DNA of 64,000 nucleotides from Chlorokybus atmophyticus (Eukaryota; Plantae; Mesostigma and Chlorokybus algae): positions 417,976 to 481,975 of the forward strand of contig RHPI01002990.1 in NCBI GenBank assembly GCA_009103225.1, given 5' to 3'. Below are positions 1 to 64,000 of the stretch, in pieces (the first letter of the stretch is position 1; the number at the start of each line of letters is the position of its first letter). The translations under genes and the position numbers were made by a program. The notes beneath the pieces were generated by a model, which saw nothing but the letters and a program-made list of their open reading frames with translations, searched no databases and was not told where the DNA came from.

Positions 1-1986
1 GGACTTGGAAACAGCCTTCTTGCAAGCAGACACCTGCTCGTCGTCGGACTCTGGAGCAGCCTTGCGCTGTACAGGCCTTTGGGCTTCTTTCATGTAGGGC
101 TGGGCCTTACACCAGCATCTGCGGCAGCCCAAGATGCCACCATCTTTCATCTTCAGTATCTGACACTGGGCTGGGTGATCACCAGCCCAGATGAGCAGCA
201 TCGCACGCAAGCGCGTGGTAGCACCGGCTGCTTGAGAGTGCAGGTCAGGGCAAACTTCAGAGGTGGGGAGGGCATAATTGCAGGTGAAGCCCTCAAGCAG
301 CAGTGATTCGAGCTCGTCTATAAGTGGCTTCAGAAAGGGGTCCATGTTGTCAACCCCCTTGGGAAGCTGATCTTTGGGCACAAAACCCACAGGAAGAAGC
401 GAAGACGTCTGCGCGCTCAACAACTTGCCTCCGTTCATGATGGCCACGTTAATCATCAGCGTGTTGCGGGGGCTGGTGCTGGCTGTGGTGAAGCCGTCCC
501 AGTGGCCAATGAAGATGAGGTTCCTCGGGTCACCGCAGGCCATATGCTTGAAAGGACAGGTGACCTGCTCGCAGGTGCGACACCGAAACCTCCACTGCGG
601 CCCATCATCACTGTCGCCTTCAGTGAAGTGGTGGCCTGGTCTGTGAACTGTCTGGCAGTGCTCGCATCTGACTGGCAGCCAGTAGGTCTTCTTGGGGTTG
701 AAGAAGTCGGAGATCTCCCTCATACGAGCTCCATCCCAGACTTCATGTTGACTGGCAGGAGGTACTGCTGGATCTTTGTCAAGCCACCGCTCCCGGTGCA
801 GCCAGGCCTGGAGCCATTGATGACAGATGGTTGGCACGCCCAACATAAGCTGCAACCTTGACCTGAGAGGGAGGTAGTAGAAACTCGTGCCTTCCTTGCG
901 TTTCTGACTGCAGTCTGGGCACTGTTCTTTTGCCATGGCCTTGCGCTCCTTCTCGCGCTGCCGGTAGCTGGAGCGCACCGAGTCTTCGTCTTGCACAACG
1001 AGCTCAGCATTTGGATAGGGCTTGTCGAACAGGTGGCCGCAGGCACAGACAGAATAATGCAGTGTTGAAGGCATCCCCATGCGCTCAAACATGCCAATCA
1101 GGCTCTTGCAAGTAGTTGGCAGCTTGAAGCCTTCGCTCTTCTCATCGAACAATCCCTTCTTAGCCAAAGCCATCAGGGAGCTTTCGCCTTTAAAGAGGAC
1201 AGGGAGCAGTTTGTTGAAGCAGTCCTGCGAGACTCCAGCTTCGTCTAGGATGGATGAGATCTCGATTATCTTGTCCAGGTAAGTTGTAGACGTCTGCTGC
1301 AGATCAGGCAACTTGTCTGCATCAAAGCTGTCCAAAGTGGGTTGCACAGTGGGAATGCTCCTCAGCCGTCTGGCCGCCTCGTCTTTGGCTAAGTGCGCAT
1401 CGATGACCAAGCGCGGCTGCATTATCTGCGACACAGTAAGGGTTCAAGCAACGTGCATGCATGGTCACTTGTTCATCAGCGCAGGCCAAGCGAAGCAACT
1501 TACCAAGCCTTTGCACTTGGAGCAGAGGCAAAGGTCGCGACTGAAGGTTGGAGGCTGCTCAGGCTCAGGCTCTTGGTTGCCAGAATGATCGGATTGCTCG
1601 GCGGCTCCAAAGTCCGGCGTCTCTTGAGAAGATTGTTCTGCTGTCTGCTGGTTGGACAGGTGTGGTTGATCTTCAGGCGCAGGCTCGGGCTCCAAGGCAG
1701 ACGCAGGTGCAGGTTCGGGCTCCAAGGCAGACGCAGGTGCAGGCTCAAGCTCCAAGGCAGACGCAGGTGCAGGCAGCTGCAAATCACCTCCTCCTCCAGT
1801 GAGGTGCGGGCTGATGTTTGTTGGACGCGCTTGCTGGGCGGCCCTCATCTCTTTAAGCAGTGACCGTTTAGCACGTACACTGGCTTTGCGTGGCTTCCCA
1901 CCAGCATGCTTGATTAGTGCAAGCGTTTCATCAAACTGCTCACGCTCGCGCAGAACAGCAGACTGTTGAACAATGCGTCCTGCCAT
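1..1986 (-). CDS. CACTA/EnSpm-superfamily transposase (Tnp2/Transposase_21-like), 3'-partial, 2 exons (1986-1504, 1425-<1)
   Basis: Manual translation. Exon 1 ends LCLCSKCKGL, followed by a GTAAGT...CAG intron (1503-1426). Exon 2 is open for 475 codons to the window edge. It contains CPDC...FYYLPLRSRLQ, EVWDG, DPRNLIFIGHWDGF, DPFLKPLIDELESLLLEG, LRAMLLIWAGDHPAQ and GCRRC. The ORF track misses exon 2 because it has no stop in the window. Confidence 0.87.
1675..1775 (-). repeat. 30-bp coding minisatellite (~3.3 copies) encoding PAPASALEPE in transposase exon 1
   Basis: The unit caggtgcaggttcgggctccaaggcagacg repeats in tandem with few substitutions. Confidence 0.9.
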
Positions 1987-2785
1987 GGCTGCAGATGATA
2001 GCGTGTAAGTCGGACTTGAATACTGCTAACAGTGACAGCAAATGACGGACAACTTGGGGGCTAATAATTGGCAGCAGCGGTCACTGATATCTTGGATTTA
2101 GCAAACGAAAACGGAGCAACTACAAGCATTCACCTTGAACAAGTGAGATTGAATGCAAGACGCCCAGCAGCAAGCTAACAGACTGTAAGGGAGACACTCT
2201 CGACCAAGCCTCACTGACAGAGCAAACCAAGCACCAATAACAAGCTAGCATAAGCCTTACCAGCAAGAGCTCGTGAGCAGAAATAACTCCTTCTTCCCTT
2301 TGTCAGCAGCTCCGCTCCGCAGCAGCAGCAATTTTGCTCCGCAGGAGCAGCACTTCCGCTTTGCAGCAGCAATAGCTCAACTCCGCAGCAGCAGCTCAGT
2401 TCACCGTCCTCGAGAACCCAAGAATCCAGACAGCTTCATCCAACCTGCCGCAGCTCAGCTCCAGCTCCAGCTGATGTGCAATTTTTGCCAGATCTGCTTC
2501 TTGGTAGAAGCAGCTTCTTCTCATAAGCAGCTCAGCAGCAGCAGCAGCAGTAGCTCACGCCACTGGCTTCTCCAAGTAAACCAGCAGCAGCAGCTCGCGC
2601 CGCCGCCTCCTTCTCTTCCTCCAAGCATGCAGCTCAGCATCCGCTCCGACCCAGCTCAGCTCAGCTCCAAGGCTGCTGGTCGGTACGAGGGTGTTGTGCC
2701 GTTCTCGGCACAAGCCATTGATGTAATCCGCTGCCGGTCACAGCGCAGGAGGAGAGAAGGCTGCTGCTTTGCTACAGTACAAGTC

Positions 2786-3123
2786 TACTGTGCCGCTCTC
2801 GGCATAAGTTTTCTGCACCGGTAGCGGCACAATGATTGACGAACCGTTAACGGATCGCTAGTCTCGTGCCGTGATCGGGATGTGGAACCTTGTACCGATC
2901 ACGGCACCAGCTCTGTTGTGCCGACTTCAGCTTGGACTGTCTTGTGCCGTCAATGGCACAAGGGAGCAAAGGCGCCGACGCCGGCACAAGACTGCAGTCT
3001 GCGTACCGACCGCGGACGGCTTTTTTTGCCAGGAAGTCCCGACGGCACAGCCTGGTTGTGCCGTCTGCGCCGAAGAAGTTGACTGCTTGTGCCGTGAACG
3101 GCACGCACTGCAGGCGCCATGTG
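2786..3123 (-). mobile_element. Putative left end of the CACTA element: subterminal GTGCCG/CGGCAC motif array; candidate terminus CACATG at 3123
   Basis: About a dozen TGCCG/CGGCA motifs lie in both orientations, several as hairpins (gtgccgtgatcgg...ccgatcacggcac; cttgtgccgtcaatggcacaag), upstream of the transposase. Clustered subterminal repeats are typical of CACTA ends. The exact terminus is inferred. Confidence 0.6.
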
Positions 3124-3874
3124 CATGTTGCTATATGAAAATCTCCTGCATGATGTAGGTGATTTTCTTAGGATGCAACACCAACTGCCCTTTGGTGATG
3201 CAGATAAGCTCGATCGGGTTCAAGCTTTCAAAAGTAACTAGTTCAATCCGAGCTCATGTACGAGGCAAAGAGAGGTCACATTTACGAGGCTGAGGGTGAC
3301 ATCTGCGCTCAAGCGCTTTCCCACCGTATCAGGTACAAGCAGTCGGTTGCAAAGCAAACGCGCCCAAGAGTGGCACAGACTGCCTCATCCACTCGGTCTT
3401 TGAACTTGAGCTTGAACTTCAACACCGAAACAACAAAGCCATGAGGATATGCAGGAATATGCAGGGATTACGGTAATCAATTAATCATCAATTGATTACC
3501 GCAAGCTATTGGTTAGAGTATAACCAAGGTGGCCATATCGAGGTGGAGGATGCCATACACAACCCTCGCATGCGTTCCGTCACAATAAGAGATGTGATGT
3601 TTCCGCACTTAAACACCAACAGCATGCCGAGCTGTTGGCTATGCCTCCGAAAAACCTGTGTTAGGGTGTGGGTTCTAAATCCCCCCCTTTTTGCAGCAAG
3701 GTACATTAAAGCGCATGCTCATTGCAGCAGAGCATGCTGGCATTACTATGCGGTACATGATGATCAATAAACGGTATGTGCTATTATGAACATCTACCAC
3801 TTAAGAATGAGTATATATAACGGTTGCAAGCCTCGACTTAACGGCTTTAACGTGTTGACAACGACATTAAACTT

Positions 3875-3946
3875 AAGTGGAGCTTGACTAACATCAGCTA
3901 CGCCGTACACGTGTACGGCGTAGCTGATGTTGGTCAAGCTCCACTT
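3875..3946. repeat. 72-bp near-perfect palindrome (36-bp arms, no spacer, 1 mismatch)
   Basis: aagtggagcttgactaacatcagctacgccgtacac|gtgtacggcgtagctgatgttggtcaagctccactt. Confidence 0.95.
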
Positions 3947-4210
3947 GAATACGTACGTAAGTGCAGCTTCATTCTTGCGATCAAAACTTTGATATGTACA
4001 CGAGTTGACGTAAGGCACATTCATTATTGTCTTGCAATTGGTCACAGAGCCCAAAATTTGTACACGGCATAGCTGATGTTGGTCAAGCTTCATTTGAGCA
4101 TGTACTCAGGTAAAGCTTCATTCTTGCGATCGTAACTTCAATATGTACACGAATTGACATAAGGCGCGTGCATTTTTGTTTTGCAATTGGTCGCAAACCC
4201 CGAAATCTAA
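3911..4210 (+). repeat. Diverged ~150-bp tandem duplication
   Basis: The block tagctgatgttggtcaagct...gcttcattcttgcgatc...atatgtacacga...ttgcaattggtc occurs twice about 150 bp apart. Confidence 0.85.
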
Positions 4211-4249
4211 CAAGTTTTTTGCTTAATTTGTTTGTTTGTTTATACAAAT

Positions 4250-5100
4250 GTCACAGTGTGTGTGCGTGCGCCTACATGTGTGCGTGCTTGCATGCCTGAG
4301 TGCATCTGCACGCTCATGCGTGCTTGTGTGCGTGTGCGTGCGTTGTGGTGCTCTGCGCGTGTGCCTATGTATGCGCGTGTTTGCACGCTGGATCTGCGCA
4401 CGTGCGTATGCGTGCACACGCGTTGGCACACGCACGAGCATGCCTGCAGGTTGTGCGTGCATGCGAGCGTGTACGGCATAGTGTGCAACCCGTACAATTC
4501 CCTTGCGCACCTGTGCTCGGCAGCGCGCATGCGCGCTGTGCATGTGCCTGCCAATGCGTGTGCCAATGCGCGTGCCGTGGGGCATGTGCATTGGCCTGCG
4601 AGCGTGGCGTGAACGGCGTAGTGCGCGAACGGCGTAGTGCGCGAGCATCACTACAAATATCTTGATGCACACGCATACCTGAGCATGTGCAGATGCGTGA
4701 TGTGTATGTGTACATGTACATGTGCACATGCGCATTGCATGCGCGCGTGTGCACTGCATATTGCGCGATTACGCGTGTGCACTGGCGTGCGCGCATGTAT
4801 GAGCGCATGTGCGTGTGTAGACGCTGAGTATGTATGCGTGCAAGCGCGCGTGCGCGAACGCCATAACATGAACACACCTTATGATGTGAATGCGCGTGCG
4901 CAGGTGCATGGTAGTGTGCGATCATTTGAATGATGTTATCTGCACGATGTGTATGCAACTCGCATACCTCGCACATGCGATGCTATGCAATATTTGCATT
5001 ATACAAATTGACAAACTAATGTCATGCATGTGCACTAAATGCGTTGCGATACGAACCTGCTCACGAGGTCACGGTGAGTATCAGCTGCTCTATATGTAAT
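4250..5100. repeat. Low-complexity alternating purine-pyrimidine tract (GT/GC/AT/AC mix)
   Basis: Long runs such as gtgtgtgcgtgcgcc and gcatgtgcagatgcgtg. ORFs here are compositional artefacts. Confidence 0.85.
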
Positions 5101-5178
5101 ATGTGCATCTTATAAACGAAACAAACCGACACGCATGCGCACAAGTTGCGCAATTGCCATTGAAGAAGTCATTGTAGG

Positions 5179-5638
5179 TGTAACGGGAAGGCACATAAAA
5201 ATACCACAAATCGACCATAAAAGCACCAAGTCTTTTGTGGTCGAGTGGGCTGTGACATTGGTCATCGGGCTTGAGACTCGGGTTCGATTCCTGCCTTGCA
5301 CCCGAATCCCGCGGTCGTTGTTTCTCGATCCAATAACATCGTAAATGGTCGCTTTAAGAGTGCCATCATCGATGGGTCGCGACTTGCCTAATGGCAGTCG
5401 CGCCGAACTGACCAGTTCAGTCGGCGCGGCAGTGCGCGACCTGCCTATCGCGGCGGCGCGACCTGTGGGGCCGGCAGCGGCGCGATATGCGCGCGTTGAC
5501 CGGTATGGGCCTAAATTGGCCGGTCCTTGGGTGGTGGGGCCGGTGACCGACCCTAACAAACCCCTTGGGTAATTCCCCAGCTGACCGGGCAGCTGCCGAG
5601 GACGTCAGCGTTCTTAAGTGGGGGGAATGGCTGTGACA
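5179..5638 (+). mobile_element. 460-bp solo-LTR-like insertion with 5-bp TSD GTAGG
   Basis: Starts TGTAAC and ends GTGACA. GTAGG lies at 5174-5178 and 5639-5643. Removing the insert restores agaagtcattgtaggtacatc, matching the repeat unit agaagtcactgtaggtacatc at ~8474-8494. Confidence 0.8.
5224..5302 (+). pseudogene. tRNA-like (tRNA-Gly-like) sequence with intact Pol III A and B boxes inside the LTR-like element
   Basis: A box TGGTCGAGTGG (5238-5248) and B box GGTTCGATTCC (5281-5291) have tRNA-like spacing. The D-stem GTCG/TGAC pairs; acceptor and anticodon stems are degenerate. Confidence 0.6.
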
Positions 5639-5777
5639 GTAGGTACATCATTTTATGTGATCAAGTCAATGTTACATGACCAAGACAGGAACCGTGTGAA
5701 ATAGGTAAAAGAAGTGTGCAACTGCCACTCGAGAAGCACGCATGCGCACAAGTTGCGCAATTGCCATTGAAGAAGTT
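5639..5777 (+). repeat. ~100-bp dispersed repeat unit U (left part at 5131-5178; further copies at 8381-8540)
   Basis: Shared sequence gtaggtacatcattttatgtgatcaagtcaatgttacatgaccaagacaggaaccgtg...gtgcaa(c/t)tgccactcgagaag. A 40-bp direct repeat also occurs at 5131-5170 and 5738-5777. Confidence 0.85.
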
Positions 5778-6664
5778 ATTCGGCTGTTGACCATGTTTGA
5801 TGACGCAGTAACTATAGCGTGTAATCAATTAGCGTTAAAGGGTAGAGTGGATTAGTTAGAACGAGGGTGAGTAGTGGCGGCATGTCTTTGGGGTATGGGG
5901 CCTGCCCCGACCTCGTATCGCCAAAAATGCGGCCGTTTTAACCACTAACTGTGCCGCAATTTTACCAAATCCCTAGCCATTTTGGGTCGCCGTTGGTAAG
6001 CGGTTGCCGCTGAGATATGTTTCAGCATCTTTTACGCATCTTTGCAATGATTGGCCATTTCGCTGCCTTTTTGAGCAACTGGCTGTTGTCACCGTTGCGA
6101 TCCCATTTGATCAAATTCATGCGTGACCAAATGGTGGCCTAACGATGCGATTTTTCGTTTAGTTGAATCTCAACGTTAAGGTAATTTAGGTTAGCATTAT
6201 TTTGATGGTCGTAACCTTGGCATTATTTACGGAGTTTCGCAGCACGTACCGTGACGTGAACGTTACGTTAATTATTTAATTTTGAAACACTTGACAGCAT
6301 TTGCTAATCATATCGCACCATGTTGCACCATATTGCACCATATTGCACCATATGTATCAATAATATCTTTAATGTAACACACTAAAATGATCAACATGCA
6401 GCCATAAGCGGCCATGTATGCAGAACTGTGCTTAATTTTACATTTATTGGCATGCGCTTAAAAAATTGGATGTGCCTTGGACGGCCAGGATCGTGTTTAG
6501 GCATCTAACGGTGAAACGCTTATTCTCGCCGCCTAGCCAATGAGAAGCAGACGGGCCGCACATACTGCCGCGCAGCCCTGCAGTCGCGGGTGCCGTGTGA
6601 TGGCCCTAACGCGGGATGTGTGATGTAGGTTGAATTGCCGACAGGCCGGCCGGCCCGACCAATA

Positions 6665-7561
6665 GGCGTGATGGGCGTAATGAATCTGCGCTTATAGCAT
6701 AAATATGCTCTTAACGTTCAAAAGCATAACCCTGCCAAGAGCATACAATTTTTGAGAATAATAGTATGCTCTTACAAAAGGGTAGACTATATAGTCTACC
6801 CCCGTTAAAAGACTTCGGTTTATGAGAATAACCCCGTTGAGATCATAGATTTGCAAAAGACCAATGGTTTTACAGGCAAATATTATCGGTTAGTGGAATA
6901 GTTTTGTACGCAATAAGACTACAACGAAGGGTTAATCTTTTGAGTAAGCTCAGTCTTGTTACGGGGGAATACCTCGTTAATGGCATGTTTATTTTGATAT
7001 TATAAACATAAACAAATTAAAAGACTCATATGTAGTTACGTAGACTCATATATAGTTACGTAGACTCATATATAATTACGTAGACTCATGTATAATTACG
7101 TAGACTCATGTATAGACTCATATATAGTTACGTACATACTATTGGTAATCAATTTATTGTTGACTATTATTGATTTAGTCTATGCTACGTTAAAATATAA
7201 TAACGTGGCTTACGGTTATTTCGCAATGCCCATGTTAGTAAAATATATATTATGTAAAGAATAAAATAGTATATATCATTGTAAACGCCAAGAGAATAAC
7301 CCCGTTGATGGAATGAAAGCTGAAAGATACACGTGATTTGTATAGCGGAGGTAGACTACAGTACAGTTAAGGTACATAGTTGTACCTAATTGCATTGAAA
7401 CATCTATTGTACAATCTACCCCTTTTAATAGCATACTGTTTATTTTTAAAGATAGTTTGCTCCTGGCGGGGTTATGCTCTTGGCGATAAATTGCGTAATA
7501 TGCTCTTAAACATTAAGAGCATCTGTATGCTATAAAGCAGTTTAATACGCCCATCACGCCC
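6665..7561. mobile_element. Foldback/MITE-like element with ~140-150-bp diverged terminal inverted repeats
   Basis: ggcgtgatgggcgtaa...tatagcata...tatgctcttaa...gcataacc...agtatgct...gggtaga (6665-6790) is the reverse complement of ~7410-7561. The interior is AT-rich. No TSD was found. Confidence 0.65.
7021..7135 (+). repeat. 20-bp minisatellite tagactcatatatagttacg (~5.5 copies)
   Basis: Direct tandem copies are visible. Confidence 0.92.
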
Positions 7562-8015
7562 ATTACATCACGCGCGTTACGTCACGTCTATTATGCCATC
7601 GCTCATTACGCTGATTACGTGTTGCACTGTATCCCATCACGCCTTGTCCATCACACTCATTACGCCTGATGACAAACCCGTCACGCGCTACTCCCTCAAT
7701 GTTAAGAATATGCACACTTACATTTGCAAAAATATCATGAAAAATAATATGCTCTTCGCGGTTAGTCATATTCTCTGAAGCACTAGCATTTGCCTGTAGC
7801 ATCGTCGGTGATCTCAAAACGTATGCTACAAGCGGGGTTATTCTCCTGGAGCAAAGTCTTTTAGCGGGGGTGGACTGTATAACGCACACATGACGCATAT
7901 GTGCACCGTGCATGTTATGCTCAAAATGTATTTCTTTTATTCATTCGCATGCTTTGTGCAATTGCACGATATGGGGATGTGCTTTGGAAGGTTGAGATTT
8001 GTTTAACACAAATCG

Positions 8016-8365
8016 AATGGCCGATAGCTGATAAACGTCGCATAGCCAATGAGAGGCAGGCGGGCTGCTCGGTATGCGCGGCAGGCATGTAGTCTCGGCT
8101 GCCGTGTGTGATGGCCCTCAGTGCGCGTGATGTGTCTTTGTGCCCTAATGTCGGCCTCCCGGCCGCCCGGCCGGCTCAATCCCGCCCAATGGCCGATAGC
8201 TGATAAACGTCGCATAGCCAATGAGAGGCAGGCGGGCTGCTCGGTATGCGCGGCAGGCATGTAGTCTCGGCTGCCGTGTGTGATGGCCCTCAGTGCGCGT
8301 GATGTGTCTTTATGCCCTAATGCCGGCCTCCCGGCCGGCCGGCCGGCCCAATCCCGCCCAATCAG
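8016..8365 (+). repeat. 172-bp GC-rich tandem repeat (2 copies; diverged third copy ~6525-6665) with several CCAAT motifs
   Basis: aatggccgatagctgataaacg starts at 8016 and again at 8188. The copies are nearly identical. Confidence 0.9.
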
Positions 8366-8380
8366 CCGCACCGCTAGTTG

Positions 8381-8540
8381 CAGGTACATCATTTTATGTG
8401 ATTAAGTCAATGTTACATGATCAAGACAGGAACCGTATGAAAAAGGCAACAGAAATGTGCAATTGCCACTCGAGAAGTCACTGTAGGTACATCATTCTAT
8501 GTGATCAAGTCAATGTTACATGACCAAGACAGGAACCGTG
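8381..8540 (+). repeat. Two tandem copies (one partial) of repeat unit U, immediately 3' of tRNA-Arg
   Basis: caggtacatcattttatgtgattaagtcaatgttacatgatcaagacaggaaccg is followed by ctgtaggtacatcattctatgtgatcaagtcaatgttacatgaccaagacaggaaccg. Confidence 0.85.
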
Positions 8541-8545
8541 TTCCC

Positions 8546-8559
8546 AAAAAGAAAAAAAA
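8546..8559 (-). terminator. Pol III oligo-T terminator of tRNA-Arg
   Basis: On the minus strand, T8-C-T5 begins 5 nt after the tRNA 3' end. Confidence 0.85.
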
Positions 8560-8564
8560 TGTGA

Positions 8565-8638
8565 CGACCACAACGGGAATCGAACCCGCGACCTCTGGAT
8601 CCGAAGTCCAACGCGCTAATCCACTGCGCTATGCGGTC
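8565..8638 (-). tRNA. trnR-UCG: tRNA-Arg(UCG), intronless, 74 nt
   Basis: GACCGCA-TA-GCGC-AGTGGATTA-GCGC-G-TTGGA-CTTCGGA-TCCAG-AGGTC-GCGGG-TTCGATT-CCCGT-TGTGGTC-G folds as a full cloverleaf with anticodon TCG. An upstream TATA-like motif (atatataa) and a CAA motif are present. Confidence 0.96.
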
Positions 8639-8639
8639 A

Positions 8640-9418
8640 TCTGTTTTGATAGCGTGTAAGTCTTGTTATATATTGCATGCTGTTAAATAGTAAACGGAAG
8701 CAATTGACCAATCTTTGTTCGTTCCTAAGTTCCGACCATCAACTTCCATCCGCCCCCTGTTTAAATAGAATGTAAGTCCAGCAATTGTATTTGATATCCG
8801 TCAAATAGCAAACGGAAGCAATTGACATCAACTTCCATCCGCCGCCGGAAGTAGGCGGAGGGGGTCTGCCAGTTGCGATGTGGCTGACATGGCCAGGGAT
8901 GGCGCCCAAAGTTGGCGCCGCGGAGTACGGGCGTCTTAGCGCAGACGCCGCGCGGTACGGGCGCTTGCGGTTGTGGCCCTGGCAGGAGCGCATGGAGCCA
9001 TGCGCCCTGCGCTGGATCCTCCGCTCTGTTCATGTTGCTGCGGCCGCCCAGGGGGGGCGGCGGCGGCGGTGGCGATCGGGATTAGGGTTGACAGCTCAAG
9101 CCAGCGGACGGCTGTGCGTCGGAATCTCTCGCCCACCTCTGCTTTTCGGACGCGCTGCTTGGACAAAGTTGCTGCCGACAGCAAAGGTAAGTGCCTGCCG
9201 CCTGTGGCACAGTCTGCTACACCATCGTATTGGTCAATAATGCGAAACGTTGCGCTAGGTACAGGTAGTAGTAGTCGTGCGTAAGTAGGCCCGTATGCAT
9301 GTTAGGCATAGAGGCAGTGCCAGCAAACAACACAGCAGCAGCAGCGGCATTCCTTTGCACCCATCATGCTGTGCTTTCATGGAACGTTCAGTCAGCAGCA
9401 GTACGCGTTTACGTCTCA
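8640..9418 (+). repeat. Repeat module R, copy 1 (5' ~780 bp only)
   Basis: High similarity to 21160-21996 and 29300-30100. It opens with ~105-bp subrepeats (aaatagcaaacggaagcaattgacc...ttcctaagttccgacc), followed by a GC-rich segment with a splice donor (gcaaag|gtaagt). Confidence 0.9.
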
Positions 9419-9654
9419 TCTGAATTTCGTGGCTTTAGTGCAACCGATGACGGAAATCGAAACTCACTGCTATATGTACGCAAATACAAGCACGGAACAC
9501 GGTCCCCTCGGCCGTCGATGGCGGCGATGACGCGGTAGAGTCAGAGCAGGGCGGCGAAGTCCGCACGATGACACCTGGCGCGCTCCGCCGCCCCTTTTGC
9601 TCAGTGGGCTGCGGCGTACGGCGAGAGGATGCAGCGCAGTACGGGCAGTTTAAC

Positions 9655-12600
9655 ATGGGCACCTCTCCTGCATGGATCCATGCAGGGGAGGCACCCTCCC
9701 TTGCCTCTCTGCCTGCCTTGGCGCCTTGGCGTTCAGCCGCCGCCTGCAGCGACTGTCCTGCTGTCCAGCTATCCTGTAATGTGGCCTTTGGGGTTTCAAT
9801 TGGTGGAGCTTGGGGCCGGCTGCTGTTGCCGACTCGGATAGGACGAACTTGGTCGTGCTGCAGCCTGCCTGGTGAGCGTTACACTCACCATCAAATTCAA
9901 CGTGTGACTTGGTGATTTGTGCTAACCCTAATCTCAGCTTACTCACTCACTCACTCACTCACCCTGCCTGCATTCGTTCTTACTCACTTCAAGTCGCTAC
10001 CCGGGTAGTTTGTTTTTGTTTTTTTGACTAATTATACTCGATCTGAGCATGTTTCCCTGTTTCACTCAGTTTGCTGCTCACGCACCCGCCTTCCTTCCCA
10101 TACTCGCCACCAGTCAACTACTACTCAATTTGCACATGCTTATTTATAATTTGCAGCCCACTTCCGCACACGGCTTGCTGATCACTCACATTCAAACACT
10201 TGCTCACTCACACTCAGTTGGGTATGTTAGCTACACTCTCACAGCCTCCCTCCCTGCCTCTCTCCCCAACAAACTCATTACACTTCATTCTCAATCCGTG
10301 CACATCCACTTACCCACTTGGTTTACTACTCATTCACACTTGTGCACACTTACTCACTCACTCCCGCACCGTTGAGTTTGGTCCCTCCGTCCCTTGCTCA
10401 GTACAATTTATTTTCAGTCCGGGCATCTTCACTCCCTCCCTCCCTCCCTCACTCAGTCATACTCACCCTCAACTGCACATCCACTTACCCGCTTGGTTTG
10501 CTGCTTACTCACACTTGCACACTCACTCACTCAGTCCCACACCTCCGTCCCTTACTCACTACAACTCATTTTCAGGGCATCTACACTCACCATCACGGCA
10601 ACGGTTGCACCTTCACTCATCCACTAACTGACTCACTCACTCGCTCAGTCACATGCATGCTCATACTCACCATCCCGCAGCAGCCAGGTGTGGACTGACT
10701 CAGCGGATAGAGTGCGTGAGTGAGTTTGCGAGCGAGCAATACACAGGGACTCCAAGCTAGCTACAACTCTCAGCCTGCAATCCCAACACACATTCGAGTC
10801 ACTCATTCACTGACGTACTCACTCTCGCTTGCGCACGCACTCACAGTCTGGTACACTTACACACCCTCCCTCTCTCCCTTATTTGCTGCGACTTCAAGCT
10901 CAAACCCGTGTTGTCTCACTTACCCACTCACCCACAGACATCCTCCCGCAGCAGCCAAGCTCGGAGGATGTCGTTCATATCCAAGGACCGCGGGTTGGGG
11001 AGGATTTCAAAGGCTTTCGTTCGTACTCGGGGAGTGGACATTCTGCACGACGCATATGCACGCCTACAGGACGGGTAGGGTGTTCACTTGCGTGCGTGCG
11101 CGCGTGTGTGTAATGTGCGCTGCATTTGTGATTGTGATTGTGCGTGTGTTGGTGGCAATCAATGAACTCTGTGCTGCAGGGCTGAGCGGCGCAGGATGTG
11201 GAAGCCGGGTGAACCCTGGGATGACCTCAACGCCGTGTGCCTTCACCTCCGCGCGCTGGTGGCCTCAGCAAGCAAACCCGCCCTCGGACGACTTGTGTGT
11301 TTTGAAGCTCGCCAAGTTGGCGCCTGGATCCTCGCTCACTCGGGCTAGCCTGCTGCGCCTGGCGCTCATCACGTGGATCCTCGAGCTGCCCCTTGGCGAC
11401 CCCCTGCGCCACGCGCAGACATGGCGAGACATAGCCTCGCACCCTTCCCTTCACGGCGAAGACCTGCACCAAACCGTGCGCATGTCCTATTATGCACGCT
11501 TTGTGCATGGCTTCGATCTCTTGGATCAGGCCGTGCTCATGCTAGAGACCTCCTTGACAGACGCTCAGGTATGTATATGCGTGCGTGCGCGTTGTGTTAA
11601 TATAATCTCGGTGTCTTCAACACACAAGTTGTGTGAGCGAGCTGAACTAGCAAAGTACACACCCCTGTGTGCAGCTGGTTGCACAGGCTAACAAGTGTGC
11701 CCATGTTTAATGCGTGTGCCGCAGTGTGCACTGACTGGCTTGTGTTTCTCCTGTTTCAGATCTCCCTCCTGTTGAGCATGCTTGGCCTCTGGCGCGACTC
11801 TCGCGAGGGGTGCTCTCCGGAGAGCAATCATCGCGCCAGGCAATACGAAGAGGTGTTTCGGCGGCTGTCTGCTGGCTATAGGGTTACTGAGGAACAAGGT
11901 GAAGACACTTACAGTCAGGAGGAGGGAGAGGACCTCGCCAACTGCGGCTCCGTCAAGCACTTCCTCACCTTGAGTGACGGGTGTCATCCTTGCGCTCTGC
12001 TGACCAGCGCAAGACCTCTACCCCGTCTGCAGCGAACCTTCAGCACGCTCCCGTTCACATTCCCCACGCACAGCCTGGTGATGGCGAGCCATCATCTGGT
12101 ATCCATGGTCAACGTGCGGGCGTCTGAACGGGGGTACGTCCCTCGAGGCGGCCGCGGCCTCGATCGCGACCGTTACCTTGATTCCCTCCATTGCACGGGT
12201 GCAGCCCCGGCCTTCAATTGGCGCACTGCCGTCAGCACCATCAAGGAGGCCACAACGTCTTGGAGTACAACCGGGGTCATGGACTTCATGCGCGCTGCAG
12301 CTAGGAAGATAGAGGTCGTGTACCATCGCACGATCTCGTCGGCGTGGTACATGGAACCCCCCCAGTGGAGCCGCTTCCCTCTGGACACAGACCTGTTGGC
12401 TCTCGTGCTCGCCACGCCGTACTACACAGCCACGAAAGACCTGCAGCCTCTCCAGGCTCCGGTGGCAGCCAGTGGTGGCTACAATCCCAAGTGTGCGCGC
12501 ACCTACCTGCGCTATCGCTCGTGTGCTGATGCATGTTGGGGGTGTCACGAAACTGATCAACCGATCGCTGTGCAGGAGTAGCTTGGGCAACCTTATACGA

Positions 12601-13253
12601 TGCTTGGAGGCCTTGGGGCTGCTCTCCGGCGCTGATCTTGCCCCTGAAGTCCTAGAGGAGCTCTGGATGACTCAAGGGGGTGCGCGACGCTTGTACCGAA
12701 CCATGATCAGCCAGGCTGAACCTTACATGGACGTGCACGTCGGGGAGGTGGCAGACATCCTCTGCGCTCCTGCGTACCAGGTGCGCACTTGGTTCTGAAT
12801 GCTGCTTGCAATGATATGCAAACGTGCTGCTTCATGCTCTCAACCGCACAGGACCTCGCACATGTGCCTGGCCGAGCCGACATCATGCAGCTCGCTGCCT
12901 GCGGCCGGTCGCTCCTGGAGTTGGCTCGACGCATGAAGCAGGTCAGCATGCTGACGTGGAGCATGCTGAAGTTTGAAAAGCTACCCGGTATTGGCCACAT
13001 CACCCTGGAGGTGCATTGGGCCGATAATAAGAATCAAGACAGCACGGTGCGTGCAAGAACTGTGCAGTGATTTGCTGAACCAATGCCATTGACATAACAA
13101 CTTACACTGTGTGTGTGTTTTCAGCAACTCTATACTCGCGGCGGCATCTACGACGAGGCCGCTGTCTTTGATCTTATCCGGCTCGCACATTACTTCAACT
13201 TGCTTTCGCATAGCGATCTGCCATTAGGAGGACTCGCTGCGCTGCCTCCACTT
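9655..13253 (+). repeat. Left arm of large inverted repeat (segment A)
   Basis: ORFs mirror those at 13797-17230 (coordinate sums 27050 inside, 27044 beyond a 6-bp indel near 11130). The arm starts at atgggcac. Confidence 0.95.
11180..13253 (+). pseudogene. 5' exons of a large unknown multi-exon gene (frameshifted/stop-disrupted), forward copy truncated at 13253
   Basis: Protein-like blocks are bounded by GT-AG sites: ...LETSLTDAQ|gtatgt, ttcag|ISLLLSMLGLWRD..., ...ILCAPAYQ|gtgcgc, ...NKNQDST|gtgcgt, ttttcag|QLYTRGGIYDE. No family was recognised. Confidence 0.55.
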
Positions 13254-15870
13254 CTGAGGCAAAGAGGTAATGAGACAGGTGAGTGAGATGGAAGCATTCA
13301 ACACAAACAAACACGAATGCAAGCCATACAGCTGCCTCGCCCGCGCGCACGCACGTACGAGGCAGCAGGGGCAGACCGAATGAGACAGATGGACGAGCTT
13401 GAATCATACAACACAAACAACTTGTTGAACACACGAAGCAAAGAGTTACTGATCGTGGACACAAGGCATGCACGTGTATGAGACGAGCACGTGCCGACAG
13501 AGTGCAGCAGCAAGCAACATGTTCAAGCGTGTGCTTACTTGTCAACGAAGCCAGCCTGGGCCGCAACGGTGGGCTCTTGAAAGTCGAAATGGAGGCTGCC
13601 GTCCAGCACCCACGGTACGAAGACTCCCGTGGTAGTGGCGCCTGCGCGGACGCCATGCGCGTCGATGTCGAACCCTGCTGTGCGAAGCATCACCAGGGCA
13701 GCCTGTTGAAGCTTCACTGTGGGCCATGCCTCCCCAGTCGGCAGTCCCTGTGGTGTCAGATCCTGGAAGAGAGGTTGCTGCCACGCCAGCGGGTGCAAGT
13801 GGAGGCAGCGCAGCGAGTCCTCCTAATGGCAGATCGCTATGCGAAAGCAAGTTGAAGTAATGTGCGAGCCGGATAAGATCAAAGACAGCGGCCTCGTCGT
13901 AGATGCCGCCGCGAGTATAGAGTTGCTGAAAACACACACACAGTGTAAGTTGTTATGTCAATGGCATTGGTTCAGCAAATCACTGCACAGTTCTTGCACG
14001 CACCGTGCTGTCTTGATTCTTATTATCGGCCCAATGCACCTCCAGGGTGATGTGGCCAATACCGGGTAGCTTTTCAAACTTCAGCATGCTCCACGTCAGC
14101 ATGCTGACCTGCTTCATGCGTCGAGCCAACTCCAGGAGCGACCGGCCGCAGGCAGCGAGCTGCATGATGTCGGCTCGGCCAGGCACATGTGCGAGGTCCT
14201 GTGCGGTTGAGAGCATGAAGCAGCACGTTTGCATATCATTGCAAGCAGCATTCAGAACCAAGTGCGCACCTGGTACGCAGGAGCGCAGAGGATGTCTGCC
14301 ACCTCCCCGACGTGCACGTCCATGTAAGGTTCAGCCTGGCTGATCATGGTTCGGTACAAGCGTCGCGCACCCCCTTGAGTCATCCAGAGCTCCTCTAGGA
14401 CTTCAGGGGCAAGATCAGCGCCGGAGAGCAGCCCCAAGGCCTCCAAGCATCGTATAAGGTTGCCCAAGCTACTCCTGCACAGCGATCGGTTGATCAGTTT
14501 CGTGACACCCCCAACATGCATCAGCACACGAGCGATAGCGCAGGTAGGTGCGCGCACACTTGGGATTGTAGCCACCACTGGCTGCCACCGGAGCCTGGAG
14601 AGGCTGCAGGTCTTTCGTGGCTGTGTAGTACGGCGTGGCGAGCACGAGAGCCAACAGGTCTGTGTCCAGAGGGAAGCGGCTCCACTGGGGGGGTTCCATG
14701 TACCACGCCGACGAGATCGTGCGATGGTACACGACCTCTATCTTCCTAGCTGCAGCGCGCATGAAGTCCATGACCCCGGTTGTACTCCAAGACGTTGTGG
14801 CCTCCTTGATGGTGCTGACGGCAGTGCGCCAATTGAAGGCCGGGGCTGCACCCGTGCAATGGAGGGAATCAAGGTAACGGTCGCGATCGAGGCCGCGGCC
14901 GCCTCGAGGGACGTACCCCCGTTCAGACGCCCGCACGTTGACCATGGATACCAGATGATGGCTCGCCATCACCAGGCTGTGCGTGGGGAATGTGAACGGG
15001 AGCGTGCTGAAGGTTCGCTGCAGACGGGGTAGAGGTCTTGCGCTGGTCAGCAGAGCGCAAGGATGACACCCGTCACTCAAGGTGAGGAAGTGCTTGACGG
15101 AGCCGCAGTTGGCGAGGTCCTCTCCCTCCTCCTGACTGTAAGTGTCTTCACCTTGTTCCTCAGTAACCCTATAGCCAGCAGACAGCCGCCGAAACACCTC
15201 TTCGTATTGCCTGGCGCGATGATTGCTCTCCGGAGAGCACCCCTCGCGAGAGTCGCGCCAGAGGCCAAGCATGCTCAACAGGAGGGAGATCTGAAACAGG
15301 AGAAACACAAGCCAGTCAGTGCACACTGCGGCACACGCATTAAACATGGGCACACTTGTTAGCCTGTGCAACCAGCTGCACACAGGGGTGTGTACTTTGC
15401 TAGTTCAGCTCGCTCACACAACTTGTGTGTTGAAGACACCGAGATTATATTAACACAACGCGCACGCACGCATATACATACCTGAGCGTCTGTCAAGGAG
15501 GTCTCTAGCATGAGCACGGCCTGATCCAAGAGATCGAAGCCATGCACAAAGCGTGCATAATAGGACATGCGCACGGTTTGGTGCAGGTCTTCGCCGTGAA
15601 GGGAAGGGTGCGAGGCTATGTCTCGCCATGTCTGCGCGTGGCGCAGGGGGTCGCCAAGGGGCAGCTCGAGGATCCACGTGATGAGCGCCAGGCGCAGCAG
15701 GCTAGCCCGAGTGAGCGAGGATCCAGGCGCCAACTTGGCGAGCTTCAAAACACACAAGTCGTCCGAGGGCGGGTTTGCTTGCTGAGGCCACCAGCGCGCG
15801 GAGGTGAAGGCACACGGCGTTGAGGTCATCCCAGGGTTCACCCGGCTTCCACATCCTGCGCCGCTCAGCC
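13254..15870 (-). pseudogene. Inverted copy of the same 5' exons, extended by segment B (13796-13481) and intron X (to 13254)
   Basis: The reading continues past the arm end (LPPLA... / ...AAQAGFVDK|gtaagc) into an intron whose 3' part matches 17233-17480. Confidence 0.55.
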
Positions 15871-17230
15871 CTGCAGCACAGAGTTCATTGATTGCCACCA
15901 ACACACGCACAATCACAAATGCAGCGCACATTACACACACGCGCGCACGCACGCAAGTGAACACCCTACCCGTCCTGTAGGCGTGCATATGCGTCGTGCA
16001 GAATGTCCACTCCCCGAGTACGAACGAAAGCCTTTGAAATCCTCCCCAACCCGCGGTCCTTGGATATGAACGACATCCTCCGAGCTTGGCTGCTGCGGGA
16101 GGATGTCTGTGGGTGAGTGGGTAAGTGAGACAACACGGGTTTGAGCTTGAAGTCGCAGCAAATAAGGGAGAGAGGGAGGGTGTGTAAGTGTACCAGACTG
16201 TGAGTGCGTGCGCAAGCGAGAGTGAGTACGTCAGTGAATGAGTGACTCGAATGTGTGTTGGGATTGCAGGCTGAGAGTTGTAGCTAGCTTGGAGTCCCTG
16301 TGTATTGCTCGCTCGCAAACTCACGCACTCTATCCGCTGAGTCAGTCCACACCTGGCTGCTGCGGGATGGTGAGTATGAGCATGCATGTGACTGAGTGAG
16401 TGAGTGAGTGAGTGAGTCAGTTAGTGGATGAGTGAAGGTGCAACCGTTGCCGTGATGGTGAGAGTGGATGCCCTGAAAATGAGTTGTAGTGAGTAAGGGA
16501 CGGAGGTGTGGGACTGAGTGAGTGAGTGTGCAAGTGTGAGTAAGCAGCAAACCAAGTGGGTAAGTGGATGTGCACGGATTGTTAATGAAGTGTAATGAGT
16601 TTGTTGGGGAGAGAGGCAGGGAGGGAGGCTGTGAGAGTGTAGCTAACATACCGAACTGAGTGTGAGTGAGCAAGTGTGTGAATGTGAGTGATCAGCAAGC
16701 CGTGTGCGGAAGTGGGCTGCAAGCTATAAATAAGCATGTGCAAATTGAGTATGACTGGTGGCGAGTATGAGAAGGAAGGCGGGTGCGTGAGCAGCAAACT
16801 GAGTGAAACAGGGGAACCTGCTCAGATCGAGTATAATTAGTCAAAAAAACAACAACAGTCAAAAACACAACAAAAACAAACTACCCAGGTAGCGACTTGA
16901 AGTGAGTAAGAACGAATGCAGGCAGGGTGAGTGAGTGAGTGAGTGAGTAAGCTGAGATTAGGGTTAGCACAAATCACCAAGTCACACGTTGATTTTGATG
17001 GTGAGTGTAACTCACCGGGCAGGCTGCAGCACGACCAAATTTGTTCTATCCGAGTCGGCAACAGCAGCCGGCCCCAAGCTCCACCAATTGAAACCCCGAA
17101 GGCCAAGTAATAGGACAGCTCGACAGCTGGACAGTCGCTGCAGGCGGCGGGAGGAAGGCGCCAAGATCGCCAAGGCAGAGAGGCAAGGGGAGGGCGCCTC
17201 CCCTGCATGGATCCATGCAGGGGTGCCCAT
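13797..17230 (-). repeat. Right arm of large inverted repeat (segment A inverted)
   Basis: Reverse complement of the left arm. The inner ~2.5 kb gives identical translations; the outer ~1 kb has substitutions and indels. It ends at gtgcccat. Confidence 0.95.
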
Positions 17231-17489
17231 CCTCTCATACACGTGCATGCCTTGTGTCCACGTGCAGTAACTCTTTGCTTCGTGTGTTCAACAAGTTGTT
17301 TGTGTTGTATGATTCAAGCTCTCTTCCATCTGTCTCATTCAGTCTGCCCCGGCTGCCTCGTACGTGCGTGCGCGCGTGCGAGGCAGCTGTATGGCTTGCA
17401 TTCGTGTTGGTGAGTTTGTTTGTTTGTTTGTTTGTGTTGAATGCTTCCATCTCACTCACCTGTCTCATTACCTCTTTGCTATGTGCACA

Positions 17490-20400
17490 GCTCAAAGATA
17501 ATGCTGCAGTACGTGAGGTCCCTTGCTACAAGGGCGGCCCAGATTGCCAAGAGACATGGGCTGCTAGCATCCGACAGCGTTCCCGACACCCGCGAAGACA
17601 GCAATACCAAAGTTCAGCGGTCAGCAACATTGATGCAACTGCTGCATATGCAGCGCGCAGACGAGGCGGTCCGCCGTCGCGCGGGACGTCATCTCCGAAT
17701 CAGTCACCCGCCGACAAGGGTGGGACTTCGACACGGCCCCTAAGGGGATCGCAGGTAGGTGCACGTGCATGCACGTCTCTGTTCTGCTTGAAACTGATGT
17801 GATACTCATAGACGGCGTCTTGGCCGCAGCTCTGCGTGCGGCCCAAGACGAGTACAAACAGAAGTGCAGGAAAGAACCCCGACAGCAAGCCTGCACGACG
17901 AGGTCGTGCCCGTGGCGCGCATTCGCGAGGTCCGTACTGTCCAAGTCCAGGAGCTGGAGCAGCAACGGCGCACCCTCCTCAACGATTATGCGGCGCGCGC
18001 AAGGACAAACACGGGCATGTCGGGGAGCCGGCATGCGACAATGCCGCCTGAGGTGAAACGCGAGGTCGACCGCATCTCTGCACAGCTCAGAGCACTCCTC
18101 GACAAGGGCGGGCTCCAAGCCATGCATGCCGAGCTGGATGGCATGCAAGTCAACCCCTCGTCAACCCGTCTGGAGGGAGAGCGTGACACAATGCACCCCG
18201 ACTTGAACAGAGTCCTCGACGCTCTGCGCAGGCGTGGCAGCGCGGCGGGCCACACCACGTTGACCGCGTTCATTGCTGCAGGTCCGGAGTCATGGTACAA
18301 AGACCCCGACCTTTGCACGCCGTGCGCACTCCTTCCAGAGTGCCTCCGACGAGCTCCTCAGCCAGCACTCCAGCATCCTCTACTGCCCGCTCTACTCGCG
18401 CCGAAGGCAGATCCATCACCGCTCGAGTGGCGTGGCACCCGCTAGTACGAGACGAGGCGTCTCAGCAACCAGAGGGTGTCTCAGCGGAAGCGGCGTATGA
18501 GGAGGCCCAAGCAGCATCAGTTGCGCAGCGCGCAGCAGCCTTGCAGGAGTTGAAGGACTTCGTTGACGATGCCGTGCAAGCGCGGTGGGGCGCCGAATGT
18601 TGGGACAAGGCTTACGCTGCCTACAACTATGGCTGGACCGGGCCAAAGTGTCTTGACCTACCGGTCCTGACAAACATTACTCAGGTGTGTTCGTATGTTT
18701 ATGTTGATTATTCAAGTGTGTTCTCGTGTGTTCGTGTGCATGTTTCAAGCTCCCTCATCTGTCTAATTCAGTCTGCCCCTGCTGCCTCGTGCGTGCGTGC
18801 GTGCGTGCGTGCCTGCGTGTGCACGAGGCAGCTGCGTGGTCTGCGTTCGTGTTGGTTTGTGTGTTTGCTTGTGTTGAATGCTTCAAAATCTCACATCTAC
18901 GTGCACAGGCTGCTCTAGACAATGTGGGTGTCTCCACAACTGCCGAACTCGACGACTTCACCACCCGACACATCACCGCCAGCAGGCGGAACACGAAGGC
19001 CAAGTGGGAGGGGCGGGTCCAATCCGGCCACCCAGCCCACAGCAGTATGCAGGAGTTCTTTGGCAGCTGCACCAACAAGCTTCCCTTGTTGGTGCAGATC
19101 TTCCTGCACCGGCTTCGCTTCGGGCTCTTGCCCGACACCGATCTGCAACAACTTGAGGACATGTGGGGGCTCAACCCTCGCATCATCATCGGCGCGGCGT
19201 GGGACGATTACGCCGAGCGCGCATCGCAGCTGTAAGTACTAGTAGTAGATGTTGATTGCTGCAAAATCAGTCAGCTCGCACACCCACAAGTGCAAGCGCA
19301 AGCGCACGCACGCGCACACGCATGCAGAGATGTACTTTGCACAGTGCCACATGTGTGCTGCACTGAAACAGGAAGGAGCGCTTGGAGCAGGCCGCTGCTC
19401 CATTGAGTCGGCTGAAGAAGGGTGTACAGGATGCCAAGAACCGCAGCGCACGCGCTCTCGCCATCCAGAAGACTGCTGGCGCATCCCCCAGCTCTTCATC
19501 ACCCGCCCTTCAGCATCGCGCAGTGCATGGCGTCAGCACACTGCAGCAGCTTGACAACCAGCTGCACGATACTGGACGCAGCGGGCTCATGCAGCTCGCG
19601 GTGGTGGCTGCATTGTCATTGTCGCGGAGAAGGACCGCGCCAACTGTTGTCAGCGTCAAGGACATGATCCGCAGGCCGACCTTCGAGGCAATCAAGGCAC
19701 TGGAGCTTGGCAACGTCGGTGAGCTAGAGGTCGCGGAGGCAGCAGTGGCGCTGTGGGCGCGCAATGCTATTCACATTGTCGGCGTCACAACCTTGGAAGA
19801 GGCAGGAGCTTGGGCCGCTGCACGAGGTGCCAAGTCCAAGGCGTTTTCCGCTGCGGAGGGGTTGGTTGAAGCATACAAGACAGGCAAGCTCGCAGAGTTC
19901 TACAGGGCCCATTCTCCTCGTGAGGCTGCAGCCGACAGCGATCAGCAACAGACCCCTTGCGAGCCGGACGACAGCGACGAGGAGGTCCTCCACGTGAGCG
20001 CACGGCATGAAGACACCGTCCTTCAAGAGCTGGTGCGTGATCAGTACGACTATTTGATAACAAGCACTAATACATTGCTTGCAAGAGTAACAAGTGTTTG
20101 TTAACAAACAGTTGTTACTCATTAACACGTTGCAGTGTGTTAGTGAGTAACAATTGTAACGTGATTGTGATAGTTATGTCAATCTGTGATGTTAATGATA
20201 GGAGGACAGTGACGACGATGAAGGGGTTGGCGCTGTGGACCAGCACGTCCTTCAAGTTGCAGCAGAGGAGATTGAGGCACAGCTGGCAGGTTAGTTGGCT
20301 CTCTCATTTGCTGCTGCATGAAGCAATAGCTCTCTTGTAAGCATCTCTTGTTGTGGTGGTAATTGTCATTGTACGTGTGTTGTTGTATCCTGTTGTTCAT

Positions 20401-20820
20401 TACACAATTTGTGTGCGTGTGCTTGTGTGTGTTCACGCGCGCGCGCGCATGTCGGTGTGCAGCGGAGGACTTGCAAGCGTCGCCGGCTCGAGTGGTTGCT
20501 CGCCCATCCACTGCTCCAGGCAGACTCACCCTGGAGGACACGGTGAGTTTGCTTGTTCCTTGACTCTCCTTGGAAAGCATGCATGATGTACATGTGTGCT
20601 TCGTGATGCACTTTAATGTATGTTGACGGTTGCAATGTTGGATGTGCAGTCTCCGCACAGCCCCTCGTCATCCAAACGCAAGGCAAACAAGCAAACCCCG
20701 AGCTCGGGGTCCTTGCAGGGGACTGGCACGGACTTAAAGCAAGCATCAAGACCAACACTGCCTTCCACTGCAGCCCCAAAGGCTCGGCGATGGCTCCTCT
20801 CAGAGTCCGAGTCTGAGTGA
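17490..20820 (+). pseudogene. 3' exons of the same unknown gene (segment C), with frameshifts
   Basis: Spliceable blocks: gcacag|...gatcgcag|gtaggt; atag|DGVLAAAL.../...PVLTNITQ|gtgtgt; cacag|AALDNVG...ERASQL|gtaagt; an exon with LEQAAAPLSRLKKG...; EDSDDDEGVG...; AEDLQASP...EDT|gtgagt; final exon SPHSPSS...SESESE* ending 20820. Confidence 0.55.
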
Positions 20821-21159
20821 GCTGAGTGCTGCTTGTTCTAGTGCGGTAGTGCTAGCTAGCCGCAGTGCTAGTCCCCGAAGTAGTCGCTTAGATAGATTGT
20901 GACAGTGACGGTGCACGTTCTTCATGTGCATGTGAGTGTTGTTGCGTGTTTGTCATGTTCGTTATCATTCACTGAGTTGCATGCGGTGGTTGTTGTTGGC
21001 AAGTAGCATGAAGTAGCATGTGCACGCTCAGTTGAGGCAGACATGTATGTGCATGAAAGAACCACCACATCAATGACATAATTGCACTAATGAGTATACA
21101 TAGCCGTTATACAATGATACATTGTAGTTGGCGGTTATACAATGAATATACATAGCCGG

Positions 21160-23628
21160 TCCACTGTTTTACTAGAACGTAAGTCCAACAAGTTGATATT
21201 CGTATGCCGTCAAATAGCAAACGGAAGCAATTGACCAATCTTTGTGCGTTCCTAAGTTCCGACCACTGTTTTGATAGGACGTAAGTCCAACAAGTTGATA
21301 TTTGTATGCCCACTATTTTAATAGAACGTAAGTCCAGCAATTCTATATTGATATGCCGTCAAATAGCAAACGGAAGCAATTGACCAATATTTGTGCGTTC
21401 CTAAGTTCCGACCATCAACTTCCATCCGCCGCCGGAAGTAGGCGGAGGGGGTCTGCCAGTTGCGATGTGGCTGACATGGCCGGGGATGGCGTCCAAAGTT
21501 GGCGCCGCGGAGTACGGGCGTCCTAGCGCAGACGCCGCGCTGAACGGGCGCTTGCGGTTGTGGCCCAGGCAGGAGCCATGCGCCCTGCGCTGGATCCTCC
21601 GCGCTGTTCATGTTGCTGCGGCCGCCCGGGGGGGGCGGCGGCGGCGGTGGCGATCGGGATTAGGGTTGACAGCTCAAGCCAGCGGACGGCTGTGCGTCGG
21701 AATCTCTCGCCCACCTCTGCTTTTCGCACGCGCTGCTTGGACAAAGTTGCTGCCGACAGCAAAGGTAAGTGCCTGCCGCCTGTGGCACAGTCTGCTACAC
21801 CATCGTATTGGTCAATAATGCGAAACGTTGCGCTAGGTACAGGTAGTAGTAGTCGTGCGTAAGTAGGCCCGTATGCATATTAGGCATAGAGGCAGTGCCA
21901 GCAAACAACACAGCAGCAGCAGCGGCATTCCTTTGCACCCATCATGCTGTGCTTTCATGGAACGTTCAGTCAGCAGCAGTACGAGTTTACGTCTCAATTT
22001 GTTTGTCCAGACTAGCAATGCTTACACAACATCCACTAAAAGAGTGGTGTATGCTCGTCCAATTGCTTGTGTCATGAACTCATGCTGCTGACCATGACAA
22101 GCAATTGGGTTAGCTATCGCATGGGTTAGCTAGCATGCCACCATGTCTGTTGTGCTGTCTGGTGTGTGTGATGTGCGCTTTCCCACCACGTCAAGCTAGA
22201 CGTGAGGCGAGGTGATCACAGGGGCATGTTGCTGGGCTGTTACTTTGCACTTGCAACTTACACACTGCCCACTCCGTGCCACATCCATTCAAGCTCACAA
22301 CAGTGTCAACGTGTGTGTACCTGCTCAGTTGCAACAACCAAGTCTTACGGCTGTGATTTGCTCAGGGGACAAGCTCACTTCTGCTGCGTTGTGGCCTGTC
22401 ATCCTTGGAGGCTTTGCAGCTCGCATCCACGACAACTCCACCAGCAGGCTCCACCAGCAGGCCAAAGGTATAACTGTAGCCATTGCTGATGCGCTGCTAC
22501 CGTTACTCTGGTTGCTGCTCTGGCACTCATGTTGTTTGGCGCCTTCCTTTCTCTAATCTGTTGTCACTGTCTTCAGGCCAGGGGTGCGTGGCGACGGGGC
22601 TGGCGGGGGCACTGGCGCCGATCCATGGCGCTACGACTAGGGCTACCAACAACCGGTTGACAGCTTGAAGGTGTGTCGCTGTCTCTGCCAACTCTGCCGG
22701 CATGCCTGCTACTAACACAGCGCATTGTGATGTCCAGATCACGCGCCTCTCACTCGTTCATAGCACTATTCCATGCCACCTTGACTCTCATTCGCATTCT
22801 GACTTTCTCCCGCACTTCTCGCCCTCAGCAGCCTCAATTCCAACCCCACTCTTGGTCTTGACTTCTATACCGCTGCAACCAGGTCCGTCCTCGTGGCTTG
22901 GTTCAAGCATACGCACGCACTCGCGCATGTGTCTTTTGCTGCCTCTGAATGCATGTTTGCAATTCGTCTCGTGCTTTCGCTGTCTGCCTGCGTGAATGAG
23001 TCTGATTTCCCTCCACAGCATGGCTGCTCCCGCGGCGCGCTTCGGCACCTTCGACCGAGCAGCGCACGGCCCTCGTGCGGACTGGTTGGGAAATCTGCAG
23101 GCCATCTCCAGATCGAAGAACGTTGCAAAGGCTCGGGCGGACGGACCATACATCACCCACGAGGCGAATCGCCGCAAGCTGCAAGGGTGAGTAACTCCGG
23201 TACCCTAGACCCGTTGCCACCAATGCGCTCTGTGCCATGCGTGTGATGGGAAGCTCATTCAGCCTTGGCAGGTCTGCTGCCGTCTCGGTTGTGAACGACT
23301 CCACTCTCAAGTGGTTGGCATTCATGCGTGTGCAAACACATCTCGGGAGGCTGGCCAACGAGCGAAGCAGCTCGGGAGTCGATGCCTCAGGCGGTCAAGG
23401 GTTGCGCGTCATCAAGCTCACGGAGGTGTCGCCTCGATCCGACGCACACGCCAGACGCCTGGCGCTGCTGCAGACCATGTTGGCACACCCGCAGCCATGC
23501 TTCTGTGACCCTCGTGTTTGGCATGAGCTGCTTGCTCACGACCACCTGCACGGCCGAGATGAGTTCAACTTCGTGGCCAAGCTCGTCTTCGGCTTTCGCA
23601 CACTGGACGAGGCCGCCGTGGCCATCGA
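21160..23628 (+). repeat. Repeat module R, copy 2 (with decayed hydrophobic ORF and 5' part of gene D)
   Basis: Colinear with 29300-31766. It carries more 5' subrepeats than copy 1 and is truncated shortly before an (AT)n-flanked gap. Confidence 0.9.
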
Positions 23629-23665
23629 GAACAACTCCGTGACCATCGTGCGACCCCTGTTTTAA
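23020..23665 (+). pseudogene. Unknown gene D, copy 2 (truncated)
   Basis: MAAPAARFGTFDRAAHG...RRKLQG|gtgagt, then cag|LGRSAAVSVVNDSTLKWLAF...FRTLDEAAVAI, matching copy 3. Confidence 0.55.
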
Positions 23666-23707
23666 TCCGGGTTATAACCAACGTTGTGTCCAATAATATA
23701 TATATAT

Positions 23708-23926
23708 NNNNNNNNNNNNNNNNNNNNNNNNNNNNNNNNNNNNNNNNNNNNNNNNNNNNNNNNNNNNNNNNNNNNNNNNNNNNNNNNNNNNNNNNNNNNN
23801 NNNNNNNNNNNNNNNNNNNNNNNNNNNNNNNNNNNNNNNNNNNNNNNNNNNNNNNNNNNNNNNNNNNNNNNNNNNNNNNNNNNNNNNNNNNNNNNNNNNN
23901 NNNNNNNNNNNNNNNNNNNNNNNNNN
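23708..23926. other. Assembly gap flanked by (AT)n
   Basis: N run. Confidence 1.
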
Positions 23927-23975
<49 letters not shown>

Positions 23976-24519
23976 TAAAAAGGAAACGGGAACGAAGATT
24001 ACCACTGTAGATTTCTGGCTATCAGCAGACATCGGCTGATCGCGGATCGGCCCGCTGCGCCGTAGGCGGCGGCGAACGGCGGCTGTGGTACACGCTAGGC
24101 CAGGAGGTACAGGAGGGGCACAACTCCGCTCAACGCCTTGTTCCCGCCGGCAGCAGCTGTACGCCGAATTCAAAATACCACCAGCAGGCTGCTGCTGTAG
24201 ACGTCAACGACACTGAACTTAATCGCTGGTCATGCATCCCAGTCTCCAGATCCTACCTGGTAAGTTTTACCAAGCGTTCATCTAACCAACTGTGTGCCTC
24301 GTTGCATGTATGTGGAATAACAAGCTAGGCACTCTCAACTTTCATGCCAATACGTTGAACTTTCTCACCTGTCCTGCATTCACACTCGCTCACTCACTCA
24401 CTCACTCACACACCCCTGCCTGTCTCCGGAGGGGATCCCTCTCCCTTACTCACTATGTTCATTCTGTAGTCAAGATTACTCACTAGTCCGATTTTGCGCT
24501 TATGATTTGCTCAGACTGC

Positions 24520-25110
24520 TGCTCAATCTCGCTCACGCTTGCTCACTTACCCTCCCTCGCTCCCTCCCACTCACTGGAATTGATGCTCACTCCGGGCATA
24601 TGGTCAACGGGTGTGTTTTATCCATTCACACTCACTCCCAGAGAGACATCATAACTTGGTTGAAGCTTTGTTGAAGCTCGCGGACACGGTTGGGTGGCAG
24701 CCAGAGCATGTTGTACCTAGTTTGGTGGTCTTGGCGCATGCGCAGCGCCGAGACCACCAAACTAGGTACAACTTTCAATATCAATATCAAAGCCATTTAA
24801 CTCACTTACTGGCTGAGCGGCACTTACTCACACGGCATTCACTGAGTGGCACTCACATACACTCATATGCTCATATACTCAAACTCACTCACTTATTCAC
24901 ACGCACACATTGGTTGTTATGCTTTACATTTGCTGCTACAAGCACACGCGTGTTCGCAGGCATGTAAGCACGCGCATGTGCACCTGTTTATCTGTTTGAG
25001 TACAACTCTTAATGGAGCGTACCCCTGCAAACTCCCCTGCAAAGTACTACCACTCCCTGGAGTCTTTGTGTGCAGGAAAAAACCAAGCGGACTTAATGAT
25101 ATGACAAGGA
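24520..25110 (+). repeat. Diverged duplicate (module Q) of ~27090-27640; ACTC-rich
   Basis: Shared blocks ctgctca.tc.cgctcac, tgtggtca.cggg.gtgt, ttgttga.gctcgcggacacg.ttg.gtggc.gccagagc, gctttgcta.aagcacac.cgtg, and aactcc.tggagt.ttt.tgtg. Confidence 0.7.
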
Positions 25111-27089
25111 TGTTCTGGTTATGGCGCGGGAGCTGAGGTTTCTTGGAGGCGGCTTGAGCTGGAAATAAGTTTGGCACAGGTATGTGCTTATGTGCTCTGA
25201 GAACACACAAAGCAGGCACACGTACGTGCATCAATCACTCACAATTGCACACCCACTTACCCACTCACTCACACCCACTCGCCCTCCCTCCCTTGTACTG
25301 CAGTTCATTTCCATCGGGCAAGTTCACTTTTTCTTGTACTAACTCTATCGCTCCACACATAACCACCTCCGCAGCAGCCAGGCGTGGAGCACCTCACTTC
25401 AGGCTGAGCATATTAAGTGCGCGACTGCATTCGTGACCAAGTGGGAGCATGCGCAATGGAGTGACTGACTGAGTAGAGTAACGGGGTAAGTAAACCTGGT
25501 GAGTGGGTGGCTGATTGAGTGCATATACAGTGCACGTAATACTAGTACGTGCTCCACCGTGCAGTACACGGTGCACGTTTATCCCGTTTGCCTTTGCACT
25601 ACGCACAACGAACGAACGAACAGAAAGAGACTTTGTTGAGGCTCGCAGAGATGCCATCTCCGCAAGCCACATGGCGGTCGTGTGAAAGCCAAGGGGCACT
25701 GCATGCTCAGCACCGAAACTCCGCCAATCAAGGTGCAAGTCTCGACTTCCAAACCAAACACATTTGACTCACTCACTCTCGCTCACTTAGTGGCTCACAA
25801 TCACTCAGTCACACTAACTCTCCCTCCCTCCCTCCCTGGCTCGCGACAATACAAGCTTATCGGGGCATGTTATCTCGGTCTTTGCAGTTGGTGTTTTTGC
25901 TGCTCCGCACCAAGATGGTGACGGTGTCAGGCTTGCCGCCCGGGGTAGTAGTTGCAACGGTTTCTAAAAACATTACATCAAAATTGTAGGGGGGACGGCT
26001 AATTGCTTCCGTGAGTAAAATGCAACTTCCGAACGCGGCCGAAAGCCGTGTTACACCCATGCTCGTGTCGGAGGGGCAGCGGTGAGCAATATGCGACGGC
26101 ACCGAGGGGCCTAGTTTCCATCGTCATGCGCCTGTTCGGTAGGAGGAGAAGGGCTACAGCAAACCTGCTGGCGCCGCGCAGAATGGGAGGTGTTGCACAG
26201 GCGCTTCTCCTCCTGCATGCATCCACGCACATGTCCCCCCTCTGCTTCCGTTGCACACTTGCAGTCGTTCTCACTTTCACTCTTTCCGCTGTGGGCGGAT
26301 TCACCTCATCACGACCATGCCATCTTCGGATTGCATCCCCCGGTTCCCACCTTAGCGCCTTTTGGGAGAATAGTGCGATAAGTTCTACCCTGAAAGAGAT
26401 TTACAACACTGTTGGCAACGCCCGCCGCCTGTGTTATCCAGCTTGAGAGATGTGTACATCTGCTGCTGTCAACTACGAGTTGCTCGTGTTGTTTGACGAA
26501 CAGGCTGGTGAGCGTTTTGGTGGGAGAATGTTGCCCAACCCGACTAAGCCTAGGCCTTCATCTAGCCATTTGTCATTGCATGTTGCCAACACGCAAAGGG
26601 GGGGCACATAGTATGCGGTCTGAGGGTGTGTGTCTGACTTACTCACTCATTCACACTGGCGGAATTTGAATCAAAATATTGCTAGCTCGTCAACTCATTC
26701 ACGCACCCTCCCTCGCGCACTCAGTACAGTTTACTCAATCTTATTTTCCATCCACAGGCTGGGGATGCGCACAGCGCTGCTGTTGACGTCAACCAGTATT
26801 ACTCGGTTGTGCTACAGCCTAATAACCGACTTCTGCCTGGTAAGTCATCAAGCCTTCCTCTAACTAGTGTGCGCCCCCTTGCATGTCTGTGAGATTGGTA
26901 TCAAGCTACATATTCTCAGTTCGACTGCCAACACATTAGACTCTGAGCTGTTTTGCACTCACACTTACTCACACTCGCACCCTCCCTGCCTCCTTCCCGG
27001 AGGGATCCCTGTCTCCCTTACTCACTACAATTTACTCTAAGTTCATGCATGCTTACTCACAACTCCGTTTGCGCGCTCATGACTCACTC

Positions 27090-27640
27090 AATTGGCTGCT
27101 CACTCACGCTCACACTCGCTCACTCTACACCTCCCACTCACTGCAACTTCATGCCGGAATGTGGTCAGCGGGTGTGTCTCACTCATAGAGAGAGCCAGAG
27201 GCCCCGCCCGAGATGGGAACTTTAAGTTGTTGAGGCTCGCGGACACGATTGTGTGGCGGCCAGAGCCCAAGCGCCCCCGCATGCGCAGCGCTGACCGCCA
27301 ATCTAGTTACAACTTGAAGTTAAACTCTCGGATATTGATTGCAACACTGTTTGAGTTATTCACCCACTCACTCACACTCATGTACTCACTCACACGCACA
27401 TGCACATGCACACGCACTTACGTGCTCCAAGCACATATGCACATGCACACACTGATTGTTATGCTTTGCAAGTGCTAGCAGTACTAGCAGCTTTGCTACA
27501 AGCACACACGTGCATGCAGGAATCTAGCCATGCGCTTATTCAGTTGTTTATCTGTTTGCACCTTTAACTCCCCTATACAATTACAACTCCTTGGAGTGTT
27601 TATGTGTAACAAAAGGTTTTAAGCAGACTTAAAGGTCCCA
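27090..27640 (+). repeat. Diverged duplicate (module Q) of ~24520-25110
   Basis: Same shared blocks as the partner copy. Confidence 0.7.
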
Positions 27641-28498
27641 ATTGCACACTCACAAAACCACAACCAAATAACTTATTCCTGGCTTTCCTCCTCCTTAGCT
27701 GCAGACTTCTCCCCCAAGCTGCTGCTTCCTTGAGGTTGCACAGCAGAGGAGGAGGCCGCCAAGCTGCAGACTTGCGCTTTGATCCTTTTGTGCACCCAAG
27801 TAAAAGCTTTGTCAACATTCCTTCTCCGCAAACGCCCATGGGCATAAGGACTAGCTGGTGCTGGCTTTGATAGGGAAGGCGCTGAGGCAGCTGTCGAGCG
27901 TCATGCTGCTGCAGGGGAGGAGGCGTATGAGTAGGAGCATAACGAGAAGCTCAAGCTCATGCATGGAAGAGGCATGTGTCTGTGGAGGAGGAGGTGTGCG
28001 ACAAGCAGCTGCTGCACAGCTAGCTAGCTGGCTGACTAGCTAGCCGCCGCCGCTGATGGGGTTTCTTGTGCAGCAAGCCACTGCACGGCAAGCTTGGCAG
28101 CGACGCGCTTCTTTACATGCTGCAACTCTGCTGTTGCCGAAGACACGCGTGCGGTGCAGGTTTTGTCAAGTTCAACAACAGCTGCATCGCGCGCATGTTT
28201 TCGGCAACGCAATTGTAAGCTTAGCACGTGAAGACGCATATCGCTGGCGCCCGCCGTTCAAATGCTTGCTGCACAAGAAACCCCCCGCCCTTCTTCGTCT
28301 CTGTCTTAGCTCCTTTCACAGCTGGGCATCGCCGCACGATATACGACACAGATGTTTAACAACATCTGGGCTTACGGTTGCTAGACAAGTCTGTCAAGTA
28401 TTGACTTTAATTATGTATTTATTTTGTGACGCTCGAACGCGTGTGATCTTGTGGTCACCACCGCCACATGCACTCGAGCTCGGAGCGTCACAAACAGC

Positions 28499-28626
28499 GA
28501 CAGTGCCGTGACCGTCACGGCATTGTCCCCCAAAGCGCAGCGCCATTGCCTTACTAAGGCAATGGCGCTGCGCTCTGGTCTGGTCCGGTCTGGTCTGGTC
28601 CACCGCATAGTATGCGGTGGACCAGA
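28499..28626. repeat. Three adjacent stem-loops with 1-nt loops (14-, 20- and 16-bp stems)
   Basis: gacagtgccgtgac-c-gtcacggcattgtc (1 mismatch); agcgcagcgccattgcctta-c-taaggcaatggcgctgcgct; tctggtccaccgcata-g-tatgcggtggaccaga. Confidence 0.95.
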
Positions 28627-28685
28627 GCGTTGCTATAGCTGTACACACAGGGGACACAAGTACAGCAGAGTATCCTGGTCCTGCA

Positions 28686-29130
28686 GTGCATGAGATCTCG
28701 CGCTCCACAGAGGATGAGAAGGAGGCAGACCTGTTCTATGCCATGTTGGGCGGGCGCCCAGGCAACTGTGCTGTACTCATGCACATCATCCTTCAGCCAC
28801 GGCATGACTCAGACTACCCCAACTCACGTGGTCTGAAGGTGAGTCCTCTCAAACAAAGTGCATGTCACCAACCTAACAGACAAGTGCATGCATGCACTTG
28901 TCTTCTTGTGTCAGCGCACAGCAACCCTGAGAGCTTGCATGATCTTGTGAGCCATGACGCTACTGCTTGCTGCTTACTTATGTCTCCCGTGCATGTAACT
29001 CACCACTGAGTATAAGCACGACACACTGTTGGCGCTGCTTGAGTTCAACACTGCAATGGCAGCTGACGACGATGCCAGCAGATTATAACTTTTGCATCTC
29101 GGTTGTCCCAGAAGATACTGCCACAGTTTT
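28686..29130 (+). pseudogene. Intron-retaining duplicated fragment of the FAD oxidoreductase gene (part of exon 2, intron 2, decayed exon 3)
   Basis: [50 protein letters not shown]|gtgagtcctctc aligns with [50 protein letters not shown]|gtgagtcctctc at 35941-36102. Confidence 0.9.
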
Positions 29131-29299
29131 ACTAGCACCACATTAATGTCATCATTGAAATAAAGCCACGGCATTGGCATGAACTCTGCGCACATTGCAA
29201 CGGAATGCGGTTGATAAAATACCGCCTGCTGCATATACGTGCACTGGGGGTTGATGACGACCATATCTAGTAACCATATATATTCTACAGCCGCAAAAC

Positions 29300-31766
29300 A
29301 ACGAACGGAAGCAGGTGATCAATGGTTGTGTGCTCGTAAGTTCCGACGATCAACTGCCACCCGCCGCCGGAATGCGCGGCATACAAGCGTTTGGCGCAGA
29401 CGCCGCGTGGTACGGGCGCTTGAAATTGCGATCGCCTTTGACCTTTGCATTGATGTCAAGATGTCCGACCCAGCAATCTGACTTTGTACTTGTACACTGC
29501 GAATGGAATGGAAGGGATCAACCTTTTTTTTTGTTTTCCACAACTTCCAGCCGCGGCCGGAAGTAGGCAATGGAGGGTCTGCCAGTTGCGATGTGGCTGA
29601 CATGGCCAGGGATGGCGCCCCAAAGTTGGCGCCGCGGAGTACGGGCATCTCAGCGCCGCGCGGTACGGGCGGTTGCGGTTGCGGTCCAGGCAGGAACGCA
29701 TGGAGCCATGCGCCCTCCGCTGGATGCTCCGCTCACTTGGTTATGTTGCTGCGGCCGAGGGGGGCGGCGGCGGCGGCGGCGGTGGCGATCGGAATGAGGG
29801 TTGACAGCTCACGCCAGCGACGGCTGTGCGTCAAAAATTACTCGCCCAGCTCTGCCTTACGGACGCGCTGCTTGGACAAAGTTGCTGCCGACAGCAAAGG
29901 TAAGTGCCTGCCGCCTGTGGCACAGTCTGCTACATCATCGCATTTGTCAAAAATGCGAGAAGTTGTGCTAGGTCAAGGTAGTAGTAGTCGTGCGTAAGTA
30001 GGCCCGTATGCATGTTAGCCATAGCCAGCAAACACACCAGCAGCAGCATTTCTTTGCACGCATCATGCTGTACTTCCATGGAACGTTCAGTCAGCAGCAG
30101 CAGCATTGTGGCTCAATTTGTTCATCCAGACTGGGATTGCTTCTACAACACGTGAAGTGACGCGTGCTCCCAATTGCTTGCTCATGAACTGCAGCTCATA
30201 TTCATCACAAGCAATTGGGCACTGGATGCGTCTCAGCATGTATGTACGTGTGTGACGCTGTTCGCCAGTCTGTGCGCTGTTGTGCTGCGCGCTGTCCATC
30301 ACGTTAAGTTGGAAGTGAGGCTACTCCCAAGCGCATGCTCGCCAGGCTGGTATTTTGCACTTGCAACTTACACACTGCCCACTTAGTGCCGCATCCATCC
30401 AAGCTCACAACAGTGTCAACGTGTGTGTACCTGCTCAGTTGCAGGCTGTAACCACAGCTGTGATTTGTTCAGGGGACACGCTCACTTCTCCTACGTCCTG
30501 CCAATTGCTGGCAATTTGGCTTATCGCCCTGGGAGGCTTTGCAGCTGCTCCCAACCTGACACGAAAACTTCACCAGCAGGCCAAAGGTATAACTGTAGCC
30601 ATCGCTGCTGCTCTGCTGTCGTTACTCTGGTTGCTGCTCTGGCACTCATGTTGTTTGGTGCCTTCCTTTCGTCAATCCGTTGTCACTGTCTTCAGGCCAG
30701 GGGCGCAAGGGCAAACAAGGTGCGTGGTGACCGGGCTGGCGGGGGCACTGGCGCTGATCCATGGTGCTACGACTAGGGCTGCCAACAACCTGTTGACAGC
30801 TTGAAAGTGTGTCGCTGTCTCTGTCAACTCTTACTAACTCTGCCTGCATGCCTGCTATTTCCACAGCGCATTGTGATGTCAACATCACGTGTCTCTTCCT
30901 CGTTCACAGCACTCTTCCGTACCACCTTGACTCTCGTTCGCATTCTGACCTCCTCCCGCACCCTTTGCGCCCTCAGCAGCCTTAATTCCAATCCCACTCT
31001 TGGTCTTGACTTCTCCATCGCTGCAGCACCAGGTCCGTCCCTTGGCATCTGCGCGAGCATGTCTTTCGCTGCCTCTGAATGCATGTTTGCAATGCGTGTC
31101 AAGCTTTCACTGTCTACCTGCGTTTTCGTGTCTGATCTCCCTCCACAGCATGGCTGCACCAGCGGCGCGCTTCGGCACCTTTGACTGAGCAGCGCACGGC
31201 CCTTGTGCGGACTGGTTGGAGAATCTGCAGGCCATCTCCAGGTCTCGCAACGTTCAAAGGCCCGGACGGACGGACCGTACATTGCGCACGAGGCGAATCG
31301 CCGCAAGCTGCAAGGGTGAGTAACTCTGGTACCCTACACCCTTTGCCACCAATGCGCTCTGTGCTGCTCTCGTGCCGCGTGCAATGGGAATCTCATCCAG
31401 CCTTGGCAGGGCTGCTGCCGTCTCGCTCGTGAATGACTCCACTCTCAAGTGGTTGGCATTCATGCGTGTTCAAACACAACTCGGGAGGCTGGCCAATGAG
31501 CGTGGCAGCTCGGGAGTCGATGCCTCAGGCGGTCAAGGGTTGCGCGTCATCAAGCTCACGGAGGTGTCGCCTCGATCCGACGCACACGCCAGACGCCTGG
31601 CGCTGCTGCAAACAATGTTGGCACACCCGCAGCCATGCTTCCGCGACCCAGGTGTCTGGGATGAGCTGCTTGCTCACTACCACCTGCACGGCCGAGACGA
31701 GTACAACTTTGTAGCCAAGCTTGTCTACGGCTTCCGTACACTAGACGAGGCCGCCGTGGCCATCGA
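29300..31766 (+). repeat. Repeat module R, copy 3 (more diverged 5' end; continues into longer gene D)
   Basis: Colinear homology with copies 1 and 2. Confidence 0.88.
30355..30804 (+). CDS. Possible small hydrophobic (membrane-like) protein in module R
   Basis: 149-aa ORF with hydrophobic stretches (LLAIWLIALGGFAAA; ITVAIAAALLSLLWLLLW). The homologous frame persists in copy 2 at 22212-22668 across three in-frame indels. Confidence 0.3.
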   Translation: MHLQLTHCPLSAASIQAHNSVNVCVPAQLQAVTTAVICSGDTLTSPTSCQLLAIWLIALGGFAAAPNLTRKLHQQAKGITVAIAAALLSLLWLLLWHSCCLVPSFRQSVVTVFRPGAQGQTRCVVTGLAGALALIHGATTRAANNLLTA

Positions 31767-32800
31767 CACGGTCCTCAACGAGGCTCAAGTGAGTACTGGT
31801 TTTGCTTGTACTCGTGTTGATTGTGAACTGCACTGTACCAGTACTTATCAACAACACCGTCTCTCGCAGGTGGATGAGTTGCTGCGCCTTCTTCGTTGGT
31901 GGACGCCTCAGCAGCCTCAGCTGGACTCCACCTTCGCGGCACTCAGCCGCGTCACCGCCACCATGGCCCGGGAGGGACGAGGAGCTGGAGGAGTCTGGGG
32001 AGTTGCTCCGAGAGCTCCCGGCACTTGCTGACGCCCGAGCCGTGCAGTCAGTCCACCGGCGCATGGGCTGCTCTGTCAAGATTACCTGCAGCTGACATCG
32101 CAGAGGCAGATATGCAGGCAACTCTGCCCTATTATCTGCAGACAGGCGAGGGCTTTGTTGCCAGCGAACGAGCAATGTCTGTCAATCACATTGGTTCCGC
32201 AATGCGAGGGGGGCCAGACAGGGGGCTTCCAGGCGAGCGTCGTCATGCCGTTGTTTATAGTCTGCTCGACAACATCAAGTACATCGACGTTGACGACGGC
32301 AGCGAGGAGCTGCACCTATGGCGTCGCGTGTGGGGTAACAACGGCATCTGGAGGCTCACGTCCCGAGTGTCCAAGTTCATTCGATGTCTGCACTGGCGGG
32401 TTTCTGACTGCCTCTGCACCGCCGCACCTCTATAGTTCACCTCTATAATTCTTTTCGATGTCAGCGCCGGCCGCATAAGCTTGGAGCGTCCCAAAGCAGA
32501 TACCTGTCCGTCCAGCATCTTTAAGACCCCGGCGCTGTACACCGTGCGACGGCAAAGGGGCGTTGGAGGTGAATGCAGAGGAGAGTGGAATATCCTGTGC
32601 AGCAAGCTTCTGCACGGCGAGCGCGTCAGCAATGCGCTGCTGTAAGTGCTGTTGCATTGTTGCTGAACAGACTCGTTTCGTGCGCAATCTTGCCAGTGTC
32701 AGAAGCTTGCTGCACAGGAGCGCTGAGTGCCTTGCGGATGCACTTGACAACTTGCACACGACATGGATATGCACACATGTTGTACAATTTACAGCGTTAT
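31150..32800 (+). pseudogene. Unknown gene D, copy 3 (early stop, frameshifts)
   Basis: MAAPAARFGTFD*AAHG..., an exon ending LNEAQ|gtgagt, cag|VDELLRLLRWW, then ...YSLLDNIKYIDVDDGSEELHLWRRVWGNNGIWRL.... A Cys-rich tail (CAASFCTAS...CCKCC) has a decayed relative near 28068-28200. Confidence 0.55.
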
Positions 32801-35161
32801 CTAATTAGTCGCACGAGTGTCATACTCCTTTCAATCTGCTCTTGAGAGCATGCGAGGGTGCCCATGTCGTTTATATAGGTTGTCCCTTTGGCAGCCATTG
32901 CGTTGCCCAGCCTCAATTGGTGTAGCACCGTCCTACACTGGCCGGGCCAGCAATGGGCTGGATTGTCAGCAGCATCCTGTTCTCATTCATGCTCAGTTAC
33001 AGACCTTGTCCGGGTTCAACCCACTAGTAGCTGCATGCATAGGCTCACTGAGACTGCTGTAACACTTGGGAAGCCAAACCGTTGCTGTTTTATGGTTTGT
33101 AAAACAGCAACGGTTTGGCTTCCCATTTGTTGCCCTTCCTACGGTTGATATGCTCGGCAAGTACTCCAGCAACCGCTGGGAGCTGGACGTGCATCTGTGC
33201 CAGCACATCTACCGCAGCAATGGAATAACTTATTCCTGCCTTGAAATGGGATGTCAGACCATCTGTCAGGCAGTTCCTTCAAGCAGTGTACCCGACCAAG
33301 GTCTGCCACCAGGGTGTGAACGAGACCAAAGCCGCTGCTGACTCAACTCACCATGTAAGACTTGACAAGTTGATGGCAGCTGGAGTGACAAATTGTGAAT
33401 GACATAGGGTGTCAACCATTGCATGCTCTTGGAAACATGCTCCCAAAAGAAGGAGTACATACTGTGCTCGCTGCAGATTTTCAAGTTGTGTTTTTAAGAT
33501 GCCGCATGAGGTTGCGGCGGCAAGTGTAGTTAGCGTGCACGGTTGAGCCAAAGGCTTAGCTAATGTTTCCAAGACCGATGAGCTGCATGAGTCGCGACAC
33601 ACGAAATTCAATTGGCAACTAGTAGACAGCATGTTGGAGTCTTTTGGATAACTTCCCTGCGGTGTGCAATTTCCGTAGGTAAGTGTTAGGGATTGAAAAC
33701 ACGGGGCATTTAATAGGCTTAATAATGGATTCAAAATTTAAACTTTGTGTTGCAAGTCATGATCCAGCTATTCACCCCGCAGCTTAGCAATCCTCAATTA
33801 ATACTTGTAACCCCACTTATACCCCTTTGACTTCAAACTGCTTTGAGTCTTCATGCAAACTTCATGCAACTCATGGTAGAGTGTACAAAAGCGTCGTTGT
33901 GACATGCTGCGTCCACACCAGCGAGCGTAATAGACATCTGACGGGCAACCCGCCCGGCGGTTGCAGATTGTTTTGCAAACTTGAGTCAGACAACGATTAA
34001 ACGCTCAACGGCTTACTTGAAAGCAATTGTTAAATGTAAATTAAACGGCATGAATGTCAATATGAATGTAATGCAAATTCTTATCTTTTCCTCTTTTTGT
34101 TCATGCGCATTGGCATGTTCCTAAATTGCACAATAAAGCCGCGATTAAACATCCTCAAAATGTTCTTATAAACATATGCAAGATGAGCCTATGAATGCAA
34201 CAATATATTTAAGCTCGCGAATGAAGTAATTACAATTAATGTTTCTTGTCACAACGAGTCCTTCCTACATACAACCAACGGTGTCAAGTATAACAACTCC
34301 CGAGAATTAGGACAAAAATAAATGATGTTTGATTCGCTTGCGGCGCTTAACACGCATGTATAACAAGGAGATTTGTGATCACATATGAGTACGTAAAATC
34401 ACGCTGCAATGCAGTGTGACTCTTATGCATCTTGCCGTGTGCTTGTTTGCCATTAGCCCTTACACTTGAAGTGTTGCATTGCAACTCTTGTTTGCTATGT
34501 TACTGTGCCGATTAATGCGTACATTTTTATATATTATATACTTTTATAATACGTTTTATTTATTTACTATTGATTCATATGATTTGTGGCTACGTGCAAC
34601 TGGCTACTCACGTTGTTCTGCAAGAACTCATACAAGCAGTATAAGTAAAAGGTAACCATATATGTTTATTCGGTGTAATGGGCAAACTTACTTTTGGCCC
34701 CAGTCCAAGGCTACAATAACATCGCATGAGACAACATACCTGGCAGCGACACGACACAGTATGACACATGTGTCGTGACACAATGTGTCAGAAAATTTGT
34801 CACGTTCTATATCGATTAACATTACCGTGAGTAATACCGTCCATTGGTTGTGGCCACGACAGCCGGACCGTAACTGGCTGGGCTGATCTATCTGTAGCAG
34901 TTTCGCTCGGAGCGACGGCACCCTTTCCTCCTGGCGGCGGACAGGGCTTAGCAATCCACGCGTTTGCCGGGCCCGCTAGGGCTGCATTGCACGCGGCAGG
35001 TTGCGCAGCAAAACGCACCGCGGTGACCAAGCCAGACATATTTCATGGGTATAGGTGCGTATATATATGTCTGCTGTATCTACTGCTGAAGTTGAAGAAG
35101 CTGCTGCTGCGCCTGCCTCATCCTGCACGCTGCTCGCTGTGTGATTCTAGCACATCCAGGC

Positions 35162-38060
35162 ATGGCGAATTTGCCTAACTTCCTCGGCGAGGTGCACCAC
35201 AAGGACGACACTGACTACGACTTCTTCCGCTACCAGTATGCTTACAGCAGCCATGGCGGGGAGGGTGGCATGGACCCTGCCGCCATCATCTACCCCAAGT
35301 CGCCCACTGCTGACGCCGACGTGCGCAGCGCCATCGCCTACGCTGTGAACAATGGCATCGCCATAGCTGTGCGTACGGGTGGACACCAGTACAGCGGGGC
35401 GTCCTCAACTTCAGGGCGCAACATCCTGCTGGATTTGAGCGAGGCGTACATGGAGTTTGACTGGAATGAGGACACACGCCAGCTGCGTCTGGGAGTCAGC
35501 TACTCCCTCGCAGACATGAACGCTGAGCTGGGAAAGCGGGGACTGTTTGTGCCACATGGGCAGTGCTACCACGTGCACGTAGGGGGACACGCGCAAACAG
35601 GTCTGTTTTTCTCTCCTTGCTTTCATGCAGCGCTGTGCAAATGGTTTGCAATTTGCTAGGGCAAACTTTATCAGTACTGCTTGAGGATTGCTTGCCGTGC
35701 TAGCTGAGCGAGAGCCGCTGGGGTGCTAAGTCTCTGCTTAGGCCATGTAGCACTTATAAGCAGCTGTCTTTGAGGCACTGCTGCTTGCTTGCACTTGCTT
35801 TCGACTATGCTGTAGGCTTGATATTCATGCATCCTGTTTTCTCTGCTGGTGCAGGCGGCTATGGCCAGCTCGGGCGTTCCTTTGGCCTCTTGTCCGACTA
35901 CATTGTCGGCATCAGAGTCATCACTGCTGATGGAGTGGTGCATGAGATCTCGCGCTCCACAACGGATGAGAAGGAGGCAGCCCTCTTCTACGCAATGTTG
36001 GGTGGGAGCCCAGGCAACTACGCTGTACTCACGCACATTATCCTTCAGCCACTGCACGACTCAGACCACCCCAACTCGCGTGGCATGAAGGTGAGTCCTC
36101 TCACGCAAAGTGCATACCGGCAACCTTCCAAACAAGTCATGCATGCTGTGGTCCTCTTGCTTGCAAGACCTGGTTCCTCAATGTTTCAAACTGACTGCAA
36201 TGCTTAGCAGAAGCACTCCAGAGGCTGACGTTGAAATTACTAGTCTGCTGCTTGTTGCTCATGATGTCTCTATTGTATGCAGGTCATCGCCGAGTACAAG
36301 TACGACACGGTGTTGGCACTACTCAAGCTCATGGCTGAGATGGTAGCTGACGACGATTTCCCAGCGGATCACGACTTCTGCATCTCCGTGCTCAGCCAGG
36401 GCCAGAAGATACTGCCGCAGTTTGACATCAACCAGATTGACTCGTTCATGAGGACATGGAACCCGGTAAGCACCTATCTCAGTGCACGCATGTAATGTAG
36501 CCGCTACAAAGGCTTTGTGTGCTTGCCTATCACGCACTCTACAACACTTGTTGATCGGAGGTCTGCTGTCAAGCAAGGCAGCTGCGAGTTGACTGAGCCA
36601 GACCTCAGTGATGCATGCCTGACTGCTGCAAGTCACTATACCTGTCACTGTAATGCCAAGTCTCTTGCAGGAGGAGTATGGTGGCGAGACAAAGCGCCCG
36701 CCAAGCATCTGGCCCGCTGCCATCATCCTCTACGTGCAATGGGCCAACCTGGAGGGCAAGGGCCAGGTGTACGACCCAGCATGGTTCCAGAAGATTAGGG
36801 AAGCTACCAGCGGAAGCCTGAGTGCTGTGCTGGTTGATGACAAGGAGCCGACGCCCATGTCGGTGCTGACATCGAAATGGGTGTTCCAGGATGTGCGAGA
36901 GTTTGACATGCCATACAACAAGGTGGAAACGCTATGCAAGCTGCTAACGCAGGCATCTGACACAGGCAGTTGCACATGCTTGCACTCCTGTCTTCACAAA
37001 CGTCATGACTTTGCATGCTTCCAAGCCTTTAGCCTGCACAGCCCATAACATCATGCCTCTCAGCTACATCAGCTTGTAAACAACTGGAACATGAAGATAT
37101 CTGTAATTGCCTCTGCTGAGTGATGTGCTGCTATGTAGCGCTGCTACGTGACAAACTCTACGACACTGGGCGCGGATAAGTGGCCAGAGTACACCGCCGA
37201 CCGCATTAAGGAGATTGAGTCGGACGTGACCAATGGGTGCAAACTGGCGGTCCAGATCCAGCACTTTGGTGGCAAACACTCCCGTTTCCGCAACAACGAT
37301 GCAGAGGGCAAGACAGCTTTCAGGCATGTCAATAAGGCAGTGCCTTTCAGGCTGCGGTCAACTAGTTGTGCACCGCCTACATGCAATCTCTCTCCTGAGT
37401 ACTCGTGCTAGCAATCTGATGCATTGTCGCCAAGCTATTCAGAAGCAAGTCAGAGCTGTGGGCTGATGTCCACCTAGAAAATAACACCACTTCTAATGCT
37501 GTGCTGCTTGCACACCCTGCAGCTGGCGTGACACCAGCGTGGTCTGCGTGCTGGACTGCTTTTATGACCCGGAAGACGTACTAGCTGATGCGGCCGACAG
37601 GAAGCCAAAGGAGATATCAGACGAGTGGGTGGCACACAATGACAAGAGCCTGAAGGGCCCAAGTGGCGTGTTCTCAAAGGACGACCGGCGCGTGCTGTGG
37701 GGCAGCTATTACGCCAACCTGACCGAGAAGAACTGGGGCATGGCCTGGCCCTTCTACCATGAGAACCAAGCCAAGTATAACAGGTTGTGTGAGATCAAAC
37801 GGGAGGTCGACCCCCACAAAGTGTTCACGCCAAACGAGTTCTGTGTTGACGTGGAGAAGCCGACTGACATGGTCCCCTCTACCGATGTGATCACGGCGGA
37901 TCCAGTCGATGTACCCAAGGGCTTTGCAAGGGCACTTCGCATCTACCAAGAGCTGGCAAGAGTACATAAGATTTCCAGTAATTCGGATGCAACAGTGCAA
38001 GAACCTGTACATCTCCCACAGTTGAGCATCCCAACGCTACTGAAGGCGCTTCATATCTAA
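35162..38060 (+). CDS. FAD-linked oxidoreductase, berberine-bridge-enzyme-like (FAD_binding_4 + BBE C-terminal domain), ~610 aa, 6 exons
   Basis: Exons 35162-35600, 35855-36090, 36283-36465, 36671-36922, 37139-37323, 37523-38060 join in frame. Motifs: RTGGHQYSG, HGQCYHVHVGGHAQTGGYG, and C-terminal YYAN...YNRLCEIKREVDPHKVF. Confidence 0.9.
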
Positions 38061-38497
38061 GTGACTAAGCAGCTGGACTTGATGTGACTAGCAACAACTA
38101 TCTGGCGGTTGTCATTGGACAGTTACCTGGTGGTTAGCATAGTGCTGAGTGGTCAGACTATATAGCCCAGCATAGTTAGCAAAGTAATGCTTGGCCATGT
38201 TGTGATGCACACGTTGCTCACTGACTTGTCCTTTCACGTGATTGCACATGCATCCGCGCAAACTGACCTCCACAATGCAGCAACCCAGCATAGCCTCGCT
38301 AGTTTACGCATCACAGCGGTATGGTAATACTGTTACCTACCGACTCCATTCTAACTACATCATACCTTGTGCCCACAACCAACGTGCCTGCACTTGAACC
38401 AGCTCAGGTCTATTTGCAGCAGCTGAAGAGGAATTGCACCAGATGGAGTGCCGACAATACTTGGCGCTGCGCTAGCCACCCCATACGCTGACCGAGG

Positions 38498-39923
38498 TCA
38501 CGTGGACTTATCATTCAAAGCTTTGCGCTGCCTTAGGATTGGCACCAACTCGTGAAACGCGCCCTCGTTGTGCTTGACCCAAGACAGGAAGGCGCTCTCT
38601 AGAATGGCGGCCGCATTCACACACAAAAGCTGGTGCCTGACTGGCACAAATCTGAAGTTGATTGTCTGGAACAGAGGCCAGAACGATAACTCCACAGCAA
38701 ACGCGGGCAAGAAATCGCGCTTCAAGTCTTCTAGAACCCTACGCGGAGGGTTGCCTTCAGCCAACCCCATGTATATGAAGTAGCCTGCTATGAAAGCGGG
38801 CCCGAAAATCAACGAGTCACTAATGATCTTAATCGCCAGGAAACGCGCCGTATTAGGCCTGGCATAGCGCTGTACAACGGTGTCTAAGCGATTGTACCTG
38901 CATTCCAAACATCATAGCATTATATATACAAGCTATACAACAACAGTAGCACACACAGGTGCCTACAAGCGGCAGCGTAGAGTGCAATTATAATCAAGTA
39001 AGGCATTGCAAAAGGCGGATGACCATGAATCCTACCAATGGTGACCAACAGGACCAACAAACGCGCCACCAAAGAACGCTGTCAAAGCCACCCGTCTCCC
39101 ATCCAGCCCTCTACTTGACACCTGCAACCCATTGCATATAGACGCTGCGTGAGTATGCGTATATATGTTCCTGAATCATCAGACGATGCAGTAAACGCAG
39201 AACCAAGTGCTGTCTCAGCCTGCAAACACCAAACTGAGGGGGACTTGCCATGTGTTTTCCTGATCTTTTTATCTGTACAGCGTGCAGCTATAGCAGAAGC
39301 ATACCTTCTCTTTACCATCCCCGCTATCTGTGTGCTTGTCTTTTGCTGTTAAGTGCTGCGCGAACACGTCACCAATGCCCCACAGCAGCGCTGATGTGGC
39401 CACCTGAGTGCGCACCTGCAAGAAGGAAGCAATGGCGCAGAGATATGAGCAAGCAATCAAACTTCCTGTCAGAGTCGATGATGCAGACATATTGCACAAA
39501 ACCAGTCATTGAGCAACTGAAAAAGCCCCTCTCCAATACCACAGCAGTTGGATAAGCACTTGCAAGTGTAAAAGTTCGCCAGACTGTGGTTGTGGTTGTA
39601 ACATGCTGTTCTAACAACCAGATAATCACAGTGATGAGTACTCATCAAGCAATGCTCCAGTGTCTATCTCTACCTCAATGCGCAATCAAGCTGTACGGTT
39701 GACATGCCTAAAGCTTCTCAAAACTCAACCATAAGCATGTCAAGTAGAATGATGTGTTGGAAACTGGAGACACAGCTGCTCGCCAGAAAGAACTACACAA
39801 GAAACAATCTGACGCACAAGCTGCCTGGCTAGTAGTACTGACCGGGTGCAAGCGCAGCTGCCGTGTGTAGCCTCCCCACAGCGACCCGAGCATGCCGCCT
39901 GACGATGCTACCGCCGGCGGCAT
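38498..39923 (-). CDS. Mpv17/PMP22-family membrane protein, ~225 aa, 4 exons
   Basis: Exons 39923-39843, 39415-39305, 39121-39036, 38897-38498 join in frame. Motifs: TSALLWGIGDVFAQ, DGRRVALTAFFGGAFVGPVGHHWY, and FWPLFQTINFRFVPVRHQLLCVN. Confidence 0.92.
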
Positions 39924-40988
39924 GTGCGCCGAGCATGCGGCTGCCTAAGCTAGCTGCGCAGCCCACCAGCTGGCATCCTGAGATGCTGCAGCAGCCTTGA
40001 AGCTTATATTGATATGATAGATGTCTTGTTGCAGCACCAGCTTTCCTCGTCCGCCTCCACCTTCAGCGGCTTCTTTCCTTCAGCTGCTAATCCAGCTGCA
40101 CAACGCCACACCCACTGTGCCAACCGAGCTGCCGATCGCCGCCGCCTACCACACCAACGACCACAAGAATAACAGCGACAGCTTGCTGAATGCCCACAGC
40201 AACAACGACACTGAACTTTACTCTCCTCTGAGTTCGTTTGTGTGTTGGTCGGAGGCGGCGGCGGATGTGTGGCTGGAGGGTGTCGGCAGCGCGGACGAGG
40301 TGTTGAGGGGCGGAGGTGGTTGTGGTTTTGTCGTAGTCCGCTGCGCTGTCGTCGTCATTGTCGTTGTGGACAGCGCGTTGCTGGTTGTGCTGCTGGAGGG
40401 TAGGGTTTTTGATGCTGAGGGGCCGGAGGGGCTTTAGTACAGTAGCTGCGTTTAGTAAGTATTGTCAGGGTGTTGTCAGGCTGCTGCTGGACTAACTTTC
40501 AGAAGAACACAGAGAAGACACTGGCGGGGCCATTCTGTGATCTTGTGGAAGAGGGCAGCCAAGCCTCTTGCTGCTGCTGTTTGGGTGGGTGGAAGGGTGG
40601 TACATTGGCTTGAGAGGGCTGGATTTAGGGTTGGATAGGTTACCGGGATCGTTCTAGTGCTGTTGGTTTCTCTAGCTTTGTGGTGATGGTCACTGCGTTT
40701 AGGTCAAACTCTGGTTGGTTGGTTGGTTGGTTGGATGTGACTAAAACCTCTGGTTGGGCGGAGGCTGCTGATAAGGCTGCTGTTTTGGAGACTCGGCACC
40801 AACAGTACATACATTGGCTAGGCTAGACAGGGCCTGTGCTATTTGACTTGTATAGCTTAAGCATCGCACGTTTGTCATGTGCACGCAACAGTCTCCCCTC
40901 ATACGTGCATTCTGTCAAACATGTGGCCAGTTGAGCGTACTGCCGTTTGGCCATCAGCAAGTGGACTGTTATTGCCCCCGTCGTGGTT

Positions 40989-42655
40989 ATGGGCGGCAGC
41001 GATCGTGAGAATGACGAGGATGAAGTCGACTATGGCGAAGACGAGGTGGAGGTTGAGCCGGCTGTGAACAATGATGGCTATGCTGATGTTGCAACCATCT
41101 CAGCAATCGCGTCACGAGATGAACAGCACGCTGCGGTGGCGAATGCGTTGAGTACTTCAGCCAGCAGGTATGGTGCCGAGCGTGAGGAAGGAGAAGTGTC
41201 GTCTTCGAGTGACAAAGAGTCTGATGAAGAGGACAAGCATTGGAAAAGGCGGAAGAGGCTGCGGAACAATGCACGCGCGTCGGCTGTGGATACCAGTGCC
41301 AGGTACATGCTGGTGAATATGTTGGCATGGTGACTGCAGGCAAAACATCAGCTTGCAACCTGTTAGTGACGTCGTCTACACTTTTGCCAGCTGCACATTG
41401 CATTGCACAAGTTTGTGGCCACCATGCAAATAGCTGCTAGTGAGGTCGCTCATATTGGTTGCGGTGCAGGACAACCACATACTATGCTCGCACATGCAAT
41501 CAGTGTTCATGTCCAACTGGGCTCTATTCTGCGCTATGTTCTGCTGCATCAAACGATGTGGTGCTGTGTGTATAGATCAGAAGCCAAAGCCTCCAACAAG
41601 GAACAAAAGCCTGAAGGTGAGTGCATTTCTATGCGGCTTTCGATCATAGTAACGCATTGTGTGCAATGTGCTCCCCAATCCGTGAGTGTTGAATTGAAGC
41701 CTGCTGCGTCTTTGCAGCAGTTGAACCTGGTGGACAACAGGCCAGTGCTCACAGGCTGCCAGCGGCTGCACAACCACACAAAGCTGTAGGCTCTGCTGCT
41801 GACCAGGCGAGGGCGGCCACAACAACGGCAAAGACTTCTGCACCAACGCCGACTGTAATGAAACCACCGGTAGGCAATGTCACGACAGGTTTGCGAGCCT
41901 CCGCTTCTGCATACGAGCCTGTGACAATGCACAAGAGCAACCAGGTGCAATTCTTTGCCTTTGGTGGATGAGATATTGCTTAAGAGAGCTTGAACCTTAC
42001 GTTTGTTTGCTGGCATAGCTGCAGGCACGCCCACTGAGCGCACAGGGCCACAGCGGAAGACCCACACCCATACTCCAGGCAAACAACTCTACACTGCCTC
42101 CTTACAGCATGGTGCATCATCACCAAATGCCCCCATTCCTGCAACAGCCCGCACCAATGCCCTTGCGGGACGCCGGCTTCATCGGGCGGCCCATGCAAGT
42201 CGGCAACAACTTGCAGCATTTCCGGCTGATGCAGCACCAGCCACCTTTTGACGGCCGCCAACCTGCGGGCGGCTTTGATCATGAGTGGGGTCTACCTGGT
42301 CCTCTGCCGTTTGGCATGGGCATGGGGCCGATGCCGCACGCGGGTTTTGCACCCAATGGACAGCTGCTGCGGCCTGCATTTATGCCATCGCAGTAAGTAC
42401 AATGAGTAGCAATGTCGCCTTGTTCAGTGCCCTTGAGGATTGATAATTTACTTATACGCATCTGACAGCTTCCAGCCACCCCAACGACCGCCCGAGTACC
42501 GCTTCAACTCATCTGAGCATCCCAGATCTGTAAGTTTATGTGTTCTATTAATGTCTTGGATGGTTGGTGGTGTTGCTTATGTCTGCTCCACCCGTTGCAT
42601 TCAAACTCACTGCGCTTGTGCACAGAACATGCCGCCAAGGAGTTCATGACAGTTG
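40989..42655 (+). CDS. Hypothetical low-complexity protein (acidic N-terminus with basic NLS-like KRRKRLR; Pro/Gln/Met-rich C-terminus); exon structure approximate
   Basis: MGGSDRENDEDEVDYGEDE...TSAR|gtacat; a short exon at ~41576-41617; AVEPGGQQ...; MVHHHQMPPF...; FQPPQRPPEYRF...|gtaagt. Confidence 0.55.
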
Positions 42656-43876
42656 GCCTAGCCCATACTGAGATATATGCAATGAAACTGGTTTGTCACA
42701 TAGACTGTTGCTTCCCCGACGGCACCAGAGCACACCGCAGTGGAGTCATTTGGAGTCAACAAACTTACTTGTGCGCTTCTAGCACTGAGCATGCATGTAG
42801 TTGCACTGCCTAGTAGGTGCAATGTGAGAGCTTGAGTAGACAACAATTGCTAGCATTGGCCAGTATAACAGCAACCATGGTTGCAGCGAGGTCACGTGCT
42901 TTAGTTAAGCACCATCAATTGGTCGTACATGGCATCGTGCTGGGGTGCAGAAACGCAGCAGCTACGCACTTGTGAGCACCGCTTTGAAGACGGTCGCTTA
43001 TTAGATGTTCAATCAGTTCTATGAGAGCGTGTTCTACTCAGCCATACATAATGCAAATGTGCTTCTGCATGCACAAGTCAGCAAGCTGTGCCAACAAGCA
43101 AGGAAGCCAGCAAACAATGTACATGCCAAGCCCTTCAACACTGCCCAACAATGAAGGTTAAACAACGTATTGCAATCGTGACAACTGTGTGTATAGGCCA
43201 AAGTAATGCTGATGCAAGTTCACACGCAGGCACGCGCTGATGCACACGGCAGCACTCACCAAGGCAGAGGCAGACACAATTAATTACAACCGGCAAGGGC
43301 AACTAGGCTAGATGCATGCGCTTAGCTAAGTGCATGCAAGGCGTAGGGTCAAGCGGGCAAGCAGGCAAGGATCAAGACAAGGGCAAGTAGCAGACCTGGC
43401 GCAACGCAAGCCTAGGGTCAGTTTATCTTTACCACCGCGTATGCGCATGCATGATGACACTGCTCGCACAGGCATGCGCATGCGCATACAGCACGGCACC
43501 CATCAGGTGCGCAAGCACTGTATGTCAGGCATGGTGGCAGCGCTGACAGCCAAACACTGATGTACATGTGATAGAGCTGTGTGTGGTTGTAGGTAGTGCT
43601 TGCGGTATCTTGGAGCTTATAAGTTTTCTTTGACGGTACGCCAGCATTGTCCTCAACATATGCCACAGCAGACAAAACTGCGACGCAGCATATGCTCGAC
43701 AGTCTCAAGAATGCAGCCCCCAACTCCACTTTGCATCTTGACTGGGGGATCCCAAGTGACCAATGCGGTCAGCCTGATACAGAATTTGCCCCAAATAATA
43801 CTACTCCAATCCAACTGAGAGTACAACTGCCTTGCAATGCAAGGGCATTCACGAGAATCCTCTATGTCTACATCCT

Positions 43877-45230
43877 TTACGCATAGCGAATGTTCTTGTG
43901 CTTGCCGCCAATGTGCTTAGCATCAGCAATGAGTGGCGCCGTCCAGCCGGTATTTGTGTACTCCAGCACGGAAAGTGCGGTGTAATCCAAGGATGGGACG
44001 GATGCATTGGGAACCAACCCGAGCACGAAGGCCTCGCAGGAAGCGCCGTGACCAATGCAGACCAACTTGTCACCTTCATGAAGCTCAGCCAGGTGAGTCA
44101 CCGTAGCGCGCCCCCTGGCCAGCATGTCTTGCATCGTCTCGTACTTCACACTCTTCTCCGACACAGGCACGTTGTACCAAGACTCATAGCCAACTTCAAC
44201 ACGCTTGGACACCTGCATAGCGCCACAGCAGTTGCACAAGTTTTTTTAAAAAACTGCTCACGTCTTCTACGCGCAGAATCAACTCGATGCATCACACGAT
44301 CGCAGTCACAACAGCATGTACATGTGCAACCGCAACTAACCACATGCAAGCTGTGTTTAACTTTGAGATGCTCACCTTCTCGTGCAGTTGTTTGTTAGTC
44401 ATCCACATGTTACGCTGGTTCTCAGTCGGCAAGTCCCGGTACCAGGGTGCGTTTAACCACTCGCACAGACCTTGCTCAACCCGCAAAGAGCTCACACCCA
44501 GAACCTGTGACATGACACTACAACCCGTTTGCTTGAGGTCACATAACAACAGTGGAAGAGAGGTTGCGCCTACATGATCAACAGCAAAAGGTAACAGGCA
44601 GAGAAATCAAGCCATGCAAGCTTCTCATCAGTCATCAATCAGGGGGTACTTCAGGCAAGCTACTCCACTCGAGTCTACAACACGTGACGGAGACAATGCG
44701 CACACACACATGCATGCACGCATGCACGCGCAGAGACACAATGCAACAGTTGTATTTGGGACAACATGCTTTTGTCCGACAACATGCTTTTGTTGTTCAT
44801 GCATTACTGGACCGACATGCATGACAATAACATCATAAAGACCGGACATCATGCATGCATGAAGCAATGATGAACCTTGCCTCAGCGACGCCGTCGGCAG
44901 TCTGCACACACCGCTGGAACGGCGAGACATAGATGATGGCGTCCGCCCCGAGGCCATACTCCTCCTTCAGCCTTCTGCCCAACGCGCTAGCCTACAATGT
45001 AACATACAGCTTTACACACAGATCAGTAATCACATGCTCAGCACTAGCAATGATAGCATGCAGCTGAGCAAAGCACAGACAACCTACGGTGATCTACACC
45101 ATGATGCACCTACCTGCTCGCGCCCAGCCTCGGTGAGGTGGGGATCCTGAGGGCGTGGATCTCTCTTCACCCACCCCGGGTCAACGAAGTCTATGCGCTC
45201 ACCATGTCGAGCTACATACACCCGCCTCAT
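43877..45230 (-). CDS. Histidine phosphatase / phosphoglycerate mutase-like protein, ~230 aa, 4 exons
   Basis: Exons 45230-45114, 44991-44881, 44504-44376, 44212-43877. Motifs: VARHGER, DPHLTEAGREQ, SPFQRCVQTA, EQGLCEW, IGHG. Intron 2 has a GC donor. Confidence 0.92.
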
Positions 45231-45812
45231 TGTCGCGATGGCGGACCAGGACGGAGATGACGATGAGGAGGAGGCGGGCTTCCCCTCCAACTGCTGCCGC
45301 CGAGACCCGCCTCCTCCAGGAGCAGGGTAGCCCAACCGTGCAGAACTCTGCAAGCACCGACAAGCAAGACCACCCCTCCTAGCCCCTACAGACGCAGTCA
45401 CAACGAGCGCCAGCGCCGCAGCCGCCTCGTCCTCCTCCTCCTCCTACCACCGCCGCCGCCGCAGTAACAACAGCAGCACAGATCCTACTGGCCAGCTGGC
45501 AGTGTGAGTTGATGCCAACAACTGGAAGCCAGAAGCGACTTTACCTCGAGTATCAAATCAGCGAAAATATAGCAAGTAGCGGCACTCTCAACCTCGTAGC
45601 GAAACCTACTTACGGCTTACGTGGCACTGCCACGGTGGCAATAGGCACCGTACAGGTTGCCACGTGTTGGTAGGGTAGGCTGTTGTGCGTACAGCAAAGC
45701 GTACGGCCGACGGGTTGCAGCGGGTTTGCGGTTCTGTACGAACGGTTTGATAACAAAGCCCGGCAACATCCCCCTGACTCAGCCACTAGGTGTTGTTTTT
45801 CTGCGGGCGGCG
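45231..45812. promoter_or_regulatory. Putative bidirectional promoter between head-to-head PGM-like and lipoyl synthase genes
   Basis: The divergent start codons are separated by 582 bp. Confidence 0.5.
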
Positions 45813-47944
45813 ATGTCGCTGGCGAGGAGGGCGTTCTCCACGGCTGTGGCCGCGGCCGTTGGGAAGGCGCCAGCCTTGTCGTCGTCGAGGCTTGCGCAGT
45901 TGCGATCTGACTTGGCGTCTGGAGCCGTGCCGTCGCTGGGTCGCTTCGCCACAGCCAACGACCCTCTGGAGGACGTGTACGCCCTCGACTATGACGCCGC
46001 ACCCTCCTCCTCCACCGTTGATGAGCCCTACTCTGTGCCAGCGGTGCAGCCAAAGGAGAAGAAGCGCAAGCCAGACTGGATGAAGCGAGTCATTCCCAGC
46101 GGCGGCAAGTATGGATCACGCCTGCCCTCTTGCGTGTCCTGTCCTGTACGCCTAGTGTCCTTTCTTAATTGTACTTAGCATTTTTGTGCACACCATTTGG
46201 CACATTGGGTCTGTCTAAATTTTGCTGGCATTGCTGGTATACTATCGTGTGTCAATTAATTTATGCGTCTGTTGTTTGTGGAAGGCCTTGCTGTGGCTTG
46301 TGGCACATGCACTATAAAGTGTTATGGTTGCAATATGCAACAGTTTGTGGTGTAATATATGTTGTAATCAGGTTTAGCAATGTGTGTATGCCGATCACGC
46401 AATGGTGTACATCAAATGGCAGTTCAGTGGTTGGCCAAGCGCATGTGTGCCAAGCAGCACAATCGCATTTGTTCACATCCCGGCGTGGCGGCAGGTATGC
46501 AGAGATCAAGGCCAAGCTGCGTGAGCTTAAGCTGCATACTGTTTGTGAGGAAGCACGCTGCCCAAACATAGGAGAATGCTGGAGTGGCGGAGAGACAAAG
46601 ACTGCAACTGCGACTATTATGATTCTTGGCGACACTTGCACGCGAGGGTGAGCTTTGCAGTTCAAAGCACGTCGCCATGGGTTCACGGCGTTTGTTGCAT
46701 GTACAGTTTGCATGCCCATGAAGAAAAGCATGTGGTTGAAGACATTGCAGTTATGCACCGTAGCCAGGCAGATTTGTTAAAGTTGTCTTCATCGGCAGGT
46801 GTCGGTTTTGTGCTGTTAAGACCTCTCGCACACCACCTCCACCTGACGCGGAAGAGCCGCGAAAGGCAAGTCAATGGTCTCAAGTTGTATTGAATTGTCT
46901 TAGTAATTTTGGTGGAGAAAGTCGGTGACGTTATTCATCCTCATTTCTGCAGGTTGCTGAGGCGATTGCAGCCTGGGGTTTGGATTATGTCGTGTTGACC
47001 AGTGTGGATCGCGATGATCTGCCAGATCAAGGTGCTGGACACTTTGCTGAGACTGTTCGCGGGCTCAAGCAGCGGCAACCGAACATCTTGGTTGAGGCTT
47101 TGAGTGAGTTGCCAAGTTTGCTTCCTTTGCTTCTACATAGCCAAGTAGGTGACAGGCACACAACATAAGGGCACATTATCATTTCCGGTCGTACTTGTGT
47201 GAACAGCGCCGGACTTTAGAGGTGAACCTGATCTTGTGCGGACTGTGGCCACATCTGGTTTGGATATCTTTGCACACAATGTGGAGACTGTAGAGGCCAT
47301 GCAGCGTGTTGTGCGCGACTACCGGGCAGGTATGAAGTCCCTTTAGCCTGCAATGGGTGAGGTGGATGTATTCGCGGTGCATGTGCATGCTGATGCCGTG
47401 CCTTTTGCACAGGTTGGACGCAGTCGCTGCGAGTGCTTGAACTAGCCAAGCAGTATGCACCACGAGGCACATTGACCAAGACGTCGATTATGTTGGGTGT
47501 GGGAGAAAAGCCGGACCAGGTAGGTGGATGTAACAAAGCAAGCAGTTGGTGCGGGCTTACAGTACATTGCGGTCATGTGTAACAACTGTTTGCGCAGGTT
47601 GTTGCTGCGCTCGAGGCACTGCGTGCCATTGAGGTTGATGTCGTGACATTTGGTCAGTACATGCGCCCGAGCAAGAAGCACATGCCGGTTGCAGAGTACG
47701 TGACACCGGCAGCGTTTCAAGGATGGCAGGCGCTAGCTGAGGAAATGGTAAGAGTGAGCCGTTGTGATGTGCTTCATCTTTGTCAAGTGAAGTTAGTCAT
47801 GCTGACTACGGGCTTGTGCATGTCATGCAGGGCTTTCGGTATGCGGTTGCTGGCCCGATGGTGCGATCATCTTATAGAGCTGGAGAATTCTACATTAAGT
47901 CCCTGATTGAAAGGGACAGGGGTGCTGCTGAAAGCATTGCATAG
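45813..47944 (+). CDS. LIP1: Lipoyl synthase, mitochondrial, ~386 aa, 8 exons
   Basis: Exons 45813-46108, 46495-46647, 46799-46865, 46953-47103, 47207-47329, 47413-47519, 47598-47747, 47831-47944. Motifs: [12 protein letters not shown] (CX4CX5C), CTRGCRFC (radical SAM), AHNVETV, RSSY. The N-terminus is transit-peptide-like. Confidence 0.97.
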
Positions 47945-50310
47945 TGTTGTATACTCAGAGCACACCATTGCGTCAAGGCAGTTTATGACTTGAAGCGGTA
48001 TAGGTAGCGGAGGGCTTCGATTAGCATACAGCGATTATTCATATGCTAACACGTACAAAACATATAGGTTTGTATGAGAGACTCCGTTACGGACATGTGC
48101 GTGCAGTACGCAGAATTGTATAAACCAATTCTATTAACGTGTGTTGTGATCACGTTGTGCATGATGATGTGGCGTCAATGGCCATGATAACAATGATCAT
48201 TGCTTGATAACGGTGTGTTCATCCATCGCAACAATGTTTTCGAGAAAATGCCGTAGCGTGCCTCAAATCGTTTGCAAAGAACACATCCCCAAGAGTTGCC
48301 GTTGTAAAAGCTTTTATTCTATTGAAAGCATCTCATTCAATGACTTGCCGTCATTTATCATCAAGTGCAAACCGCTAGTGATTCAATTACTGCTACGTCT
48401 TTGCCGGCTATCGTTCCTACAACCATAATCTGCCACAATTGTTGCACATTGTTGTCAAATACAACGCTCACACTCTATGCAAAAAAAGTGACATGGTTAT
48501 CACATTTGTCAATGAAAGAACATACAGGAACATGGTCTGTGCTATTCTTTACAGCCTGAAGGCGAGCAAGGGCTTCAACTTGAAAATGGTTGTGAGCGCT
48601 GGTGCTGTCACGAGTAGACCCAACAGGACCCGTAAGCACTATTTGCTGCAACCGCTCACATTGTATCATATTGAGCGTACTTGGTCACATATGTTGCTTA
48701 TTGCTATGCCATTGACTGGACTTGACATTCCATTTGGTGCGGTACGCGTACAAGCCAAAACATCAGGCAGGGCACCCATGAAATCAAACCTTGGGAAGGG
48801 GCGAGATCAGGCGCTGGCCAAGAACAACTCAAGCCATTTCAATGCAACGGTTGCCATGTGAGACAACATATGTGGTGTGATCAGCATGGCGGTGGCGGAT
48901 GCTGCGTTGGTGATGAGGTGAGGCTCGCAGGACACGTTGCCACGATCATGTAGACATGTGTCTGCGTGTGTAGTGTTTTTCATGTTAGCGAGCTGGACGC
49001 GCAATAACGACTCTTGTGCTGCCGTATTCAAATCATTACGATGAATGCGATTAAACCGGTACCACTTAGGCTATATATATATGCAGTTTTGATGCTGTTG
49101 GCCCGGCCACGCGGATTGCGCTGGCTAGGGTTTTGGGTTTGCATTGCACACCATCTCGCGCAATGCATCGCAATGCTTGCATGGTGCCATGGATGGCACC
49201 CTCTTCGCAATTGGCTCATGCAGATATGTTTCGAGTGTTGTGTACATGAGGCAGTGCGCACGGATAGACTTTGCATCATGCATGCTTCTATGGTAATTGA
49301 GAATAAGCCGACATAAACACAGCAACATGCTGCCTAGGCCTGACATGTCCTTCATGCGCATATGTTAGTTGCCGTTACGAAATTGTCATTTTTATGCAAC
49401 GCGGTCGCACGCACGTGTGCAAGAGAATCAGCATTCATTTAGTAAGTTACCGGGAATGCAACGCATGTGTATACAAAAACTTTCGGGTAAGCCATGTAAC
49501 AACCACTTTTGCTACCATTTCATAGTAGCAAAAGTTGCTACCATGAAAAGAGGCGTCACGGTTTTGCGATTTATATTTAACGCGCTGCGTGATGCCATAT
49601 GCACTACGTACTGCGTACATACATAGTGTGGAGCCAGCCACACACACATTTGGTCGCAAGCCAGTACATGATTGCACCACCGGGCTACTATCTACACCTC
49701 GCTACCTACTTGCCTAGTGAACTATACAAGCATTTATCTAACAGGCCGCAACCGCACATGTGCAATAAGCTTTTATATACAAGCTTATTGCACTTATGCG
49801 GATGTGCAATATGTATACTGCAAAACCGCTTGGTGAGCTCGCGAGCACACCACTCATGCGCCCACTTGATGTGGTAATATTCCCAACACACATCACACCT
49901 CTGTTGTGCTCAGCGCACCAATCATATTAAAGTAATATTGCACCAATATTGCAGGTACTAATAGTGAAGTAGAGTTTGGTGGAGCAAAGTTTAATCCACC
50001 AAGCCTTTTGCTCATGATAAAAATGCAAGAGTGTCGACAGCGTGGGAATAAACCTTATATATGCTTGCTCATGGCTTTAGCCACCATCAGTACGGATGAA
50101 AACGCGCATAGGGGGACCTTACCATGGGGCGGGCTGGGGCAAAATTGACAGCAAAGGTAAATGTCTATAAGTTAGAAGTTTCATGCATGATTTACAATTC
50201 TATTGTTTGCATCATGGGCACAATGACAAATTTTGCTATTCACAATGCTTAATGTTATTTGGACTTAACGCGGCAATGTGCACATTGCCACACGTGTGCT
50301 TGGAGGGGGT

Positions 50311-50501
50311 GTTGTTTGTTAGTCATCCACATGTTACGCTGGTTCTCAGTCGGCAAGTCCCGGTACCAGGGTGCGTTTAACCACTCGCACAGACCTTGCT
50401 CAACCCGCAAAGAGCTCACACCCAGAACCTGTGACATGACACTACAACCCGTTTGCTTGAGGTCACATAACAACAGTGGAAGAGAGGTTGCGCCTACATG
50501 A
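50311..50501 (-). repeat. Apparently identical ~190-bp copy of 44387-44577 (most of PGM exon 3 plus upstream intron)
   Basis: Same sequence at offset 5924; it ends at a single N (50502). Confidence 0.9.
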
Positions 50502-51113
50502 NTGGCATTTAATAGCGGAAGTACAAAGCATCATGCGATGCTAACAAACGTAATTGTCACGTGTAACTGTGACGAGATGGCAGTCACTTCGTGCCAATAT
50601 GGTATTAGCACAAACCAAAACACCGAGCGTCGTTGTAAAGTTTACTATCAAATCTTACAAACTACGGTATGGTTAACACAACACTTGCAAGCAACAATCT
50701 GTATAGGCTGGTGTTTGCTGCAAAACCTATGCATAGCTTATGCTCTTATGCATGAGAATTATAACATTTACAGCAATGTGCTGAAGCAGGTTCAATAACA
50801 TAGTTTTTAACTGCAATCATAACGCCAACAAAACCACACTGATTGTTGCCGCAGCCCTCAACGGCTTGTTTTTGCAAGCTTTAACCACTGTGGCACAAAA
50901 CCGTATAATGACTCGCCATCTTCACTCCATTACCAACATATGTTGATGCGATGGTGAAGCGGGCGAGAAAGTACGACATGGAAGTGCTGGCGGATTCAAT
51001 TTAGCGGCTGTGTCACGTACCTTCAAGGTTCAAAGTGTTCAAGTTTGTATCAAGGCAACCGAGTTCCTTTACGAGAAGCATTTCCTTGACAAGAAGGGGG
51101 GGGGGGGGGGGGG

Positions 51114-51159
51114 NNNNNNNNNNNNNNNNNNNNNNNNNNNNNNNNNNNNNNNNNNNNNN
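51114..51159. other. Assembly gap flanked by poly-G
   Basis: N run. Confidence 1.
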
Positions 51160-53063
51160 GGGGGGGGGGGGGGGGGATATTACGACTTGTATCGTTTGCG
51201 GTATATAACGGTGTGCGCTCTTAAGCTGACCAGCACCTATCTTAACTACTCTGGACAATTGATCACATACGCATCATATGACAGTGTCAAGAAGGGCCTT
51301 CCGGTCTCCCTTATAATAAGCTGCATAGCCGGGAACATTTTGAACCTTATTAATGTCTTAAGCTTTGCCATGGCATGTAAAGGTAGTGCACGCGCTTTAT
51401 CCCACTACATTGTCGTTGAAAGTCGCAGGACTTGTTAACGTTGACTGTAGTACTTAGTTTGAATTTTATTATAATAAAGATGGCATTCCTGATGTCATCT
51501 TCAAATGCTCGAACTTCAAGCCTCGAAGGGCAGCACATAATCTCTTTAATCAAGCAATGGTGGAACATTAGTAGTGTAAGCACACAATATAGATAATGCG
51601 ATAGACAACACCCTACAATGATAATGAGGCGCCTTTCATAGAACACCAAATGTACCGTTGTGCACTTTTCGACGTGGCTGAACTTCATCTTCTTAAAGAA
51701 GATCAACATGAACGTCTCGTCCGTCCTTTACTAAAGGACGCCCCTTAGTAAGGGGCGACGCTGGCTACAGCCCCTTTTATTAAAGTAACTATTACCATGG
51801 TAAAAGAGCTGCGGTTTGACCACAGAGATCTCGAGACGCATGAACGATTCCTTGATATCATATCCGCTAAATTTGTAAGAGCCCACTAGGAGAAGGTTTT
51901 TGCAATTATCGCACCACATTGCATCGTGTTGGGCCATACACTACAGAAGGGAGCACAACGGTTGTAGATGGGGGACCTCCATAAGCATAGCTATGCTTAA
52001 TGAGTGAGTAGGAAATCTCAACGCACTTGTTATGCACGCAAGAAGGTCATTAGTTTGCAGGCGCGCGGGGCTGAAGATGGCACAAAGAGGAGAATATACG
52101 AGAGTAAGTGTTGTTGAATATATGCGTCTATTACGCAAGAGATTACATTCTACTCATGTCTGCAGCACATGTGCGGCATGCAGCTAACACTGAACACCAT
52201 GCATGCTTGAGTTATTTTTAAAACATGAAAAAAAATAAAAAACATGAATTTAGCACATTTGTCTGCAATCAATGATGGCAATGTCAGCACGTAATTGTGG
52301 ACCCATTATAATGATATGATGCAACGCGGCGTGGGTAGTTACTCATAAGGATGGGGCAGATTTGAAGTCAAGCCACACTGCGTAAGCTACGCATGTCAAA
52401 TATATATATAGTAAAACTAATGCATGTCACGCGTTTTATCGCTGCGACCGTTGTTAATGAAACTGTGATAAATCATGCGCTGCATCAACCACAACAGCCA
52501 AGGAGTAACAGCTAAAATTGCAAGGCCGTTTTAACGTCATTAATATCACTGATGTTTGCATGCCCTCCATAATTAGGCACATAAAACGGTGCTCAAACCG
52601 CACTGTTTGCGCCGACGTGACACGTTATTATAATGCGATATTCATGATCAAGTGGCTGAATCACCATGCATGCCATCTTTTACATTGGGTCATAAAGAAG
52701 CATGTCTTTTAATTTGAAGTGTGCGTTATATTCAAATGTTAGAAACAACACGTCACACACGACTCGTCATTGGGTCTTGCTTGACGTTGTACCCAATGTG
52801 ATTACGTGTTACGCAAGTCAATGTTTGCAGGTGCAGGATCGCAAGGTTGGAAACACGAGTGGGAACACAAGTCACCATGCGATATCAGACACGTATAAGT
52901 GTAGCAAAAAGCAGGGAATCAGCGTGGCGGCCACCATCTTACAAGGTCCGTCGCACATGTGTACATATACATTACGCAATCATCTTGCAATGAACATCTC
53001 CATGTCATTAGCACATTCAGTTACTGCATGTAGTCGATCAATCTAAGAAACTTATTACTGTAA

Positions 53064-53255
53064 TGCTACATACATTGCAACCCGCACTCTTACTGTAGGA
53101 GTGCGGGTTGCAGTTATTTTTCATTTCTACCTATTGCTATAATGATAAAGTCAATGAATTGCATTCATGTTTGTGTTGCTAAGGCCCCGAAGACCTAATC
53201 AAAAAAACAACCCGAGACCATTCGGAATTATTTTTTGATCGTAATGTATGTAGCA
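53064..53255. repeat. Small element with 13-bp inverted ends and an internal 17-bp hairpin
   Basis: tgctacatacatt (53064-53076) pairs with aatgtatgtagca (53243-53255). The hairpin tgcaacccgcactctta-ctg-taggagtgcgggttgca spans 53076-53112. Confidence 0.5.
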
Positions 53256-54919
53256 GTAGGGTAATAGCTAGCGCATCACTTACGGCCCGGGGCTAGTCAC
53301 TTATCAGTACCCGGAGGACGGCAGGAGGACGCACGGCGGACACCATCGAGCCGTTCGCCGCGGCTGGAGGACAACGCGGCGGACGCCCGCCGCCACCGTC
53401 CGATCGGGCTGTTAAGCCGTCACTACATTGCGCGAGCTCTAACCGACAACGTGACCGTCGTGACTGGAGTTACCGCCGCCTCATGTCCATAGTGCAAATG
53501 TCTGATATTGTTGCTGGTGGTTGATAATCAGTTCATGCATTGGATGCACATGGCTATACAATTGTTGCACATTGAATGTACATGATACAAACTTAATAAG
53601 ATTAAATGCCATTTTATGCTTTGATTATTGGTCCAACAATATACTTGCTACATAAATATTGAATTAATCAAGTGTTAACCTCGATATGGATTTTGATGAC
53701 ACAGGTTTCCATTTTTCCTGTTATCCGTTAATACGATTATCTCATAATGTAACGTGCATGGATAGCAAATTTATTTTATCATCTTATGATCATGTATAGG
53801 AGTTGTATGAGCAGCATGTGTCATGCTTATAAGACAGGACATGTGAATTAAAACCAGAATGCAACATGAATGGTCAGCACGTAATTTGCATTGCATATTC
53901 ATGTGATCATCAGGTGAGAAAATGTGAACAGCATGCGTAAGACTGACCACTAACGGCGAGGCCTTTCTTGCAATTAGCTAGCTAATGCAATTAAGCACTA
54001 GCATACATGTTTACACACAGTATACAATAATGTATGCCGGATATTATTACTCCGTCCACAAGTAAAACTGTCACAATAGAGGATAGTCTTAAGTCCATCT
54101 CTTCAAGCAACCTCCTAAACACATCAGTGAGGAAGTTTGTGTCACAATATGCATCAGTGCACCCAATGCCGACTGAAAGTACCGATGCAATAGCCATGTA
54201 GCGTCGTCGTCATAAACAAATCACAGGCAGGGTGGTCAAGCTACTCTTTGACCTGTAGGCGCCTAAGCTGTGCTTCATTAACATCTCACACAAGCGTGAT
54301 CATGCATATTGCATGTTGCTTGTGGCTTGCTGCTCTGTGCCCTATTATCATCTACTTCAGTGTTGCCTTGTGCAACCTTCGTGTGTTATGTTCACGCATT
54401 GTGTGAGCTGTTGTTGGCGAAGTCACATATGTACTGGAGGATACACACATACAGCACCAGCGTGTAAAGCTACTGCACGCGTACACTGTGGCACACATGC
54501 TTGCACATAGCAATACACAAGGGCAGAAGCAGATAGGCAGCTGTTGTCCACACCACCACCAACAGAAGTAGCTGGAAGTGGGAGGCGCCTCTTTGTTAGC
54601 ACCGGCGTCAACCATAGAACACACACTGCAAGCCCTAGGTAGAACACCCGAAAAGGCCCCGAGAAGGGTAAGGAAGGCCCCTTCAACAACTAAGCAAAGC
54701 ACCCCATACACACAGCAAGTGAGCACCGTGCTGCGTTCAACTACTGTAACAATACCGTGTCTTCACATACGATGTGCCTAATGATGCAATTAAGCACCCC
54801 GCAAGGCAATGCACACTTGCAATACAAGCTGCACACTACTGTCAGCACAATGCATCTGGGCTTGAACCAATGAGACGCGGCTTTGGTCCGTTCATTTGGG
54901 GGGGGGGGGGGGGGGGGGG

Positions 54920-55345
54920 NNNNNNNNNNNNNNNNNNNNNNNNNNNNNNNNNNNNNNNNNNNNNNNNNNNNNNNNNNNNNNNNNNNNNNNNNNNNNNNNN
55001 NNNNNNNNNNNNNNNNNNNNNNNNNNNNNNNNNNNNNNNNNNNNNNNNNNNNNNNNNNNNNNNNNNNNNNNNNNNNNNNNNNNNNNNNNNNNNNNNNNNN
55101 NNNNNNNNNNNNNNNNNNNNNNNNNNNNNNNNNNNNNNNNNNNNNNNNNNNNNNNNNNNNNNNNNNNNNNNNNNNNNNNNNNNNNNNNNNNNNNNNNNNN
55201 NNNNNNNNNNNNNNNNNNNNNNNNNNNNNNNNNNNNNNNNNNNNNNNNNNNNNNNNNNNNNNNNNNNNNNNNNNNNNNNNNNNNNNNNNNNNNNNNNNNN
55301 NNNNNNNNNNNNNNNNNNNNNNNNNNNNNNNNNNNNNNNNNNNNN
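54920..55345. other. Assembly gap flanked by poly-G
   Basis: N run. Confidence 1.
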
Positions 55346-55799
55346 GGGGGGGGGGGGGGGGGGGGGGGGGGGGTCTCGTTGCCAAGAAGACCTCTTTCGG
55401 CTTCCAGCAGCACGGCCCTATTGGGCTGGCCGCTCTGAGCAGTACCTCAGTTCAACCCCTTGCGTACAGTACCTGATAGGGTCGCTTATACAGCTAGTCC
55501 TTGTGCTCATGCCGTCAACACATTAGCCTTGTAGTGACCATGCCCTGCTTGTTATGCGTAACATTCCTCCCCACTCGCTTTGCAACGTCCCATTGCAACC
55601 AAAGTTGGACCCCGGGTCCGCACGAGCCGAAACAGTAATGATCAAGCCCTGCAACGCAAACCGCACTCCACATTTAAAAATGGTGCAAGTCGTGGGAGTT
55701 GGCATCTGTTAGTGAGCACAAGATGATGGTAGTCATTACAAAAGTGTCCATTGTTTAACATGTCACATGTTGAACAATGTGCCGCACCAATTAATAGTG

Positions 55800-56105
55800 A
55801 CTGATCGGATTGTGGGTGGTAGACTGTACTCAAGCTTTGGTTAGTATAATGAACACACATATAGCTTGCGAAAACTTGCTAGAGAACTTGGGACCCTATC
55901 TAATACCAGCTCTTGTCGTACTTCATGGGACTTGAACCATGAGCTAATGAAACATCACGCAAACTCTTTCGCATCTACGTCAGTGCGGCAGGGCTTAAAG
56001 CTTACCGTCTTTGTTAGTCTGTTTACAAAGACAATGAGTGCACTGTAACGTTTCTTGATCAAAGCTCAATGATCCAATCGATCCGAGATCCATGCTGACA
56101 TCTTG
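55800..56105 (-). pseudogene. Decayed Ty3/Gypsy integrase core fragment (older, distinct element)
   Basis: Manual translation across frames gives SMD...KKRYSALIVFVNRLTKTVSFKPCRTDVDAKEFA*CFISSWFKSHE...LDRVPK...STVYHPQSD. Confidence 0.75.
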
Positions 56106-56115
56106 CCATTGATAA

Positions 56116-56414
56116 TGGTTACTGCAATGACTTTAGTAGACCAGGCTTTCTACGTGAAGCTGTCGGGCCTGGCAGGGTCGTGTGCCCCTTCGGGTGGCTC
56201 CCCACTGTATTGCCATGATGGGGAATGAGGCCAGCCTAGTGGGTTGTTGGTTGTGTATCTGCACAGTACGGAAGGCAAAGGATACCCCCCTGTCTGTACC
56301 TACTTGTAAGAGAAACACATGTGAGGCTGACATGTGGTACGATATGGTGCTGTGCGCTCTGAGTGATGACAATGCAATGATGATAATGCTAACGAGAGCA
56401 AGTCCAACCAGCCA
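56116..56414 (-). mobile_element. Putative 3' LTR of the Gypsy element, preceded by PPT AAAGGGGGG (56423-56415)
   Basis: On the minus strand the PPT is followed directly by TG. The distal boundary (CCA at ~56116) is inferred. No matching 5' LTR is seen. Confidence 0.45.
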
Positions 56415-56456
56415 CCCCCCTTTGTAAACTAGGGAAGTCTCCGCTCCAGTGAGCAG

Positions 56457-59300
56457 TGTTCAGCGAGAATGAGGAGGACTACGGACGCGGCAGCCCTCAC
56501 ACCAATATGCCTCCAGAGGCACAGTGTCTTTTGGCGGGTCGAGGCAGTAGCAGTGCTTACCGTTGTTGCAGCCGTCGCACAACATCATGAGTGCGTCGTT
56601 GTCGGCACTGCCGCACTTCTCGCGACGCTTGCTGCGACTGGGGCGAGGGTGTTAAATGACATCGAAGCCTGCAATGTGTGGCAAATAACATGGAGCACAG
56701 TTCTCCATGCTGTCCTTGAGGCGCTCGCCGTTGTTGCCGAGCAAATCTAGCACTTCAGAGGGGAGTACCTTCAGGACCTTGCAGACGACACGCTTGACAC
56801 TGATGTAAAAAGTGTCGTTGGTTTGGATCATGCGGTAGACATAGTTGCCCGCTTTGAAGCGACGACTGCGCTGTTTGTTCAACCCACTGCGGACGCGTTT
56901 ATAGCGCAGTGTGTCCCGGTGCTGAGCAATGCGGGGATTGCCCATGGCCATGGGGATGACGTGTGCGAATAGGTAAGCGCGCTGTTGCATGTCGTGCAAC
57001 ATAGCCACAGGGTTGTTGAGGTTGTCCAGCACGCGTTCCACCTCCTTTTGTGCGCGGAAGGGGAGTAAGGGTTCCCTGCCAAACAACAGCTGATACGAGC
57101 TGTACATGCGCAAGGAAGCTTGCTTGGACAGTCGATAGCCCAAGGCTATCCAGGGGAGGTAGTCATCCCAGGTGCGCATCTCGTAGTCGATAACGTACTT
57201 GCACAAGGCCTTCTTGATAGTCTGGACCGTATGTTCCGCCAGCCCATCCGCTTGCGGATGGTCACGTAAGGTGCGCCGGTGGTCAATGTAGGAACAATCG
57301 AGCAAGGTGTCGAACTCGCCGCGGAAGTCCGCTCCCTAGTCGGTGATGACTTCAGCGCATGAGCCGAAACGACTAAGCACATGGCCTAGGAAAGCCTAAG
57401 CGGTTCCTTTGTAGCTTTTGTCGGAAAGGGGGACCAGCTCAACCCACTTTGAAAAGTGTTCGAATATGACGAGGATGTACTTGTTGCCAAGAGCTGAGGG
57501 TGCTGAATCTCCAAGGATGTCCAGTTCCCACGGGTAGAACATGCCGGCGATAGGGAGTGGGTGCAGCGTGCTGGTGTGGGTGTCGAGGCTGGCGCGCACC
57601 AGGTCGCAGTGCGTGCAGTTCGCAACAAAGGCACGAACCTGGGTGTGCATGCTATGCCACCAGAACTGGGCACTTACCAAGCTGACGGTGCGCTTGATAC
57701 CGAAGTGCCCCAACTCTATGTGGAGTGCAGCGACAATGCCCTCGCGTCGGTGCGGAGCCGGTACCTCCTTGTCATGGATGTGGACCCGCCGGAACACGAG
57801 TCCATCCTCCTAACGGTAGTTCTGACAACGCTGCCTGACGCGGTCACGCTCGCACGTGCTTAATCCTACCACCTGTTGTCCATGTTGTAAGTAGACTATG
57901 GAGTTCTTGTCCAACCTGATGTTTTGACCTATGTCTACAACCGGGAGTTGGGCATCATCTAGCGTGGTCTATTCAGCTGGGTCGGTGTCGACGGGGGTGA
58001 GCGCTGGCATGTCCTCTGTTTCAGCATCGTCGGAGCCAATCCTGTGATGGTGTCCCGTCCCGAGCGCAATGCAGCTACGGCAAACATGGTGGCCACCTGC
58101 GGTGGTGGTGCCTTTGGACCCAACTCATGTCGGGCACCAGTGGCGTCGTTGGTGGAAAGGTGGGGGTTGCGACTGAGGCCGTCTGCGTCCTGGTTGACCA
58201 AGTCTGCCCAGTGGGTGATCTCGAAGTTGTACCTTTGTAGCAGCAGAGCCCACCTGGCCAACTTGCCTGTAAGGTGCTGGTTGGTCATGAGCCATTGCAG
58301 TGGATGGTGGTCGGTGATCAGTAAGAATTGTCTTCTGAACAGAAAAGGTCTGAAGAAGGAGATGGCCCATACTGCAGCAAGGCATTCGCCTTCGTAACTG
58401 CTATAGTTGGCCTCAGCGCTGTAGTTGCTGCGGCTGGCGTAGGACATCACCCGCTCCCTCTTGTTGTCGTCAAGCTGAACAAATACAGCGCCCATGCCGA
58501 GCTTGCTCCAGTCGGTATGAAGAACAAAGGGTTTGGTGTAATTTGGTCGCTGCAGGATGGGGGCTGAGGTGAGCCTCTGCTTCAGCTCTTCGAAAGCCGG
58601 TTGCTGGGCCTCCTTCCAGCTCCACTTTGTCTCCTTCTTGAGAAGTTTATTGAGGGGGCGCGCCACCTTGGCAAAGTCTTTGACGAACCTCCTGTAGTAG
58701 TTGGCGAGGCCGAGGAAGGCACGCAGTCGGGTCAGGTCTGTTGGGGCTGGGATAGATGCCAACGCCTCCACCTTGACTTGCTGAACGTACACGCCGTTGG
58801 GCACGATCATGTGACCAAGGTAGAGAACTTTGCGGGTAAAAAAAGTGCACTTGTCGGGGTGCACAGTCATCCCTGGTGCCGCAGCTGGTGCTTTGTCGAT
58901 GTCCCGCTGGGGGGGTAAAGTAGTCCCGTTCGCGACAACGGACCACCTGTTCTTGCTGTTTACGGAACTGAGGAGCCCGATCCAGTGCATAAAAGCGGCG
59001 GCATTGCTCACGCCATGAACATGTGTCCAACTCAGGGTCGTTGCCCAGCAAATGCCCGTAACAGTTGAACCACCTGCGGTCCAAGTCGTCCAAGTGGTCC
59101 AGGTTGGACGGCTCTTGGTTGGGTGGTTCCAGCAATGCTGGATGCTCCAGCGCCGACCGGCGGTTGTACACATCCCAGAACATAGTGAGGGTTTCGTTGT
59201 TAATGCGAAGGGTGCGCAAGTCGTGACCAGCTCCCGTCGATGGAGAGGGACAGTGTCGACACCATATAGCAGGGCATCTTCGTTGATCTGTTCAGTCCAA
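56457..59300 (-). mobile_element. Ty3/Gypsy pol remnant: partial RT thumb, RNase H, integrase (HHCC, rve) and C-terminal PHD finger; in-frame stops and deleted RT core
   Basis: HPDKCTFF...LYLGH, RAFLGLANYYRRFV, LHTDWS, YASRS, YEGECLAAVWA, TDH, LARWALLLQ, ADGLSR; HIELGHFG...CTHC; WELD...VITD...HPQADGLAE; LMMLCDGCNNGKHCYCLDPP...WCEGC. No YxDD was found. Confidence 0.93.
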
Positions 59301-59522
59301 AGGTAACGGCTAGTTTACGAAATGACTTAGATCAAGCCTAAGTCGAAACTTGCAGCGGATTAGGTAGCAAGGATTATACTAGGTACCTACGAAGACTGAC
59401 TGACAACTGCTTCGTGTGGGACTCATGCCGGTAGCCGGGGTCGATGTCTGGTTGTAAGCATGACTGATAAAAAGGATTGTCGATGCTGGTAGCACGGGAA
59501 GGACGCCTGGCTGTAGGCATCA

Positions 59523-60584
59523 GCGAGGAAGTTGGCCCCTCCTGGACCGCTGGCATGATGGCACGCAGACTTATGCCACATGTACTCACGTACCTTGTCA
59601 TATCAGCTGGCATGCTTGAACACCAGTACCACCTCGAGAGCTCTCGAGCTGCTTGATGATGATCTTGCGCGTGCTCATGGTTTCATTCAACACAATGTTA
59701 TGGGCCTCTACATGCACTCCTGTCGCATGGCGAACAACATGTCAGGTATGACTAGCTTGCTCTTGTAATGCCACAATCTTCGCTGCACACAAAAATTGTG
59801 TTAGCTTGTTGTATCAAGAGAGAAATCATATGTAAGGTTGACCACACATCGCTAGGCCTTTGTAACAACTTACCAACTTATTAAAATTGGCCAACCACTG
59901 CAATTGAGCACTGGCATACATAACACATAAAGGTTGCGCGTGGCAAACCCCGAAGTAGGTGGCGGTAGGGCCAAAACAAGCAAGCAGTCATGCGATTGAT
60001 ATGCGGGCCAAGGCAGAGCTATGCACAGCTTACTCTAACTCAACACAACCCTTGCGAGGAAGTTGGCCCCTCCTGGACCGCTGGCATGACGGCACGCAGA
60101 CTTATGCCACATGTACTCACGTACCTTGTCATATCAGCTGGCATGCTTGAACACCAGTACCACCTCGAGAGCTCTCGAGCTGCTTGATGATGATCTTGCG
60201 CGTGCTCATGGTTTCATTCAACACAATGTTATGGGCCTCTACATGCACTCCTGTCGCATGGCGAACAACATGTCAGGTATGACTAGCTTGCTCTTGTAAT
60301 GCCACAATCTTCGCTGCACACAAAAATTGTGTTAGCTTGTTGTATCAAGAGAGAAATCATATGTAAGGTTGACCACACATCGCTAGGCCTTTGTAACAAC
60401 TTACCAACTTATTAAAATTGGCCAACCACTGCAATTGAGCACTGGCATACATAACACATAAAGGTTGCGCGTGGCAAACCCCGAAGTAGGTGGCGGTAGG
60501 GCCAAAACAAGCAAGCAGTCATGCGATTGATATGCGGGCCAAGGCAGAGCTATGCACAGCTTACTCTAACTCAACACAACCCTT
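59523..60584 (+). repeat. 531-bp near-perfect tandem duplication (59523-60053, 60054-60584)
   Basis: Identical ORFs at 59580 and 60111 and at 59959 and 60490 (offset 531). One visible SNP (catgaTggc vs catgaCggc). Confidence 0.95.
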
Positions 60585-61550
60585 GCCGATGCTGGAGGCT
60601 GTTGCGCGATCACATCCCCCCCCGGCCGTACATGCTACGTGGCTTCGTTCGAGCTGCGCAGCTTCGTTCGAGCTACGTGGCTTCGTTCGGTCATCACGGC
60701 AGTCATGTCATACGGCATGTACGCAACAGCGCAACCACGCAACCACGCAACAGCATACACACAGCGGGCGCTCCAGGCACATGATGCAGCAACTACATGC
60801 AGCAAGACTTATTGACGTACATGTCCACACTGTCAGTCCCCCTGATACAACAGAGTATGCAAGACGCACTACTCGGTCTTTAAGTAGAACTGTCACAGCA
60901 GGGGATGGTCTTAAGTCCCTCTATTTAAAGCAGGCTCTCAAAGACAAACCTGTGAAGTTTGTCCTCCAATCTTCCTTCGCACACCGCTCCCAACACCGTG
61001 TAACAGCACACATCCTACTACACATAGATCAGAGGAAGGCCCCTTTAACAGCTACTGCCAAGCACCGCTTACACAGTAGTGAGCATAAGGAGCTCAATAC
61101 TTTTGATCATCATGATGTCTGGCAACTGCCAGCATCCTCCTTATATACTCCTATCTGTTGCCTTCCACACGTTGGCAGCAGAGGTGCACCTTACCAGCCA
61201 GCTGCCTAATTGCCCCCTTCACCACATGTGCCGACCTCAGTTATGTGCTTTGCCACCTTCGGCTATGCCGGCAACATATTAATACTGTCAGCGAGTCGAG
61301 AGTGTTAGCGGAGTAAAGACTTGTTGTGTGTTTCACTATTACTTGGTTTTTGAGATCTGCGTATTGGTTTGTTGAGTGAGAGCCAGCAAGCTGCGAGTGG
61401 GGTGTGACGACACATAACAAGCCTTCAACATGTGACCGAGTGCAGTGCCGTTGCATTTGCGACTGTACTAGGAGCTATGTTGTGTGCATGTGCAATGACG
61501 CTTGGGTCCCTCGCATGCATACAATTTGTACATGTATTAAGGCTGGTGTC

Positions 61551-63510
61551 TCACAAGCTCTCAGAGGCTCGCTTCTTGCCCTTATTAAAACCTACACGCT
61601 CCAAGTTCAACTTTTTAACACATGTTGCAACGGTGATGACATTAGCGGGATCCGCTATACGAGCAGCGTCTAACTGGCGCGCAATCTTCGTGGGTGTTAC
61701 TAGCTGACCAGTCTTTACCTGCTGCTCTCGAGCACGATGTTGCAGCACTTCATAAGCACATTTCAGCTCGTGAAAGCGACGGCGATCAAACTTCTTTCGC
61801 TCTTCAGCGCTCAGCTTGTCTAGCGGCTTAATACCATTGAAGTCATCACCGTATTCAATAAGCCGATACAACTGCTCCATGCTCTTCAGAGTACCAAGCT
61901 TTGGGAAAAGACATGCTGTGCTTGCACTCGCTGTTGTAGTCAGCGGAACTGCTGCCATGGGTGCCGATGTGGTGGCTCCAGTGTTGTGCCCGTCATGCAC
62001 AGGTGTTGCTTGCATTGCCGGTTGTCCGAAATATGCAGAAACCCCATAGTCCCAACCAGGCGGCGGAAACTGCACAAAAGAGCGGGGTATCATGCCCGCA
62101 AATGGTCGCATCAAGGGATGCTTTGAAGGACTTGGCTGGACCAGGTCGCAAGGCTCTGCATCTGCGCACACGCCTGTGCAGATTACACCTGCATTTGATA
62201 TATGTACTACGATATATCGAATGCATGCTAGCGCATCGGCCATTGTCCTTCGTCTCAAAAACGTACCACTTGCGGCTGGTGCAGTAGCTGAAGGCGTGTT
62301 GTGCTCCCCGCTTGGTTGGCCAGCACGCACACCTGCGCAGTTGACGATCGCAATTGATAACACGAACACCTGTAACTGATCAGAAACTACAACCACCGTC
62401 CTTACACACAACCAAGAATGCATGCCACTAGTTGAGATTGCTCTGATTAGAACTTTAAGTTCTAATCAGAGCAACCAGCTGCAAATGGTAAGTTCCCACT
62501 TGCAGCTGGTGCAGTAACTGGAGACGTGTTGTGCTCACTTGGTGTACCTGTGCGCACACCTGTGCAGTTGTCGAAAAATCAAACTCCTGCGGCTGATACA
62601 CATGTAGAATGCATACTCACGCACAACCACTTTGTATGCAAGTGCCATGCTGGAGTGTGTATGGTCATTGTTAAAAACTAACCATTTAAGGCTGGTGCAT
62701 TTGCATTGCCTGGAGACGTGTTGTGCTCCTTACTTGGGCGAACACCAGGCGGTGCCGCAGCTTCGCACACTGCATGATACACACACAACTTCAGTCGGCG
62801 CAAAAAGTTGAAGAAGATTAGATAATTAATGCACCATTGGCAACAATGAATAACTTACTGTTCGCTGCAGAAGTTGCAGCATTTTGTGGTGTGGATGGCG
62901 TCGTTGTCGTATCATTGCACGTGCTGCATGTGTTCCCTGTAGCACCTGCAGGGCCTACCGATGAATGGAAGGTTGTCAAATACGAACCTCAATGCATGAG
63001 AGAGCGAATGACTCTGGCACAGGGTGCATTTACTTGCTGCCACACCGGTTGCGGTTGTCTGGTTCGCTGTATCTGCGAGCAACGCAAGACTGGTTGGCAA
63101 CATCTCCGCAGGGGTTATCACTTCCTGCACGGTTAGAAGTAGACAGGTAGACGCCCACACGCACAGGCAGACAAAGACCCACATACGCATTGGTGACAGT
63201 TAATGCCGACACCGCCGCGCATGCGCACGTTCGCACACGCAAGCATACATGCACGCACTCATACACAACGACGCTGACGCACATGCACACGGACCAGCAG
63301 ACGTATGCACACGCGTGCACGCGCCACCAGCATGCGCCCATCAGCATGTGTACGCGCACACACGCACATGACTGCACATCAGGGCTGTAAGCATGTAGAT
63401 ACAAAGCTTACTAGCTGTTGTGGATGTTGCAACGCCTTGTGGTGTGAATGGCATTGGCGTGGCATTGTTGCACGTGCTCCATGTGTTCTCTTCAACACGT
63501 GAAGGGCCTG
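61551..63510 (-). CDS. Multi-exon gene with repeated Thr/Pro/Ala-rich mini-exons and a C-terminal domain resembling GCR1_C
   Basis: The last exon ORF ends LFPKLGTLKSMEQLYRLIEYGDDFNGIKPLDKL...RRRFHELKCAYEVLQHRA...TPTKIARQLDAAR. Upstream spliceable paralogous mini-exons read EHNTSPVTAPAASG / EHNTPSATAPAASG and NTWSTCNNAT / NTCSTCNDTT. Confidence 0.45.
62438..62474. repeat. Perfect 18-bp hairpin with 1-nt loop (intronic)
   Basis: ttgctctgattagaactt-t-aagttctaatcagagcaa. Confidence 0.95.
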
Positions 63511-63562
63511 CAGCATTGGACAGGTAGTTGTCATTGAGGGAGCCCCTCACGCGCACGCGCGC

Positions 63563-63564
<2 letters not shown>

Positions 63565-63600
<36 letters not shown>
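63565..63600 (+). repeat. (GA)18 microsatellite
   Basis: Direct reading. Confidence 0.97.
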
Positions 63601-63603
<3 letters not shown>

Positions 63604-64000
63604 GGTGCCACGCCATCAGGGGGTGTCCGATTGGCTGTGCTTGGGCACACTGCAGGGCGACGGGTTGTTAGCTCAATAATGCATACCACTGCGTGCGCGT
63701 GCAGCAAGCAAGCAAACATGCAGATGCCCACGTGCCGACCCCGACACCGGCCGACTCTGACACATGCCGACGCCTACGCCGACACGCATTCGCATTGTCA
63801 CAAGCACACACGCAGATACATACGCACATTGGCTCAAGCAGATGCGGGTGCAACGTACGCTCACGCATGCGCACGCGTTGGCGGACACATGCGTGCGCGC
63901 ACGCACGCAGTCACAAGTTTGTACACTGTTTGACTGACATATGCGCGCCTCAGGTGTGCTTTTGTGCGCATGGTGCTTAGCACCATGCGCACAAAAGCAC

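Follow-up and report, generated by a model that had tools for sequence, protein, structure and literature searches.

Primate sex-chromosome palindromes consist of near-identical arms around a unique spacer and are kept so by arm-to-arm gene conversion; the identity of their arms lies far above what the age of the duplication predicts, and flipping of the spacer by recombination is expected. Inverted duplicates of genes are also known as natural silencers, among them maize Mu killer, the soybean CHS I locus and the Drosophila hpRNA genes, whose targets are separate genes and whose definition includes both small RNAs and a phenotype. Young plant miRNA genes similarly arise by inverted duplication of their targets. 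With respect to the rearrangements themselves, inversions flanked by inverted duplications are documented in Drosophila under a staggered-break model, with duplicates that measure ~1.9 kb at most and 321 bp at the median (Ranz et al., 2007; PMC1885836). Human fold-back inverted duplications (PMC3907307) and DUP-INV-DUP double template switches are reported to combine inverted arms with a short unique spacer, and their junctions exhibit little or no microhomology and one small insertion.

Here, we analyze a window of 64,000 nucleotides from the alga Chlorokybus atmophyticus that contains a palindrome of several kilobases, a clear example of a kind of rearrangement that is already known. Like the Drosophila staggered-break inversions, it comprises a unique segment that, as assembled, lies inverted between two inverted duplicates, each of a stretch that had separated paired breaks, its junctions are without homology, and its duplicates later diverged by substitutions and small indels. 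Unlike the Drosophila inversions, which span hundreds of kilobases to megabases, the inverted unique piece measures only 310 bp; moreover, the event lies wholly inside one gene, one of the two duplicate pairs has been homogenised, and one duplicate, at 3.6 kb, is larger than any in the Drosophila set. The arms, spacer and junctions likewise resemble those of the human rearrangements, yet the human cases are reportedly large, terminal and paired with deletions, whereas the Chlorokybus event is interstitial, of kilobase scale and old (3-8% diverged). The palindromes of primate sex chromosomes share with it near-identical arms, a unique spacer and an identity above that predicted by age, but the Chlorokybus palindrome is ~1000 times smaller, bears a single truncated gene copy per arm, and is homogenised only over the inner 70% of the arm, with graded decay toward the tips. 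Finally, as in silencers of the Mu killer and CHS I type, an inverted partial gene duplicate could make long hairpin RNA in a host that has Dicer and Argonaute; unlike those silencers, the locus has no separate target. We consider it probable that the palindrome is a real, single-locus inverted segmental duplication within a multi-exon gene of ancestral order A-B-X-C, produced by one event and subject to later arm-to-arm conversion.

The locus lies on C. atmophyticus scaffold 2, and its features are collected in Table 1. Repeat finding, self-BLAST and global alignment all identify the arm at 9653-13253 as the reverse complement of the arm at 13797-17230; global alignment sets the arm ends at 9653/17232 and 13253/13797, where repeat search and self-BLAST gave 9655-13253 and 13797-17230. 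The arms share a perfect core of 2122 nt and are 98.5% identical over 2.8 kb and 87% identical over the outer 0.8 kb; an inverted match of 2.1 kb without a difference is far beyond chance expectation. Repeat search and self-BLAST also recover a second inverted pair, X, at 13259-13486 and 17230-17479. The two pairs, A1/A2' and X1'/X2, both directly abut the unique piece B, and the 543 bp between the arms are made up of a 5-nt filler, the inverted copy of X and B. The original prediction, made by inspection of the sequence, had proposed precisely this plus-strand order (A, inverted X, inverted B, inverted A, X, C), with inverted duplicates of 3.6 kb and ~230 bp flanking a unique piece, and both the order and the duplicates are confirmed. 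The unique piece also exists, but the 316 bp attributed to it must be corrected to 310 bp (13487-13796), with the 5-nt filler lying separately on the other side of X'.

Table 1. Features of the Chlorokybus atmophyticus palindrome and its gene (positions within the window).
Feature	Position	Strand	Description
Arm A1	9653-13253	+	~1.57 kb of upstream sequence and the gene's first exons; model Chrsp2S04638, P0001
Outer diverged part of A1	9653-10719		From alignment against A2'
20-nt perfect palindrome CCTGCATGGATCCATGCAGG	9667-9686		14 nt inside the A1 tip; twin at 17202-17221
Homogenised core of A1	10720-13253		Against 13797-16323: 0 substitutions, one 6-bp indel
Exons 1-4, common to all three models	11221-11568, 11760-12491, 12577-12780, 12852-13046	+	GT-AG introns of 71-191 nt
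Junction J1	13254-13258		5-nt filler CTGAG between A1 end and inverted X
X1'	13259-13486	-	Inverted copy of intron piece X
B'	13487-13796	-	Unique piece, 310 bp, read on the minus strand
Arm A2'	13797-17230	-	Inverted A copy, contiguous with B; model Chrsp2S04640, P0003, 588 aa
X2	17231-17479	+	Intron piece X in original orientation
C	17480-20101	+	Last 11 nt of intron, acceptor TGCACAG/ at 17490, then downstream exons

The two arm copies carry separate gene models (jgi/Chlat1 names; Table 1), and a third, identical model, ChrspC227765S00734, is found on the unscaffolded singleton contig C227765, which probably represents the collapsed core of the repeat. The two neighbouring models and the model on the loose contig are all one gene, rearranged. 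In A1 the annotated model ends in X', while the 588-aa model passes from A2' directly into B and stops at a TAA formed by a consensus GTAAGC donor. The coding part of B (13796-13538) is the remainder of an exon that starts at 13822 inside A2', and 13537-13487 are the first 51 nt of an intron, following the donor GACAA/GTAAGC. When a model of codon usage was trained on nothing but the A exons, B scored +17 in the annotated frame, against -22 and -31 in the remaining frames. The acceptor at 17490 opens C in the frame that the donor requires, the sole frame there that is both open and coding-like, and the downstream exons of C share their codon bias with A and B. These observations support the proposed ancestral order A-B-X-C, with intron X joining B to C, and the structure is supported as one gene that is now arranged as A / X'B'A' / X-C, the ancestral order being deduced from splice logic at this locus. 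The related claim that B continues the frame of A needs amendment: B is coding and is read from A2', but its true frame is not the QLYTRGG continuation, being entered instead via the acceptor at 13823/13822, 26 nt before the A/B boundary. We also considered whether the C acceptor could rescue the A1 copy in frame by splicing to cryptic donors just past J1 (13266/13267 and 13278/13279) and rejected this, as both donors are of phase 1 where C needs phase 2, with an immediate TAA.

Long homology is absent from both novel junctions. J1 carries its filler and, in the coding frame, places a TGA directly past the junction (13255-13257), whereas J2 (17230/17231), which is either blunt or shares 1 nt of microhomology, joins two sequences, the outer arm and X2, that are distinguishable from their copies. 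The duplicates themselves record considerable age. Outside the core, A1 and A2' differ by 32 substitutions in 873 aligned nt (3.7%) and by 11 indels, one of which is a 175-bp tandem duplication present in A1 only, and X1 and X2 differ by ~3% and two indels. The two pairs are about equally diverged, as expected of one event, though this equality of age is approximate, with 8% in the outermost 250 bp of the arms, 0% in the inner 2.5 kb and 3% in X. From the tip inward, substitutions along the arms fall through 8.0, 2.0, 3.0 and 1.3% to 0, 0 and 0%, and the absence of any substitution in 2528 nt of inner arm has a chance of ~5e-11 under a uniform rate. The use of k=85 in the assembly could mask a few differences in the core but not a divergence of 3%. 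Arm identity is well above the level expected from the age of the duplication, and the pattern fits a history of one old event that was followed by gene conversion from arm to arm.

Such an event would have duplicated and inverted the 5' 3.6 kb of the gene (A: the upstream region, exons 1-4 and the start of exon 5), would have copied, also in inverted orientation, 0.23 kb of the following intron (X), and would have joined two new junctions without homology. Two routes may be envisioned, namely two staggered breaks followed by end-joining or two template switches during replication or repair, and either would yield the assembled order, A / X'B'A' / X-C, or, with the spacer flipped, A-B-X / A' / X-C. 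Gene conversion would then have held the inner 2.5 kb of the arms identical, and divergence of 3-8% would have built up in the tips and in the X pair. The gene as assembled consists of three pieces: A1, cut at J1; A2'-B, facing A1 and stopping at the unused donor; and C, which lacks a promoter of its own. Each arm copy, having its own upstream region, would presumably be transcribed toward the other, and double-stranded RNA may be a by-product, whether from a hairpin or from overlapping convergent transcripts, with no target beyond the locus.

Sequence comparison reveals no apparent relatives of the gene in other organisms. When 1.84 billion representative proteins were searched with phmmer, only its own model and one weak match (E = 9e-5) to an unrelated repeat protein, probably spurious, were found, and its 90% cluster, drawn from 15 billion proteins, holds three models, all of which carry the sequence of this locus. 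Word-index searches of proteins measuring 0.55-1.75 times the query length gave no match for the large A exon, for the B exon or for the last exon of C; this range could miss an annotated C model if longer than 1.75 times the query. Pfam recognised no domain in any exon-like ORF or in the complete 588-aa model, the sole match being a sub-threshold DUF309 (E = 0.01-0.02). The ESM Atlas offered no credible neighbour (best score 0.77, with low recognition), and an AlphaFold2 prediction from the single sequence reached a pLDDT of 34. Rfam matched nothing within the locus and only a tRNA upstream of it, and a scan of the spacer for bacterial promoters and terminators, which has no bearing on a eukaryote, gave no hits.

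How far the assembled order can be trusted depends on the data behind it. The sequence studied appears to be the published C. atmophyticus assembly, which was built from Illumina reads only (SOAPdenovo at k=85, GapCloser and Pilon), with 2-20-kb libraries included. Neither the exact 100% identity of the core nor the orientation of the 543-bp spacer is secure, because perfect repeats longer than k collapse in such assemblies; the core was treated as a repeat here, as evidenced by the third identical model on a singleton contig. The unique piece was predicted to be inverted, and so it is in the assembled sequence, but its orientation, set between identical inverted repeats of 2.5 kb, shares in this insecurity. 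It is conceivable, if on balance unlikely, that the palindrome is real but that its spacer is reversed in the cell, or that both orientations coexist, with a true order of A-B-X-(filler)-A'-X-C. This would imply an intact gene whose B-to-C intron has expanded to ~4.1 kb by taking in the gene's own 5' part as an inverted copy. As both spacer ends attach to one and the same end of the collapsed 2.1-2.5-kb perfect repeat, the assembly graph permits either orientation, and only inserts of at least 2.5 kb decide between them. Recombination between identical arms would interconvert the two forms: the conversion suggested by the divergence gradient implies arm-to-arm recombination, and crossovers flip the spacer. 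Furthermore, although neutral sequence has diverged by 3-8% since the event, the exons of C remain long, open and coding-like, as expected if C were still used. Against this, the assembly, with its 2-20-kb libraries, and the annotation, in which P0001 ends in X', display the inverted-B form, and a possible frameshift in the first exon of C, near 17620-17665, would suit decay. A more speculative extension, to which we attach very little probability, is a recombinational toggle in which the very exchange that homogenises the inner arms also flips the 543-bp spacer, so that the gene would switch from broken (A / X'B'A' / X-C) to intact (A-B-[intron with A']-C) and back. If true, this would constitute a reversible on/off switch of a gene in a haploid alga, the broken form providing convergent truncated copies capable of producing dsRNA.

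The original prediction further suggested that read-through transcripts could form a hairpin RNA of >2 kb that silences the gene's family, and this is not supported, given that the phmmer search and the 90% cluster reveal no family outside the locus. A more restricted proposal is that the locus is a natural hairpin-RNA (endo-siRNA) gene, in which RNA transcribed from A1 across the spacer and A2' would form a stem as long as ~3.6 kb, perfect in the inner 2.5 kb, and Dicer-cut small RNAs would regulate the gene's own transcripts. The long inverted repeat and short loop are present, the predicted fold is trivially perfect (MFE of -961 kcal/mol for 12900-14150), the spacer contains no AATAAA- or TGTAA-type motif on either strand, and the Chlorokybus gene set includes an algal-type DCL, a pair of AGOs and RDR-like genes (PMC7994812). 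Yet there is nothing beyond the locus on which silencing could act; introns of the antisense arm would stay unspliced, and a by-product of rearrangement accounts for all of the observations. Silencing by hairpin RNA is possible, but no evidence indicates that the palindrome silences anything; we regard a dedicated hairpin gene as improbable.

That the palindrome is absent from the genome and was created by a scaffolding or gap-closing error at a collapsed repeat is, in our estimation, very unlikely. The assembly does derive from short reads alone, a redundant singleton contig bears the same gene, and a perfect 191-nt repeat elsewhere in the window terminates at a gap. However, J1 and J2 both lie within continuous sequence with no N nearby, and the outer arms (32 substitutions, 11 indels) and the X copies differ, so the two copies were assembled as separate sequences; given the pieces present, the palindrome is the sole path that uses each unique piece once. 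A plain fold-back, in which the same sequence is walked twice, is ruled out because arm identity varies along the length and the two X copies differ by ~3%, and a long-read fold-back chimera is rejected for a published assembly that used no long reads. That the arms are the terminal inverted repeats of a transposable element of the foldback or long-TIR type is scarcely credible and was rejected: despite long inverted arms, a short middle and low-complexity, subrepeat-rich arm tips that each hold a 20-nt palindrome near the end, there is no target-site duplication at 9652/17231 (flanks GTTTAAC and CCTCTCA differ) and there are no further copies among 15 billion proteins beyond three models of this locus, while the gene borne by the arms is spliced in the ordinary way and extends into B and C, and X is duplicated outside one arm, which insertion does not produce.

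[quoted passage not shown] Divergence fades toward the palindrome's centre and so leaves, at kilobase scale, a textbook-like trace of what would be arm-to-arm gene conversion. The locus also serves as a warning to users of the genome that a perfect core and the orientation of the spacer within it are not to be trusted from a short-read assembly. Should small RNAs or both spacer orientations be found, the palindrome would become a natural test case for the birth of hairpin RNAs or for recombinational switching in algae.

Repeat search and self-BLAST of the window place two inverted arms, A1 and A2', each carrying about 3.6 kb of the 5' part of one gene, at 9655-13253 and 13797-17230 with a perfect inner match of 2122 nt, together with a smaller inverted pair at 13259-13486 and 17230-17479 that represents an intron piece, X; in a global alignment the arms run from tips at 9653/17232 to inner ends at 13253/13797. 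Because the 543-bp spacer between the arms consists of a short filler, an inverted X and a unique piece, B (see table), the plus-strand order is A, X', B', A', X, C, where C is the downstream part of the gene, and this matches exactly the order put forward in the original prediction. The junction at the end of A1 (J1, 13253/13254) carries the filler and the second junction (J2, 17230/17231) is blunt or has a 1-nt overlap, which argues for joining without homology, whether by end-joining or by template switches. Each arm has, 14 nt in from its tip, a perfect 20-nt palindrome, CCTGCATGGATCCATGCAGG (9667-9686 and 17202-17221); speculatively, it might have formed a hairpin at the breakpoint and promoted a break or switch there.

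Features of the palindromic locus, arm-to-arm divergence and mapped gene models
Feature	Position	Strand	Value
Spacer filler CTGAG	13254-13258		5 nt
Spacer, inverted X	13259-13486
Spacer, unique piece B	13487-13796		310 bp
Arm-to-arm substitutions (A1 coordinates)	9653-9899		8.0%
Arm-to-arm substitutions (A1 coordinates)	9900-10149		2.0%
Arm-to-arm substitutions (A1 coordinates)	10150-10399		3.0%
Arm-to-arm substitutions (A1 coordinates)	10400-10719		1.3%
Arm-to-arm substitutions (A1 coordinates)	10720-13253		0% (2528 aligned nt)
Chrsp2S04638, exons	11221-11568, 11760-12491, 12577-12780, 12852-13046, 13125-13283	plus	546 aa
Chrsp2S04640, exons	first four as Chrsp2S04638, then 13822-13538	minus	588 aa
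ChrspC227765S00734			484 aa

Just upstream of the palindrome lies one copy (8670-9418) of a dispersed repeat, adjoined by a tRNA-Arg(TCG) gene (8563-8639, minus strand); further copies, 87-88% alike, occur at 21196-21996 and 29541-30100, and two of the copies have 2.2 kb in common at 82% (21416-23628 and 29541-31766). An ORF at 57959-59173 (minus strand) encodes a reverse-transcriptase RNase H domain (Pfam E = 1e-33), which marks it as a retroelement, and a 533-bp tandem duplicate (99.8% identity) lies beside it at 59523-60586.

The published assembly was built from Illumina/BGI short reads only, using SOAPdenovo (k=85), 2-20-kb library scaffolding, GapCloser and Pilon (PMC7027972), and the fold-back chimera originally raised as a refutation is inapplicable to such data. 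The variable-length N runs and the singleton name “C227765” are consistent with a SOAPdenovo/GapCloser pipeline; the window holds four N runs, the nearest 23.7 kb away. A perfect 191-nt direct repeat (44387-44577 and 50311-50501), the second copy of which runs right up to a single N (50502), looks like gap-closing redundancy. A path walked twice would yield arms identical right to their tips. Between the arms, the outer 1 kb shows 32 substitutions and 11 indels, among the latter a 175-bp tandem duplication in low-complexity, CTCA-rich sequence (10317-10491) that A1 has and A2' lacks; the two X copies differ by about 3% and two indels. Outer A and X are therefore each present as two distinct copies. 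J2 joins two distinguishable sequences without interruption and, judged from the pieces in the window, no path other than the palindrome visits every unique piece once and the inner core twice. The exact 100% identity of the core is unreliable, as a few differences may have been merged, but a divergence of 3% would have survived assembly at k=85. All residues of ChrspC227765S00734, a model on a loose contig, map to 11196-13067 within the perfect core, and it is most simply taken as a second printing of the collapsed core. The two ends of the spacer meet the collapsed core at one and the same end of it, which makes both orientations valid paths; the assembled orientation is not trustworthy, and large-insert pairs alone could decide between the two.

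The introns of A are GT-AG and 71-191 nt long. The last exon of Chrsp2S04640 carries that model across the A/B boundary into B, and under a codon-usage model whose training set was the four A exons alone this frame of B scores +17.4, the remaining two -31 and -22, so that B is coding and part of the same gene as A. Of the splice logic first proposed for an ancestral A-B-X-C gene, the joining of B to A and the link from B to C through intron X held, but not the claim that B continues A's frame: the frame extending the last exon of Chrsp2S04638 into B is open but non-coding, and the true B exon is entered through an acceptor, CCATTAG/, at 13823, 26 nt ahead of the A/B boundary. The C-terminal end of Chrsp2S04638, LRQRGNETGE, falls within inverted X. 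B terminates at the donor GACAA/GTAAGC, and the annotated stop of Chrsp2S04640 is a TAA formed by the donor itself, which looks like an unspliced exon end. The B-to-C intron would comprise 51 nt of B, X and a final 11 nt that close with the acceptor TATGTGCACAG at 17490; this acceptor is similar to the gene's others. The donor is phase 2, and C is open for 83 codons in the required frame with a positive coding score, the other two frames (one with stops, one open) both scoring negative; signal of the same bias runs on in blocks to about 20100. Within the first exon of C the coding frame shifts at 17620-17665, which could reflect a 46-nt intron, a 19-nt micro-exon with a 150-nt intron, or a frameshift; the last, if it holds, might indicate decay or an indel in the assembly. 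The next intron in C (18684-18908) is about 80% similar to X (17230-17490; 13259-13486) over some 190 nt and has in common with it an internal hairpin, CTGCCTCG(TGCG)nCGAGGCAG, between unrelated flanking exons; these three are the only copies in the window, and the two introns may be paralogues, perhaps of an introner-like kind. The structural interpretation first offered was largely right, with the spacer's orientation insecure.

A phmmer search of 1.84 billion representative proteins with the largest A exon returned one real match, Chrsp2S04638, and a weak second one, an unrelated repeat protein (E = 9e-5). The 90% cluster of Chrsp2S04638 has three members (the models in the table), all source-named Chlorokybus atmophyticus. 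Protein searches with single exons (the large A exon, the B exon and the last C exon) were all blank, neither a Pfam domain nor an ESM Atlas look-alike was found for the gene, and its single-sequence structure model was unusable (pLDDT 34). The gene is an orphan without a gene family, and the phmmer result leaves the supposed family of silencing targets unsubstantiated.

In the assembled sequence the gene falls into three parts: the A1 coding frame meets a TGA directly after J1 (13255-13257, by hand reading), the A2'-B copy stops at its unused donor, and C is without a promoter. Cryptic donors just 3' of J1 that might rescue a splice to C are in the wrong phase. Were the spacer truly reversed, or able to flip, the gene would be intact, with a 4.1-kb intron holding its own inverted 5' part; the long coding-like exons retained in C mildly favour continued use, and we consider this reading unlikely, if worth entertaining. 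A role in silencing for read-through RNA is a possibility rather than a supported finding, and a decidedly improbable one: the convergent arm copies, each with about 1.57 kb of upstream sequence, would on read-through yield a perfect hairpin or overlapping antisense RNAs, and Chlorokybus carries an algal-type Dicer-like gene, two Argonautes and RDR-like genes (PMC7994812), but the sole target would be the locus itself.

Divergence between the arms falls from the tips to an invariant core (see table), for which the probability of no change under a uniform rate is about 5e-11. In larger palindromes, arms are kept identical by arm-to-arm gene conversion, and the same process, having held the inner arms identical, would best explain the core. 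The outer arm (3.7% overall) and the X pair (about 3%) show similar divergence, as would be expected from one event. The arrangement fits the staggered-break model of inversions flanked by inverted duplications (PMC1885836), although at 3.6 kb the larger duplicate runs to roughly double the longest in that paper, and very little sequence is inverted. An origin by fold-back or double template switch is no less plausible, the sequence fitting both alike. Rearrangements of this kind are known; here the affected gene is an orphan, and interest is modest, lying solely in the gene-conversion gradient.
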